From a virus (lineage: Duplodnaviria > Caudoviricetes): 59,314 bases of DNA. Location of the stretch: positions 1 to 59,314 of the IMG/VR virus record IMGVR_UViG_3300008267_000206; one strand, written 5' to 3'. Within the stretch, counting starts at the first letter, position 1, and every line of letters starts with the position of its first letter. The notes beneath the pieces were generated by a model, which saw nothing but the letters and a program-made list of their open reading frames with translations, was not told the origin of the DNA and did not search any database. The position numbers were made by a program, and so were the translations under genes. Below are positions 1 to 59,314 of the stretch, piece after piece.

Positions 1-30
1 TTTAATTTATATTTTATAAATATATTAAAA

Positions 31-66
31 AATAAAAAACCCCAAATTTTTTTACAAATTCGGGGT
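31..66 (-). terminator. Intrinsic terminator
   Basis: Minus strand reads accccgaattt-gtaaaa-aaatttggggt followed by tttttatttt. Confidence 0.6.
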
Positions 67-112
67 CAATAATAACCAATAAATAAGAAAGGGTTGTTTG
101 TTTTGGTATTAG

Positions 113-119
113 ATAAATA
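113..119 (-). promoter_or_regulatory. TATTTAT motif (putative late promoter); a second copy lies at 16-22
   Basis: Same heptamer found upstream of many operon heads in the window. Confidence 0.4.
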
Positions 120-174
120 TGAGTAAAATATTAAAAGTTCAAAAAACATTTATTTTTTTTTATTAAAATCAAAA

Positions 175-181
175 TATTTAT
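175..181 (+). promoter_or_regulatory. TATTTAT putative late promoter
   Basis: 6 nt upstream of ATG 188. Confidence 0.55.
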
Positions 182-187
182 TAAAAT

Positions 188-526
188 ATGTTAGTAACTA
201 TTAATGATGTTCAGTTTAAAGTTAAACTATTAAACACCCAAGAAGAGATTAGAAAAGGAATGATGGGTAAAGATTTTGACAAATCTTTTAATGGAATGTT
301 ATTTGATATGGGTGAGGGTGAGCATTGTTTTTGGATGAAAAATTGTATCATACCTCTTGACATCATCTTTATTAAAAATGATAAAATATCAAAAATTCAT
401 CACGATTGTCCTCCTTGTAAAACAGAAAATTGTAAAAGTTATTGCGGTAAAGGTGAATATGTTCTTGAAGTCAAAGGTGGATCCTGTAAAAAATTAGGTA
501 TTAAAGTTGGTGACTTAATTGAATAA
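188..526 (+). CDS. DUF192 family protein
   Basis: GMM..GMLF..FWMKN..IPLDIIF..YVLEV.GG..GIKVGD motif series typical of DUF192. Confidence 0.9.
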   Translation: MLVTINDVQFKVKLLNTQEEIRKGMMGKDFDKSFNGMLFDMGEGEHCFWMKNCIIPLDIIFIKNDKISKIHHDCPPCKTENCKSYCGKGEYVLEVKGGSCKKLGIKVGDLIE

Positions 527-527
527 A

Positions 528-1982
528 TCACCTAACATATTTTCTTAATTCTTGTCTTATAGATTCTCTCAAATTTTGACTACTTTCTTCTATTTTTTGT
601 TTTAAAAGATTGACAAATTCAGATTGAATCATTTTTGTAAACTTAACATATGGAGCGTCTTCAGCATTAGGATCGTATTTATATTTCCCTTCAGGTGGTC
701 TTTTTGACCTTCCGAGATAATTTAAACTTGAAATGTTTGTAATACATTTATGTCCTCCACTATTAGCTTGAATCAAATCCCAAGCATTTATCGTTATTCC
801 GTCTAATAGAGACATATCTTCATCACTTAAATTTTTAAATGGTTCATCCATAATTTCTTCAAGTCGTGATAACGATTCCTCATTATTTGAATTAAACTTG
901 TCTCCATATAACGCTTTAAAATCTTTAAATGTAAACCCAACCGATTCTTCACCGAATTCTTTTGAGCTTTCAGATATCCACTTAATAGTTGATAACGGAA
1001 TTTCTTTTTCTTTTAATTTACCTTCCCATTTACTTAAAACCTCTTGAGCAACTTCACCAAGATTAACTCCTTTAAGTTCTCTTTCTTTTTTAAATGGATT
1101 ACAAGACGCTTGTACTAAACCTAACGGCCAAGCAATAACTAAAAAGTCAGCTTCAGGATTGTTTTTAAATGGTGTATACCTATCGTAAGAACCGGGAGAG
1201 GTCATCTTACCCCCACCATACTGAACAATTATATTCCCATCAACTTTAACATTTGGGTGAGATTTCATCTGCTCAATATACGATTCTTTATTTTTTTGTA
1301 GTTGTGGAATTGTTGCGTAACCTTTTTCAGTCATTAAACGTTTTATGTTTATTAATATGTTTAATAATGATGGTTTTGAGGTCATTACAAGTTCTTCTAA
1401 GAAACCTGGTTTGTTTTTAAACGCTAATAACAATTTGTTTGTTACTAAACCTAACATTAATTTGTTTTTTGTTAATGAAGTGTCTTTATCTAACTTAAAT
1501 AGATAATTTATAACCTCATCAACACTAATATCTTTTGACGCATAGTTCGCCGAATCTACCGTTGATATTAAAGTCAAATCTTCATTTGGAAATATTTCTT
1601 TTGGGGATACAATTTGTGATATTGTTTCAACGTTAGATCTTGATGGTCTGAAACTTGTTGACGTTCCTTTTTCTACTCCGGCTTGTCTATCGTGATGATC
1701 CGTATGAATAACAAACATTGGTTTCCCGTGAGCAAAATCAACTAATACCGGCATAACATCACCTGAAGCATCAAGTTTTTTAACCGCAAATTCTTTATCT
1801 CCGTACTGAATAATTTCCGCATCAATCACCTTAATTCCATTATCTTCAAGATAATTTTTCAAACCTAAAGCAGTTGTAACTCCGTCTAAATCTTGGTGAA
1901 AATAAATCTTAGCCTTTTTATATCTTTCAGCCAGTTTATTTATATTTCTAATACCTGATTCTTTTAAAATTCTTTTTTTCAT
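528..1982 (-). CDS. DHH-superfamily phosphoesterase
   Basis: HQDLDG, VLVDF, TDHHD, VDSA and a C-terminal SGGHK (DHHA1-like) in canonical order. Confidence 0.75.
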   Translation of the reverse strand: MKKRILKESGIRNINKLAERYKKAKIYFHQDLDGVTTALGLKNYLEDNGIKVIDAEIIQYGDKEFAVKKLDASGDVMPVLVDFAHGKPMFVIHTDHHDRQAGVEKGTSTSFRPSRSNVETISQIVSPKEIFPNEDLTLISTVDSANYASKDISVDEVINYLFKLDKDTSLTKNKLMLGLVTNKLLLAFKNKPGFLEELVMTSKPSLLNILINIKRLMTEKGYATIPQLQKNKESYIEQMKSHPNVKVDGNIIVQYGGGKMTSPGSYDRYTPFKNNPEADFLVIAWPLGLVQASCNPFKKERELKGVNLGEVAQEVLSKWEGKLKEKEIPLSTIKWISESSKEFGEESVGFTFKDFKALYGDKFNSNNEESLSRLEEIMDEPFKNLSDEDMSLLDGITINAWDLIQANSGGHKCITNISSLNYLGRSKRPPEGKYKYDPNAEDAPYVKFTKMIQSEFVNLLKQKIEESSQNLRESIRQELRKYVR

Positions 1983-1983
1983 A

Positions 1984-3036
1984 TTAAATTAATTTACCAA
2001 TAGTTTTTGCACCACCAATTATATTTATCAAATCTCCAATAACGTCTCCTGTTGATTTTTTTTCCGGTTCAGTTGTTTGTGCGGTTTGAGTTTGATCTGT
2101 AGGTTTAATTTCAGTTTCTTCAGGAAACTCTTTAGCCTCTTGTTCCCAATTACTTTTACCTTGAGGACTTTCAACGTATTCTGACATTCTATTATTAAAT
2201 TCTTCTTCCCCCATTTGAGATTCTAACTCTTCAGGTCCAACAAAGTTGGCCACTCCTACTAAATCTAAAAACCCTAACCAAAACTTTGTCTTAACTAAAA
2301 GTCTTGACAATTGTCTATTTTTAAATAAACCTCCCTTTTTCCATAATCTCATTAAACCACTATAACTATCAAGACCATAAGTTCTAAACATTTTAAATTC
2401 TGATTGTGTTATCTTACCTACCGTTGATGTTAGTTTAGTTCCTGACTTAATCATTTTATACTCTTTGGAGGCTTTGGTTATCATATTTATCCAATCTTTA
2501 ACAACTTTTGTAAATTTTTTACCTCCAGGGGCTTTTTCAAGTATTGTTAATAATGTACCACCTATAGACCCAATCTTTTCAAGTAATTTTCCTATTATCG
2601 GGAATTGTTTACCTAATTTAGCCCAAGCCGAAGAACCTTTAGCCAATTTAATTAATTTGGACGCTCTTCCTCCCGCCTTTAAAATACCAATAATTGGTTT
2701 TCCAACAACATCACCAACATAAGGAACTGCCGATATTAATGACATAAATCCAAATAAATTATCACCCTGTCTAAAATAATCAAGAGCGTTAATAATATCA
2801 ACAATACCTGTTGGGTCAAAAATACCCACAATATCTCCAAGAGTATTCCACCATCTAGATTCTTTTAATATTTTAGAATTTTTTGGTGAAAATTCTTTTA
2901 CGAATTCAAATATAAATTTTTTCTCGTATGGTAATAAATTATCCCATCTTTCTTCCAATAATTTATTTTGTTCTTCTTTATAGATTTCAACCAATCTAAA
3001 TTTTAGTTGTGTCTCAGTTAATATTGTTTGTTTCAT
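1984..3036 (-). CDS. Hypothetical protein with pre-toxin-TG-like hydrophobic hairpin
   Basis: LGDIVGIFDPTGIVDIINAL..GD..GFMSLISAVPYVGD followed by Gly/Lys-rich amphipathic helices. Confidence 0.5.
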   Translation of the reverse strand: MKQTILTETQLKFRLVEIYKEEQNKLLEERWDNLLPYEKKFIFEFVKEFSPKNSKILKESRWWNTLGDIVGIFDPTGIVDIINALDYFRQGDNLFGFMSLISAVPYVGDVVGKPIIGILKAGGRASKLIKLAKGSSAWAKLGKQFPIIGKLLEKIGSIGGTLLTILEKAPGGKKFTKVVKDWINMITKASKEYKMIKSGTKLTSTVGKITQSEFKMFRTYGLDSYSGLMRLWKKGGLFKNRQLSRLLVKTKFWLGFLDLVGVANFVGPEELESQMGEEEFNNRMSEYVESPQGKSNWEQEAKEFPEETEIKPTDQTQTAQTTEPEKKSTGDVIGDLINIIGGAKTIGKLI

Positions 3037-3042
3037 AATATA

Positions 3043-3049
3043 ATAAATA
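3043..3049 (-). promoter_or_regulatory. TATTTAT putative late promoter
   Basis: 6 nt upstream of ATG 3036. Confidence 0.6.
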
Positions 3050-3052
3050 TAG

Positions 3053-3433
3053 TTATCTATCTCTTCTTATAGGTTTATTTACACTTATTTCTGTGAATTT
3101 GTTTATATTATTTAATTGTTCTATCTTCTCAACTCTTTTTTCCAATAATTCCACCCTGAATTTGGTTTCAGATGGAGGATTTTCCATAAAAATTTTTGTC
3201 GCTTGATTAACTCCTGAAATTTGACCATTTAATGTCGCAACTTGAACTTCTAAATTACCATTTTTTGTTTCAAGAACTTCTATTCTTGCTTTTTGTTTAT
3301 TCTTGTCTTGAACCCAAAATACAATTGTTATCACCCATCCTATTACAACTACTAACGTTGAGATAATCCACTTAATATCTTTAACCGAAAAAGAAAATTT
3401 TTTATCCATTATGTTATTTTCTAAATCACTCAT
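3053..3433 (-). CDS. Single-TM coiled-coil membrane protein
   Basis: WIISTLVVVIGWVITIVFW then heptad-rich segment; ATGA overlap with upstream gene. Confidence 0.65.
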   Translation of the reverse strand: MSDLENNIMDKKFSFSVKDIKWIISTLVVVIGWVITIVFWVQDKNKQKARIEVLETKNGNLEVQVATLNGQISGVNQATKIFMENPPSETKFRVELLEKRVEKIEQLNNINKFTEISVNKPIRRDR

Positions 3434-3873
3434 AAAGCTGACATATTATTCCATTTAATAACTAACAGAGGATTAAATGAACGAGATTTTATTGTTAAGT
3501 TTTTGGCGCAAAATTGTCCAAAAAAAGTTACACCTAAAGGTGTATAATCATAATTAATTAATTTTAAACCATACCCCTCATTAATGAATATTGATATATT
3601 TCTAACATTGGTTGATGTGTATTTTGCATTCGCTCCGTCCCAATAATAACTCTGACTATAAAACCAAAAATCATAATAGTAATAACCGCTTTTATCATAC
3701 ACATTTCTTGTAACACAATAATCAAAATCATTATAAACATTATAACCTATTCCATATGTCCAATAACCTGAATTAGATGGTTGCCAATTAATATAAACAT
3801 CCTTTTTATCCCCAATAAAAGAAAATGAGAAAAGGATTGAAATAATAATTAATATTTTTTTAAATAATTTCAT
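3430..3873 (-). CDS. Exported aromatic-rich hypothetical protein
   Basis: Signal-peptide-like N-terminus, Tyr/Trp-rich body. Confidence 0.6.
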   Translation of the reverse strand: MKLFKKILIIISILFSFSFIGDKKDVYINWQPSNSGYWTYGIGYNVYNDFDYCVTRNVYDKSGYYYYDFWFYSQSYYWDGANAKYTSTNVRNISIFINEGYGLKLINYDYTPLGVTFFGQFCAKNLTIKSRSFNPLLVIKWNNMSAL

Positions 3874-3878
3874 TAGTT

Positions 3879-3885
3879 ATAAATA
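3879..3885 (-). promoter_or_regulatory. TATTTAT putative late promoter
   Basis: 5 nt upstream of ATG 3873. Confidence 0.6.
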
Positions 3886-3890
3886 TCCGA

Positions 3891-3920
3891 AAAACAAAAA
3901 AGGGACTTAATTAGTCCCTT
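3891..3920 (-). terminator. Intrinsic terminator
   Basis: aagggact-taatt-agtccctt stem with T-run on the minus strand, overlapping the MTase stop. Confidence 0.75.
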
Positions 3921-4770
3921 CTTCAAATTCAATTTTACTTTGTCGTTTTTCTTTTATAAAATGACTTATTCTCTCGTTAGCAATTTCCATATAATTTGGA
4001 GACAATTCGATTCCTATCCATCTCCTGTCAAGTATTTCTGCAGCAACTGCCGATGTCCCACTTCCCATAAAAGGATCTAATACAATATCATTTTTGTAAG
4101 TTAATATCTTAATTGCTTTTGTGGGGATGTCCATACTAAAAGTTGCCTTGGTTAATGGTCTTGAATCGTTTAGATATTTCCATTGTCCAAAAACAAGACT
4201 CATAAATTCTTTTTTATCTTCCTCAGTATAAACTTTCTTATCTTTTGTGACACCAAACAAATCAGTTTCTTTAACTATTTCAGGTGTCCATTGCGGTTCA
4301 CCTTTAATTTTTTTAATGTGATTCTTTTTATAAGCCAGAATTACACATTCTTTCGGGTTATAGATGTACGGGGCGGATGGACTCATCCAAGAACCCCAAG
4401 CGGTCGTTTTACTTCTGTGTGGTGAGTCTTCTTCCAAATCAACGATACCAAAAAATTTAAATCCGATATCTTTCATTATTTGCCAAACCTCAGATACAAA
4501 AAATATTCTTCCACCCTTTTCTTGTCTATTAATTTCGTAAGGTATATTAATCGCGACTCTACCATCATCTTTTAAAACTCTGTAAGCCTCTCTTATCCAA
4601 TCCTTACTAAACTCTTTATAAGTTTCAAAATCCATATCATCATCGTGAACATCATAATTGATTCCTACGCCATAAGGTGGTGATGTTAATACAAGATCCA
4701 CGCTTGATTCGGGTAATGTTTTCATAACCTGAATACAATCACCATTAATAATTTTTCCTGTTTCTATCAT
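3907..4770 (-). CDS. N4-C/N6-A DNA methyltransferase (beta class)
   Basis: TSPPY catalytic motif precedes DPFMGSGT SAM-binding motif. Confidence 0.93.
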   Translation of the reverse strand: MIETGKIINGDCIQVMKTLPESSVDLVLTSPPYGVGINYDVHDDDMDFETYKEFSKDWIREAYRVLKDDGRVAINIPYEINRQEKGGRIFFVSEVWQIMKDIGFKFFGIVDLEEDSPHRSKTTAWGSWMSPSAPYIYNPKECVILAYKKNHIKKIKGEPQWTPEIVKETDLFGVTKDKKVYTEEDKKEFMSLVFGQWKYLNDSRPLTKATFSMDIPTKAIKILTYKNDIVLDPFMGSGTSAVAAEILDRRWIGIELSPNYMEIANERISHFIKEKRQSKIEFEEGTN

Positions 4771-4779
4771 ATTTTAAAT

Positions 4780-5568
4780 TTAATAATTTTTCCAAAGAGT
4801 TTCAACCTTTGTTTTTTTGTTGAAGTTTCCATCCATTGTTTTAACTTCAAACTGAATTTTCTCAAATCCGTTTTTAGTTAATTTATCATATAACTCACAC
4901 TCATACCCACTAATCAGTATTCTTGAATTTGAATTTATAACAGATTCTATAAATTGTTCCTGTTCTTCGTTATTCATATCGACTTTATATCTAACATTAG
5001 TTCTGGTAGACCAATGGTATGGTGGATCGCAATATATTAAAGTGTTAGGGTTGTTATGTTTATTAATTAATTCAACACCATCTACGTTTGAAATTATAAC
5101 CTTAGATAATCTATCGTGTAATTCCGGTAATCTATCAATTGATGATAGAAAATCAGATACCGCTTTACTCATACTTCTTCTTACGTGAGTATTCATTGAG
5201 AACCCTCCAACTCCATTATGGGAAGTTCTGTTAACATAGAAGAAGTAAAACGCTCTTTCAACCAATGAAAGTTCTTTATTTAATTCCAACTTGTATTCTT
5301 TTCGTATATCATCAGAATAAAATACCAAATCACATTTCTCTTTAAATTCTTTGAATAGTTCTTTATCTGATATTACCTTATATAAAGAATAAACGTTTTT
5401 CTCCAAATCGTTGTATATTTCAACCTCAACTATAGGTTTCTTTAATCCTACAATGTAAGTTCCTCCAAATGGTTCAATATACGTTTTAAATGGTTCTTTG
5501 GGGAAGTGTTCTATTATTTTATTATAGAACCCTCCCTTACTTCCAAAGTATCTTATAGGTGCGTTCAT
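4780..5568 (-). CDS. dam: Dam-like D12-class N6-adenine DNA methyltransferase
   Basis: YFGSK, YIEPFGG, YND, YCDPPY. Confidence 0.92.
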   Translation of the reverse strand: MNAPIRYFGSKGGFYNKIIEHFPKEPFKTYIEPFGGTYIVGLKKPIVEVEIYNDLEKNVYSLYKVISDKELFKEFKEKCDLVFYSDDIRKEYKLELNKELSLVERAFYFFYVNRTSHNGVGGFSMNTHVRRSMSKAVSDFLSSIDRLPELHDRLSKVIISNVDGVELINKHNNPNTLIYCDPPYHWSTRTNVRYKVDMNNEEQEQFIESVINSNSRILISGYECELYDKLTKNGFEKIQFEVKTMDGNFNKKTKVETLWKNY

Positions 5569-5789
5569 TTACCCTCCAAAGTTTCAATGTGATGTTGGAT
5601 ATACCAGATAGCTTTTTTTAAATCCTCAATTTCCTTATCTGGGTTCTTTTTTCCAGCTCTTGAGATATACTTTACAGCGTTACCTAAACTAAAACCTAAT
5701 CCCCAAACATCAATTACCTTAATTGCTTCGTAAACATTACCTTCACCAAATTGATAATGATCCGGATGATTAACCTGTTCTTTACTCAT
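5565..5789 (-). CDS. DUF3310 family protein
   Basis: VNHPDHY..EAI..F.LGNAVKYISRAGKK..EDLKKAIWY. Confidence 0.9.
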   Translation of the reverse strand: MSKEQVNHPDHYQFGEGNVYEAIKVIDVWGLGFSLGNAVKYISRAGKKNPDKEIEDLKKAIWYIQHHIETLEGK

Positions 5790-5977
5790 ATTTCTTGTTT
5801 TAAAATTTTTTCTATTTCTTTATCCGATACCCCATTTCTATGTAGGTCAAAGACTTTTGAAGATACTTCATCCATAAAGATGAATGCGTCAGATGAAAAT
5901 AATTTTTTAAGTTGTTTTTTTTCTTCTAAGTATTCTTTGATTGTGTTCTCACTTACGAACCTACTATTGAATCCCAT
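5786..5977 (-). CDS. Hypothetical protein
   Basis: Coupled to both neighbours in the operon. Confidence 0.65.
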   Translation of the reverse strand: MGFNSRFVSENTIKEYLEEKKQLKKLFSSDAFIFMDEVSSKVFDLHRNGVSDKEIEKILKQEI

Positions 5978-6734
5978 AATTTTTAATATTAGTTGTTTTA
6001 AATTTTTTTGACCTTTGATTAATTTGAGACATTAATTTTCTTTTAAAGAGAGGTATTAGTGTTTCTTCAAATGGAAACATATCATTACATACCATTTCAA
6101 AAACAGGATATTTAATAACCTTCTCCTTATTGTCAAATCTACTTAAAACTTCCGATATTGTCAATTTTTCTTTACTTTCCCTATATAATAATTTTATGGT
6201 TGATTTCGTAACGTATTCAGAGTTTTTAACTTTTCTAATTGTGTATTCCCAAAAATAAACTTCTTCACCTTTAACATAAAAAAAGAACCCTTTTTTTGAG
6301 TTAATATTATCTTTATTTTTTCTAGTGACAATATCTATTGAATCATAAACAACCGACCAAAACGCCTTAACTATATTAAAATAATCAAGTAGTTTTGGTT
6401 GTGCCATTTTTAATATTTTTTGAAACTCGATCCTTTGTTCATCGGTCATTTCAGGAATATCTTTATATTTCAAATCCGTAATTAATATTTCTTCATCAGG
6501 TGATACTAACTTTTTATCGGTATATAAAATTTTGTGGTGTGATAATAATGATTGTACATTTCCCAAATGTAAGGATAATTCTGTAAACATTGGGTATAAC
6601 TTCATCTCTTCAAGAGAGTTATTTAACTTTTGAAAATAATTTAACAAAATATATTCTTTATGTTCAGAATCGATGGTACCTTTAAACATCCAGTCGGTAT
6701 CCATCATAAATTTTATTTTTGGTAATTTTTCCAT
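5964..6734 (-). CDS. Hypothetical protein
   Basis: 256-aa ORF in operon orientation; no motif recognised with confidence. Confidence 0.75.
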   Translation of the reverse strand: MEKLPKIKFMMDTDWMFKGTIDSEHKEYILLNYFQKLNNSLEEMKLYPMFTELSLHLGNVQSLLSHHKILYTDKKLVSPDEEILITDLKYKDIPEMTDEQRIEFQKILKMAQPKLLDYFNIVKAFWSVVYDSIDIVTRKNKDNINSKKGFFFYVKGEEVYFWEYTIRKVKNSEYVTKSTIKLLYRESKEKLTISEVLSRFDNKEKVIKYPVFEMVCNDMFPFEETLIPLFKRKLMSQINQRSKKFKTTNIKNYGIQ

Positions 6735-6769
6735 ATTCGAAGTATAAAGAACAATAAAAGTTTTTTAAA

Positions 6770-8212
6770 TTATTTGTTAACCATCATAACATAAAATTTT
6801 TCATTCCCATAATAATATGGTCCTGAGTAATCACTATCATAACCATTCATAATACCCCATCCATCTGAATCCACCAATCCTTGAGCTAAATCATCTTCAT
6901 TAATATAATACTTAATTTCATAACCATGATCTCTGAGCCAATCCGCCGGATCATAAAGAACATCATCCCTAATTATTCTATTAAGTTTTTCTTCAATCAT
7001 ATCTTCAGTAGGTTCTTTATCAATTTCTATTGAGTCTAATTCCTCTTGAGCCTTATCAATGTTATCACCAATTTCATCAATTCGTTCATCTAAGTCATTA
7101 TATTCGTCGCTATTATGTTCAAATTCATCACGCTCATCTTCAAGTTCACTTTCTAAAGTTTTCATATCTTCGATATATTTCTCCAATTGTTGAATTCTCT
7201 TTTCTTGTTCATCAGTTAATTGGAAGTCATCGTCATCAAAATAAGATTCAGGATTATCTCTAATATCGTCTTCATAAAATTCTCTAGCCACCTGTTCTAC
7301 TTGGTCGTTATCAATATAATCATCAATAAATCCCTTGTTAAAACCATCAAGTCCGATATCATCAATATAATTTTTAGCATAATCAAGTGCCGCTTCTTCC
7401 ATTTCATCCTCAGTACCTACGGTAAATTCATAATCTTTAAATTCATATCTTGGTATCATAAAAACTGATAAATTACCATAATACCCACGATCTTGAAGAT
7501 ATAAATCATATAATCCTATTTTGTTATCAGTAATTTCTTCTAACTCGTCTTTGAAATTCTCTAATTCTTCTTCGAGTTCATCTATTTCTTCTTGTACCGA
7601 TTCATCTCCAGTTTCATTATATCTTTTTGTTAACTCTTCGATTTTGGTGGTTAGTAATTGGATATCGTTATTAATACTATTAACTCTATCTTTATCTTCA
7701 TCTGAAAGGACTTCAATATCTGTTTTTAAATAATTTTTACTTATAAATTCCATAAGAGCATTTGCCATCAATCCTTCTTTATCAATATTAGGATTGTTAA
7801 CATCTCTTTCATTATTGAGTTCTTTTTCTTTTAATTCTTCAAGCTCAGACGCCATCTCAGTTTCAATTCTTTTCCTTTCTCGAGGAGTTCCATGATCCCA
7901 TATATGACCATTAACGATTGTATTACCTAAACTAAGTATATTGGTTCTTGATATATCTAAAGTACCATCAATATAAGCAACATTACCTAAACTTTCTGTC
8001 GGAGTGTTTGAGATGGTTAATTTACCTGTAATATATAGTGGTTTTTTTTGGAATGTTTTTATTTTACTTAGACCAGGACCATTGTAACTTGCCAATCTCA
8101 TTAATTCCAAATATTCTTCAGGAGATATCCTATAATATTCGTCATCTACTTGTTCGTTTAATGTTTTAAGGATGTTTAAAACTTTTTTTTCTGAAAAAAT
8201 ATTTGTCTTCAT
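6770..8212 (-). CDS. Acidic coiled-coil protein with short LRR-like repeats; putative head cargo
   Basis: Two repeats (ITGKLTISNTPTESLGN / IDGTLDISRTNILSLGN), D/E-rich coiled coils, leader ending TLNE. Confidence 0.6.
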   Translation of the reverse strand: MKTNIFSEKKVLNILKTLNEQVDDEYYRISPEEYLELMRLASYNGPGLSKIKTFQKKPLYITGKLTISNTPTESLGNVAYIDGTLDISRTNILSLGNTIVNGHIWDHGTPRERKRIETEMASELEELKEKELNNERDVNNPNIDKEGLMANALMEFISKNYLKTDIEVLSDEDKDRVNSINNDIQLLTTKIEELTKRYNETGDESVQEEIDELEEELENFKDELEEITDNKIGLYDLYLQDRGYYGNLSVFMIPRYEFKDYEFTVGTEDEMEEAALDYAKNYIDDIGLDGFNKGFIDDYIDNDQVEQVAREFYEDDIRDNPESYFDDDDFQLTDEQEKRIQQLEKYIEDMKTLESELEDERDEFEHNSDEYNDLDERIDEIGDNIDKAQEELDSIEIDKEPTEDMIEEKLNRIIRDDVLYDPADWLRDHGYEIKYYINEDDLAQGLVDSDGWGIMNGYDSDYSGPYYYGNEKFYVMMVNK

Positions 8213-8217
8213 AAATT

Positions 8218-8224
8218 ATAAATA
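8218..8224 (-). promoter_or_regulatory. TATTTAT putative late promoter
   Basis: 5 nt upstream of ATG 8212. Confidence 0.6.
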
Positions 8225-8304
8225 TTTTAAGATACAAATATAATCATTTTTTTGGATTTAAAAAAATAAAATATTAATTATTATTTCATTTGGAATATTC
8301 AATA

Positions 8305-8311
8305 TATTTAT
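8305..8311 (+). promoter_or_regulatory. TATTTAT putative late promoter
   Basis: Precedes the A-rich leader of ORF 8350. Confidence 0.5.
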
Positions 8312-8349
8312 AATAATAAACCTAAATAAACTTTAAAAAACAAATTACT

Positions 8350-8496
8350 ATGGGATGCGGATGTAAGAATAAGAACAATGGCAACCAGGTTCCACAACCT
8401 CAAACTGCTCAACCTGTTCAAAACAACACTCAAAACTCTCCAACAATTCAAGAATCTATTAAAAAGGTTGTTGAAAAATATTACAAGAAAAGATAA
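8350..8496 (+). CDS. 48-aa protein MGCGCK..., not in ORF track
   Basis: Hand-translated MGCGCKNKNNGNQVPQPQTAQPVQNNTQNSPTIQESIKKVVEKYYKKR*; own promoter motif and terminator. Confidence 0.8.
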   Translation: MGCGCKNKNNGNQVPQPQTAQPVQNNTQNSPTIQESIKKVVEKYYKKR

Positions 8497-8528
8497 TTCT
8501 TTGATACGTTTGTTTTGAGAAAAAATTT

Positions 8529-8553
8529 AAGGGAGTTTTTAACTCCCTTTTTT
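8529..8553 (+). terminator. Intrinsic terminator
   Basis: aagggagtt-ttt-aactccctt followed by T-run. Confidence 0.85.
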
Positions 8554-8588
8554 ATTTATATTTTAAATTAAAATCTTTATAGTTTGTT

Positions 8589-9401
8589 ATGAGATATATT
8601 AATCCAAAAAGTATAAGAGGTTTGGTAAACAAGTTTGCCGACTTTATTGTTAGTGAGTTATCAAAAGACAACAATTTTGTAAGTATAATAAACGTAACCT
8701 ATTTAGATTCTTTTTTTGTTATTAATGGAATAACTGAATCTGATAAAGTGTTAAATATAGGACCTATCAAAGATAAATTCTTTGAGTTAAATAAAAAGTC
8801 ATTGGAGGGTTTAGGAATTAAACAAACGAACACTATTGATGTTATCAAATACAATAAGAAACCTGAAATACCAACTACACACTTTTTTGAATTTTATAAT
8901 TCAAATAAAGTTTTATTTAAAAATGAAACTATTAATTTAATAAAACATATTAACTCGGAATATGAATCTATAAATCATTTTAATGAATTTGTTATTGAGT
9001 CAAACAAACCGAAAACTAATTACTTCACAATTATACCTGAGATGGTTTTCACCTCTGAATTTCCATATGGTTATAGTGTGAATTCAAACAGACCCTATCT
9101 ATACTATTGTGAATATATTTGTAATCATTTATTTAAAACTATTAATATGGAATATGTTAATTTCAAATTCTCAACTTTAAAAGATGAAAAAACAAATGAC
9201 CAGTTAATATCAATTAAAACTGATTCTATATATGGTGATGATTATATTAAATCTTTAATACTTGATGTATTTGATTTTAATATTGATAAATTTGTATTAG
9301 ATAATTTATCGGGTTACGATGTTAAAAATGAAATTGATTCTCAATTAGAGAAAAAACCTTGGAATAAGGTTGATAGAATGAACGATATGGTAATATTTTA
9401 A
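8589..9401 (+). CDS. Hypothetical protein, possibly degenerate MetK-like
   Basis: NKFADFI at the start and ILDVFDF..PWNKVDR at the end resemble MetK termini; catalytic motifs absent. Confidence 0.45.
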   Translation: MRYINPKSIRGLVNKFADFIVSELSKDNNFVSIINVTYLDSFFVINGITESDKVLNIGPIKDKFFELNKKSLEGLGIKQTNTIDVIKYNKKPEIPTTHFFEFYNSNKVLFKNETINLIKHINSEYESINHFNEFVIESNKPKTNYFTIIPEMVFTSEFPYGYSVNSNRPYLYYCEYICNHLFKTINMEYVNFKFSTLKDEKTNDQLISIKTDSIYGDDYIKSLILDVFDFNIDKFVLDNLSGYDVKNEIDSQLEKKPWNKVDRMNDMVIF

Positions 9402-9410
9402 TTTGGGCAA

Positions 9411-9695
9411 TCACTCACCCAAATGTTCTTTAATAATTTTAAGACCTTCTTCAAAGTCTTTGAAGTCCCTGTCGGGAGCAAACAATAAAGAGTTGGGATT
9501 TTCTTCCGGTGATTCTACAATCATAAATGCCGGCACGTATTCGTTTTCTGTTATTTCAACAAATAAATCATATTCTTCTTGATATTCATCAATATCTCTT
9601 TCATAATAATCTATTTTATTTTCATCCAAGATTTTTTTAAAATCTACACAATGAGGACATCCATTCATTGTGTAGACTAATAATAATTTATCCAT
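9411..9695 (-). CDS. Glutaredoxin-like protein
   Basis: VYTMNGCPHC and YVPAF cis-Pro loop. Confidence 0.85.
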   Translation of the reverse strand: MDKLLLVYTMNGCPHCVDFKKILDENKIDYYERDIDEYQEEYDLFVEITENEYVPAFMIVESPEENPNSLLFAPDRDFKDFEEGLKIIKEHLGE

Positions 9696-10002
9696 TTATT
9701 AATTCTTTAACAAGGTTTTTTATTTGTTCTTCGTTTAATAACCCCACTTTAGTATCGATAACTTCACCCATATTGAAAGTTTTAATTGTGGGTACACTTC
9801 TGATTCCTAACGATAACGCAACCTCTCTGTTTAAGTCAACATCCATAGTATACATTTGAACATCTGATGTATTTTCTTTCGCAACCCTTTCAAAAGTAGG
9901 TTTCATTAATTTACAGGGACCGCACCAAAGTCCGTGGAAATCAATAATTAATTTCTCCCCATTATTTATTTTTTCCTGTAATTCTACACTAGTAATCTCC
10001 AT
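9688..10002 (-). CDS. trxA: Thioredoxin
   Basis: DFHGLWCGPCK, IRSVPT. Confidence 0.95.
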   Translation of the reverse strand: MEITSVELQEKINNGEKLIIDFHGLWCGPCKLMKPTFERVAKENTSDVQMYTMDVDLNREVALSLGIRSVPTIKTFNMGEVIDTKVGLLNEEQIKNLVKELING

Positions 10003-10003
10003 T

Positions 10004-10315
10004 TTATTTTATTTTTTTTATTGTGTTTATTAAATATTCTGAAACGTTTCTTCTATCAATTGTTGTTAATATAAATAGACTCCCACTATCATTTTGGTAA
10101 ATTAAAATACCTGTGGAATCATACTCACATAATCTTTCAATGAAAACGTTTTTGTTTAATTCGGGTTTAAATATGGATTTGAACCATATTAAATTATACT
10201 TATCCACAAAAGAATTAATCTTTTCAATTTGGTCATCGTGAATTTTAATTTCAAATACTGAAGGATAGTAATTAAACTTTTTGATAAATGTGTCTATACA
10301 ATTTTGTGGTATCAT
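10004..10315 (-). CDS. Hypothetical protein
   Basis: Tightly packed in operon. Confidence 0.7.
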   Translation of the reverse strand: MIPQNCIDTFIKKFNYYPSVFEIKIHDDQIEKINSFVDKYNLIWFKSIFKPELNKNVFIERLCEYDSTGILIYQNDSGSLFILTTIDRRNVSEYLINTIKKIK

Positions 10316-11983
10316 TTAAACTAAATAATAAATACTATCTTCTGAATTTTCAATATTATTATCCCATCTTATAATTGTAGAAGTTTCATTTTTTTGTATG
10401 ATTAACTCTCTTTTAAATTCTTTATTACCTTTTTTAGTTACTATGGTTTGGGGTTTTAATTTGTTATGTTTTGTTATATTGTTTAACATATCATCAAGTT
10501 CTCTTATAGGTTCATTCCATTCTTGAGGTAGTTGTTTATTGAACCTTCCCAAAGTTTGAACTCTATTAAATTTAAATGTTTCATTAATAAAAAGAATTCT
10601 ATATTCTATGGTTGCTCTATCCTGAGACTCTTTATTATCTTTCCTTAAAGAAATTACGAGCGATGTTGGTCTTTCAACATAACCTTTAACACAATTACTT
10701 TGAACCGCAGATTCTCTGTTATATTCTTTAGAATTTGTTAATAATACAGGATAGTAAACCTCTTTATCAAGGACTATTGGTTTATCTAATCCGTTTACCA
10801 ATTTTTCATCATAAGTTATTTCGTGTGTTGCGTGAGTATAAAAAGTATTTTTATCTGTCCAATCCAAATGTTCGTTTTGAAATTCATCGTATGTTTTGGA
10901 TAACCATTTAACTTCCTCAAATTTATTTAATGTTCTATAAAAAATAATATGGTCAATAAATGTTTGATGGTGAATTTTATTACTAATAACTAATTTGAAT
11001 ATTTCAAAAACGTTATCAAATTCTTTTTTTGTTTTGATAATTTTTTGAACAATTGGCGTATTGTAAAAAAATAAATCGTTATTTTCTAATATACTTTTAA
11101 GTAATAACTCATCCTGACTCAAAATGAAATCTTCTCCAAAAATTGTATAAACGGATATCAGATTAGTCGTGTTTAGTTTGTCAACTAAATGAATAACTTT
11201 TCTTAATTTCCTACCCTTTAAATTATTTACCAACATAAAACTATCAACGTATTTGAAATCATTTTTCTTATAATCAATCTTCTTTGGTTGTTTGTTATCA
11301 AATATCAAACTCAACCAATTGTTTGGTAATTTAACACCATTTTTATCCAAAAACATTTTATAAAATACATCATAATCATACCTAAAACCAGGAATTTTAT
11401 ATTTTTCAATATCAGGTATTGAATTTATAAAGGAATTTATAACCTCATCGACTATCTCGTGTCTTCTAAGCACTGATTCTTGGTCGACATAACTTAATGT
11501 TAAACTATTACTTAATTTGGTTTTAAAATTACTTATCGGGTCTCCATAAGTTAATATCCTATTTATTTTCTTTTTGAATTTTCTTTTTTTATGATAATCT
11601 TGTATATAACCTTCGTATAGAGCGTTATTTTTAAAATTATAAGTTAAAAAATAACACATAGTTGAAATTCTAAAATAGGGTTTTCCGACCTCCCTATTTC
11701 TGCGGTAAAGAAATTGTTTTATGGTGATTTTATTGTCTTTTTTAGTTACAACTATCGTTAATCTATTCTGGGCCACTGACGCAATCTTATTGGCGTAGTT
11801 TTCAACAAAAATATTTTCATCATCTGTAATTGATTTGTCAAATTCCCAAATAGGATGTTCTTTACTCCTAATTTGTTTTACACTAATAAAATCATCCAAG
11901 TTTTCCTCGGATGATAATGTACAAAAATTCTTGTAAAGACCTACGTAATAATACTTACCGGTAAATTTGAATATCTCACTCAT
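10316..11983 (-). CDS. PcfJ-like domain protein
   Basis: C-terminal L..SKEYNRESAVQSNCVKGY..ISLR..ATIE..QTLGRFN pattern. Confidence 0.7.
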   Translation of the reverse strand: MSEIFKFTGKYYYVGLYKNFCTLSSEENLDDFISVKQIRSKEHPIWEFDKSITDDENIFVENYANKIASVAQNRLTIVVTKKDNKITIKQFLYRRNREVGKPYFRISTMCYFLTYNFKNNALYEGYIQDYHKKRKFKKKINRILTYGDPISNFKTKLSNSLTLSYVDQESVLRRHEIVDEVINSFINSIPDIEKYKIPGFRYDYDVFYKMFLDKNGVKLPNNWLSLIFDNKQPKKIDYKKNDFKYVDSFMLVNNLKGRKLRKVIHLVDKLNTTNLISVYTIFGEDFILSQDELLLKSILENNDLFFYNTPIVQKIIKTKKEFDNVFEIFKLVISNKIHHQTFIDHIIFYRTLNKFEEVKWLSKTYDEFQNEHLDWTDKNTFYTHATHEITYDEKLVNGLDKPIVLDKEVYYPVLLTNSKEYNRESAVQSNCVKGYVERPTSLVISLRKDNKESQDRATIEYRILFINETFKFNRVQTLGRFNKQLPQEWNEPIRELDDMLNNITKHNKLKPQTIVTKKGNKEFKRELIIQKNETSTIIRWDNNIENSEDSIYYLV

Positions 11984-11994
11984 AAATTTAAAAT

Positions 11995-12024
11995 ATATGG
12001 CGAGAATTACCTCGCCATATTTTT
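11995..12024. terminator. Hairpin, probable terminator after DUF932 gene
   Basis: atatggcgag-aattac-ctcgccatat perfect 10-bp stem flanked by A/T runs. Confidence 0.75.
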
Positions 12025-12029
12025 AGTTA

Positions 12030-12782
12030 TTAATAATACAATTCCGCTAACTCCCAAAGTTTGGTATTGACTTGATTAACCGCCATAATGTTTTTTAAAC
12101 CTCTAAGTTCGGTTTTTTTACCATTATTAGACGTATATTTAACCCCACCTCTAACAAACTTTTCCTGAACAACATTAAACACACTCCATAAGTCATTACC
12201 ATTATCACCTTCTCTGTTAGGAACTAACAATTTGCTAGGTTCTAAACTTGCCGGAACTGAACCAACTTTCCATCTTAATTTTGTGGCCTCTCTAACAAAA
12301 GATACTTTTTCAGATTCATCCATTGTTTTTGACATCATTTTTTCAACTGAATTCTGAATCATCGGTAATTTAGCCGCAAAACTTTCTGTTAATCTTTTAA
12401 CATCATCAAGTTCAAAGTTTTTGTGTCTAATTTTAAATGAATCCGCAACACTTGTTGGTACGGTTAAACCATTTGAACATACTAATCTATGTAAACCTGC
12501 CGATACTGAAAAGGTAGTTAAACCATTATGAGAGTTTTTAATAACCGCCTCAACCAAAGAGTCTCCAACTTTTGGTAATTCTCCATTACGGAATCTTAAC
12601 TCGTGCATTGAATATATTCCTTTTCCTGATTGTCTAGCGGTTGATAATTCCCACCCTTCTCTTTGGAAATTTTCCATAATTTCATAGGTTGGGACGAACA
12701 CATATCTATCCGACATTTTTGGTGATTGTGTTGTTGTGAAGATTGACGGAACGTTTTGTTTTAGTGTTTCTAATGTTATCAT
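12030..12782 (-). CDS. DUF932/DUF945 family protein
   Basis: SDRYVFVPT, NSHNG, RLVCSNGL, DLWSVFNVVQE, NTKLWELA. Confidence 0.88.
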   Translation of the reverse strand: MITLETLKQNVPSIFTTTQSPKMSDRYVFVPTYEIMENFQREGWELSTARQSGKGIYSMHELRFRNGELPKVGDSLVEAVIKNSHNGLTTFSVSAGLHRLVCSNGLTVPTSVADSFKIRHKNFELDDVKRLTESFAAKLPMIQNSVEKMMSKTMDESEKVSFVREATKLRWKVGSVPASLEPSKLLVPNREGDNGNDLWSVFNVVQEKFVRGGVKYTSNNGKKTELRGLKNIMAVNQVNTKLWELAELYY

Positions 12783-12805
12783 ATTATTGTGTTTTAATTA
12801 TAATA

Positions 12806-12837
12806 CAAAGATATGAAATATATTTGAATCTGCCAAA
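12806..12837 (-). promoter_or_regulatory. Bacteroidota primary-sigma promoter
   Basis: TTTG-N20-TATCTTTG upstream of ATG 12782. Confidence 0.8.
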
Positions 12838-12852
12838 TTTTTTAAATAAAAA

Positions 12853-13143
12853 TTAATTTAGACAAATTTTACCGAATTTGGTGTTTTGGAATATCTCCTC
12901 TAAATCAACTACTTTAGGGATTAGATTGTCGTTTCTATGTAAAGAAACAATTATTTCGATGACTTGTTCTCTTTTTAAAGACGCTTCGCCATCTTTTTCA
13001 AAATTTTTTTCACATTGTTCTCTTATTTTTTGAAAAAAGATGTCCTTATCGATTTTACCTATTAATTCTGTTAGTTCTTTTGGGTTCTTATCAAAGAACC
13101 CAATAAACTGATTCATATAGATATCGATTTCGATGTTTTTCAT
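12853..13143 (-). CDS. Hypothetical protein
   Basis: 96-aa ORF ending TKFGKICLN. Confidence 0.75.
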   Translation of the reverse strand: MKNIEIDIYMNQFIGFFDKNPKELTELIGKIDKDIFFQKIREQCEKNFEKDGEASLKREQVIEIIVSLHRNDNLIPKVVDLEEIFQNTKFGKICLN

Positions 13144-13160
13144 ACGAAATTTTTTTTTGA

Positions 13161-14540
13161 TTATAATACTGAATAAAATCCTGCCCCGTTGTCTTCTAAA
13201 ATATCTTTTAAACTTTCAGGTATTTTAACATTAGGATTAGAATTTTTCAAATTAAGCATTGTCAAATTTTTAAGATTTTTAATTGACTCAGGTATTGATT
13301 CTAAATCTTTATTATCAGGTAAAGATATAAATGCTAAGTTAGGTAAGTTACCAATAGATTCAGGTACGGTTTTAACCATATTCTGTAATAATATTGTATG
13401 TAAATCTTTAAATTGAGATATCTCATCAGGAACATCTAACGCAATGTTTTCTTTACTCTTATTAATAATATTTAAAGTTTTAATATCTTTAGGTAAAGAT
13501 TTGAATAAATCATCAAATCCGTATAATGCAACGAATTTACCGGCAGAACTTTCAGGGTAAATAATTTCTACCTTTGTCCCTCCTTTAGTAGTTAATCCTT
13601 TGGCAAATTCGTCTTTGAATAAAGGTTTTAACTCTGGAGCTTTTTTATTTAAGAACTCAACTAAATTAATTTGATGGTCATCTCTATCCATAAATTGAGC
13701 ATCTTGGAAATGGAATTGATATCTTTCTTTAGGTAACCCCGTTCTTTTACCTACCTCTCCTTTGTCATCGTTAGGAAATACAACGTATAGTGGACCTTTA
13801 GCTATGTATCTGTCAAACCAATTTAAACCTGGAGATGATGTACACCATTCAGTTTCACCATTTCTATGGTCTTTATATCCACCATACCATATTGCCGCAT
13901 CTTTACCAGCAGGTCCTGGGTCACTAATTTTAATTAATGTCCAATCTGTGCCTTGATAAAGAATTTCAGAACCTTTGTGCGAGAATCCTTCTCTAGACTT
14001 TTTAGCCTCTTTCTTTTCAGTTTCTATCCTTTTCTTTTCGGGTAATTGGAAATTAGCAAAAATATCAAATAAATCTTCGATTGATAACTTACCAATATCT
14101 CTTTTTTCTAATGGAAGGTATTGTTTAGCTTTAGTATAAAACTCTAATCTTTCAGTTTGTTTATATAAATCTTCTAAGAATAATCTTTCAAATTCTTTTC
14201 TTGCCGTTTTATATTGTGGTGATTTAGGGTCTAAAGTCATTAATGGGTGGTCAGCACCTAAAGTAGGTTTGACGAAGTTTTTTAATAACCATTGGGTATA
14301 GTTACCAACTTTTACTTTCTCCATATCTTGAACATTAGCTCCGTCAATATCGAAATTTTCAGGCGCCTTTGACGTTGGGTCGGCCATAATGATTCTTTTT
14401 AAGACATCAAAATCCATTAATCCTTTGGCCGGTTTATCTCCTTCAGTTTTTTTCTGAGGAGCTTTAACCATTTTGTCGTATAAAACTTGGAATCTAGAAT
14501 TCTCAACTATTAGTTTTGATAATAAAGATGTAATTTTCAT
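13161..14540 (-). CDS. Protein with central WCT motif and C-terminal leucine-rich repeats
   Basis: TEWCTS..FDRY..GPLY..YQFHF..FMD; LRRs VPESIGNLPNLAFISL / IPESIKNLKNLTMLNL. Confidence 0.75.
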   Translation of the reverse strand: MKITSLLSKLIVENSRFQVLYDKMVKAPQKKTEGDKPAKGLMDFDVLKRIIMADPTSKAPENFDIDGANVQDMEKVKVGNYTQWLLKNFVKPTLGADHPLMTLDPKSPQYKTARKEFERLFLEDLYKQTERLEFYTKAKQYLPLEKRDIGKLSIEDLFDIFANFQLPEKKRIETEKKEAKKSREGFSHKGSEILYQGTDWTLIKISDPGPAGKDAAIWYGGYKDHRNGETEWCTSSPGLNWFDRYIAKGPLYVVFPNDDKGEVGKRTGLPKERYQFHFQDAQFMDRDDHQINLVEFLNKKAPELKPLFKDEFAKGLTTKGGTKVEIIYPESSAGKFVALYGFDDLFKSLPKDIKTLNIINKSKENIALDVPDEISQFKDLHTILLQNMVKTVPESIGNLPNLAFISLPDNKDLESIPESIKNLKNLTMLNLKNSNPNVKIPESLKDILEDNGAGFYSVL

Positions 14541-14556
14541 TTTAAGATTTTTATTT

Positions 14557-14563
14557 ATAAATA
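14557..14563 (-). promoter_or_regulatory. TATTTAT putative late promoter (within palindrome TATTTATAAATA)
   Basis: 16 nt upstream of ATG 14540. Confidence 0.55.
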
Positions 14564-14590
14564 TTTCGTTTTTTGAAATTGTTTGGACTA

Positions 14591-14621
14591 CAAAGTTAAA
14601 TATTTTATAATTAAAAACAAA
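14591..14621 (-). promoter_or_regulatory. Bacteroidota primary-sigma promoter
   Basis: TTTG-N19-TAACTTTG. Confidence 0.65.
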
Positions 14622-14623
14622 AT

Positions 14624-15472
14624 TTAATTCATTATTAGTAATTCCGTTCCAACATTTTGTGTTTTACCTTTTTTAGCAGCGGCCGCCTTAACAAAATCTT
14701 TACTCTCCCATCTATAATCAGTTTTAGGAAACCATTCGTGTAACAAATCAAACTCATAATAAGATAAAGAAAATTTACCTTTAATATTCTTTAGAGTATT
14801 GGCCAGTCTTTCGTGGTCATTTCTACCAAATTCGTGATTAGAATAATAATTTCCTTCTCCCACTACGTAATAGGGGGGGTCAGTATAAAAATAAGTTTTT
14901 GGTGAATCGTATTTTTCAATGACCTCTTGAAAGTCCATATTTTCAACATTAGTTATTGATTCAAACATTCTTTGCCACTTAGGATTTTTTAATTTATTTT
15001 TAAAGGACGTGAATTTTGAATGGTATTTACCTTTCAAATCTATAAACTTTGATTTTGATGGATTTGCCCCTGAGAATACTTGAGTTAGTATGTAAACGTA
15101 TTTAGCCGCAATCTCATAATTAGGTTCGTCCCCAATAACCAAATTTTCAGAATATAGTTCTCTTTGAAAATTATTAAAGTTCTGTTCACATATCGGATTA
15201 GTAGGTGTTACGTCTTTTTGTTGTACAATCAACCTTTCACACTCCTCTAACAATCTTTGATGATTACTAATACATTTATACAAATTATAATTTAAAGGGT
15301 TAAAGTCGTTATATACTATTTTTTTTAGGTTAGGATACTCCTCTAAATTCATCCCAAAGAATATCCAAAATTGACCTGAGAATGGTTCAACATAAGTCTC
15401 AATATCTTTAGGTATAAAAGGAACTATAAATGTTTGCATTTTGCTTTTACCACCAATATAACTAATACACAT
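14624..15472 (-). CDS. dam: Second Dam-like D12-class adenine methyltransferase
   Basis: YIGGKS, YVEPFSG, YNDFN, YTDPPY. Confidence 0.92.
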   Translation of the reverse strand: MCISYIGGKSKMQTFIVPFIPKDIETYVEPFSGQFWIFFGMNLEEYPNLKKIVYNDFNPLNYNLYKCISNHQRLLEECERLIVQQKDVTPTNPICEQNFNNFQRELYSENLVIGDEPNYEIAAKYVYILTQVFSGANPSKSKFIDLKGKYHSKFTSFKNKLKNPKWQRMFESITNVENMDFQEVIEKYDSPKTYFYTDPPYYVVGEGNYYSNHEFGRNDHERLANTLKNIKGKFSLSYYEFDLLHEWFPKTDYRWESKDFVKAAAAKKGKTQNVGTELLIMN

Positions 15473-15569
15473 ATTATCTTTTTTATTTAAAATATAGGGG
15501 TTTTAAAACTCAGAAACAATATTACTTTGACTTATTTTTAATTTTTATCTATTATTAAACTAAAAACAT

Positions 15570-15704
15570 ATGGAAAATAAGAATTGTAAAAAGTGTAATA
15601 ATACGGGATTAAAACTTCGTCATTGGTTGGTTGTGATATTATCTTTCTATCTTTTATTCTCCTCGATATACGGTACAATTAAATTGTTTAAGGATTTCTT
15701 TTGA
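15570..15704 (+). CDS. 44-aa single-TM protein with CxxC, not in ORF track
   Basis: Hand-translated MENKNCKKCNNTGLKLRHWLVVILSFYLLFSSIYGTIKLFKDFF*; A-rich leader. Confidence 0.65.
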   Translation: MENKNCKKCNNTGLKLRHWLVVILSFYLLFSSIYGTIKLFKDFF

Positions 15705-16623
15705 ATTTAACATATAATTTAATGAAAAGGTCTCCAACTCCATTAGTTTTAAATCCTTTGGATTTAACTCTTAATGGTTTTGAACTATCAAAATCTACAG
15801 GTAATTTAATTGACAAATTACCGTCAGGATGAGGTATTGTTATATTTTCTTTACCTAAATCATCTAAATTTAAAAAACAATTATAAATTAAATCATTTCC
15901 TTCTTTATCAAAGTCGGATTCTGAATAAAGATTAAACTTTACTATCAAGTTTCCATAAACGCCCTTTATAAAATCTCCTTTACCATTTAATTTGAACATT
16001 TGTCCGTTATCTATTCCGTGAGGTATTTTAATTTTAATTGTTTCCATATTAGTTTTAGTGCTCTCACCATTACAAGAATAACATTTGGTTTTAAATTTAA
16101 ATCCTTCACCTTTACAATCATTACAAGCGTGTCTTACAACCTGAGTAAAAAATCCTCCTCCCATTCTTCTTTCAAAGAATCCGTTACCTCCACAAGTAAT
16201 ACAAATATCTTTTTCACCGCCATTTCCATTACAAATATTACAAGATATTTTTCTACTAAATGTTATTTCTTTATCGATTGACTTATAAGATTCTACTATC
16301 CCAATATTAACCTCAACTATTTTATCTGGAACCACATTTCTTCTTTGTCCTGCAAAATGTTGATTAAAAAAGTCTTCAAATGGATTACTGAATCCCCCTC
16401 CTTGGTTATTAAAAAATGGATTATTTTTTCTATTATCGTATTCTCTTCTTTTGTTTTCGTCTCCAATATTTTCATAAGCCTCGCTAATTTTTTTAAAATA
16501 TTCTTCTGAACCTCCTTTATCGGGATGATGTTCTATTGCCTTTTTTCTATAAGCCCTTTTTATTTCATCTTGACTTGCGTTTTCAGAAACTCCAAGTATT
16601 TCATAAAAATTTTCACTTCCCAT
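15688..16623 (-). CDS. dnaJ: DnaJ chaperone (class A architecture)
   Basis: J domain with HPD, G/F linker, four CxxCxG motifs, C-terminal domain. Confidence 0.95.
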   Translation of the reverse strand: MGSENFYEILGVSENASQDEIKRAYRKKAIEHHPDKGGSEEYFKKISEAYENIGDENKRREYDNRKNNPFFNNQGGGFSNPFEDFFNQHFAGQRRNVVPDKIVEVNIGIVESYKSIDKEITFSRKISCNICNGNGGEKDICITCGGNGFFERRMGGGFFTQVVRHACNDCKGEGFKFKTKCYSCNGESTKTNMETIKIKIPHGIDNGQMFKLNGKGDFIKGVYGNLIVKFNLYSESDFDKEGNDLIYNCFLNLDDLGKENITIPHPDGNLSIKLPVDFDSSKPLRVKSKGFKTNGVGDLFIKLYVKFKRNP

Positions 16624-16656
16624 TTACTTATTTTAATATTTTTAAATTATTTGTTT

Positions 16657-17298
16657 ATGACACAAAATTATAGTGTAGTTTTATTTAAAAATAAAATAAA
16701 AAAGAAAATAATCAATAAATTTAAAACCGATAAGAAATGTTATAGTTTTTTTAAAACTTTAATTGATAAATCTAATTCAATTAAATTTGAAAGGAAATAC
16801 GAAAATGGGTATGAAGTAAATTATAACTTGTGTGTATTGGAACCTAAGAAAATTGTTTCAGATAAATTATATTATAAAGACGATTTTGGTAGACAAATAA
16901 AAGTCGAATTTGATGATGATGATTTTGTAATCACTAAAATTGAAAACTATAAGGTTGAAGAATTCATAATGGATTATAAAACCAAAAAGAAGCTTTCATT
17001 TGATTCGTTTTTTAAACGATTAAGTTCGATTAATGGTTTTAAATTAATATCTAAGTTGAACAATAAGATTGTTGTTCAAGTAGATGATGATTATAGATTA
17101 TACGTGTTAAAAAACGTTTTTGATTGTGATAGATTTGCCGATGTTTTATATAGAGAATCAATGTCTTTAGGTAGATCCGATTTTTTAATCGTTAAGGATT
17201 ATAATACAAATCAACGGAAATATCTTTACGACATTTTAGTTGATAAGGGGTTTTCTAAGACTTATCTTCAGAGGTTGTCAACAACTCATCTTCAATAA
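16657..17298 (+). CDS. Hypothetical protein (start revised to ATG 16657)
   Basis: MTQNYSVVLF start avoids overlap with dnaJ. Confidence 0.7.
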   Translation: MTQNYSVVLFKNKIKKKIINKFKTDKKCYSFFKTLIDKSNSIKFERKYENGYEVNYNLCVLEPKKIVSDKLYYKDDFGRQIKVEFDDDDFVITKIENYKVEEFIMDYKTKKKLSFDSFFKRLSSINGFKLISKLNNKIVVQVDDDYRLYVLKNVFDCDRFADVLYRESMSLGRSDFLIVKDYNTNQRKYLYDILVDKGFSKTYLQRLSTTHLQ

Positions 17299-17506
17299 AA
17301 ATTATTTCAACTCCTGACATATCTACGTTAAATCTTTTTATACTGGTATCATAATTTTCAAATTGTAGTTTAGCATTTTGAAAATCATTTTTATTTAATT
17401 CAAACACTATCATTTTTTTACCATCAGAATAAATTTTTTCTACTTGATCTGATAATATCGCTAATCGCTCTACTAAAACGCTAACACTTTTTTTATTCTT
17501 TGCCAT
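17255..17506 (-). CDS. Hypothetical protein
   Basis: Last of a run of overlapping minus-strand ORFs. Confidence 0.65.
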   Translation of the reverse strand: MAKNKKSVSVLVERLAILSDQVEKIYSDGKKMIVFELNKNDFQNAKLQFENYDTSIKRFNVDMSGVEIIFIEDELLTTSEDKS

Positions 17507-17661
17507 AAAGTTAATTTTTTTGGTTTTTGTGGTAAAATATCTTCTTTTTTATATTTTTTAATTTCATTGATGAATTTATCTCTTTCATTTAAAATCCAAA
17601 CTTCATCTTTACTAATTTCATTTTTCAACCACTCCTGTGGTTCTAAGTTCTTCTTCTCCAT
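17473..17661 (-). CDS. Hypothetical small basic protein
   Basis: Ends in amphipathic LTLWQRIKKVLAF. Confidence 0.6.
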   Translation of the reverse strand: MEKKNLEPQEWLKNEISKDEVWILNERDKFINEIKKYKKEDILPQKPKKLTLWQRIKKVLAF

Positions 17662-18046
17662 CTTCTAACTCAATTTTTTTGGCTTTGACATCAAATTTCA
17701 AGGTTTGTAAATTTTTTAGTGTTTGTTTTTCAAATAATCCTTTAAGTTCTTCAACTTTTTCATTAAAAAGTCTTTCTTTTTGTTCTCTCTCTAAGTTATA
17801 ACTAATCACATTTTTAATGTTTTTAGATGTTAGTTCAACTTCATCTTCAGAAATTTCTGACACAAAGGATATCAATCTCTCATCAGGGTTTTGAGATTGG
17901 TGTTCCATTACCTTATCTTCTTGGACGAACTTTTTAGGTAATTTCCAATTTTTGGGGAAACTAACATCAAAACTCAAGTGTGTTTTTATTTTTCTTACCG
18001 ATTGTAAATAAGGTAGCAATGCGGAAAACTCTTTATATAGACTCAT
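17618..18046 (-). CDS. Hypothetical protein
   Basis: Operon-packed ORF. Confidence 0.75.
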   Translation of the reverse strand: MSLYKEFSALLPYLQSVRKIKTHLSFDVSFPKNWKLPKKFVQEDKVMEHQSQNPDERLISFVSEISEDEVELTSKNIKNVISYNLEREQKERLFNEKVEELKGLFEKQTLKNLQTLKFDVKAKKIELEDGEEELRTTGVVEK

Positions 18047-18047
18047 T

Positions 18048-18236
18048 TTATTTTGATAAAATATATGTTAAAAAATAGGATGTTGATAGTCCTATTAAAA
18101 GTAGTTCCTTACTACTGATTACCATTTTTTGTGGCGGATTTTGTAATAAGGAACTAATAAATTTAAAAACCATTCTCAAAATAATCAACGTTGAGAATAT
18201 AAATATAAATAAAAATATTTGGTTATAATTTATCAT
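18048..18236 (-). CDS. Small two-TM membrane protein
   Basis: Two hydrophobic segments. Confidence 0.7.
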   Translation of the reverse strand: MINYNQIFLFIFIFSTLIILRMVFKFISSLLQNPPQKMVISSKELLLIGLSTSYFLTYILSK

Positions 18237-18413
18237 TTATTTTTCGGTTTTTCTATGTTCCAAAATTTCTTTTCTAAGTCCTTGTAATAAATCTTTTAGA
18301 TCTTGGCAAGTTTTTCTCGCTCTAGTTCCAGCACTTTTATTACCATTAAAAAATTTTGTGGCGTCAACAGATAATTCTTCTGTTAATGTTTTGATTTTTT
18401 CTAGTGTTTCCAT
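18237..18413 (-). CDS. Hc1 / histone H1-like protein (58 aa), not in ORF track
   Basis: Hand-translated METLEKIKTLTEELSVDATKFFNGNKSAGTRARKTCQDLKDLLQGLRKEILEHRKTEK*; GNK.AGTRARK signature. Confidence 0.85.
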   Translation of the reverse strand: METLEKIKTLTEELSVDATKFFNGNKSAGTRARKTCQDLKDLLQGLRKEILEHRKTEK

Positions 18414-18471
18414 TTTAAATTAATCTTAGTTTATTTATGTAATTATAATATAGTATCTATTTTTTTTAATG

Positions 18472-18942
18472 TCAACATTTACTCATACTTTTATCCAAAC
18501 ATTTATATATAACCAATATCATATCTAAGTCGGATTTGGTAAAAGGTTTGTTTAAATCGAAAATATCGTTAAAAAAATTGGATACAGATTTCTTAACTAT
18601 TTCGTCTTTTTGGTTATAAAAAACATCTTCAAAAAATTGTTTAAAGTATTCATAATGATCACCTTTTTTATTAAATTGAATTTTTTCTTTTTTAAAGTTA
18701 GAAATTACCTTATTCCAGCACCAATCGAAATGTCTTTCATTATCTTCTTTAGATAAGTTTATTTTAGTTTCGTTAGTTTTTAATTCGTCCCCTAAATATG
18801 TATCTATAATTGTAATATTTAAAGAATGGGAAAAATCTGAGAAGAGTTCTAACTTTTCAGGTATTATATTATTAACCCTGAACCATATATCGACATCTTC
18901 AGGGTTTAGTGGTTTTGTTACGTAATTAAAAAAATTCTCCAT
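18472..18942 (-). CDS. Hypothetical protein
   Basis: 156-aa ORF. Confidence 0.75.
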   Translation of the reverse strand: MENFFNYVTKPLNPEDVDIWFRVNNIIPEKLELFSDFSHSLNITIIDTYLGDELKTNETKINLSKEDNERHFDWCWNKVISNFKKEKIQFNKKGDHYEYFKQFFEDVFYNQKDEIVKKSVSNFFNDIFDLNKPFTKSDLDMILVIYKCLDKSMSKC

Positions 18943-18962
18943 AAGAATTGTCTTATGGAGAA
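18925..18962 (-). terminator. Hairpin/terminator overlapping start codon 18942
   Basis: 12-bp perfect stem ttctccataaga/tcttatggagaa followed by T7 on the minus strand. Confidence 0.65.
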
Positions 18963-18990
18963 AATATAAAGTAGTTTTTTAAAATGTATA

Positions 18991-20727
18991 TTATTGAGTC
19001 TTTCTGTCGTATGAAATTAATCCTTTCATTCTTTCAAATTCTTCATTCAACATTTTTTCTTTTTTTGTTGTTGATTCTAGCTTAATATCTAATCCATTAC
19101 CAGAGCTATCTCCGGCACCATCGGTGATTGGTTGTTTTGATTTTCTATATGCCGCTTGTTTAACTTTCGCCAATTTATTTTCTTTACGTTTTTTATTCAT
19201 TTTTTTATTAACTTCAGTTTCTTCCGCATTTGCCCATTTTGGATTGTTACCTGTTTTAGATGAACCTTCAATAGTGTCCGTCATCCATTCTTCTTCCGGA
19301 TGGATTTCATCATAATTTAAATTTTCCATACCAGGACTCATATAAGTATCAATAAATTCCTGTCCGTCATCAGACATATTATATTTTTTAGCGTCTTTCA
19401 TTTTACCTAACTCACCATTACCTTTTGGAAAATGTTTAGGGTTTTCTGAATATTCTCCTTTAGAACCATCTTTTAAATAATCTTTCATTTTTTTTGCGAC
19501 AGATTTAATATAATCTTCGTTTTCTTTTCCCGATCCTTTATGAGCTTTATTATAAACATCAAGACCTTTAACTTTACCCATAGATTTTAATTTTCTATCT
19601 TCTAATACAATATTCTCAATTAAATCTATAATTTCTTCTTCGGTTAATCTAACAGATTCTTTAACGTCATACTTTTTTCCATCAACTTCAAACTCATCAT
19701 CACCTCTTTTTTTAGCGTTAACTAACGCACCTGTAAAAGCGTTACCTTCCTCAACCTCCTCATCAGTTTCGTGTTTTTTATTTTTTCTTAACATTTTAAA
19801 ATCTTCTGAGTCTATTCTATTATTTTTATTTCTGTCAAGTTTTCTTTGATTTCCGTGTAATTTTTCTGTCATTTCTCCAGACTTTTTACGATTGGCGTAG
19901 CTAGAGCAAGATGGTCTATCGGCAAGTTCCTCCGGAGATAATTTTTCACACATATCTTTTTGTGCTGATTCATCTTTAAATGAATAACCTTCATCTCCTT
20001 CAACATAATCAAATTCATTATCTATATTATCAACTTCAATTTCATTGAGTTTCTCATTCATTTTCCATCCACACTCCGAACATTCGCTTTCCATAACTCC
20101 TTTAGCTCCACATTGTTCACAAGTTTCTCCTTTACCTTCAGTAAACTCATCTTGTAAATCATCCCCTTGTTCCTCTTCACTATTTCTTCTTTTTAAAGCT
20201 TTAAGAAGCGCGTCCATCATTTCATCACTAACATATTTTTCAGGAGTAATTCCTGATCTTTTATGAGTAATATCACTATAATCTACTTTACCTAATGGTA
20301 TATTACGTTTAAATTCTCTACGATCATAATCTTTACCCATCCTAAAATCTTTCATTGATTCATCATCAAAACCTTCTTCAAGTTGTTCTTCTTCCTCCTC
20401 TTCATAATCTTCATCCCCCTCATATCCCGAAAACTCGTCAGAATCTCCTTCAGTATCACCATATTCAAGTTCAAATTCATCGTCAGATTTTTCATCACCT
20501 TTTCTTTTTTGAGCCAAAAAAGTTCTCAATTCGTCATCATTTAATTTTCCAATAAACTCTAATTGTTCTGGAGTCATTTCACCAAAAATATCGTGTTCAT
20601 CTTCCATTCCCCCTAATTCTTGTAGGTTTTGAATTTTTGATACTAAATTATCAGCTTTCTCTTCAAGAGTTTCTTTAAGAATTTTTGAAGTTAATTTATC
20701 AATTGATTTGTTACTTAATTTTTTCAT
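18991..20727 (-). CDS. Acidic mosaic protein, putative head core/scaffold-like
   Basis: Many (L/I/M/V)xE sites, CEQC..CSEC knuckle, EF-hand-like DRNKNNRIDSEDF. Confidence 0.6.
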   Translation of the reverse strand: MKKLSNKSIDKLTSKILKETLEEKADNLVSKIQNLQELGGMEDEHDIFGEMTPEQLEFIGKLNDDELRTFLAQKRKGDEKSDDEFELEYGDTEGDSDEFSGYEGDEDYEEEEEEQLEEGFDDESMKDFRMGKDYDRREFKRNIPLGKVDYSDITHKRSGITPEKYVSDEMMDALLKALKRRNSEEEQGDDLQDEFTEGKGETCEQCGAKGVMESECSECGWKMNEKLNEIEVDNIDNEFDYVEGDEGYSFKDESAQKDMCEKLSPEELADRPSCSSYANRKKSGEMTEKLHGNQRKLDRNKNNRIDSEDFKMLRKNKKHETDEEVEEGNAFTGALVNAKKRGDDEFEVDGKKYDVKESVRLTEEEIIDLIENIVLEDRKLKSMGKVKGLDVYNKAHKGSGKENEDYIKSVAKKMKDYLKDGSKGEYSENPKHFPKGNGELGKMKDAKKYNMSDDGQEFIDTYMSPGMENLNYDEIHPEEEWMTDTIEGSSKTGNNPKWANAEETEVNKKMNKKRKENKLAKVKQAAYRKSKQPITDGAGDSSGNGLDIKLESTTKKEKMLNEEFERMKGLISYDRKTQ

Positions 20728-20743
20728 ATCAGTATTTTTTATT

Positions 20744-20750
20744 ATAAATA
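20744..20750 (-). promoter_or_regulatory. TATTTAT putative late promoter
   Basis: 16 nt upstream of ATG 20727. Confidence 0.55.
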
Positions 20751-20752
20751 TC

Positions 20753-22003
20753 TTATTTTTTATAAATGGTTTTATTTATTTTTGAGATTAAGATTTTCTT
20801 TATTAAACTCTCACTAATTTGTTTTTCTTTACTTATTTTAGAAATAACTTCTTTAACTTTTTCGTTTTCAAAAATTTTAAGAGCATTTATATCTCCTTGA
20901 TTACAATAAGGAAATTTTTTACATTTTTCTTTTACTTTAACAAACTTTCCTCCCGGTATTTGTTTTCTATTCTTAACATTTTCTTCTACCTCTTCCTTAC
21001 CTCTATTTAATTCCTTTTCTTTATTTTTTATCTTATTTTCAATTTTTTCTTTTAGTGTTTTTGGAATATACCCGTCAAATTTTTTCTGAAATAATTGCCA
21101 AAAATTAACCATAGTTTTAACTTGAGTTAATTTATTTACACTATCTATAACATCTATAAGTTTTAAATATTCACTATCCCTCAAGTTATAAATTTCATCT
21201 TCTGTCATATCATCCATATCTTTTTTTGTATTTTCAGATACAAATTTTCCGCCAGGAATTAATGTTTTTTTATGTGATTTACCGGAACCTTTTAGATTAT
21301 TTCCTCTCATTTTAACATCTTCAAACCCAGGAGCATCATACGCTCCGACAGAAGAGCTTGACGTTGCTTCTTTAGTTTCAATTTTTTTTAATTTAGTATA
21401 ATAATTAGGGTCTTCGTATAGATGATCCATAGCAATTTCTTTAGCTTTTTGTTTGTTATCGGTATGTTCCATCTCAACTTTAATGCCTTTGTTAAGTTCT
21501 TTTTTAAGTGTATCAATCATATTATCAATATGATAGTAACTCTTTTTGTCGTGTTTTTTGGCAATATCTCTAAGAGTCATTTCATCAGATTTACCACCCT
21601 TTAATTTTTCTTCAGAAACACTTTTTTTCTTACCTTCACAATGCGCCCTTTGGGAAAAACCTTTTGGGTTATTGCAATCGATACTATCTTTATATTTTTT
21701 AGACCACTTTTCTTCCATTTCTTTTTTAGTTTCCGAGAATAGAGGTTGAGTATATCCTCCAGCACTTACCGCTCCTGTAGATTCTTTAGATTCTGATTTA
21801 CCCGCAGAAAATAATTTTCCAATCGGTAACTTCATTTTTTTATTATTTATAACTTCTTCTTCGGATAAACCCTTAATCATATCTTGTATCGCAGTTTCTT
21901 TATTAATACTTGGGGGTATATCGCTAGTTACTCTACCTACAATACTTGAAAATTGGTCTTTTATTTTTTCAATATTTTCCTTTGTTTCTTTTTTACTTTT
22001 CAT
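20753..22003 (-). CDS. Mosaic protein containing a DUF5661-like module
   Basis: GIKVEMEHT..AKEIAMDHL.EDP.YYTKL; internal repeat IPGGKFV x2. Confidence 0.65.
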   Translation of the reverse strand: MKSKKETKENIEKIKDQFSSIVGRVTSDIPPSINKETAIQDMIKGLSEEEVINNKKMKLPIGKLFSAGKSESKESTGAVSAGGYTQPLFSETKKEMEEKWSKKYKDSIDCNNPKGFSQRAHCEGKKKSVSEEKLKGGKSDEMTLRDIAKKHDKKSYYHIDNMIDTLKKELNKGIKVEMEHTDNKQKAKEIAMDHLYEDPNYYTKLKKIETKEATSSSSVGAYDAPGFEDVKMRGNNLKGSGKSHKKTLIPGGKFVSENTKKDMDDMTEDEIYNLRDSEYLKLIDVIDSVNKLTQVKTMVNFWQLFQKKFDGYIPKTLKEKIENKIKNKEKELNRGKEEVEENVKNRKQIPGGKFVKVKEKCKKFPYCNQGDINALKIFENEKVKEVISKISKEKQISESLIKKILISKINKTIYKK

Positions 22004-22647
22004 TATTGTTTAAAAATTAAATCATTTTTATTTAGTTTTAATACTTCATTTAATTCCTTAATTGAAGTTTTAATCACTTCTCCATTAATATTTGATCCTA
22101 TCCAAACATAGGTTAATTTCTTCTGTTTTATCACTAAAATTTTATAAAATGATGTGGGTATTTTTGCTCGACTTTTATTTAAATAAACTTTATTACTATT
22201 ATCATATACAACCCCAGTTATAATTGTTACGTCAGTTCTATATTTCAATATAGAATCTTCGACCGATTTTTCCAATCTTGCCCATTTACCTCTATTAAAC
22301 CCCGCAAGTTGTGGTGCCTGATTATAAAAACTAAATGAATGATAATTAACTTTATTATCGTATGAAGTAATATGAGATGGGGTTAAATGTCCTAAGTCAT
22401 AACCTGAATATTCATAAGGTTTTTTAGAATAAACCCCTTTTATTTCTGAATGCCATTTATTATCTCTTTCAGAATCCAACTTTAAAAAATCAGAAAATTT
22501 TAATTCTTGTTTACTAATAAAACTATTATTATCAGAATCTAAATAAAAATTTAATACATCATTTTTAATTTGAGTTTTAGGTTCATTAAAATATATTTGT
22601 CCAAAAATTAAAAAAGGTGCGAAAAATAATAAAAAAAATAATTTCAT
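22003..22647 (-). CDS. DNA/RNA non-specific endonuclease with signal peptide
   Basis: YDLGHLTP, NQAPQ, FNRGKWARLE, IPTSFYK; hydrophobic N-terminus. Confidence 0.9.
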   Translation of the reverse strand: MKLFFLLFFAPFLIFGQIYFNEPKTQIKNDVLNFYLDSDNNSFISKQELKFSDFLKLDSERDNKWHSEIKGVYSKKPYEYSGYDLGHLTPSHITSYDNKVNYHSFSFYNQAPQLAGFNRGKWARLEKSVEDSILKYRTDVTIITGVVYDNSNKVYLNKSRAKIPTSFYKILVIKQKKLTYVWIGSNINGEVIKTSIKELNEVLKLNKNDLIFKQ

Positions 22648-23273
22648 TTTTTAAATTTTATTCTCCAAAGCATTGTGCCTTGTATTGTTAATGTTCTTGA
22701 ATTATTAATACCCAAAGATAGTCCATAGACCTTGTCTTTTTTTGTTTTAATGTTAAGGGTTGGCCCAATAAAATTTACTAGGTTTACCTTATCAACCCCC
22801 ATAGTTCCCCCCCCATAAAACTCTGTTTCTTTTGTTGGTTCAACTACTATAGTATCAAATATTTTAATTTTATTAACATTTGGTATAAAACTTCTACCTT
22901 TTATCTTATTTTTAGATATCGTATCCGTTACGGTAATATACCCTAAACTATCTTTTAATTTTAAAGTATCTTTATATATTGTCATAGCAAAATAATTTTT
23001 TAGAATTTCAAAAGTATCCACAATTTTTGGAGTCTCCACAAAAATTATTGAATCAACGTAGATAGTTTCACCTTTTTTATAAACCGTATCTATTACGGGT
23101 TCATAGATAGTGTCTGTGGTGTGTTTTAACACTATATGTTCTTTACCGTTGATTTTTATTGTATTTTTTGAACCCTCTATAACTTTGTTATTACACATCC
23201 TCATAAATAAAATAACTAAAGTTAAAATTATTATTACCAAAAATTTAAAATCTATTTTACTTAAAAATTTCAT
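22644..23273 (-). CDS. Membrane-anchored protein, possibly spanin-like
   Basis: N-terminal TM ending in Cys, DT-rich extended region, amphipathic C-terminal beta strands. Confidence 0.45.
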   Translation of the reverse strand: MKFLSKIDFKFLVIIILTLVILFMRMCNNKVIEGSKNTIKINGKEHIVLKHTTDTIYEPVIDTVYKKGETIYVDSIIFVETPKIVDTFEILKNYFAMTIYKDTLKLKDSLGYITVTDTISKNKIKGRSFIPNVNKIKIFDTIVVEPTKETEFYGGGTMGVDKVNLVNFIGPTLNIKTKKDKVYGLSLGINNSRTLTIQGTMLWRIKFKK

Positions 23274-23905
23274 TAATCTTCGCTTTTTATAGTTTTTTTT
23301 CTTGATGATAGAATTTTAGCCCATTTTGATTTAAATTTTTCAAAATACGATTTTAATTTATTTATTAAATCTAAAAATTTATCATCTATTTTTATCATAT
23401 CTCCATTCAAATACAACCCATTTTCTTCACCAATAGATATTGTAAAATCAACATCAAAATCAATTATTTTACCTGACCACTCAACGTTATTACCATAAAC
23501 ATTTAATTTATTAAATTCAGCTAAATCAGAAACTTCATTAACGAATTCATCCATAGTTTCTTGGAAAGCGATTTTTTCATCTGTTGTTAATTCTAACTCT
23601 GTTTGGTCTTTACCGTGTAAAACTAAAATACCTCCGGATATTCTATATCCTTGTTTTTTATCTTCAGGAGATTTTGATTCCGTATCTTTTTCAATTTCAT
23701 CTTCTACCGCCTTTGCAGTATTTATTTTTTTTAGAATATCCGGTTTTTCAAACTCAACATCATTATCTTCAGAATCAATTTCTTGTTCAGTAATTAAATT
23801 GTATTTTTTTCTAATTTCATTAGATTCTTTAATAGATGTTTTACTTGAAAGCATTGTTCTAGAGGCTTTCAATAAACTTTTAATTTCATCGTGATTGTTA
23901 CTCAT
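23273..23905 (-). CDS. Hypothetical protein
   Basis: 210-aa ORF with IKE/ITE sites in the N-terminal part. Confidence 0.7.
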   Translation of the reverse strand: MSNNHDEIKSLLKASRTMLSSKTSIKESNEIRKKYNLITEQEIDSEDNDVEFEKPDILKKINTAKAVEDEIEKDTESKSPEDKKQGYRISGGILVLHGKDQTELELTTDEKIAFQETMDEFVNEVSDLAEFNKLNVYGNNVEWSGKIIDFDVDFTISIGEENGLYLNGDMIKIDDKFLDLINKLKSYFEKFKSKWAKILSSRKKTIKSED

Positions 23906-24491
23906 TTTCTATTTTTTTTATAAATTCTTCAAAATTAAAAGCCGGACTTAAATCAGTATAATTAGAATCATAATTACTTCTTGTTGTCACACCTTCAAAT
24001 TTTTCAATACCATTTATTTTAGTGTTATGACCAATAACTTCTTTTTTAATTGACATTTCTTTAAACAATTTATCACATAAAAAGACCGTTGAATCTATCT
24101 GTGAAGTTGTATATGGTTGCCAATAAAAGTAGTCTCTCCATTTTTTATCATAAACTTCTCCATTATAAATATCACCATTCCAGTTAACGTAATAATCTTT
24201 TAGCGGCTCTTTTTGAACCCATCCTAAGTTTTCTAATACAATTATAATAGAATTTCTATTAACGTTATCTTCGGTAAAAAAATTTGTATGTTCTACATCA
24301 TTAAGTAATTTAGAAATATCGCCTTTTCTAGAAATAACATAATTCGGTATTCTATTAAATTTCCCATTAAATCTGAATTCTAATGAAAATAAATACTCCT
24401 CAATTGGTCTTGAGGAGTGACATAAAATTATTTGATTTTTTTTTCTTTGTTTACCAGATGGTTTAAAATTACCATATTTAATAATCTCCAT
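23898..24491 (-). CDS. N-acetylmuramoyl-L-alanine amidase (Amidase_2-like), putative endolysin
   Basis: IILCHS, NYVISRKG, NRNSI.I.LEN, YT..QI, IGHN, DLSP. Confidence 0.7.
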   Translation of the reverse strand: MEIIKYGNFKPSGKQRKKNQIILCHSSRPIEEYLFSLEFRFNGKFNRIPNYVISRKGDISKLLNDVEHTNFFTEDNVNRNSIIIVLENLGWVQKEPLKDYYVNWNGDIYNGEVYDKKWRDYFYWQPYTTSQIDSTVFLCDKLFKEMSIKKEVIGHNTKINGIEKFEGVTTRSNYDSNYTDLSPAFNFEEFIKKIENE

Positions 24492-24512
24492 AAAAATTAA
24501 TTTGGAAATTTA

Positions 24513-25514
24513 TTACTCTTTAATGTAAGTTAAGATTCTTTTTCCCTCTGTAGTGGTAGTTGTTGTGGTAGTGATTTCTTCCTCAAATATTTCTTTTAAA
24601 GTTGTTGTGATAGTGTTTGTTTCTTCTTGGTAAATTGTAGGGTTATTCGTAACATTATTAAATTTTACCTCATCAATATTTATCGTGTTATCTTTTTTGA
24701 TATCCTTATCTAATTCTATTATTTGATTTTTTTCAGTTGTAGTATTAGTTATAGTTATTTCTTCTTTTTCAACTAAAGTAGTCGTTAAATTGATATTATC
24801 TTGGACATTTGTTGTTGTTATGGTTTCAACCATTTCTTCTTTTTTTATCAGATTCTCATCAGTTCTATTATTTTCATCAATTACTCGATTAACTAAATTA
24901 TCGTAATTAATATCTTCTTTATTACGAGCAATGATTTTTTTATTTAATTTTTCTTGTTCCTTTACATCTATGTATTCTGAAGTTAAAGTTTCTTTTTTAT
25001 CTTCAACAAGAACTTTTATTTTTTTATCTTCTTCGTTTAAAGTTTTTTTATTTGGGTCTTCATATTTTATGAAAAAATGTAATGATGTTAATGAAATTAT
25101 AGGTAATAATCCACCACCTAAAAACGCTAACCATCTTTTATGAACAATTACATCATTAACGTCTGAACCTAAGGCCTCCCAAACAGGCCCTGTCAATTCC
25201 ATCCAAGATTTAAATAAATCCCCTGTTGTGTCTATTTCTTTGTATGAAAAGAAGATATTACCTATCATTTGTATAAACGTGACTAATCCAAACATAATCC
25301 ATACACCACCCTTAATTTTATTTGTAGCGGCAACTAAGGCGGTCATTGCACCTATCTCTATAGCAATTGATAGATATATAGCCCAATTATACGGATTCAT
25401 AATATCGTACCAAGAAACTACGTGAGATATCGATATTATTGCAACAAGAATTATAGGGACTATAAACATAGCCCTATTAGGATTATTCTTAATCCATTCC
25501 CATATTTTTATCAT
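24513..25514 (-). CDS. Four-TM membrane protein with Thr-rich tail (holin-like candidate)
   Basis: Four hydrophobic helices then a low-complexity tail ending in T9. Confidence 0.55.
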   Translation of the reverse strand: MIKIWEWIKNNPNRAMFIVPIILVAIISISHVVSWYDIMNPYNWAIYLSIAIEIGAMTALVAATNKIKGGVWIMFGLVTFIQMIGNIFFSYKEIDTTGDLFKSWMELTGPVWEALGSDVNDVIVHKRWLAFLGGGLLPIISLTSLHFFIKYEDPNKKTLNEEDKKIKVLVEDKKETLTSEYIDVKEQEKLNKKIIARNKEDINYDNLVNRVIDENNRTDENLIKKEEMVETITTTNVQDNINLTTTLVEKEEITITNTTTEKNQIIELDKDIKKDNTINIDEVKFNNVTNNPTIYQEETNTITTTLKEIFEEEITTTTTTTTEGKRILTYIKE

Positions 25515-25822
25515 TTTTGTAAGTTTTCTATTTCTTTATCAATTTCGGATTGTCTGTTAACATCCAAAATTTTTCTATCTGTTGATTGAATCATTCTCTT
25601 TTCAGATTTCAAACCTTCGATTTTAATTTCAGTTCTAATTTCTTTTTTTAAACTACTAATAACCTGATATAAAGAATCTATCTCATTATTAGTAATATCA
25701 ATTTTTTTACCAACAGATTCAACTTTAGAATTTGTGGTACAAGTTTTTAAGAAAACTACTAAACTCAATGGGAATATTATTCTAAGTCCCCAAACATCTA
25801 TAAATGACAATATTTTTTTCAT
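25511..25822 (-). CDS. Membrane/lipoprotein coiled-coil protein (spanin-like candidate)
   Basis: Hydrophobic N-terminus ending LKTC then coiled coil. Confidence 0.45.
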   Translation of the reverse strand: MKKILSFIDVWGLRIIFPLSLVVFLKTCTTNSKVESVGKKIDITNNEIDSLYQVISSLKKEIRTEIKIEGLKSEKRMIQSTDRKILDVNRQSEIDKEIENLQK

Positions 25823-25844
25823 AATCTTTTTTTTTAAAAAATAG

Positions 25845-25876
25845 AAAAACCTTCTATTATAATAAATAGAAGGTTT
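25845..25876 (-). terminator. Intrinsic terminator after sigma gene
   Basis: aaaccttctatt-ataata-aatagaaggttt 12-bp stem. Confidence 0.7.
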
Positions 25877-25900
25877 AACATTTTTTTATTTTATTATTGA

Positions 25901-26701
25901 TTACATATAATCAAACAATACCGAACTTTCATTTCTCAATTTTCTGAGGGCTTTGGCTTTAATCTGTCTAACTCTTTCTTTAGTTAGATTGAAGTCTTCT
26001 CCAATATCTTCTAATGTCCTTGGTGTTCCTGATATTCCAAAATAATCTTCAACTATCATTCTTTCTCTTTCATCTAAAGACCCTAATAAACCCATCAATT
26101 TAGTTTTTAAAATATCTTTAGTATTAAATGATTCGTCAGGCATATCCGCATTATCATTTTTAACAATATCAAATAAAGTGTCCCCCTCTTCATTTATAGT
26201 TCCATCAAGATTAACTATTGATGGTAATCCTGCGAATCTATCATCCAATCTACCATCGGTATGTTCTATCTCTTTTTTCGCTCTGTGTAGATCTTGGACG
26301 ACATTAACCGGTAGACGAATAGTTCTTGCGTTATCATTCAATGATTGTAGAATTGATTGTTTAACCCACCAAACGGCATAAGAAATAAACCTTAGATTTT
26401 TAGACCAATCAAAGTTCTTTATCGCCTTTAAAAGACCGATATTGCCTTCCGCAATAAGGTCAGGAAAATCTAAACCTTGATTTTGATATTGTTTGGCAAC
26501 GGTTATAACAAATCTCAAATTACCAACCAATAGCTCTTTTTCTATTTTACTTCTCTGTTCTTCCGTAATATCTTGTGACATCATCATTTTAGATAATTCT
26601 TTTTCCCTTTCAGGTGTCATTACTTTTATTTTACGAATGTCTTTTAAGTAATGTTGAATTTCTTCTTGGTTAATCGGCATTCCTGTGTTTTTCTCTTTCA
26701 T
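25901..26701 (-). CDS. rpoD: RpoD-like sigma-70 factor, Bacteroidota type
   Basis: YLKDI (1.2), NLRFVITVAKQYQNQG, ISYAVWW, RTIRLP, TLEDIG..LTKERVRQI; no region 1.1. Confidence 0.95.
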   Translation of the reverse strand: MKEKNTGMPINQEEIQHYLKDIRKIKVMTPEREKELSKMMMSQDITEEQRSKIEKELLVGNLRFVITVAKQYQNQGLDFPDLIAEGNIGLLKAIKNFDWSKNLRFISYAVWWVKQSILQSLNDNARTIRLPVNVVQDLHRAKKEIEHTDGRLDDRFAGLPSIVNLDGTINEEGDTLFDIVKNDNADMPDESFNTKDILKTKLMGLLGSLDERERMIVEDYFGISGTPRTLEDIGEDFNLTKERVRQIKAKALRKLRNESSVLFDYM

Positions 26702-26702
26702 A

Positions 26703-27239
26703 TTATTTTGAGTATTTGGTTAAAAGTTCTTTTTCTTTTTTAGTTAACGAGTTAATTCCTTTTGAACTTATTTTATCTAATAAATCATTCAAAGTTGGTT
26801 CTTTTGTTTTTTTCTTCATTTTCGAGATATCATCGTCATCATCTTCTAAATCCTCACAAAATAATTTAAACTTTTCATCATTGAATTCTCTTAATAAGAG
26901 ATTATCGATTTCATCTTTTTCTTCATTGGTCATTTCGTATTTAAAATCCTCGGTTTCAAATAAATGTTTTCTAACTTCATCAGTTAAATAATAATCTGTT
27001 TTATTTTTATCGAACTCAGTTAAAAAATAAACAACATTACCAATACCTAACATTACTTTAAAAAAGTCTTTAATTGAATTAAATGATTCGCTACTTTTAA
27101 AGACGTATATCGCGGATTCAGGTCCGAAATAAAATTTAACGTCCGATAAATCGGAGACTGCTGATATGTCTTCAGCAATTGTTTTTACTAATTTCTCTTG
27201 TTGCTCGTGTGCTGCGAAAACGAATAAGATATATTCCAT
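26703..27239 (-). CDS. Hypothetical protein with DUF6576-like C-terminus
   Basis: LNDLLDKISSKGINSLTKKEKELL. Confidence 0.7.
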   Translation of the reverse strand: MEYILFVFAAHEQQEKLVKTIAEDISAVSDLSDVKFYFGPESAIYVFKSSESFNSIKDFFKVMLGIGNVVYFLTEFDKNKTDYYLTDEVRKHLFETEDFKYEMTNEEKDEIDNLLLREFNDEKFKLFCEDLEDDDDDISKMKKKTKEPTLNDLLDKISSKGINSLTKKEKELLTKYSK

Positions 27240-27258
27240 ATTTTTTCTATTAATAATA

Positions 27259-27290
27259 CAAAGATATAAAATTTTTATTGAATCACCAAA
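27259..27290 (-). promoter_or_regulatory. Bacteroidota primary-sigma promoter driving the sigma operon
   Basis: TTTG-N20-TATCTTTG; flanks closely resemble the 12806 promoter. Confidence 0.8.
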
Positions 27291-29347
27291 CTAATATTAT
27301 CTTCTTTTTTAATTTTAATTACGTTGTCCGCCCAATTTGTAACCATCGGATTATGAGTAATTAAGAAGATTTTTTCAAAATATTCCTTTATTTTACTAAA
27401 AAATTCTGACACCATATCAAGATTTTCATTAGAAATTTTACCAAAAACTTCATCAAATACTACCAAATTTGGTTTTGGTAATGAACATATTTTACTTAAA
27501 ACCGCTCTTAACGCTAATGACGCTATTGTTCTTTCATAACCTGATCCTGAAACCATTAACTTTTCATTTATCTGTGATAAGTTGTCATTTATTTTCTTGT
27601 CCGTTGAATTTTTTTCAAATTCAAGTTCGTCTAACCTAACATTAGCCTTCATTAACAATGAACTTATCTTAGCATTTTCCGCGATTTTGTCTTGGACTTC
27701 GTAATATTTTTTTAATTTTTCATTTAAGGAGTCGACTTTTAATTGAAACGATTCAATACTTAGTTCATATTTTTCTTTAATAAGTTTGTTCTTTTCATAC
27801 TCATCAAACTCTTTTTTAAGTTTAACAAACTCAATATCTTTGCGTGATAAATCCTGCATTAACCCTTCAATTTGGGTTTTATGCACGATAAATCCTGCAA
27901 GTTCATTAATTTTGTTTTGAGTAATAGCGGCGTTCATTAACTCAATACCACAATGTTCACATTTAATACCACCACTAACCGACTCTTGAAGTTTCTCAAT
28001 ATCTTTTATCTTTGTTTCAACCTCTATCTTATTTTTAAGTTGGATGTTATACTCTTCCTTAACTTTATCGTGTTTATCTTCGTGATAAAATTCTGATGGT
28101 TCAACTACTTTTAATTCTTTTAGAAGTTTTTCAGTAGAATCTTTTTTGGAATCGAGACCTTTAATCTCTTCTTTAATTTCTTCAGGTTTTAAAAGACTAA
28201 TTTCTTTGTCAATGTCATCGTTCTTTTTACTTAACAACTGGTCACGATATTCTTTACCTTTATCTAGTCTTTCTTTAATATCCTTTAAATTATTATTCAA
28301 TTCATCATTTGAATTTTTTAACTCAATTATGTTGTTTTCAAATGTCTCATTATCTGATTTTAATTTTTCACTACTATAAACATTCGATATCATTGATTTT
28401 GAGAATTCTGAATAAAGTTCTTTACCGACCTCCTCTTTTCTTTTTAAGAAGTCTAACCCCATAAACCTAGATAATACCTGTCCTCTTGCAGTAGGTTTTG
28501 AATCGATTAAATCTTCAAGATTTGTTGCAGTTGTTAAGATAGTCATTAAAAAATCTTCTTTAGAACCAATAGAAGTTTTGATAAATTCCTCAGTTTCTCT
28601 TCTTTGTTCCCCTGTGAAGTTTTGTAAAGACCCATCGGATAACTTTTTAAAGAAATCCAATTCGGTCTTTACACTCCATTCGTTTGATTTTGATTTTTTT
28701 CTCTCTAATTGTCTTACTATGATATATTCTTCACCATCAATAGTAATCTCACCTTTAACAAAAACCTTATTCTTGTCTGTAAATCTATTAAAGATTTCTT
28801 CTGCTTTAGTTGTCTTTGTGGTTTCATTAAAGAAAAGAAAAAGTAATAGGTCAACCGTTAGAACCGTCTTACCTCCAAAGTTAGGCGGATTAGACTCTAC
28901 AACATTTATCCCACTACATTTATCAAAATCTATTTTTTGATTTTCACCATAAGATAAGAAGTTTGAAAACTCAATGTTTTTAATATACCATTTTTTAAAT
29001 GGTGTTGCCTCATTATCTTCTAAAGATATTTTATTATCGACTAAAGAATCTATCTTAACAATCTCGTCAATTAAATCTTCATTACCCTTAGATATTAGAT
29101 ACGATTTAACCAATTCAAGTTGGTAATTCTTATCGAGAATATTAAAAGAGATATCAACATTGGTATTTTCAGTTTCCTCACTTTTTTTTGTCTTTGTTAT
29201 TACATTAACATTAGTTGAGTTGTATTTTTTCTGAAAATAGTGTCTAACACTTTTAATCTTTTCTTGTGTAAAATTTTCTGAATAATCTTCCCAAATAACT
29301 CGAATATAGGGATTATCTAAAGTCGTATAGTCCAATTCTTTACTCAT
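27275..29347 (-). CDS. sbcC: SbcC/Rad50/gp46-like ATPase with N-terminal extension (start uncertain; ATG 29347 used)
   Basis: NFLSY, NFGGKT Walker A, CEHC hook, SGYE signature, FDEVFG Walker B, ITHN. Confidence 0.9.
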   Translation of the reverse strand: MSKELDYTTLDNPYIRVIWEDYSENFTQEKIKSVRHYFQKKYNSTNVNVITKTKKSEETENTNVDISFNILDKNYQLELVKSYLISKGNEDLIDEIVKIDSLVDNKISLEDNEATPFKKWYIKNIEFSNFLSYGENQKIDFDKCSGINVVESNPPNFGGKTVLTVDLLLFLFFNETTKTTKAEEIFNRFTDKNKVFVKGEITIDGEEYIIVRQLERKKSKSNEWSVKTELDFFKKLSDGSLQNFTGEQRRETEEFIKTSIGSKEDFLMTILTTATNLEDLIDSKPTARGQVLSRFMGLDFLKRKEEVGKELYSEFSKSMISNVYSSEKLKSDNETFENNIIELKNSNDELNNNLKDIKERLDKGKEYRDQLLSKKNDDIDKEISLLKPEEIKEEIKGLDSKKDSTEKLLKELKVVEPSEFYHEDKHDKVKEEYNIQLKNKIEVETKIKDIEKLQESVSGGIKCEHCGIELMNAAITQNKINELAGFIVHKTQIEGLMQDLSRKDIEFVKLKKEFDEYEKNKLIKEKYELSIESFQLKVDSLNEKLKKYYEVQDKIAENAKISSLLMKANVRLDELEFEKNSTDKKINDNLSQINEKLMVSGSGYERTIASLALRAVLSKICSLPKPNLVVFDEVFGKISNENLDMVSEFFSKIKEYFEKIFLITHNPMVTNWADNVIKIKKEDNISLVIQ

Positions 29348-29384
29348 TATCTTATAATTAAATTCAACAGGTTTTAAAAACAAA

Positions 29385-29609
29385 TTAAGCTGATTCGGAT
29401 CCTTCTGTTGCTTGTGTTTCTTCAGTCGTTTCATCTTTAGACTTGGCCGATTCTTGCTCCATTTTCTCTTTGAGTAATGTCATTTGTTCTTCAAGTAATT
29501 TGTTATACTTCTTCTCAAATTGTTTTTTCATAAGTCCCATTTTTTCGTTTCTTTTCTGAACTCTTTTTCTGTGAGCCTTAGCCCCTCCTCTTAATCTTGA
29601 TTTTGCCAT
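29385..29609 (-). CDS. Small protein with Arg/Lys-rich N-terminus and acidic tail
   Basis: MAKSRLRGGAKAHRKRVQKRN... Confidence 0.75.
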   Translation of the reverse strand: MAKSRLRGGAKAHRKRVQKRNEKMGLMKKQFEKKYNKLLEEQMTLLKEKMEQESAKSKDETTEETQATEGSESA

Positions 29610-29620
29610 CTTATTTATAT

Positions 29621-29971
29621 TTAGTTGTTATTATTTGGTCTATTTTCTTCAAACCATTCAATTATTGAGTTTATCCCCCATACCGCTCCCGATGCTAACA
29701 TTCCGTCTAAGAATATTGAATACCATTGATTTGTCCCTATTAAACTATGTGAAGGTGAGTAAAATGTTAAAGATAGAAAGAATCCCACCCAAGTAGAACA
29801 ACACATCATACAGGAGGTCAAATCGGATAAAAACCTAAAAAACACACTAAAAATTGAGTTGGTGTTATACCCAAGATGTTTAACATAATCTCTTGGGGAT
29901 TGAAATATTGAACCGTAAACAAGTATGTTCGACATTCCATAAGCAATTAAAATCCAAATTAAAATATTCAT
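29621..29971 (-). CDS. DUF1360-like membrane protein
   Basis: TM helices with SCMMCCSTWVG (CxxCxSxW). Confidence 0.65.
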   Translation of the reverse strand: MNILIWILIAYGMSNILVYGSIFQSPRDYVKHLGYNTNSIFSVFFRFLSDLTSCMMCCSTWVGFFLSLTFYSPSHSLIGTNQWYSIFLDGMLASGAVWGINSIIEWFEENRPNNNN

Positions 29972-29973
29972 AA

Positions 29974-30609
29974 TTAATCTTTATATAAGTTGGAGCCTCT
30001 CATATACACAGCTCCTTGGTTTATTGTTAAATTTTCTAATTGTTTTATTTTTTCTTCAAGTTCACTAATCTTTTGAGTTTTCAAAGTTAGTTCTTTTTTC
30101 TGATTCAACAAAGTATTTTGCAACATTTTTATTTTTTCATCCGAATCATTACTAGGAACTTCTTTTATTATTTCCTTAATAACCTCTTTTTCTACAGGAA
30201 CTTCAACTATTTTCTCAACTTCTTTAATTACTTCTTTCTCTATGATTTGAGGTTCACTTTTGTCGTAAATATATTCTATTTTTGAGACAATTTTTTCAAC
30301 AGGAATTTCCTTGATAACCTCTCTATCAACATATTTTATCACCTCAACCTCTTTAATTGTTTCAACAATTCTATCGACAGGAATTTCAACTATTTTCTCA
30401 ACTTCAACAATTTTTTCCACAACTTCAGGTTCTACTTGGGGTGGTGTTTCTCCACCTAACATTCCGTATTTTTGAATGTCAAACCCTTGTTTAAAACATT
30501 TATTAACAAACGAGTTCATATCAATTATCTGATTAAGATAACAATAATCATAAACTTCTTTAAAGTTTTTTATCTCTAAATTAAATGTTTGCGAGTTTTT
30601 CTTTTCCAT
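29974..30609 (-). CDS. Protein with EKIVEVP/IKEV repeats and coiled coil
   Basis: Many imperfect V/I-E/K alternating repeats. Confidence 0.75.
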   Translation of the reverse strand: MEKKNSQTFNLEIKNFKEVYDYCYLNQIIDMNSFVNKCFKQGFDIQKYGMLGGETPPQVEPEVVEKIVEVEKIVEIPVDRIVETIKEVEVIKYVDREVIKEIPVEKIVSKIEYIYDKSEPQIIEKEVIKEVEKIVEVPVEKEVIKEIIKEVPSNDSDEKIKMLQNTLLNQKKELTLKTQKISELEEKIKQLENLTINQGAVYMRGSNLYKD

Positions 30610-31363
30610 TTATAATATCATCAAAAGAATTTATATTAAATGATAGGAATGGTTTCGGATTGGATAAATTTCTTGTTTCATAATTTAATGTCTGAATATC
30701 CAATATACCATACCCGTGATTATGTATATCTTCTCCATAGTTTTGTTGTATTACCGAACCAATCATTTCTCCTTTCTTACCGTTAGGTATTGTGAAACTA
30801 CTTCTTTTGTGAATGTCTCCACATAATACAATGTCAAGTCCTTTAAACTTTTCAACATCATATGCGTGGTCTCCAAAATCATAACCTAAATCAGTTTTAA
30901 GTCCTTGGACAGGTCCGTGAAATAATCCAACTTTAACACCTTTAGCTTCTGATATTTCTGGAGGTATATTCCCTTGAAACTGGGAATACACGCACCAAGA
31001 AACATTTTCATCCTCATAGATACCCCTATCTTTGTAATAAACTACATTTGGGTTTTTCATTGATTCAACGATTGGTGTTATACTATCAAGTCTTTGATTG
31101 TTATTAACAAGCCCATCGTGATTTCCGAAAATTAATATTGTTTTAGTAATCTTAGAACATTCATTTAATAACCAAACCGAAATTTCAATTAATTCAGGTG
31201 TAAGTTGATTTTTAGAATGTAATAAATCGCCAGTAAACAATATCCTATCAGGATTTATCTCTCTAAACTGATTTAACATATCGGTTAATATTTTACGATA
31301 CAAATCGTGATCCTTAAATAACCTCAAATGTAAATCTGAGAAGTGAACAATTTTTTTAATCAT
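30581..31363 (-). CDS. sbcD: SbcD/Mre11/gp47-like metallophosphoesterase (core only)
   Basis: SDLH, TGDL, GNHD, FHG, GDIH, GS..QQNYGE. Confidence 0.88.
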   Translation of the reverse strand: MIKKIVHFSDLHLRLFKDHDLYRKILTDMLNQFREINPDRILFTGDLLHSKNQLTPELIEISVWLLNECSKITKTILIFGNHDGLVNNNQRLDSITPIVESMKNPNVVYYKDRGIYEDENVSWCVYSQFQGNIPPEISEAKGVKVGLFHGPVQGLKTDLGYDFGDHAYDVEKFKGLDIVLCGDIHKRSSFTIPNGKKGEMIGSVIQQNYGEDIHNHGYGILDIQTLNYETRNLSNPKPFLSFNINSFDDIINGKEKLANI

Positions 31364-31368
31364 AAATT

Positions 31369-31584
31369 TTAGAATAATTCAAAATCTTTGTTAACGTGAC
31401 CACAACTATTACACATATAAGTTGGGAATGGTACTAACGTATCTTCACTACTTCCTGTCATTAATTTTGAAACTTTTTTAATTAAAACAACTTCTTTAAA
31501 GAATTTTGACCCACAATCAGGGTTTTCGCAAACAACGGTTGGTTGTTCTTTTAAATCAATTTTTGGTCCTCCTATATTTTCCAT
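31369..31584 (-). CDS. Zinc-ribbon protein
   Basis: CENPDC..CNSCGH. Confidence 0.75.
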   Translation of the reverse strand: MENIGGPKIDLKEQPTVVCENPDCGSKFFKEVVLIKKVSKLMTGSSEDTLVPFPTYMCNSCGHVNKDFELF

Positions 31585-31588
31585 AACA

Positions 31589-31620
31589 CAAATATATAAA
31601 TTTATTTCTTGGTTGTCAAA
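31589..31620 (-). promoter_or_regulatory. Bacteroidota primary-sigma promoter
   Basis: TTTG-N20-TATATTTG immediately before ATG 31584. Confidence 0.7.
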
Positions 31621-32465
31621 TATTTTTTAACGTCCATATCTAATACGGTACCTACAACTTCTTTAGGAACTCTGTATTCTTCAAATTGTGAATCATCTTT
31701 TAAATGAACAATAATACAACCATATAATTTTTTATCTTCAAATTTTGTTCCTTTTAACATTTTAAGTAATAATTTTCCGTATAATGGTAACTGAACAAAA
31801 TAATGACCTAAAGCATTATTTGGTTGATTGGTAAATGGATAATACATTCTTTTAGTAAACTGATTTTCCTCAAAATTTTTCTTTTTGTTTGTTTTGTAAT
31901 CTGTAATTATAAAACCCCAATCATCATTTGTTTTATTTTTAATTAACCAAGCAGTATCTCCCTGTCCGGTATACCCAAGTTCAGGATCACCCAAAACAAT
32001 CTCAGTATCTAATAAAACCGCACCACGTTCTTTCATTAAATTAAGGAAGTTAGTTCCCGCATGAATCATAGAATCACTTTTTAGTATTTGAGTAAAATCA
32101 CACTCAAATATCGGTTCTCTCACTTCTTTACTATAATCAAAAATTTCTAAGGACTTCTTTTCCAACATATAGTGAGTTCTGCTACCCATATTAGTTGAGT
32201 ATGTTCCCGCTTCAGCCCATTCCTTAATTAACTTTTCTTTTAAAACAGGGTCTCCCTTACTTTTCTTTTCAGCCGCTTCATCAGTTGGGAATTCTTTGTA
32301 GAAGGATTTTAAAACCTTTGATACTGAAGGCCAGTCACTTTTAATCACACCTTCAGTATTTTTCATAGTGTATTTATGTAACTCTTCCTCAAATATAAGG
32401 TTTAGGTCGTTTCTTCTTTTTTCTAAAATATCCCTAATTTCTTGGGAAATAATTTTTAAATCCAT
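31602..32465 (-). CDS. PD-(D/E)XK exonuclease
   Basis: PSVS, GSRTH, TE, GQGD, ITDYKT, QLPLY. Confidence 0.85.
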   Translation of the reverse strand: MDLKIISQEIRDILEKRRNDLNLIFEEELHKYTMKNTEGVIKSDWPSVSKVLKSFYKEFPTDEAAEKKSKGDPVLKEKLIKEWAEAGTYSTNMGSRTHYMLEKKSLEIFDYSKEVREPIFECDFTQILKSDSMIHAGTNFLNLMKERGAVLLDTEIVLGDPELGYTGQGDTAWLIKNKTNDDWGFIITDYKTNKKKNFEENQFTKRMYYPFTNQPNNALGHYFVQLPLYGKLLLKMLKGTKFEDKKLYGCIIVHLKDDSQFEEYRVPKEVVGTVLDMDVKKYLTTKK

Positions 32466-33370
32466 TAGTCTTTAATATTAACATAGTATTCGTCAATTTT
32501 ACCTTTTAAGTCGCATATGTCCTTATCTTCGGGTAATTTCAATATTTTTATTTTTCCGTATAGTTTACCACCATTTAAAGTTCTGTATATCTTAACCGCA
32601 TCTTTAAACGCATCACCATCCAAAGCAACTATAATGAATCCATTTGATTTAGTATATATTGAGTTAAAAAGTAAATCACTCATATGTTTACCCAACATAG
32701 CAATACTATTATCCAAGAAGAATGAGTCAAATACCCCTTCAACTAAATAAATGTCTTTATTCCAATCAATTAACCTTTCATTGAAAATTATTTTGTCTTT
32801 TTCTTCTTGCGGATTTTTGTATTTGGCTCGCGATTTTGGATCCCAACTTCTGGCAATATAATAATTTAATTCATCCTCATTATTATATGAAGGGACAACT
32901 ATTCTGCCCGAATGAGAACCAATATCACAGAAACCTATACCATATTTTTCAATGATATCGTCAGTAATACCTCTATTTTTTAAGTAGTTATAGGCCTGTC
33001 TTCTTACAGGATATATTGGACTTGATTCTGAAAATTTAACAAATGATTCAGGTAATCTTAATTTAGGTTTTTTAACTTCCCTAATTGTTGTTTCTTCAGG
33101 TTTAAATACGGAATATATTTTTTTTTGTTTTTTATTCGCATATTGGTCTATTAATTTACCCAAAGGACCTTTCATTTCATTAACATCACCACAACTCCAA
33201 CATTTGAATACGTGTTGATTATAATTTATTTCTAAATTACCTTTATTTTTATCATAGTCACATACAGGACAATTAAATGCTATTTGACCTTTATTTCGAT
33301 AATGTTGTTTTTCTTTACCAAAAAGGTCTTGTAATAACTCAACAATTATTTCTCCATCATCTTCCATCAC
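32465..33370 (-). CDS. dnaG: DNA primase (Zn finger + TOPRIM)
   Basis: CPVC..CWSC, YLKNRG, KYKNP, VEGVFD, LDGD, KDI. Confidence 0.9.
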   Translation of the reverse strand: MMEDDGEIIVELLQDLFGKEKQHYRNKGQIAFNCPVCDYDKNKGNLEINYNQHVFKCWSCGDVNEMKGPLGKLIDQYANKKQKKIYSVFKPEETTIREVKKPKLRLPESFVKFSESSPIYPVRRQAYNYLKNRGITDDIIEKYGIGFCDIGSHSGRIVVPSYNNEDELNYYIARSWDPKSRAKYKNPQEEKDKIIFNERLIDWNKDIYLVEGVFDSFFLDNSIAMLGKHMSDLLFNSIYTKSNGFIIVALDGDAFKDAVKIYRTLNGGKLYGKIKILKLPEDKDICDLKGKIDEYYVNIKD

Positions 33371-33427
33371 TAAAATATAGTAAAAAATATTAATATTTCA
33401 AACTTCACAAGATTTTTCATTCTTCTA

Positions 33428-33434
33428 TATTTAT
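33428..33434 (+). promoter_or_regulatory. TATTTAT putative late promoter
   Basis: 13 nt upstream of ATG 33448. Confidence 0.55.
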
Positions 33435-33447
33435 TAATGATAAATAA

Positions 33448-33672
33448 ATGCCGGTACAAATAACCATAAATTCAATAACAGGATCATCTCCATATGATGT
33501 GTATTTGTGTGACGAACCAATTACTAGTTGTTTTTATATTGATACTATAACATCGAGTTCAATACCTTATGTGTTTAATGTTCCTGCTATTGTTGAAGAT
33601 AATCCCTCATTCAATTTAAAAATCGTGGATAGTAATGAGTGTGAATTTTATACGAATTTAATAGTTAGCTAA
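33448..33672 (+). CDS. Small Cys-containing beta protein, paralogous to the N-domain of 42317..43267
   Basis: ITINSITG..P..VYLC....C..I..I....P..FN.P....P...LKIV...C shared pattern. Confidence 0.75.
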   Translation: MPVQITINSITGSSPYDVYLCDEPITSCFYIDTITSSSIPYVFNVPAIVEDNPSFNLKIVDSNECEFYTNLIVS

Positions 33673-33674
33673 AT

Positions 33675-35942
33675 ATGGTAACAACAGGATGTTCATCAAC
33701 TTATTGTATACAAGGTACTAATTCCGTATGGGATGATGTTTATAGTGCTAACACAGGTTCAACGGTACCGTCATATAATGGTGAGTTATATTGGACTGGT
33801 TCAAGTAATGGTTATTTCATATATTATAAAAGTGCAACAACTCAATGGTGTTTATCAACGACTTTAGGTGGAGCTTGTTTATTATCAGGACCATCACCAT
33901 CACCTAATAGTTGTCCTAATTTATCACCATTTTTATTTAGTTCAGGTAATTGTCAATCAACTACAACAACCACAACTAATCCTTGTAATGATTTTGATTT
34001 TGAAGCGTATTTTGATTGTTATGTACCACCAACAACGACAACAACATCAACATCTACAACAACCACTACAACCACTTTACCTCCATCAATATGTTCAGGC
34101 GTTGGTGTTAACGCAATTGCCCAGTATGTTGAGCCTACCTCGACAACGACAACATCAACTACAACAATCGCTCCTATAGTTAGGGATTGCGTATTTTTTG
34201 GTGATGTAACATTTACAACGGTAAGTTCAATAATAGAGTGCCCTGGTTCTGATGGTGAACCTCTTAGTGAACAATTTCAAGATTGTTATACTGGCGAATT
34301 ACTATACGCACCAATACCAATTCTAACACCTAGCGGAAATACAATAACTAAATTTATGATTTTTAGAGCAACCGTTGATGGTGTATCTAGATGTATATCT
34401 TATTTAGGTCAAAATACTTGTAATACGGGAGTTAATAACATAATTCTAAATGAAGGTCCGATAGGATATTCTAATATAGGTCAATGTGATTTATGTGTTC
34501 CTCCACCTACCACAACAACAACGACAACAATTGCCCCTCCTTGTACTTCTTGTCCTGAAGGTTATGTTTTATTACCTGACGGATTTACTTGTGAAAAGAT
34601 TTTAGTTGAGTTGGCAACTCCACCGTTAAATCCAAGAATAATTGGTGTTAATTATGAAGATTATCCGGCAACATATGGCGGGGATGGGGGTTTAATAGTT
34701 TATGAAGAAATAACAAATAAGGGATGGCCTATTTTTGGTTTACCCAATAGACAAATACCTGTTTATTCACCACCATCAAATAATGATGCTAGTTTAAATA
34801 GTTTATCAATAATACCTAATAGTGGTTATACTAATCAAGGTGTTCTTTATACCTCGTTATCCCCATCATCATTACCCAATACCCCTCACGCTTCTTTGGA
34901 TTATCCATCAGGTTATTGGCCGGTAAGTCCTTGGCCTCCAACCAATAACCCACCAAATATACCTAATTTGTCCGGTTCTGTAACTCACGAAAGTTTATCT
35001 TATTTGTCGGAAAGTATTGTTATATCAAATGTTTTAAGCCTTGGTAGTGGTAGTTCTGTTAATATAGAATATAATAGACTAGATGGAATAAGTTTATTGT
35101 GGGGTAAGTCCAGTGTTCCAAATTCTTGGTCGTCAACCGTTGGTATTTGGTCAGACGCTCCCTCACCATATAACTCAAACCCTATTTATACATTGTCCAA
35201 TAGTTGGATTGGTATAACCCAATGTGTAACAATAGAGGAAGAAAAAAAATACTACTTATTGATAAATGCCAATAACTCTTTTAGACTCACTATTAACGGA
35301 TTATTGTCGGTTGAGATTAATAATGGTGATGGTGGAAAACAACCTTTAAAATTTGTAAATTGTTTTCCGATAACGTTACCCGCAGGAACTTCAACAATAT
35401 CTGTTGAGGCCGGTAATTATAGTGCCGGAGGTAATTTAGCGTTTGAATTATTAGATATTCCATTAGACATTTTATTATCCGCTTCAACATATTCTTCAAT
35501 AGAACCATATGTTTTATATTCAACCAAACAAAAAAGACCTAGAGCTTTCGACATTAACTTTATTAGTGGTAGCACAACCATAACTTCATCAGGTGAATTT
35601 TTACCGACAGATGTTGGTGGATTTGTTCAATTTCCTTCTTTTGTTTATTCCGGAACATATATTACGGAAGTTATAGATTCGAATACCGCAATAATTAATT
35701 CAGGTGCAACTGCAACAGGTTTAGGTTTATCGGGTAATACGAATGGACCTTCAACAGGAAGAGTATATTTTATATTCGATACCGGACAATTATTCGCTAG
35801 TGGTTTACCTCAAGGATTTACTTGTCCTGCGGGTTATACGTATGTAAATTGTGGAGGACCTACTTGTCTATCAATATCAAGAGTTTTTTGTCCGTCAATA
35901 CCCACCACAACAACAAGCACAACAACGATAGGTATTATATAA
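33675..35942 (+). CDS. Cys/Thr-rich appendage protein with PA14-like domain
   Basis: Five poly-Thr tracts; ANNSFRLTING..PITLPAG..ISVE PA14-like pattern. Confidence 0.65.
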   Translation: MVTTGCSSTYCIQGTNSVWDDVYSANTGSTVPSYNGELYWTGSSNGYFIYYKSATTQWCLSTTLGGACLLSGPSPSPNSCPNLSPFLFSSGNCQSTTTTTTNPCNDFDFEAYFDCYVPPTTTTTSTSTTTTTTTLPPSICSGVGVNAIAQYVEPTSTTTTSTTTIAPIVRDCVFFGDVTFTTVSSIIECPGSDGEPLSEQFQDCYTGELLYAPIPILTPSGNTITKFMIFRATVDGVSRCISYLGQNTCNTGVNNIILNEGPIGYSNIGQCDLCVPPPTTTTTTTIAPPCTSCPEGYVLLPDGFTCEKILVELATPPLNPRIIGVNYEDYPATYGGDGGLIVYEEITNKGWPIFGLPNRQIPVYSPPSNNDASLNSLSIIPNSGYTNQGVLYTSLSPSSLPNTPHASLDYPSGYWPVSPWPPTNNPPNIPNLSGSVTHESLSYLSESIVISNVLSLGSGSSVNIEYNRLDGISLLWGKSSVPNSWSSTVGIWSDAPSPYNSNPIYTLSNSWIGITQCVTIEEEKKYYLLINANNSFRLTINGLLSVEINNGDGGKQPLKFVNCFPITLPAGTSTISVEAGNYSAGGNLAFELLDIPLDILLSASTYSSIEPYVLYSTKQKRPRAFDINFISGSTTITSSGEFLPTDVGGFVQFPSFVYSGTYITEVIDSNTAIINSGATATGLGLSGNTNGPSTGRVYFIFDTGQLFASGLPQGFTCPAGYTYVNCGGPTCLSISRVFCPSIPTTTTSTTTIGII

Positions 35943-35987
35943 TAATCTTATCCTGTAAACAGAATTCACAAATTGTAATAATACTAA

Positions 35988-36014
35988 TTTTTACCGATTT
36001 TAAATCGGTATTTT
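35988..36014. terminator. Hairpin between convergent genes
   Basis: taccgatt-tta-aatcggta followed by tttt. Confidence 0.6.
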
Positions 36015-36038
36015 AAATAAATTAATTAAAAATAATGA

Positions 36039-36638
36039 TTACCAAATTTTTTCTTGTTTCATATAACCAAGAACACAACAATAAGCGTCAGATTGGTCAA
36101 AATTCTCTTTTTTAAGAGTGTTGTTTTTGGTATATTGCCATTGTATTTGAGGTTCTCTTTTGGCAACCAACTCCCAAATGATTTGTTTTTTATCACAATC
36201 CTTTGGATATCCACCAAATAATACAAATTTACCCTTTTGGTTTTGTTGAACTAAATGTGGAAATGCGTTTTTTCTTGAATTATATGTTGATATAAATTCT
36301 GGGACAATTCCTAAAGTATCGTAAATTAATTTACATAAAAAACTATTAAATCTTAATAAAGTTTGTATTGTATAAATGTTATTAGAATTAAGTAAAGGCT
36401 CTTCTATAATAACTTTAGTAATCCCTAAATCAGTATATTGTATTAATTTAGTTTTAAAAATATCACTCTTTAAGAGAAGTTCTTTTATTTTATCTTCTTC
36501 TTTTGGTTTTGGTTTAGGAGAAATGTGAGTTAATTCTAATAATTCTTTAGTTTGAATATCGAATAGAGCCCAACCAATAGTGCTTGTGGAAATGTCAAGT
36601 CCTAAAACTTTAGGACTTTGCTTTAAATTTTTTTTCAT
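36039..36638 (-). CDS. ruvC: RuvC-like Holliday junction resolvase
   Basis: LGLDIS..IGWA, IIEE, DQSDA acidic motifs. Confidence 0.8.
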   Translation of the reverse strand: MKKNLKQSPKVLGLDISTSTIGWALFDIQTKELLELTHISPKPKPKEEDKIKELLLKSDIFKTKLIQYTDLGITKVIIEEPLLNSNNIYTIQTLLRFNSFLCKLIYDTLGIVPEFISTYNSRKNAFPHLVQQNQKGKFVLFGGYPKDCDKKQIIWELVAKREPQIQWQYTKNNTLKKENFDQSDAYCCVLGYMKQEKIW

Positions 36639-36639
36639 A

Positions 36640-39048
36640 TTAAAAATCTAATTTAACTAAGAATTGCTGTGTCCCCTGTCTTAATACGGGTGACTGCAAC
36701 TTAGATATAATCATAAGATTTTTTTGATCATCGTAAAGACCAATCTCAGTAATAAATCTGCGCTCTGTAACACTCCAAGTCGGATTTGATGGTGTTTGAA
36801 ATTCTGTTTGACTTAAATTTATCTTATATCTCATCTCATATATCGTTGCCTCAATATCTGTTTCGATAGAACCATAAAAATAATATTCATCACCAAAATT
36901 AAGAGATGTTCCTGTATAGTTAATAGGTGTTAATGGTACATAGTCATCTAAATTATAAATTGGAGCATCATCATATAAATCCTTTGTAATTACAAAGGTA
37001 TTTTGGGTTAAACCATCCTGTGTAATATACCCATTAACCATACTATCATTTAGTTGGTCGGTAAAATCAATAACTCTCCATAACGCGGAATCGGGTCTAG
37101 ATGTTCCTGAAACTTTTTGAACTAATATTTCAAACTTATTAGCGTAATATCCTTCAATGTTACTACAATACGTTGGGCATGGGATTTCTGATGTTGTTGT
37201 CGTTGTTGTATATGGTGAAATAGGTTGTGTTAGACACCCGAATTCTTCACCAAATTGTAATGTAACATTTTGTGAATTGATATTATTACAATCAATATTA
37301 GGTCCTTGAATTTTACTATAATAATTACAATGTAGTGAATTTAGACAAAAATTATCGTCATTAAATCTATAAGTTACATATAAATATTCATCACTATTAA
37401 GTAATAATCCTGTTGAATTTCCTAATGTTCCGCAAACGTTAGGTGTTATTAACGCCAATTTTGGTGCCGGTAATGTCCAATTTCTATTTGATTTGTATGA
37501 CATAGCGGCAACAATTTCTTCATCGTCAAAAACTATCATTTTTTGGTCAGGAAATACTTTACCAACTCTATTTGGTCTTCCGTTACTAGGGTTAGGATTT
37601 GTATCCCATAGATGATAATATCTATGACCAGGGTTATTCATATCTAAATTTTTATTAGATTCTAAATAATAGATTTGGAATAGATTAAGATTTTCAAATC
37701 CTGGAGGGTCGACCCAAAATGTTTGACCATAACAACATTCAGGATTTTTATGCCACATTAACCAAGGTATATGAACTCTAAAATTTCTTGCTTGTCCCGT
37801 ATCACCAGGATTATCTTCATCAAAAGGTTCTAAAGCAAATTTCTCACCATAATACAACCCAGGAGAATTATTAGTATAATGAACTAATGATATCGCCTTT
37901 TGTTCTTCAGGTTCGACAAATACTATCTCACCTAAAGAGTTATAATAATAAACATAGTCGGTATCATTTTGACCCTTACTATTTGAATATCCAAAATATT
38001 CTTTAGATCCTAAATAATTGACAGAACCAAAATTTTCATAACCAAAATTTAATGTAGGATTTAATCCTGCGGGATTTTCCGACCAAGGGATATTCATATT
38101 CCAAACATTAGTATATGACATATCAAAATTACAATCAGTTTGAAAATCAATAACGTTTGGATTATATTTTGGAACAGGACTATCATATATAGTATTCATA
38201 TTCGGGGGATATACCATAGCCCTTATGTAACAATCTCCGCCTAACAATGATAAATTAGGTGTTGGTCTATCTAGTGTAACTTGATTATTACAAATTGATA
38301 CTATTCGATATGTCATCATTGGATGACAACTATTAACATTCATTACACAATCTATATATGGTGTTGGTGTTGGGCATGGAGTTTCTTCCGGTAATGGTAT
38401 TGTGGTTGTTGATGTTGTAGTTGTTTGGCACGGGTCATAAGTCGGTGTTGGTAATGGTATTGTTGTTGTGGTTGTGGTTTCACCTGTTAAACATTCACAA
38501 GTATTTGTAATTTCATAATTAAAAAAGAATGTTATAAAATCACCTTTTGCCGGTTGTCTAAATACGTTTTCACTACAAGCAGAATATATTAATGTGATAT
38601 TTTCATCACAAGTAAAGTCTGAAATATGAACAACATAATTAGAATTTATAGTGTAGTCTTCATTTATTAATAATTTCCAATCTATTTGGCTTAATTCGGT
38701 ATCTCCAACAAAAAATCCTTTTATTGCTGCAGTATTATATATTGGGGACACAACTGAATCTGAAAATGGTATACCATAAGTATTACCTGTTAGTCCGTCA
38801 ACATAGTACGGGTATTTAATATATTGTTTATTTGACTCCGGAACACCTGAGATATTACTTGAGTTAAATGATGGTTCTAAAACATATGAATTAGCTTGCG
38901 GAAAAGAAGGTATCGCGTCGTAAGATACTTCACTATCCCCAACTTGGAAATACGAAATATTAAAATTTCCTTGTGATAATTTTCTTCTACCAGTATCAGT
39001 TAATTTTGTATTGATTAACCCCGATGTATTTTTTAATACGTAAGACAT
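36640..39048 (-). CDS. Virion structural protein, tail-collar/fibre-attachment-like
   Basis: LTDTGRRKL..YFQVGD at the N-terminus and ITEIGLYD..LMIISK at the C-terminus; Thr/Pro linkers. Confidence 0.6.
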   Translation of the reverse strand: MSYVLKNTSGLINTKLTDTGRRKLSQGNFNISYFQVGDSEVSYDAIPSFPQANSYVLEPSFNSSNISGVPESNKQYIKYPYYVDGLTGNTYGIPFSDSVVSPIYNTAAIKGFFVGDTELSQIDWKLLINEDYTINSNYVVHISDFTCDENITLIYSACSENVFRQPAKGDFITFFFNYEITNTCECLTGETTTTTTIPLPTPTYDPCQTTTTSTTTIPLPEETPCPTPTPYIDCVMNVNSCHPMMTYRIVSICNNQVTLDRPTPNLSLLGGDCYIRAMVYPPNMNTIYDSPVPKYNPNVIDFQTDCNFDMSYTNVWNMNIPWSENPAGLNPTLNFGYENFGSVNYLGSKEYFGYSNSKGQNDTDYVYYYNSLGEIVFVEPEEQKAISLVHYTNNSPGLYYGEKFALEPFDEDNPGDTGQARNFRVHIPWLMWHKNPECCYGQTFWVDPPGFENLNLFQIYYLESNKNLDMNNPGHRYYHLWDTNPNPSNGRPNRVGKVFPDQKMIVFDDEEIVAAMSYKSNRNWTLPAPKLALITPNVCGTLGNSTGLLLNSDEYLYVTYRFNDDNFCLNSLHCNYYSKIQGPNIDCNNINSQNVTLQFGEEFGCLTQPISPYTTTTTTSEIPCPTYCSNIEGYYANKFEILVQKVSGTSRPDSALWRVIDFTDQLNDSMVNGYITQDGLTQNTFVITKDLYDDAPIYNLDDYVPLTPINYTGTSLNFGDEYYFYGSIETDIEATIYEMRYKINLSQTEFQTPSNPTWSVTERRFITEIGLYDDQKNLMIISKLQSPVLRQGTQQFLVKLDF

Positions 39049-39076
39049 TATATATAATTATTTTATATTAATTTTT

Positions 39077-41212
39077 TTATAGGAATAAATCATTAAAATT
39101 ATTACCTTTATTCATTAAACTTTTAAATGAAACATTTTTAGTTTTACCACCCATTAACATTATTTCTACAGGACATTCTCCCTCAGTAACAATTACACTA
39201 CCTGAAAGTCCTACAACTATCCAATTATTTAACGGTGGAAATTGTGAACCATTTTGAGATAAAACAAAATAAGTTCTAGAAGGATTAAATATTACTTCCC
39301 ATCTAGATGTTGAACTATTCCAAATTAAAGTATCTCCATTTGTTGATTCCCAAGATAATTTACCATTAACAACCACATCGGGTTGGAATTCTATAGATTC
39401 TGTAGTAGACCCTGTGCTCTGTATTGTAGTTATTGACATACAAAGAGTGTTTCCTGTTGGTTGTGGTGATATTGTAGTAGTAGTTGTTGTAGTCGGTCTT
39501 ACCGCCAATAATTCACAAATCGTTACCGCAGTAAAATCACCATAATAATCAGTTGTTGTTGCCGTGTAAGAACCTTCAACTAAATTAAATATGTCAGGAC
39601 CCAAATTACCATTACTCCAAATTATTTCATATGGAGATGTTCCTCCAGATATTGATAAAGATATTGATCCGTCAGCCGCTGAAGGTGATGTCGGATTTGT
39701 TGGTATACATTCAACGTCCATATCAAATACGGTTGTTGGTATACATTCATTACAAGTCGGTATTACATAGGGTATGGGGGTTGGTGTTGGAGTTGGCGGT
39801 AAAGTTGGTATTGGTCCACAAATCCTGGCCGAAACTATCATATTGTATGGTGCGATACAACAAGGAAACGAATTATATACGTCCCACGTCCCAAAAAAAG
39901 GACAGAAACCATTTTTCGCCCTACTTTCAGCAATAATTTGAAAAGTATTACTATTATAAAAAGCCCAAGTACCATCAAATCTAAAAAAAGTTATTCCATT
40001 AATAAATAAAGGATATCCATTTATTGTTCCTGAAGGAGTCGCATTGAACCCATATGGACGCGGTACTTCTCCTCCACAAATTATTGATACATTGATACAT
40101 CCACATATGTTTAAAGAACCGCAAATATTTGAACAAGATTTGTTGCTTTCAGTAATTAAAGTTAACGGTTCGCTACTTACGGGTTTATCAAACGCGCAAA
40201 CCTCCATAACATCTCCCACATATAAAAAAACTTTTTTCTCATCATCATTTAAATAATCATAAAAAGTGATTATTTCGTAATCAGTTGTTGCGGTAATTGT
40301 CCAACATTTTTTAATATTAAAATTTGGATAACAATCATAGGTTGTTATATTAAAATCTTCGTAATATGGGTCGTATATTGTCCAATTATCTAATCCGTTA
40401 CCTGTTGGTGGGCAAATACCGGTGTCGGCTGATTCGGCAATTATGGTGTTTGGTAAGTAATTATTTGATGGTGTCAGAGCAAATAACCATTTTCCGTCCG
40501 ACCAATAAATTATATACTCATCTCCACCATAATTAGTCGTCCAAAAAGTTTTGCCATTTTGAGTTCCCCCAACAACAAAACCCATATCATCACCATCAAG
40601 GGTTAAAATTAGACATTCACATCCGTCTATCTCTCTACATTCAATAAAACAAGAATTTAAAGTTTCCGAACTATAAAAATCTGAAGTAGTTCCTGGTATT
40701 CTTCCTGGTGTCCCTTTCAAACAAAAAGACATAGTTTCGCCAGATTTTAATCTAACGTATTTTAAATCATTATCACAATTATAATATTCTATAGTATAGT
40801 CATTACTACCACTAAAAAACCAACAATTACAATTTTCACAACTATAAAAATCCGCATAAGGATTACAATTATAAACTTCAGTAATATTTAAAATTTCTGA
40901 AGGCGGTTCTGTCTCATCTAAACAATAATTAAAATTGCTATTATTAATTAACTCCCAATCGCCAATTGTCGTATCACAAGGTGATAATGGTTGTGTTGTT
41001 GTTTTATAAATAATAGTTGATAAATCACCTTCTTCAATTAAGCACCACTCAGAATTTGGCGAACCCGAAAATAATAAACGATAATTTTTAGACCCTATAT
41101 TACCAATATAAATAGATTCTCCGTTAAATATTTCAATCCCCTTTGAAAAAACTAAATCAAACGTTGAGTCATCGGAGCATTTGAATGTAAAACTTACGCA
41201 TTCACAAGACAT
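39077..41212 (-). CDS. Cys-rich modular appendage protein with an SprB-like repeat
   Basis: GSISLSISGGTSPYEIIWSNG..NL.EGSY; repeated NG+..W..CP..W modules; PTPTP and T6 linkers. Confidence 0.65.
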   Translation of the reverse strand: MSCECVSFTFKCSDDSTFDLVFSKGIEIFNGESIYIGNIGSKNYRLLFSGSPNSEWCLIEEGDLSTIIYKTTTQPLSPCDTTIGDWELINNSNFNYCLDETEPPSEILNITEVYNCNPYADFYSCENCNCWFFSGSNDYTIEYYNCDNDLKYVRLKSGETMSFCLKGTPGRIPGTTSDFYSSETLNSCFIECREIDGCECLILTLDGDDMGFVVGGTQNGKTFWTTNYGGDEYIIYWSDGKWLFALTPSNNYLPNTIIAESADTGICPPTGNGLDNWTIYDPYYEDFNITTYDCYPNFNIKKCWTITATTDYEIITFYDYLNDDEKKVFLYVGDVMEVCAFDKPVSSEPLTLITESNKSCSNICGSLNICGCINVSIICGGEVPRPYGFNATPSGTINGYPLFINGITFFRFDGTWAFYNSNTFQIIAESRAKNGFCPFFGTWDVYNSFPCCIAPYNMIVSARICGPIPTLPPTPTPTPIPYVIPTCNECIPTTVFDMDVECIPTNPTSPSAADGSISLSISGGTSPYEIIWSNGNLGPDIFNLVEGSYTATTTDYYGDFTAVTICELLAVRPTTTTTTTISPQPTGNTLCMSITTIQSTGSTTESIEFQPDVVVNGKLSWESTNGDTLIWNSSTSRWEVIFNPSRTYFVLSQNGSQFPPLNNWIVVGLSGSVIVTEGECPVEIMLMGGKTKNVSFKSLMNKGNNFNDLFL

Positions 41213-41229
41213 ATCTTAATTATTTATTC

Positions 41230-41236
41230 ATAAATA
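41230..41236 (-). promoter_or_regulatory. TATTTAT putative late promoter
   Basis: 17 nt upstream of ATG 41212. Confidence 0.55.
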
Positions 41237-41237
41237 T

Positions 41238-42215
41238 TTAGTTTTCATTTTTAATTATGTTTTTCATAATTTCAATATACTTTATTGTTGAACTATTTTT
41301 GTCCACGTAATCGAAATGATTTATATTCTGTTTTAATTTATCCAATGGATTAACATTTATATATTCACCTTTATAAAATTTTCTACCTTTTAGGTCTTGT
41401 GTTACTCCCGCCATATGTAGAATTGGTTTTTTTTCATAGGTTCTAATATCATCGGTCGCCCAAGAAAAATCAAGTTCATCTGTTATTTTAGTTTCAATTC
41501 CAAGTAACCATATATTCCATAAAACCGCCCACATATCTGATGTCCACATTTGTATTTCCCCTGGAGAAATTGGGTGTTTTGCGTGATAATTTCTCATTTC
41601 AGAATATAAAACCAAACAATCTTTTAATACTTTATCCCAAAATGTGTGGTCAATATTTTTCATAAGATATTGAGCGCCTCCAGAATTATTCTGATTACGT
41701 TTAATACAATCGACATCAAGACCGATTACATTTACCATCACCCTCATCAATTCATTATCTTTACTTGACGGATGTTTTGATTCATATCTCTTACAACATC
41801 CCTCAATATAATCGTGACCTATATATCCTATGGTATCTGATAGGTAAATAAAATCATCTTTTGATAACTTATCAAAATCGGGTAATTCTCTGAACACAAT
41901 ATCTGAATCGTGATAAAAATAAAATTTAGATAGTTGTGGGTTATCTTTTAACCAACTAGATAAAATCATTGGTCTTAAACTAGGTATATAGGTTTTGTCT
42001 GTTCTAATATCGGTATAATGATGAACATTTACACCTAATTTTTTAATCTCTAAAGATTCTTTACTCGGTTCTTTTCTATTAACCAACGCAAATAAAACGT
42101 GTATGTTTTCAGGTTTAATACCTTTCTCAATAAAATTATGGCAATAAACTTTTGTTTGCCAATGAAAATAAGGCACGTCTGGTTGTGCAGAAACAAATAC
42201 TAATTCATTATTCAT
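41238..42215 (-). CDS. GT-A glycosyltransferase, HPAT/SRGT (GT95/GT96)-like
   Basis: YFHWQ, HDSDIVF (DxD), GGAQYL, WTSDMWA, ILHMAG. Confidence 0.65.
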   Translation of the reverse strand: MNNELVFVSAQPDVPYFHWQTKVYCHNFIEKGIKPENIHVLFALVNRKEPSKESLEIKKLGVNVHHYTDIRTDKTYIPSLRPMILSSWLKDNPQLSKFYFYHDSDIVFRELPDFDKLSKDDFIYLSDTIGYIGHDYIEGCCKRYESKHPSSKDNELMRVMVNVIGLDVDCIKRNQNNSGGAQYLMKNIDHTFWDKVLKDCLVLYSEMRNYHAKHPISPGEIQMWTSDMWAVLWNIWLLGIETKITDELDFSWATDDIRTYEKKPILHMAGVTQDLKGRKFYKGEYINVNPLDKLKQNINHFDYVDKNSSTIKYIEIMKNIIKNEN

Positions 42216-42241
42216 AAATTAAATATATGAATAAATTAAGA

Positions 42242-42302
42242 ACAATAAAGTATTTCAAAATTTTCACACTCAGAACATATAATTCTTAATAAAATTACAG
42301 GA
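42242..42302. repeat. Direct repeat copy 1 (intergenic remnant)
   Basis: 52/61 identical to 43052-43112 by hand alignment. Confidence 0.9.
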
Positions 42303-42316
42303 ATAAAGATATTTTT

Positions 42317-43267
42317 TTATATATTAAAGTGGGTATTGACACAATTTGGGGATTGTGATGTTCCGTCAGCCCATTTAGAACCCCCAAGATAGTTTTGAAA
42401 TGTTATCGAATATGGCGGGTTTTTATCTATCAGATAAACATCACCACTTAAATTATTTACAATATAAATGTTACCGTTATCTTGAAATAATCCCCAAGCC
42501 CTATCTACCGGTGGTGTGACCAATATATCAAGTTCTTTATTTCCTGTTAAGTAGTCATATTGTATAATATAACAATTATAAATTGGAGCTCTTAATACCG
42601 AAACTATTAATTTTCCTGTCGTTGTGTATAATATATCGCCAGATACAAAATCTCCAACATCTAAGTCAAATTTATTTGTTATTGTTGCAGATGGTGTAGA
42701 AATATCAATTTCAACAATTTTATTTGGTGTTGTCGTAGAGTCCGAACTGATTAAGGTTAGATTTGTTAAGTCCTTAGCGCACAATCCGCTCCCAATTTGT
42801 ATGGGTAACGGTATATCTCTATTAAATGTGGCTAACCAAGGATTAAAAGTTATGTCCCACTCCCTAATATACATATTTGGAAAACTACTATAACGATATA
42901 ACCATAATTTGTTCGGAGTATTAGCAATGTCTTGACTACTAAAAGATGATGATACAATTAAATTTGTTGAGGTATTATTTGTCACATCATACAAATATAT
43001 TAAACCATCCCAAGAATAAATAACATCACAATCATTGTTAATTGGTTGATTACAATAAAGTACTTTAAAATTTTCGCACTCAGAACACACAATTTTTAGT
43101 AAAATTGCCGGAGCATAAATATATTGTGAGGGTAAATTAAATGAGATTGGAAATGTTGGTGTGGTTATTTGACCTATTTCAATACATTCAGTATTGTATA
43201 TGGTGCAAACATAAACACTACAAGGAAATGAATCTCCCGATACGTTATTTATTTCAACTGATGTCAT
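42317..43267 (-). CDS. Small Cys domain fused to a beta-propeller-like domain
   Basis: N-domain paralogous to 33448; blade-like SQDIA, SGDILY, AWGLF segments. Confidence 0.65.
   Translation of the reverse strand: MTSVEINNVSGDSFPCSVYVCTIYNTECIEIGQITTPTFPISFNLPSQYIYAPAILLKIVCSECENFKVLYCNQPINNDCDVIYSWDGLIYLYDVTNNTSTNLIVSSSFSSQDIANTPNKLWLYRYSSFPNMYIREWDITFNPWLATFNRDIPLPIQIGSGLCAKDLTNLTLISSDSTTTPNKIVEIDISTPSATITNKFDLDVGDFVSGDILYTTTGKLIVSVLRAPIYNCYIIQYDYLTGNKELDILVTPPVDRAWGLFQDNGNIYIVNNLSGDVYLIDKNPPYSITFQNYLGGSKWADGTSQSPNCVNTHFNI
43052..43112. repeat. Direct repeat copy 2 (inside CDS)
   Basis: Encodes PAILLKIVCSECENFKVLYC. Confidence 0.9.
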
Positions 43268-43270
43268 TTT

Positions 43271-46200
43271 TTAACATTCACTACAATCGTCATATATTTC
43301 CCCTTCTTCCCATATTATTGTTGCGGTTGATGTAACGGCAGATATCACTTCATAACAATTGTAATCGGTATCCGCAATTATCTTACCATCAACTTCATAC
43401 TGATCATCAATAGTTACAACTTCAGTATTTGGTGTAATACCGCTAACCATACACTCACCTAAACCTGAATCATAATAACTATAAATTTTTAAATCAGGAC
43501 TATCCCCAGATAAGTCAATAATTCTGTTATACCAATCTAAAAGACCTGTTCCTGTGAAAGGTCCGTTACAATTAGGTAAATAACTATTACTATCTATAGT
43601 CGTATTTGTTATTAATGTTGATAAAGGATATGTTAAGTCGGAACAACAATTATCAGGGTAATACATCACATCACTCATTTGGTCATAAAAATATACTCCC
43701 AATGTAGAATCGCATTTTTCTATAATATATATGTATAATCCTTCAATATCAAATAAAGATACGACCCCTTTATTACCATAAGTTTGGGTTTGTAATTCCC
43801 AATTATCGTCAAAAGTTAAACCACTTAAACAATATTTAGTCCTTATGTAATTTATGGTTGAATCGATAACTACACTGGTTGAGAAGCAGTCTAATGGTAT
43901 TGCATCTGAAAAATCAGTATCAGCACCTCCTCCCGGTAATTCCCAAAGTTGTAATTCAGGACAACAATTCTGAACTAAGTAATTTGTTGCACAAGCGTAA
44001 CAAGAAATTAAATATTTTATCACCATATTAATTATTACTTGTGCACCTCCCAAATTAGCGGAAATGTTTTCACAATCAGTTTTGACCTCAATAGTATTAT
44101 TTTCAGGGTCTATAATTACGGTATCAATACCATCATAACTTATTAATAATTCCGTAATTGCAGAATACCATAATTCATTGCTTGGGTAATCAGTTACACT
44201 ATCGCCAGTGAAAATATATTTTTCTTTAATGATTCCGTTAATATTAGTTTGTGCGATGAAAATGGTTTCATTAATAATACAATCTGTATCCGCAAATGTT
44301 AAATCATTAAATCCTTCTAACAATAAAGATTTAGGTCCTTTAACTAAGACAAATCCATTATTATCAAAATTAGAATCACAAATAGAAAATACTTCATATT
44401 GTTCAACATTATTCAAACCATTTACAAAAATAACTTCTGTTTTATTACAACCAATACTATCAGTTACTTCTAATGAATAAGTCCCAGCGGTCAAATTTGT
44501 CACCGTAATTCCTGTTTGACCATTAACATTAGGACTCCAATCTAAAGTAAATGGAGGCGTCCCTTCTGTAATAAAGGCGGTTATTGTTCCGTTACCACCT
44601 AAATCCGCAGGTGTTGATACTAAATTGAAGTCTATAGAACTTGTTGATAGTATACTAAAATTAACATTTTGTCCGCAATTAGTTGAGTCGGTTACGGTTG
44701 CCGAATAGTTACCGGGTGTTAAACCTGTAAATGTATAGCTAAGTCCTGTAAAAATTGCGAATTGGTCATTTATTTCATAGGTATATGGTTGTGTTCCTCC
44801 GGTACTAATATTTAATGTAACTTCACCTTCTGAAGAATTACAAGCACTACCTACCGTTGTTGCACTTAATCCAAATTTACTAGTATTATTTATTGTAAAC
44901 GTACTATTATAAACACAAGTTCCAATTCCACTATCTTCAATTTCTATACTATATATACCCGATTTTAAACCTGAGAATGTAGCGTTGGGTGTGGTCATTG
45001 AAGTTTGATTGTATGTGTTTCCACTACTATCAGTTATTTTAAAATTGTATGGTGCCGTTCCTCCGACCAAAGAAATAACCACTTTACCCGAACTATCATT
45101 ACAAAAAGAATTTGTTGTGTTAAAACTAACTAATGTAAACGAATTTGGCGTCAATAATGTTATACTTTGAGTGAAAGTACATAACCCAGCGTCGGTAACC
45201 GTAACGGTAAAATTACCACTACCTAAACCTGTAAATGTATAACTTTGAGCAAAACTAATACCATTTACACCATTAGACCCTAAGTAACTATATGGTGGAG
45301 TTCCTCCAATAACATTTACCGTTATTTCACCATCACCAACAAAACAACTAGGTGGTGTTAAATCAAAAGAACCAAAACTTACGGGTTCAACATCAATTAC
45401 CGTTGCGCCTAATGTTTTAATACAACCGGTAGAATCTTCTACTTGGACGCTATAACTACCTGACGTTATTCCTGTAATATTCTGCGTTGTTTCTCCGTTA
45501 CTCCACAGATAGGTATATGGTGGTGTTCCGGTTAAACCTGTAATATATATTGCACCAGCGTTATCTACAGAACATCCGGCATTATTTACAACATAAAAAC
45601 CATAATCAACGGTTATAGAACTTTTTACCAAAAACGTGGCACTTTGTCCTGTACAACCCCCTCCATCATCACCAATCACATAATAATAACCTCCCTCAAC
45701 GTCATTAAAAACGTATGTGTCAGATATTAGTGTTCCGGAAGTAACATATGTTCCATCTTGTTCGTATAGACTAAATGTTGCCAATCCGTAGTAATTTGAG
45801 GTTTCCGCGGTAATCGCACCATTTGGTAAATCACATAAAGTATCTCTAATACCTGTTATTGAAACGCTAGTTCCGCTAGAAATGTAGATATCGATAGTGT
45901 AAACGTTATTTATTGGTAAACAACTATCTATTAAATTAATTGTGTAAGTTCCCGCATATAAATTTGTTTGAGTATAAGTTGTTACACCAATCCCTAAAGG
46001 TACAATATCGGAAGGTTGTAAAGAAATTACGGTTATTGTTATATCGTTAGCCGGAGTAGCTCCACCAACGTTAGTTCCTAAAATGGTTAGAATGTCACCG
46101 ACTTGGTAATTAGTTCCAGGTGTTGATAAATTTAAATTGTAAGTAGTATTTATTTTAGTTACGTTAAAACTCGCTAAAGTTCCTGACCCGCCATTAACCG

Positions 46201-46405
46201 GCACATTAGGATAGTAATTATTTGGTCCTGGAGGTACGACAGATCCAGTTCCAACAAATGTATAACCTGAAACACCTGTGCCAGGGTATAATTCTTGTAT
46301 TGAGTAGTCGGGAGCACTCCCATAAATTTCTATTGTATATGCCCCTAATCCGGCATTTCCGCAGTCACCTGTAACTGATAAATTATATGATAAAGCACAA
46401 GACAT
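43271..46405 (-). CDS. SprB-repeat appendage/fibre protein
   Basis: About six to seven C..G.I....GGT.PY.Y.W....GL..G.Y.V.V.D..GC repeats. Confidence 0.8.
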   Translation of the reverse strand: MSCALSYNLSVTGDCGNAGLGAYTIEIYGSAPDYSIQELYPGTGVSGYTFVGTGSVVPPGPNNYYPNVPVNGGSGTLASFNVTKINTTYNLNLSTPGTNYQVGDILTILGTNVGGATPANDITITVISLQPSDIVPLGIGVTTYTQTNLYAGTYTINLIDSCLPINNVYTIDIYISSGTSVSITGIRDTLCDLPNGAITAETSNYYGLATFSLYEQDGTYVTSGTLISDTYVFNDVEGGYYYVIGDDGGGCTGQSATFLVKSSITVDYGFYVVNNAGCSVDNAGAIYITGLTGTPPYTYLWSNGETTQNITGITSGSYSVQVEDSTGCIKTLGATVIDVEPVSFGSFDLTPPSCFVGDGEITVNVIGGTPPYSYLGSNGVNGISFAQSYTFTGLGSGNFTVTVTDAGLCTFTQSITLLTPNSFTLVSFNTTNSFCNDSSGKVVISLVGGTAPYNFKITDSSGNTYNQTSMTTPNATFSGLKSGIYSIEIEDSGIGTCVYNSTFTINNTSKFGLSATTVGSACNSSEGEVTLNISTGGTQPYTYEINDQFAIFTGLSYTFTGLTPGNYSATVTDSTNCGQNVNFSILSTSSIDFNLVSTPADLGGNGTITAFITEGTPPFTLDWSPNVNGQTGITVTNLTAGTYSLEVTDSIGCNKTEVIFVNGLNNVEQYEVFSICDSNFDNNGFVLVKGPKSLLLEGFNDLTFADTDCIINETIFIAQTNINGIIKEKYIFTGDSVTDYPSNELWYSAITELLISYDGIDTVIIDPENNTIEVKTDCENISANLGGAQVIINMVIKYLISCYACATNYLVQNCCPELQLWELPGGGADTDFSDAIPLDCFSTSVVIDSTINYIRTKYCLSGLTFDDNWELQTQTYGNKGVVSLFDIEGLYIYIIEKCDSTLGVYFYDQMSDVMYYPDNCCSDLTYPLSTLITNTTIDSNSYLPNCNGPFTGTGLLDWYNRIIDLSGDSPDLKIYSYYDSGLGECMVSGITPNTEVVTIDDQYEVDGKIIADTDYNCYEVISAVTSTATIIWEEGEIYDDCSEC

Positions 46406-49400
46406 TAATTATTACAATCTATATTAAATTTTATTCCTATATTTATTTTAAAATTGATTTCTAAATCAGACACCGAACAAACTTGATTATATACTATAAC
46501 GGTATCGTCATTTGTTAAAATATAACCATAACCGTAACCATCTAAAGAGTCTAAACCATTCATTAATGCGGTTTTCCATTGTAAATCAGTTGGTGTACTT
46601 AATCCTACTAAATTTAACCCCGCTCCCGTAAAAAAAGATTCACTTACTAAGATATTGTTATCAACTCTTAAATCAACAAACCAAATACTTGATAGCGAAT
46701 TAACCGCACAATCATTAAGTTCGTAACCATTGGTCGTTAAATAATTGTTTAGAGTTATACTTAAAACGTTATCAAATGATTGGACACTAGGATTTCCAAC
46801 CCAAGGATAGACTCCACATTCTACGGACTCTACCGGACAATCTTTCGCAAATACATTTGTTTTAAATGAACAAGGTTCGCAAGGAACCGGAACTAAAGCG
46901 CAACCTCTTTGTCTTCTCCATCCAAATTTTTGTCTGTGAAAAGCCGAATTCTCGTATCTAACCCCTGTGTTCCATATTGTACTCGCAGGAACCATTTGTT
47001 CTACTAATCTTATCCAATAATCACCTATACCATTAACGTATTCGGTCATAGTTTTATAATTAAAATTATTGTTTTCAATACTCACATTTTCTTCAGATTG
47101 TAAATACCTCCAATAGATAGACTCTAATGTAGGGTATCCCATAGTTTTACCGTTTGTTGAATATTGCCTATCCCTCACATTAATCATATTTCTCCAAAAA
47201 GTTTGAGCGAATTCAAAAAATGTTTTTTGTTTTGGTTGTGGATTAATTACCGTATTGTCAATTGGCTTATATGGATATAAATTACCACTATTAAATGGTA
47301 ATGTCATTAAATTACTAAATTGTAAAGGCATTGATGTTGCCGGTGAGAAATCTAATCCTGAATTTGGTATTGGGTAATTAAATTCTCTAGACATATACCA
47401 AATATCGTATATTATCCCTTGTGATGGATTTAAAAATAAATCAACGTTTTTAACATTTAAAACTAATTTTTCATTTGCCGCGTAATATAAAGCGTCGTAA
47501 TTACCTCCAATATTTTTTCTATACCCAATTTCACTATCTGTCCAACTTTTATTATTATCAATTCTTTGATTTAAGAAAAACCCTAAGCTCATTGATGGGA
47601 ATTCCCTAAATCTATCTAAATAATCTTGACCATACTTATATGGTGATAATGATGTTTGATAATTAGTATTAGTTCCTGTGAATACACTATCGGTTAAATT
47701 TAATTCTTCCGGAGCCCTGTGTTTAGGTGTTTGTTCGAACCAACCGCTTCCTATTTGGAAAAAATAATCTTCAGTTTCGGCTGGAGCGGAAGGATAACCA
47801 TCTTCATCAATAGGGTAGTCTTCTAATCTAGCGTTTGAACTTTTAATTATGTTTTCTGTGGTAAACCCTGTATATTGAACTCCAAAAATTGTAAAAACTT
47901 CACTAGGGTTTAGGACAGGTAATTCTTGGACATACGTTCCTCCCGAAATTTTTGCGAACTGAGTCTCGAATTGTGCTAAATTTATTTTTTGATCCGCAAC
48001 ATACACATACTCATTAAACTCTACCAAAGCTTCGGGAGCGCCTATTAATTTCATTAACATTTCAATAGATTTCCTAGTCCCCTTAGATTTAAATAGATAT
48101 GCCGAATTTAATATTAAATTTCTATAAAATTGATAATTTAATTCGTCAGGTGTTTTTGGTATTGGTTCACCAGTAAATGATGATTTTTCTGAATTTTTCT
48201 GTCCAAAAACAGAACTTAAAAAATCATCAGATGATATTGGAGACATATTTGTCGACCAACCCAATGTTTGTCCTAAATTTTTAAGTAATTGTGAAGGAAT
48301 ATCATCTCTAACGTTGTAGTTAACGGAATTCATATATGCCAGAGCGTTTATGAATTTTTGAGTTTCATCAAAACTTCTACCATATATCTGTAACACTTTA
48401 TCCATTTTTTGTCCAATAGTGTCAAATTCTTTAAAAGCTCCAGTAGTTAAAAACCTTGAAATAATGTTTGTTCTGTAAGAATCGAACGATTCTGAAATTT
48501 CATTTAAACTAATTAAATAATCTTCGAATGAGTTTGATACTATATCTAAATTCCAACTTCCGTCTATAGGCCAAGTAACTCCTTGTTTTTGTATATAATA
48601 AACCCCATCTTCAGACTCTCTTGGAATATTAAAGTTAGCGGTATATAACGGATAAGATGTTCGATTAAGTAAGAAATTTTCAACCTCATCTAGTTCCTCA
48701 TTAAATACTTTATTAACTTCAAAGTCATTTGGTCTTATTATTATGTTTTCTATTACAAAAGTATTACCGGAGAAAGGATTACCTTCTATGAAAATTTTTA
48801 ACGCACCATTAGTTAATGATTGTGTTGGTATGATACTTTTAACCCTATAACCTTCACCATTAAAATATAATGAGTATTTTGCGTACTCAATGGTCATATT
48901 CCTCAAATAAGAAACCGGCATCTCTTTTAACTCCAAATTTCTTGTAGAATTTACCGTAAAATCAATTCCAAATGGATTTCTTATTCTCGAAATTTGTAAA
49001 GTAAAACTCGTTTCGTTTGTTGTTTGACTATAAACAATATCTTCAGCCGTACTACCTGTAGTATAATCTAAACCTAAAAATCTTGATTCGATTGCAGCGG
49101 GATAATTATTTATAATATTTGTTACAGATGTTGATATTCTTTTAACTAACGATCCGTAAGTCGTAAAATTAGTAACTTCAGATAAATCGAAATTTGGATA
49201 TACTTTAAAATTATTTTCCGCAATTATTTTTGATTGTTCTATATTTTGAATACCTAAACTATCTAAATTAAAAGGTTCTGAAAAAACACCTGTTATAAAA
49301 TTCCTATTTGTTTTTTCGGTTACTGATTGTGTGAATTCAAAATTACCTTGCGTAAGACCTCCACCTTGAACTAATTGTAGTCCAACTAAATTATCCGAAA

Positions 49401-49455
49401 AAGTTCCTTCACCTGAAGGTGTTTGTGGTGGACAAGTATATTTTTTAGTCGACAT
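46405..49455 (-). CDS. Baseplate wedge-like structural protein
   Basis: LLKNLGQTLGW..YLFKSKGTRKSIE motif typical of P2 gpI/T4 gp7-like wedge proteins. Confidence 0.6.
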   Translation of the reverse strand: MSTKKYTCPPQTPSGEGTFSDNLVGLQLVQGGGLTQGNFEFTQSVTEKTNRNFITGVFSEPFNLDSLGIQNIEQSKIIAENNFKVYPNFDLSEVTNFTTYGSLVKRISTSVTNIINNYPAAIESRFLGLDYTTGSTAEDIVYSQTTNETSFTLQISRIRNPFGIDFTVNSTRNLELKEMPVSYLRNMTIEYAKYSLYFNGEGYRVKSIIPTQSLTNGALKIFIEGNPFSGNTFVIENIIIRPNDFEVNKVFNEELDEVENFLLNRTSYPLYTANFNIPRESEDGVYYIQKQGVTWPIDGSWNLDIVSNSFEDYLISLNEISESFDSYRTNIISRFLTTGAFKEFDTIGQKMDKVLQIYGRSFDETQKFINALAYMNSVNYNVRDDIPSQLLKNLGQTLGWSTNMSPISSDDFLSSVFGQKNSEKSSFTGEPIPKTPDELNYQFYRNLILNSAYLFKSKGTRKSIEMLMKLIGAPEALVEFNEYVYVADQKINLAQFETQFAKISGGTYVQELPVLNPSEVFTIFGVQYTGFTTENIIKSSNARLEDYPIDEDGYPSAPAETEDYFFQIGSGWFEQTPKHRAPEELNLTDSVFTGTNTNYQTSLSPYKYGQDYLDRFREFPSMSLGFFLNQRIDNNKSWTDSEIGYRKNIGGNYDALYYAANEKLVLNVKNVDLFLNPSQGIIYDIWYMSREFNYPIPNSGLDFSPATSMPLQFSNLMTLPFNSGNLYPYKPIDNTVINPQPKQKTFFEFAQTFWRNMINVRDRQYSTNGKTMGYPTLESIYWRYLQSEENVSIENNNFNYKTMTEYVNGIGDYWIRLVEQMVPASTIWNTGVRYENSAFHRQKFGWRRQRGCALVPVPCEPCSFKTNVFAKDCPVESVECGVYPWVGNPSVQSFDNVLSITLNNYLTTNGYELNDCAVNSLSSIWFVDLRVDNNILVSESFFTGAGLNLVGLSTPTDLQWKTALMNGLDSLDGYGYGYILTNDDTVIVYNQVCSVSDLEINFKINIGIKFNIDCNN

Positions 49456-50363
49456 TATTGAGTTATATTTGTAAAGCTTTTAGTAAAATCAATATTATTA
49501 CCTCTATCTTGTCTAACCTCATAAAGTAGTTCATTGAATTGGTCTCTAATTTCGTATAGATTGTATTGTTTGTAAATATTATTACTAGAATCGTAAATAG
49601 TGTACATCCCATCCTCCATAGATTTTGTTTGATTACCATAAAGAGCGATCGCTATGGTTGAGAAGTCGTGTTCGGCCATTTCAATATCTAAAGTTATAGG
49701 ATTAAAAAATGTGTTTGTAATGATAATATCTTGGTCGGGTTGTCCTATATATGGAACCGCAATAGGTTTATTACTCGGTGCTGCTGAAGGTGTTAAAGTA
49801 CAAAATAATAATCCTGTATTACTATCACTATATCTATATCTAATAGCTTTTTGCGATGTATTTGTTAAATTTTGTATAACAGGTTCACAAAAAAATGATG
49901 ATGTTATTAATCTAAAAAAATTAGGGATTTTTGTTCCATTAGAATTTAAATATTCAATTCTAAATCCTACCAAACCTTGATTGACAAATTTATTTCTAAA
50001 TTGGGATGGCACATTATTTAAGTCGATAACTAAACCTCTAACATTTGGTAGTGCAGATAAGACACCACAATCTAGTATAGTTGTTCTTATCTCCGCCGGT
50101 CTAATTAATAATGTGTAAATCCCTATTTTATTAAAAATATCTGCAGGTAATTTTAAATTATATAAACCACCTAATAATTCTACCCCACTATTACCTCCCG
50201 TATTTTCATTATTGAAATAGGGTTTTAATACTGATGGAGCATCTAATTTAGTCAAAACAAAATTATCTGTATTATCTCTAGATGGTGTATAATTTAAAAT
50301 TATATCAACATCTTCCGGTGATACATCCGCGGGTCTTATTGTTCCATACGTGCCTACTGCCAT
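49455..50363 (-). CDS. Probable virion structural protein
   Basis: Beta-rich, heads the late operon. Confidence 0.55.
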   Translation of the reverse strand: MAVGTYGTIRPADVSPEDVDIILNYTPSRDNTDNFVLTKLDAPSVLKPYFNNENTGGNSGVELLGGLYNLKLPADIFNKIGIYTLLIRPAEIRTTILDCGVLSALPNVRGLVIDLNNVPSQFRNKFVNQGLVGFRIEYLNSNGTKIPNFFRLITSSFFCEPVIQNLTNTSQKAIRYRYSDSNTGLLFCTLTPSAAPSNKPIAVPYIGQPDQDIIITNTFFNPITLDIEMAEHDFSTIAIALYGNQTKSMEDGMYTIYDSSNNIYKQYNLYEIRDQFNELLYEVRQDRGNNIDFTKSFTNITQ

Positions 50364-50367
50364 ACTA

Positions 50368-50374
50368 ATAAATA
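50368..50374 (-). promoter_or_regulatory. TATTTAT putative late promoter
   Basis: 4 nt upstream of ATG 50363. Confidence 0.6.
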
Positions 50375-50379
50375 TTCGA

Positions 50380-51555
50380 TTACTGATTTATTATTTTAAA
50401 AAACTTATATCCATATTTTGTTAAATCCCCAACATTATCGACTTCACCTAATCTTTGTAAACTTTCAAGACCGGATAATTTACCTCTCTCTATTGAGACA
50501 TCGCTTTCTACTTGTGGTTCATCAATAACATTCAATAATAGATTATCTTTAGTTAATGCCGAACACACTAACATATCTTGAGTATAACCATAAGATAAAA
50601 CTTCAAATGTTGTAGCTCCGTTAATGTAATCTCGATATGAAATATCATTTATGGTATATGAAGTGTATGCGTTGTCCGAAGATGGTCCGTAAAAAGTTCC
50701 AATACATCCTGAAGTTCCTGTTACTTGAATTCCGATTTTAAATTTACCGGCAAATAAACTAGATTTAGGTCCGTATTGTTGTAAATCATTAACTGATGAT
50801 GTGGTGTAACCTGTTACCAAAAAAGGTACTGTTGTGTAATTACTACTAATTTGTTCATCAACGTCACAATAAGAATCACCTGTGAAAATATAATCATAAT
50901 TAATTGGTGTTGCCGACCAATTACCTCCTTGTGGATAAAAAGTTGCTGTACCATAAGGATTACTTATTGATGCTTCGGTAAAAGGGACTATCACCTCTTT
51001 TTTTACAACATTAACACCCCAAGGACTCGCTCCTGAGAATGTTATTGTGAATTTTCCATTGTATCCATAGGTATGTATATAATAATTAGGTGAAAATGTT
51101 GTTACCGTCTGAACCGGTGTTCCATCACCCCAATCTAAGGTAAAATTACTGAATTGTAGATATTTTTTATCTTTATCAATAGTATTGTAAAAATAATATG
51201 TGTTCGGATCTATGGTGGTTGATGAGAACAGGAAATTTAACATAGTGTCTTTTTGTAAGACAGCTCCGTCAAAAACACTATAATAACCTAAATCAATAGT
51301 TTCTTGAGTTAATAAAATAGGTATGGTTAATCCTGTAAATAAAGATGTCTGACCGGTTCCACCTGATAAAACTTGGGTCATAGATGAATAAACGTAAGTT
51401 GTTCCAGTGTATTTTGAAGTGGTTGTAGTTGTTACAATGTCGCAACAAGGGTCATCAATAACTTCAGGAATTATTTCTCCGTAGGTATATGTTACAGGGA
51501 ATATTGTGTTAACAACTTCGGGTGATATTTTTATATAATATTTTCTATCTTCCAT
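50380..51555 (-). CDS. Probable structural protein with PKD-like domain
   Basis: LDWGDGT..HTY..G.FTIT. Confidence 0.6.
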   Translation of the reverse strand: MEDRKYYIKISPEVVNTIFPVTYTYGEIIPEVIDDPCCDIVTTTTTSKYTGTTYVYSSMTQVLSGGTGQTSLFTGLTIPILLTQETIDLGYYSVFDGAVLQKDTMLNFLFSSTTIDPNTYYFYNTIDKDKKYLQFSNFTLDWGDGTPVQTVTTFSPNYYIHTYGYNGKFTITFSGASPWGVNVVKKEVIVPFTEASISNPYGTATFYPQGGNWSATPINYDYIFTGDSYCDVDEQISSNYTTVPFLVTGYTTSSVNDLQQYGPKSSLFAGKFKIGIQVTGTSGCIGTFYGPSSDNAYTSYTINDISYRDYINGATTFEVLSYGYTQDMLVCSALTKDNLLLNVIDEPQVESDVSIERGKLSGLESLQRLGEVDNVGDLTKYGYKFFKIINQ

Positions 51556-52385
51556 TACGGATTAACATATTCGTACCATTTTATGGGTTGTGAAGTCCCA
51601 ACCCTATTATTTGAATAATTAAAAACTTTATATGTTTTTTTTACCTTATCTAAAACTACTTTATAGTAAAAATACCTATCGGGTCTAAAATTGAATTTGT
51701 CAGATAAGGATGATTGTGGGCTATTCATCATTTTAACATACGTCCCTCTTCTAGCATCAAAAAATTTTGCGGTCATATAAAAAGTGTCTATATCTAAAAA
51801 ACCACTATCTCTCAACCAATATATAAAAAACCCCTCTTTATCTCCAATAAAGTCTAAATTAAAATAAGGTTTTTTTATATTTACCGGTGGTTTATATGGT
51901 GACAAATTCTTTGTTTCCGTATCACCTTGTTGTGTTGGTAAAATTATTGTTAGGTAATTTGATTGTTTTGCACTATCAGAACTATCATAAAAATCCAATT
52001 TAAAAAACGATTTTGTAAAAGGTTTTTCAGAAAAATAAACTTGTGACGTTGTAAAACCATTACTCACATAACTATTAAACACATAACTATTAACCCAATT
52101 AGATGGTCCTGTAGACGCCGTTACCGGTAATAATATATTATAAAAATTAAATTCATATTTTATTTTTGTTTGTATATCAGGTTTAGAACCACTGGTATAT
52201 GGATCGTGCGAATATCTACTAACCTCAAAATCTCCCGGTGAACCAACTATTTCGGTTATTACTTGGTCTTCATAAATTTCAATAATATCATCTTTACCCA
52301 AATGATCCCACTTTAATTCAATAGGTATATTTAAGGATGTATCACCACTAGGTAATACAAAATAATATTTATCATTCACAATCAT
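51555..52385 (-). CDS. Probable structural protein
   Basis: Aromatic beta-rich, coupled in operon. Confidence 0.55.
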   Translation of the reverse strand: MIVNDKYYFVLPSGDTSLNIPIELKWDHLGKDDIIEIYEDQVITEIVGSPGDFEVSRYSHDPYTSGSKPDIQTKIKYEFNFYNILLPVTASTGPSNWVNSYVFNSYVSNGFTTSQVYFSEKPFTKSFFKLDFYDSSDSAKQSNYLTIILPTQQGDTETKNLSPYKPPVNIKKPYFNLDFIGDKEGFFIYWLRDSGFLDIDTFYMTAKFFDARRGTYVKMMNSPQSSLSDKFNFRPDRYFYYKVVLDKVKKTYKVFNYSNNRVGTSQPIKWYEYVNP

Positions 52386-54111
52386 CTATGGTAGGTTCAG
52401 CAATTATGTTTAGTTCATTATAATTAGTTCCTTCCGGTATTATTCTAAAAATAATATTATCAAAAGGATAATGTTTTCCATTTAAAAATGGGTAGTTAAC
52501 CCCTATAAAATCGCTATCTATAAATCCGTATGAATACAAATCTCTCCAAATAAATTTTTGTTTTGTGGTTGAATAGTAGGAGTAATTTGGGATGTTTACT
52601 TCGGTAGTTTCTCCTTCTTCAATATATGGTGAAAATACTCTTAATGTTATGGGGTGGTGTGGTTGATAATAATATCCTAAAGGGTTCGTTGGTATAACAG
52701 AATTTATTTTAAAGTGTAGTCCGTTAAATGTAAACTTGTGAAATATCTTAGATAATACCCTTTCTTCCTGGTCATAGTCGTTCCACTCACAAAAATCCCC
52801 GTCAATTAAATCCCCATCCTTTAAAGATTTATTATATTTAAAAGGTCCTGAACCTAATGTCGTTGTATAGGTAGATGTTTGTATTCCCGTATTTGACGCT
52901 GATGATGGTGAGTTCGTTTTATCCCACCAAATATTAGGTTGTCCGTTTGCCGGATTTAATGGTAAATTAAACTCCCATCCTTGTTTTAATCCGTCAGTCC
53001 ATCCAAAATAACCAACCCAAATCGCAGTAAAAAATAATTCAGTTATTGGTCTACCCTGATTATCTAATAATTCACTAATATCTATATCGTTATTAAACGA
53101 TAAACTATAAGATTGAGACCCTTCAATTGTTGTTATTTTTTCTTTATTATCTGGAGTTAAAGACGCGCTTTCATACTTTTTTTTACTACCAAATATATTT
53201 TGTTCAAAACCGGCTTTAACTAAAATCGCATCAGACAAATTTGTTATTATTTTATGTCTTTTAACATAATATTTTGATGTGGTGTCTGTAGGGTTATCTT
53301 TTACCACTATTCTCTTAGCTGTTCCGGTAATATTACTATTGAAAGTTGTTCCTGTGTAACCAACATTTACAATATTAAAATAATATTCATCACTTCCTAA
53401 AGTTCCGTTACCTAAAGAATCTATTTCAAAAATATCGTCACCATCATAATTAATACTTAATTTAACGGCTTCACCTATCGATAGTCCGTGTTTTACGGGA
53501 CATTTAAATGAGATTACATTTATACCGCTATCATTACCTGTTTCAATAATAAATGGTATTCCTTCAGAACAAACCCAATCAATTGCAATATTATTTTGAT
53601 TTATATAATATAATTTTCTTGTAGTCGAGTTAGTAAAAGGATAACTAAGAAAAAAATTCCAATTATAGGTCGATGCACTTACATTTGAAAATGTTAAATG
53701 TTCGTCAGGTGGTTGTGTATATCCTTCAACGTTATAATCAGTTCTTATAAAGTCAAACTCGTTATATAATGGGAAACCGCTCCACGCAACACTTGGGTTT
53801 GGTGGGCAAGAATCTATAGCGGATTGTTTTGCATTTACATATGATAAATTATTTTCAAATGGAGGATAGTTAGTGAAGCCAGCGTACGAGTTCTTAAATA
53901 TTACACTAAATTTAGCCGCAGGTCTAAATATGGTAGATTCTTGTCTTTCTTTATCGAAAACATCTTGTAGACCTACCGTAAAACTTCTGTCATATTCTAT
54001 TAATAATTTTGAATTCTGAATTAACGGTAATTTATATTCCGAATCTTTTTTTGGTGCGGTTTTATACCTTAAATTAGGTAAAACTATTCTATTTTCAAAT
54101 CTGTTACCCAT
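52372..54111 (-). CDS. Probable structural protein
   Basis: Operon context; HGLSIGEAV small beta module. Confidence 0.55.
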   Translation of the reverse strand: MGNRFENRIVLPNLRYKTAPKKDSEYKLPLIQNSKLLIEYDRSFTVGLQDVFDKERQESTIFRPAAKFSVIFKNSYAGFTNYPPFENNLSYVNAKQSAIDSCPPNPSVAWSGFPLYNEFDFIRTDYNVEGYTQPPDEHLTFSNVSASTYNWNFFLSYPFTNSTTRKLYYINQNNIAIDWVCSEGIPFIIETGNDSGINVISFKCPVKHGLSIGEAVKLSINYDGDDIFEIDSLGNGTLGSDEYYFNIVNVGYTGTTFNSNITGTAKRIVVKDNPTDTTSKYYVKRHKIITNLSDAILVKAGFEQNIFGSKKKYESASLTPDNKEKITTIEGSQSYSLSFNNDIDISELLDNQGRPITELFFTAIWVGYFGWTDGLKQGWEFNLPLNPANGQPNIWWDKTNSPSSASNTGIQTSTYTTTLGSGPFKYNKSLKDGDLIDGDFCEWNDYDQEERVLSKIFHKFTFNGLHFKINSVIPTNPLGYYYQPHHPITLRVFSPYIEEGETTEVNIPNYSYYSTTKQKFIWRDLYSYGFIDSDFIGVNYPFLNGKHYPFDNIIFRIIPEGTNYNELNIIAEPTIDDCE

Positions 54112-54112
54112 T

Positions 54113-57100
54113 TTAATCTATTACATTATCACTATTTATCCATTTCCTATAAAATTTATCAAAAGAGCTTCTACCTTTTTTAAGTCCAAAATAAAAATAA
54201 TACGGAGCCCCAACCGTTATGACTCTTGAGTTCGGATAATTACCACTTTGTGAGTTTGGGTTTGGGTCTAATTGTCCTGTTGCGGGATTTCTTGAGAAGA
54301 TATAACCTTTAAAATAATCTGAAGTAGATCCTTGACCTCTAAAATATCTTGATGACGCATTTAATCTGTCTAAAGTTTGATATCGATAACTTAAAAATTC
54401 ATTACCTAATCTATCCGCATACCATTCATTATCTTGAGAACCGAAAATACTATCTCCCGATGGATTCTGTTTAATCTCCCATTGATATAGTGGAACTATT
54501 TGTGAAAAAGTCGGTATATTATTAAACGCGCATTGTTGAGTAACTCCCGCGGTAACATCAATAATTTCTCTTCTTGGCGAGATGTAATCTCTAATCTGTG
54601 TATCTGAAGAATAGAAAATACCAAATATTCCGTCACCAGAACCTCCATTACTAAAATATATCGGATCTTGTCCTGTCGGATTTGTAGGATAATTAGCTGA
54701 ATCAAATTCATTAACACCTAATTCTGAATTTATAGATATCATCTGAGTGTAATCTGCATCCACAAATTTATTATCTCTCTTATTTAAAAATGAAAGAATA
54801 TTTGCCCCGCCAATCATTTGACTTCCAATTGATGTATTTGCGAGTCTAGATAATATAAAAATATTCAATATATCCGAAACATCACCAAATGTGGTGGTAT
54901 TTAATTTATTCACTATATACCCATCATACTTATCTGAAAACACTATTTCTTGTATATAACTACTTCTAGGACCTAAATCCATAATGGTTGTTGGTGTTTT
55001 CAGGTTGTAGTTATTACCATCTTGACCCGAACTAATACCTATAAAATATTGTTGAGTTATACCTGAATAATATGGACTACTTCTATAGTAGAAATTTTTA
55101 TCAATTTGATTATAATATATTATTTTTTCACAAAAATCGCTATAAGGTTGGTTATTAGAATCGAATAGTCTCTCGTTTTTAAATGAAGGTGCGTATAACA
55201 CACCATTAATCCAATTATTTGTAAATACGTGTGAGAAAACATTTCTACAGGCCGCAAAGGTTATGTTTGTCCTCGATAGCCATTCTGTGAAAAGTTTTAT
55301 ATCATCTCTTAATGAAAGAAAAGGTCTAGTAACTAGGACATAACACCCATTATCAAAAATTTGTTTTCCTGCGATTCTTTGGCAATCTCCGTATTGAATA
55401 GAAAATTCTCCGTTCGAATAAGTATAACATTTTAAATTGGCACTATCACTACAACTATTAAGACTATTTACAACTTGACTATTTATTGCGGTTGTTGGAT
55501 CCCCATCATAAGGTCCCGGACTTGTTGATGGATTAGATGATGTTGACGAATCTCTAATATACCCTGAATCTGAAATAGGATAAAAAGTAAAATCACCATT
55601 TTGTTGTAGTAAGAATGTCGAATCACAATTATCAACTATTGTTGTAGATGCCGGTAATCTGTCTGACCTCATAACAATTTGTCTACCGCTAACCCCACCA
55701 TCAAAAGACATAGGTGTTGTAATATCATATATTGGTGAAATATATCCGGCATATACCACAGGATTTAATGGAGATGGTGGATATGGTATGGTCGCATCCA
55801 TCATCATTAATGAACCCCCTTCCACAATTTCGTTAATATAGTACCCTCTGTTTTGTGCTGGCGTAAAAACAATATCGTTAAATTCAAATTCATAATAATT
55901 ACAACTGGATGATGCAGATAATTGTTGTATAACATTCCATTCTCTAGTGAAATGATTGTTTATATTAACTCTAAGTCCATTAATACTTGTCTCCGCACCT
56001 GTTGATACTGAAACAAAGCAAGAGCAAGATGGTGTGTATAGAGAACTATTATTATCTAAATTAGAATAATATTTTGGTAATACACTATCAAAAGGTAAGA
56101 AAGTCGATGGTTGGTAATTAAATGAATCGTAATATAAATTCATATTTGAATAAGTGTCCACATCTGAATTAATTACAACATCGTGACTTACGTTTTTAAA
56201 ACCACCGTTAATTGGTATATTTAATTTAAAATTACCTCTAAACTTTTTAACACCAAAATTTGAATATCCAAATATTTTACTTAAATCATACTCAATATCA
56301 ACTCTCGATGAGTATGGGTCAACGCCTCTAACTAAAAATAACACAATTTGTTGCTGATAATCAAGATATGAAGTCATTGGGTTATCACTAACATCCGTAA
56401 CACAATTATTATCAGGAGGATTAGAATCCAAACTAATTCTATTAATCCTCATATTATTATTAAAGTATCGTTCATTTAAAGAATTATCTAAAGATATTCC
56501 GCATTGTGAACTAAAATTAGCGTAAGTCATTGCTGTAATGACTTGGAAATATTCGATATCTGACGGATACTTGTTGTAATTCATATCCGAAGGATTTGGT
56601 TGTGGTATTTGATATGTTACGGACCCCGATATTCCGTTAGGTTTTACGTAATTTAAAGTTATATTAGTATTATTTAAACAAGTACCCACAACCGCATTAT
56701 TATTAAAACTATTTGTGGTTGACCCTGTCAAGTTCTTATCAATACTTAAATCCGGATTTTGGAATGTCATAATCATTCCCGCGTCTATATAATCAATACT
56801 ATATTTGTTTAATAAAACAACAACTATATTATCTGTATGGTAATCATTTGGGTCGGGATTTAAGTTTGGTTCAATTCTAACTTTTATTTGATTAACTCCA
56901 CCACCAGGATTTGTTGGTAAGTTGTCAAAATATTTCGCCTTCGTATTAAATAAATTAACTCTTTCGGGTAATGTTAAACTACTACTAAAATAGTTATATT
57001 GGTCAAAAGAAATATCCCCTTGATATAAATAGGGTATTTTTGTTAAACAACTAGGTGGGGATGTTAAATTATACCCACCAATTAATTTATTTGTATTAAC

Positions 57101-59104
57101 AATATTTTGATTATTGGTTCCTTGATTATATGTACTCTCGTTAAATGTTAATATTGTTATAGTTTGTTGATTAGTATTTAAGTCAACTCCACTAGGTAGA
57201 TAATCTGAAGGTGTACTTAATGTTGCCGGACCTTGTGATGGCGCGTCATCACAATCACAAAATTCGCATTGGTCATACAATAACAAAGGTAATTTGAAAC
57301 CTTTTAATTCAATATCCTGTAATTTCAAATAAAGAGCCACTAAACCAACCGAAACTCCTATCTTGAAAGCTCCTGAAGCTATCATCTTTAAACCTAATAA
57401 AAATATTTGGAGACTGAATGTGACTACAGGTCCCGCCGCACTAATTCCTGTAGACCAGGCACCGGCAATTGTGATTCCACCATCAATTATTGAATTAATT
57501 CCTAAATATAAAAAGAAAGCGGCAACAATTATTCCAAAATTTTTAATTATATCTATTAAGAAAAATAATACGTGAATTACGAAAACTAACGGTATTGCCA
57601 ATATTCTAGTTACAAGAGCAACAAGTTGAAATAATAAAAATAATATATCACTTCTATATACCGAATCGTTTGTTGGAAACTTATTGTGTTCACTTTCACA
57701 TCTGTCATCAAGAACATTTTTTATTGAGACGAATCTATTCGGTAAAGTTCCGTTTCTAAACCTATCAATCATTTGAGACGCGGTATAAACTTTATTATAC
57801 ACCATAGGATAGAACGTGTCTTCGCAATTAATCGCCGATTGTATATCGGCATAATCATCCCAATCTAAACTAAAAGAATACGACTTTAATTGTTGAGTTA
57901 AATCAACCGTATTACCACCTGAGTCCCAACCATACTCCCTTATATTTGGAACCAAAAAATAACCTCTTTTAATATTCTCAGATAAAGAAGGTGATTGATT
58001 CCATTTTATTTTGAATCGATATTTTGCGGTTGTTGGAACGCCTACTTTAGGGTCATTTGAAATAATCCTTTCTCCGAATTCGTTAGTCGTAACGTAATCC
58101 ATATTCATAGGTACGTCTAACAACCAAGTTCCGTCCTCATCAATCACTTGACCTCCATTATCTAAATCAAATGTTTCAAGTATAGGTCTTCCGTTTGAGT
58201 CGTCAAATATTGTTTGCCTAATTGCTTGTATTTGTCCAGGCCCTGTTACTAAATTACATAATTCACCCTGTTTGAACTTTGGTTTACAATTTTTTCTTAG
58301 AGATAATGTTTCTAAATCAGAAATTAAAGACCCCATAAAAATAGCGGTAGGCTGTATCGTAATATTTAACTCCTCCGATAAATCAAAATCAACTCTACTT
58401 ATACCTAAATTACATATTTCGGGTTGTCCCCACAAAGGCTCTACATTTATCTCTTTATCTATCGTAACAATTTGAGGTAACCTTGATAAATTTGACGTGG
58501 TTTTAAATTTTGTTCCCGCAACCTGTTCTTCATTCGCCAAACCAATTCTAATAAGATCTTGTGGTGATTGTGAAAACTCTCCAATGTCGGATAAATCAAC
58601 ATCCATATGGATTTTTTGTAACCCCACGGGTACACCAAAAATCATAAAATCACCACTCTCATTAGTTACTGAAGTGTATTTATAATATTTGTCAAAAACC
58701 TCAATTATTGAGGGGTTTGTTAATACTTCCTCTTTAGTAAAGAAGCTTCCTGTTGGTGAATGTTCACTATATGATTTAACTTTTGGTAATAGATTATATC
58801 TATATCCGTCTTCATTGGTGTCTTTTAGAGATTTATAAGGGTATAGTTCGGTTATTGCCGGATTATTCTCATCTTCTCTAGATAAAGGTATAAATATCGA
58901 TATCTTAGCATTAGGTATCCCAAATCCTCCATTGGTTATTACTCTACCAATAACAACTCCATAATCTGAACATTGTCTTGTATAAACATCTGTTTGACCT
59001 ATTTTTAAAGATAAAATCTCTAAAAACTCAAAATCTTGGTCTAATAATATTTTGATTGATTTGTCTTTACCGACCTCAGTCCTGATTCTATATGAGTTTG
59101 ACAT
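54113..59104 (-). CDS. 1663-aa structural protein with CarboxypepD_reg-like N-domain and central hydrophobic region
   Basis: GVVIGRV..GIPNAKISI..TNESGDFMI.GVP.G; about 105-aa hydrophobic stretch. Confidence 0.6.
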   Translation of the reverse strand: MSNSYRIRTEVGKDKSIKILLDQDFEFLEILSLKIGQTDVYTRQCSDYGVVIGRVITNGGFGIPNAKISIFIPLSREDENNPAITELYPYKSLKDTNEDGYRYNLLPKVKSYSEHSPTGSFFTKEEVLTNPSIIEVFDKYYKYTSVTNESGDFMIFGVPVGLQKIHMDVDLSDIGEFSQSPQDLIRIGLANEEQVAGTKFKTTSNLSRLPQIVTIDKEINVEPLWGQPEICNLGISRVDFDLSEELNITIQPTAIFMGSLISDLETLSLRKNCKPKFKQGELCNLVTGPGQIQAIRQTIFDDSNGRPILETFDLDNGGQVIDEDGTWLLDVPMNMDYVTTNEFGERIISNDPKVGVPTTAKYRFKIKWNQSPSLSENIKRGYFLVPNIREYGWDSGGNTVDLTQQLKSYSFSLDWDDYADIQSAINCEDTFYPMVYNKVYTASQMIDRFRNGTLPNRFVSIKNVLDDRCESEHNKFPTNDSVYRSDILFLLFQLVALVTRILAIPLVFVIHVLFFLIDIIKNFGIIVAAFFLYLGINSIIDGGITIAGAWSTGISAAGPVVTFSLQIFLLGLKMIASGAFKIGVSVGLVALYLKLQDIELKGFKLPLLLYDQCEFCDCDDAPSQGPATLSTPSDYLPSGVDLNTNQQTITILTFNESTYNQGTNNQNIVNTNKLIGGYNLTSPPSCLTKIPYLYQGDISFDQYNYFSSSLTLPERVNLFNTKAKYFDNLPTNPGGGVNQIKVRIEPNLNPDPNDYHTDNIVVVLLNKYSIDYIDAGMIMTFQNPDLSIDKNLTGSTTNSFNNNAVVGTCLNNTNITLNYVKPNGISGSVTYQIPQPNPSDMNYNKYPSDIEYFQVITAMTYANFSSQCGISLDNSLNERYFNNNMRINRISLDSNPPDNNCVTDVSDNPMTSYLDYQQQIVLFLVRGVDPYSSRVDIEYDLSKIFGYSNFGVKKFRGNFKLNIPINGGFKNVSHDVVINSDVDTYSNMNLYYDSFNYQPSTFLPFDSVLPKYYSNLDNNSSLYTPSCSCFVSVSTGAETSINGLRVNINNHFTREWNVIQQLSASSSCNYYEFEFNDIVFTPAQNRGYYINEIVEGGSLMMMDATIPYPPSPLNPVVYAGYISPIYDITTPMSFDGGVSGRQIVMRSDRLPASTTIVDNCDSTFLLQQNGDFTFYPISDSGYIRDSSTSSNPSTSPGPYDGDPTTAINSQVVNSLNSCSDSANLKCYTYSNGEFSIQYGDCQRIAGKQIFDNGCYVLVTRPFLSLRDDIKLFTEWLSRTNITFAACRNVFSHVFTNNWINGVLYAPSFKNERLFDSNNQPYSDFCEKIIYYNQIDKNFYYRSSPYYSGITQQYFIGISSGQDGNNYNLKTPTTIMDLGPRSSYIQEIVFSDKYDGYIVNKLNTTTFGDVSDILNIFILSRLANTSIGSQMIGGANILSFLNKRDNKFVDADYTQMISINSELGVNEFDSANYPTNPTGQDPIYFSNGGSGDGIFGIFYSSDTQIRDYISPRREIIDVTAGVTQQCAFNNIPTFSQIVPLYQWEIKQNPSGDSIFGSQDNEWYADRLGNEFLSYRYQTLDRLNASSRYFRGQGSTSDYFKGYIFSRNPATGQLDPNPNSQSGNYPNSRVITVGAPYYFYFGLKKGRSSFDKFYRKWINSDNVID

Positions 59105-59125
59105 TTAAATTAAAAACCTTTTTTG

Positions 59126-59132
59126 ATAAATA
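59126..59132 (-). promoter_or_regulatory. TATTTAT putative late promoter
   Basis: 21 nt upstream of ATG 59104. Confidence 0.5.
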
Positions 59133-59185
59133 GTTTATGGTCTATTTTTCAAAAAATATAGTTTACAATTTTATAAAATAAATTA

Positions 59186-59314
59186 TCAGGAAAAATTAAC
59201 CGTTTTAAGATTTTTAACTCTAACGGTAATGTCTTTATTAGGAAATCTAATTTGGTAGATTTGTGTTGGTTCGGCGAAAATTGTGTCGTCAATTAGTTCT
59301 ATCTGTCTTGTTGA
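59186..59314 (-). CDS. 3' end of upstream gene, probably a baseplate wedge subunit (partial)
   Basis: Hand-translated ..STRQIELIDDTIFAEPTQIYQIRFPNKDITVRVKNLKTVNFS*. Confidence 0.6.
   Translation of the reverse strand, partial: STRQIELIDDTIFAEPTQIYQIRFPNKDITVRVKNLKTVNFS

Follow-up and report, generated by a model that had tools for sequence, protein, structure and literature searches.

A direct repeat at a beta-propeller gene of an uncultured freshwater phage as the probable scar of a C-terminal domain gain

Introduction

Phage adhesin and fibre genes are mosaics, and in tail fibres and tailspikes the C-terminal receptor-binding domains are exchanged as modules. To our knowledge, the usual swaps in tail fibre genes are clean replacements that keep no duplicated remnant of the old end, and the recombination events that build such mosaics have almost always been inferred from clean end products. 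The closest described systems are the Rhs genes, for which C-terminal displacement and a single-crossover model with a circular intermediate have been outlined (Jackson et al. 2009, BMC Genomics 10:584, PMC2935791), and the CDI/Rhs loci, for which orphan tips have been described (PMC3150448).

Here we describe a phage gene that appears to have kept a piece of its old end. The window, that is, the whole stretch of DNA that was analysed (59,314 nucleotides), is a 59-kb fragment from an uncultured freshwater phage whose relatives reach up to ~300 kb. A single locus combines the putative scar with three comparison states, namely a matching empty-site allele, short-form relatives that are more distant, and genes in which the same anchor bears other heads. 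This combination narrows the breakpoints down to a few nucleotides, which lie in the last hairpin of the sandwich and thus at a boundary of structural domains.

Results

Table 1. Features of the locus (positions in the window)
Feature	Position	Strand	Description
Long-form gene, 316 aa	42317..43267	-	N-domain, short linker, six-bladed beta-propeller; TAA at 42317-42319
N-domain, 72 residues	43052..43267	-	Codons 1-72, six-stranded beta-sandwich, ends at the conserved Cys
In-gene repeat copy	43052..43126	-	Codons 48-72, last beta-hairpin (strands 54-61, 64-71)
Putatively acquired part	42320..43051	-	Codons 73-316, linker of ~9 residues and six-bladed propeller; without counterpart in L004/L005
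Downstream repeat copy	42242..42316	-	Homologous to codons 48-72; probably the displaced and now silent 3' part of the original short gene
Probable original last codon (Ser73) and original stop of the short gene	42236..42241	-	Translation ends ...LYCS*
Native 20-nt spacer	42216..42235	-	Equal length in L005, between 8222 and 8243
Next gene, phrog_4417, 325 aa	41238..42215	-	Occurs in short-form relatives too
Stand-alone N-domain paralog, 74 aa	33448..33672	+	Syntenic with a 71-aa gene in L019

A repeat search returned a direct pair at 42242-42315 and 43052-43125 (74 nt, 81% identity) with a spacing of 810 nt. This spacing amounts to 270 codons, so both copies share the reading frame, and a codon-wise comparison found 60 of 75 nt identical over codons 48-72. 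A sequence-only reading of this DNA had matched 42242-42302 with 43052-43112 at 52 of 61 positions, 810 nt apart. The codon-wise comparison reproduced this 61-nt core (52/61, nine differences), but the homology is 14 nt longer than had been described and extends up to 42316, the base that adjoins the stop codon of the long ORF. At this edge, codons 48-54 match at 13 of 21 nt (chance P = 0.0024) and codons 41-47 at 5 of 21, the chance level. The pair scored 34 (ungapped, +1/-2), while 100 dinucleotide-preserving shuffles of the 3-kb region around the repeat gave a mean of 12.8 (sd 1.0) and a maximum of 16. It is the higher scoring of the two pairs that reached at least 20 in the whole window at offsets of 30-6000; the other is 29 nt long and lies at 30194/30377. 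A 27-nt similarity between 41209-41235 and 42193-42219, considered as a second scar, scored ~12, which is the shuffle mean, and was taken as chance. The longest exact identity between the two copies is 11 nt. The nine differences in the core are four synonymous and five non-synonymous changes, too few for a selection test, and one of the copies is under selection anyway. The two peptides quoted in the sequence-only reading were correct, with minus as the strand: the in-gene copy is translated as PAILLKIVCSECENFKVLYC, followed by the remainder of the ORF, and the same frame past the TAA of the ORF (42317-42319) reads KNIFIPVILLRIICSECENFEILYCS, with a stop at 42236-42238.

The downstream copy matched positions 52-74 of the N-domain HMM (E 1.5e-5) and contains no ATG, GTG or TTG in its frame. 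The resulting 101-nt gap between genes is the largest within the gene block at 36-59 kb and the fourth among the 51 same-strand gaps. A regulatory role of the remnant was rejected: no terminator-like sites were found there, and promoter-like sites were at the level of the shuffles (14 versus 11.6 +/- 4.0), without enrichment. The window contains no tRNA genes and therefore no candidate for a TAA suppressor tRNA. A direct repeat with one copy in the gene of a putative binding protein and the other in non-coding DNA just downstream resembles the template and variable repeats of diversity-generating retroelements, or other systems of programmed variation. We consider the probability of such an origin to be negligible, and rejected it on the mismatch spectrum and on the lack of a reverse transcriptase in the record, which represents ~20% of the genome. 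The differences between the copies are not adenine-specific, as the mismatches of the 61-nt core have an A in 3 of 9 cases in the downstream copy and in 2 of 9 in the in-gene copy. Furthermore, the in-gene copy lies away from the variable end of the gene, RVT_1 was absent from the record at E<=1 in a search in which control genomes were matched, and the differences between the copies are fixed in sample X1 and, where covered, in sample X3.

The 316-aa protein is recorded as an identical copy on two contigs. Its AlphaFold2 model (pLDDT 91.0, pTM 0.81) has 24 strands in residues 82-304, and the top matches in PDB and BFVD found with Foldseek were six-bladed propellers; the propeller that had been called from the letters alone was thus borne out. 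The propeller HMM matched residues 77-316 with an E value of 4e-87. When the 316-aa protein was used as query, 340 representative proteins matched at E<=1e-3, nearly all of them through the propeller part alone. A Pfam scan of the protein gave no family at E<=0.01; the best match, DUF6923, had an E value of 0.7 and 10.1 bits, to be compared with a cut-off of 27, and was found in 1 of 36 aligned relatives of the propeller. Searches of PHROGs and Pfam returned no match for the 316-aa gene and no structural family for this gene and its large neighbours. The propeller belongs to a large family that Pfam does not contain. Neighbouring genes carry SprB repeats (PF13573, E 2e-24 in a 1044-aa protein). 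Modelled alone, the N-domain reached a pLDDT of 90.1. Its fold matched generic Ig/FN3-like sandwiches with a best Z of 6.8, T9SS C-terminal domains tying with FN3 domains, and generic matches with Z of at most 6.8 were considered insufficient for naming a function. From the architecture, the N-domain could be a constant mount on the particle or on a partner and the propeller an added binding head; if these roles are correct, the phage would stick to different targets depending on whether it carries the long or the short allele.

Both domains have spread as modules. An N-domain is missing from 144 of the best 150 propeller matches, and the matching proteins have lengths of 74 to 2096 aa. The N-domain gene was present in 53 related viral loci (bare in 14, with a short tail in 21, long in 16 and cut in 2), where the part behind the N-domain varies from nothing to ~890 residues and comes from different families. 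Among the long extensions are this propeller (L010, L011, L015), Gly_rich_2 (L014) and DUF285 (L021), and in an alignment of 25 N-domain sequences (A3) the fusion always starts directly behind the conserved Cys72. The N-domain is the conserved core in this family of phage genes, whose C-termini vary. A six-frame HMM scan of the window and the 53 loci detected no other truncated N-domain copy, with one partial match being cut by the edge of its locus, and a DNA comparison downstream of 14 other long forms yielded scores of at most 11, versus 34 at this locus. The sequence-only reading had proposed to look for similar 3'-end remnants, and within these limits the present scar was the only one.

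In L004 and L005, a 73-aa gene is followed by the 20-nt spacer and by the same next gene in a syntenic arrangement. BLAST aligned positions 43269-43052 of the window to 7999-8216 of L005 and, collinearly, 42313-41200 to 8143-9261, while 43051-42314 had no counterpart. Codons 1-72 of the N-domain share 84.9% nucleotide identity with the entire 73-aa gene of L004/L005. Short forms outnumber the long one: clustering at 90% places the 316-aa protein, found on two contigs, together with five 73-aa forms on 1+12+6+2+2 = 23 contigs, six members in all; a further short form has 74 aa and 86% identity. All six short forms end in ...LYCS and carry R58, E68, I69 and S73, the residues encoded by the downstream copy, whereas the in-gene copy has K58, K68 and V69, which occur in 0/6 short forms. 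At the level of the clade, the short form is the ancestral one. These short-only syntenic relatives, the short-form residues in the remnant and the modular nature of the propeller support a domain acquisition with duplication of the 3' end, as had been proposed from the sequence alone. The tails of the two copies differ from L005 at 7/48 (in-gene) and 4/48 (remnant) positions, so that the in-gene tail is not clearly more diverged. In-gene codons 57-72 contain five changes absent from the downstream copy and from L005 (K58, K68, V69 and two synonymous ones), where 0.38 private changes would be expected from the 4/501 divergence of the flank (Poisson P = 5e-5), a comparison that involves few sites.

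Alternatively, the downstream copy might be what is left of another N-domain gene in tandem, after deletion of its 5' two-thirds. Genomes of these phages do contain several N-domain genes, with a second copy ~2 kb away in 12 of the related loci, and in L019 and L020 an N-domain gene stands directly behind a propeller-ending gene. This origin nevertheless appears very improbable. A single short gene (L004/L005 and the X2 allele described below) is collinear both with the N-domain plus the DNA upstream of it and with the remnant plus the DNA downstream of it, so a tandem ancestor would need an extra precise fusion in each short-form lineage, and a long-plus-short tandem of this subfamily was present in none of the 53 related loci. 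The paralog reported at 33448 in the sequence-only reading was substantiated, with 41% identity (E 5.5e-7) and an N-domain HMM match of E 6.5e-25.

No relative was found among GenBank phages by blastn in distant mode (41200-44200) or by tblastn of the protein, or among viral contigs with the whole 316-aa protein as query; the relatives in viral contigs came from the short form and P0011 as queries. In metagenome contigs, 96 pattern stretches matched the N-domain alignment and none was confirmed, and a degenerate DNA pattern of the 3' end of the gene had 0 matches. In viral contigs, a degenerate pattern detected four loci, two of which are the contigs of L004 and L005. The remaining two, L007 and L009, have another gene order, with the pattern close to where a 67-aa ORF starts, and were judged unrelated from the ORF layout alone. 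The searches of metagenome contigs yielded neither additional DNA from close relatives nor a donor, and no close donor of the propeller was found overall, the nearest propellers being at most 49% identical.

A natural empty-site allele occurs in sample X2, from another study. A 918-nt contig skips exactly 810 nt (42289->43100, with six letters that fit either side) and has 4 differences in the 501 nt upstream and 7 in the 147 nt downstream. A short form or an 810-bp deletion in other samples had been suggested as something to look for, and this exact skip favours polymorphism. The joint is within ATTTTA, 6 nt common to both copies, and the allele follows the in-gene copy as far as codon 54-56, then resembles the remnant, starting with codon 57. 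The remnant differs from it at codons 54 and 60, so X2 does not hold the exact recipient. The same sample contains a 165-nt propeller piece with 0 differences and lower depth, and in X1 the long form is accompanied by a short form that has diverged, so single samples can contain both alleles. The comparison used contigs, which cannot reveal rare junctions, and uncovered parts in X2, X3 and X8 were given no weight.

Several of these observations would fit a working long/short toggle at the population level, in which excision of the 810-nt unit leads to the 73-aa form and reinsertion occurs from the excised unit or from a co-infecting long-form genome. The X2 allele, the closest of the short ones, has the composition of a single-crossover deletion product except at codon 60, and it could equally be a deletion product of a long allele. 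P0159, which is tied to X2 only by the size of 918 nt common to both contigs, is identical to the long form up to and including residue 57, and no other short form has I29. The co-occurrence of both alleles in X1 and X2 points in the same direction, and the Rhs model posits an equal cycle of excision and integration. However, with 11 nt as the longest exact identity and 80% identity overall, the copies are a poor substrate for homologous recombination. P0159 has V60 and the remnant encodes I60 (2 nt apart), so this short form is not a plain product of the present allele. Most deletion products would carry K58, K68 or V69, and their absence from all six short forms counts against a switch, as do the lack of a further scar in the 53 loci or behind the 14 long forms and the presence of the short form in relatives that are only ~79% identical in DNA. 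A toggle in working order seems unlikely to us, and it builds on the reading of the repeat as a scar and does not replace it. The reversible switch of the sequence-only reading, taken as a built-in mechanism, was not supported: the exact identity is at most 11 nt, the repeats are direct with differences that are not adenine-specific, no reverse transcriptase was found in the record and no recombinase families were detected among the 39 ORFs scanned with Pfam. Given the single-crossover composition of the X2 allele, except for codon 60, occasional long-to-short conversion may take place. Toggling at the population level may occur too.

The duplication could in principle be an artefact in which the assembly joined reads from long-form and short-form strains. 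The record is a metagenome assembly, the two forms co-occur, and the Logan contigs of X3 break at 42275 and 42308, two positions that flank the centre of the remnant, with 42276-42307 (32 nt) unbridged at zero difference. Even so, we regard an artefact as extremely improbable. No exact word longer than 11 nt is common to the copies, so an assembler has no repeat to mis-join. A 5941-nt Logan contig from X1 covers the whole stretch with 0 differences, although X1 is possibly the source sample and this contig then represents a different assembler and not independent data. X3, a third and independent study (2019), contains long-form pieces with 0 differences, e.g. 42989-43206, and among them 42308-42466 includes the stop codon and the first 9 nt of the remnant and 42022-42275 includes its 3' part.

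Discussion

We consider it likely that the repeat records a C-terminal displacement, in which recombination gave the gene a new C-terminal domain and left the duplication as a scar. The ancestral gene would have consisted of the 73-residue beta-sandwich alone, as it still does in close relatives. An 810-nt DNA unit would have arrived from a related gene that was already long in architecture, bringing a stretch of core with homology to the last ~25 codons, the linker, the six-bladed propeller and a stop codon. Recombination with the resident gene would have taken place near codons 55-56, and since the unit has 270 whole codons the register would have stayed in frame. The 5' part of the resident gene would then have read on into a foreign hairpin and the propeller, while its last 19-26 codons and stop would have been pushed directly behind the new stop, untranslated and without a start codon. 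With the crossover probably near codons 55-56, in-gene codons 57-72 would be of foreign origin. The incoming DNA may have been circular and integrated through one crossover, or linear, with homologous joining at one end and illegitimate joining at the other. If the remnant is simply taken as resident DNA throughout, its first 21 nt are not well accounted for, as they are more diverged than the rest (8/21 versus 7/48, Fisher P = 0.054).

The copies form a reciprocal mosaic: the head of the in-gene copy and the tail of the remnant are resident-like, and the in-gene tail and the head of the remnant are foreign-like. This pattern, the start of the homology exactly after the stop codon and the joint of the X2 allele in ATTTTA fit better with a self-contained, recombination-mobilised C-terminal cassette than with an insertion that has one illegitimate end. 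In such a cassette the 75-nt core fragment would act as a homology attachment site. A crossover between the copies would excise a circle joining the stop codon of the propeller to codon 48, and this circle would enter, through a single crossover, a co-infecting genome that has the bare 73-aa gene, at that gene. On the whole we give this extension of the history a low probability. If it were true, phage populations would toggle a surface protein between bare and propeller-tipped states without a dedicated recombinase, and phages would have their own equivalent of the circular-intermediate model for Rhs tips, which was proposed but never demonstrated.

The analysis defines two uncharacterised families, the 72-residue sandwich anchor and the six-bladed propeller with its 340 representative relatives, and in uncultured freshwater phages both of them behave as modules that can be exchanged. 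Because the phage is uncultured and the roles of the domains are putative, the finding is of modest practical value.

With respect to fold, the propeller resembles the Kelch and YWTD (LDL-receptor class B) propellers in its 24 strands and six blades. Foldseek gave E values of 3e-8 to 4e-6 to Sevenless, SAKe6 designs, Keap1 Kelch and LRP6, with 9-16% sequence identity to the solved propellers listed, and atlas feature scores of 0.90-0.91 to DUF4394/DUF6923 clusters serve as leads. However, sequence membership above the gathering score was found for none of the Kelch, YWTD, DUF4394 and DUF6923 families.

Like phage tail fibres, the gene family has a conserved N-terminal part, swapped C-terminal heads, breaks at domain boundaries and varied heads on the same anchor. 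It differs in that a remnant is kept at this locus and in that neither domain belongs to a described tail-fibre family (no PHROG or Pfam match).

The Rhs genes, as far as the published accounts cited above describe them, provide the closest parallel. In both cases a conserved core carries an exchangeable C-terminal tip that is evolutionarily decoupled from it, the incoming tip is attached to a core fragment, the old end is shunted to a silent site just downstream together with a piece of core that duplicates part of the main gene, the topology is explained by one crossover, which may involve a circle, and donor and recipient cores must be related. The differences from the Rhs and CdiA systems outlined in those accounts are equally clear. 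The phage gene has 73 or 316 codons, without YD repeats and without a toxin/immunity pair, and its displaced tip amounts to one codon and a stop. There is one scar, with no array of dissociated tips and no recurrence in the window or the 53 related loci, and the core fragment has 75 nt at 80% identity, unlike the near-identical hyperconserved region of Rhs. The gene is not itself an Rhs/CdiA toxin, as it matches no Pfam family, its tip is a propeller, and the next gene, phrog_4417, is also found in short-form relatives. Taken together, the comparison suggests that the Rhs-type route of domain gain may operate in phage genes too.

Results

The 316-aa protein was modeled by AlphaFold2 with a pLDDT of 91.0 and a pTM of 0.81 (36 aligned sequences). 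In the predicted model, residues 1–72 (the N-domain) form a six-stranded sandwich and residues 82–304 contribute 24 strands. Foldseek comparison against the PDB returned six-bladed propellers (Sevenless, SAKe6 designs, Keap1 Kelch and LRP6; E 3e-8 to 4e-6), and the beta-propeller named in the sequence-only reading was thereby confirmed as six-bladed. In BFVD, an uncharacterised Virus NIOZ-UU157 protein ranked first (E 1.3e-16). Pfam and PHROG searches assigned no family to the protein; DUF4394 and DUF6923, leads from the Atlas, found no confirmation in Pfam (E 0.7, 1 of 36 relatives). The N-domain modeled alone (pLDDT 90.1, 25 sequences) is a generic Ig/FN3-like sandwich (best Z 6.8) with only three clear viral look-alikes, uncultured-phage proteins of 334, 92 and 73 aa.

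Features of the window discussed in the text
Feature	Coordinates	Strand	Description
Long-form gene	42317..43267	-	316 aa
Direct repeat	42242-42315 / 43052-43125		74 nt, 81% identity, 810-nt spacing (270 codons)
Second repeat	30194-30222 / 30377-30405		29 nt, 97% identical, offset 183 (multiple of 3); within ORF 29974..30609
Short similarity	41209-41235 / 42193-42219		27 nt, 81%; phrog_4417 start region versus spacer beyond its stop
phrog_4417 gene	41238..42215		5' end 42128-42200
Counterpart of entire L004/L005 short gene	43269-43052		84.9%
Collinear with short gene from its codon 48 on into next gene	42313-41200
Without counterpart in L004/L005	43051-42314
SprB-repeat gene, upstream	43271-46405	-	1044 aa; extension especially at 43274-43990; DNA 44000 to 43270 without counterpart
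Paralog plus following gene	33448-35942	+	74 aa and 755 aa; between primase and RuvC-like gene
Phage-type replication/repair genes			primase, SbcC-like, RuvC-like, sigma-70-type factor, DnaJ, three DNA methyltransferases

A repeat search recovered the direct repeat, one copy inside the long gene and one just downstream of its stop, and both figures of the earlier reading, a 61-nt core with 52 matches and copies 810 nt apart, were reproduced. Over codons 48–72 the copies agree at 60 of 75 positions. The repeat scored 34, against an average of 12.8 in 100 dinucleotide shuffles (sd 1.0, maximum 16); it is the better of the two local direct repeats scoring at least 20 in the whole window. Homology starts at the base following the stop of the long ORF, with 13 of 21 matches over codons 48–54 (chance P = 0.0024) and 5 of 21 over codons 41–47. 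Past the TAA, the frame reads KNIFIPVILLRIICSECENFEILYCS, then a stop, and contains no ATG, GTG or TTG start. The repeated segment codes for the last predicted hairpin of the N-domain (strands 54–61 and 64–71). The repeat locus was scanned for regulatory signals: terminator-like sites were absent and promoter-like ones were not enriched. The short similarity around phrog_4417 scores near the shuffle mean, and is therefore probably chance or a common translation-start context. The 5' end of that gene is covered by many Logan contigs of other genomes (summed depth up to 217 in X2, a public run), whose differences recur at every third base (42171, 42174, 42177, 42180, 42183 and 42189). Its product looks like a phage protein of wide distribution and unknown function, strongly conserved at the N-terminus.

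Exhaustive HMMER searching retrieved 340 representative proteins with E ≤ 1e-3, of which 48 also passed E ≤ 1e-30. Among the best 150 of the 340, propeller-only matches numbered 144 (74 to 2096 aa, some with several propeller copies), and P0011, P0033, P0047, P0052 and P0090 matched across both domains, from residue 1–3. P0045 (74 aa) is 86% identical to residues 1–73. In the 90% cluster of the window's protein, the 316-aa form occurs on 2 contigs and five 73-aa forms occur on 1, 12, 6, 2 and 2 contigs. The IMG/VR contigs L004 and L005 are syntenic, with genes of 391, 302, 1010, 803, 73, 326, 704, 815 and 199 aa in order and a 20-nt spacer behind the 73-aa gene. A short form, which the earlier reading proposed to look for in related genomes, is present in these two; the propeller segment has no counterpart there. 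All six short forms end in R-I-V-C-S-E-C-E-(N/S)-F-E-I-L-Y-C-S. The downstream copy carries R58, E68, I69 and S73 as they do, I60 being its sole difference; in the in-gene copy, three of these positions read K58, K68 and V69.

Long and short alleles were compared in four of 20 runs, using Logan contigs only. Run X1, which may be the source sample, has a single contig over the whole stretch with 0 differences, together with a diverged short-form contig in which 829 nt are skipped and 19 other letters lie between. An allele lacking the 810 bp, as the earlier reading proposed to look for, was found in X2, from another study: a 918-nt contig (depth 13.2) passes directly from 42289 to 43100, a gap of exactly 810 nt, and 6 letters at the joint could belong to either flank. 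Differences number 4 in the 501 nt upstream (0.8%) and 7 in the 147 nt downstream. A 165-nt piece of the propeller, without any difference, is likewise present in X2 (depth 2.8). In X3 (third study, 2019), zero-difference pieces at 42022-42275, 42308-42466, 42989-43206 and 43355-43543 represent long-form junctions. The X2 allele is, by inference, the short form P0159, since the longest recorded contig of the latter is also 918 nt; up to and including residue 57, P0159 does not differ from the long form.

The generality of such fusions was assessed in 53 related viral loci, many of them near-duplicates from different samples, so that counts are of contigs and not of lineages. A bare N-domain gene occurs in 14 loci and one with a short tail (about 25–30 residues) in 21; 16 loci carry a long form (190–962 aa), and in 2 the gene runs off the end of the locus. 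Among the long C-termini are the same propeller (L010, L011, L015), Gly_rich_2 (L014), DUF285 (L021) and six that match no Pfam family; every fusion starts directly past the conserved Cys72. A downstream scar was found in none of 14 long forms tested (best score ≤11 versus 34 in the window), and an N-domain HMM run in all six frames detected a truncated copy inside a locus only in the window; no further 3'-end remnant of the kind the earlier reading suggested looking for turned up in these scans. At its end, the 962-aa N-domain plus propeller protein of L011 (3001-5889) has a weak intein-splicing (Hint-like) match, and P0047 shows one there too.

Neighbouring genes show similar C-terminal variation. 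The upstream SprB-repeat protein has 239 C-terminal residues beyond its 803-aa orthologue in L004/L005 (residues 1–805 versus 1–802, 80.5%), with no visible scar. The X2 short-form contig spans 43100-43600, and this extension is therefore independent of the propeller gain. The stand-alone 74-aa N-domain paralog and the 755-aa gene behind it are syntenic with 71-aa and 719-aa genes of L019 (1311-3687); the 755-aa and 719-aa proteins correspond only over residues 10–276 (46% identity), and the latter, unlike the former, ends in a same-family propeller.

The window is an entire IMG/VR virus record, linear and 59,314 bases long, ~20% complete (CheckV), with 29.6% G+C and no tRNA genes. Contigs of relatives reach 304–309 kb, indicating that it is a piece of a very large phage; carriers of the N-domain gene family are ~300-kb phages (L011 contig 308,574 nt; L033 contig 304,365 nt). 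From 36 to 59 kb a minus-strand block encodes large Cys-rich proteins, two with SprB repeats, from which a Bacteroidota host may be weakly guessed. The locus is partly present in 20 public runs of 10 studies, nearly all labeled freshwater, lake or aquaculture metagenome and one just 'metagenome'. GenBank phages gave no match to the locus or the 316-aa protein.

Discussion

The syntenic relatives with a short gene, the short-form residues in the remnant (the downstream copy) and a foreign-looking hairpin support the domain acquisition proposed in the sequence-only reading. The same reading's alternative, a reversible long/short switch, is not shown. As a built-in mechanism it is disfavoured by several results: exact identity between the copies is ≤11 nt, their differences are not adenine-specific, no reverse transcriptase was found in the record, Pfam found no recombinase family in 39 ORFs, the in-gene residues occur in 0 of 6 short forms, and short forms also occur in relatives just ~79% identical in DNA. 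Some traffic between the forms is suggested by both alleles being together in single samples, and by the X2 allele being the exact single-crossover product except at codon 60. An insert never present and an insert lost both fit that allele.

In-gene codons 57–72 carry 5 changes (2 synonymous) found in neither the remnant nor L005, against 0.38 expected from the 0.8% divergence of the upstream flank from the X2 allele (Poisson P = 5e-5); the hairpin now before the propeller therefore most likely arrived together with it. The in-gene head (codons 48–54) and the remnant tail (57–73) look resident, while the opposite parts, the tail of the in-gene copy and the head of the remnant (8 of 21 differences), look foreign, ATTTTA of codons 55–56, the same in both copies, being the switch point. 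This reciprocal mosaic is the expected outcome of a single crossover, in either direction, between a short gene already in place and a unit combining core fragment, propeller and stop. A linear piece joined once by homologous and once by illegitimate recombination is an alternative, but it accounts less well for the divergence of the remnant head, a contrast that is only marginal (Fisher P = 0.054). No close donor turned up in the HMMER search, the nearest propellers being ≤49% identical.

Architecture suggests a constant small sandwich bearing interchangeable heads within an adhesin-like protein block, in which N-domain and head may act as anchor and binding module, and presence of the module may alter what the phage adheres to. 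The locus preserves, in undescribed protein families, a clear natural record of an evolutionary process that is already known. Among the titles and abstract openings searched, none described a phage gene whose 3' end had been displaced. The reciprocal mosaic that a single crossover would leave has the same topology as that reported in Rhs genes by Jackson et al., where it is named C-terminal displacement and explained by a circular intermediate (PMC2935791).
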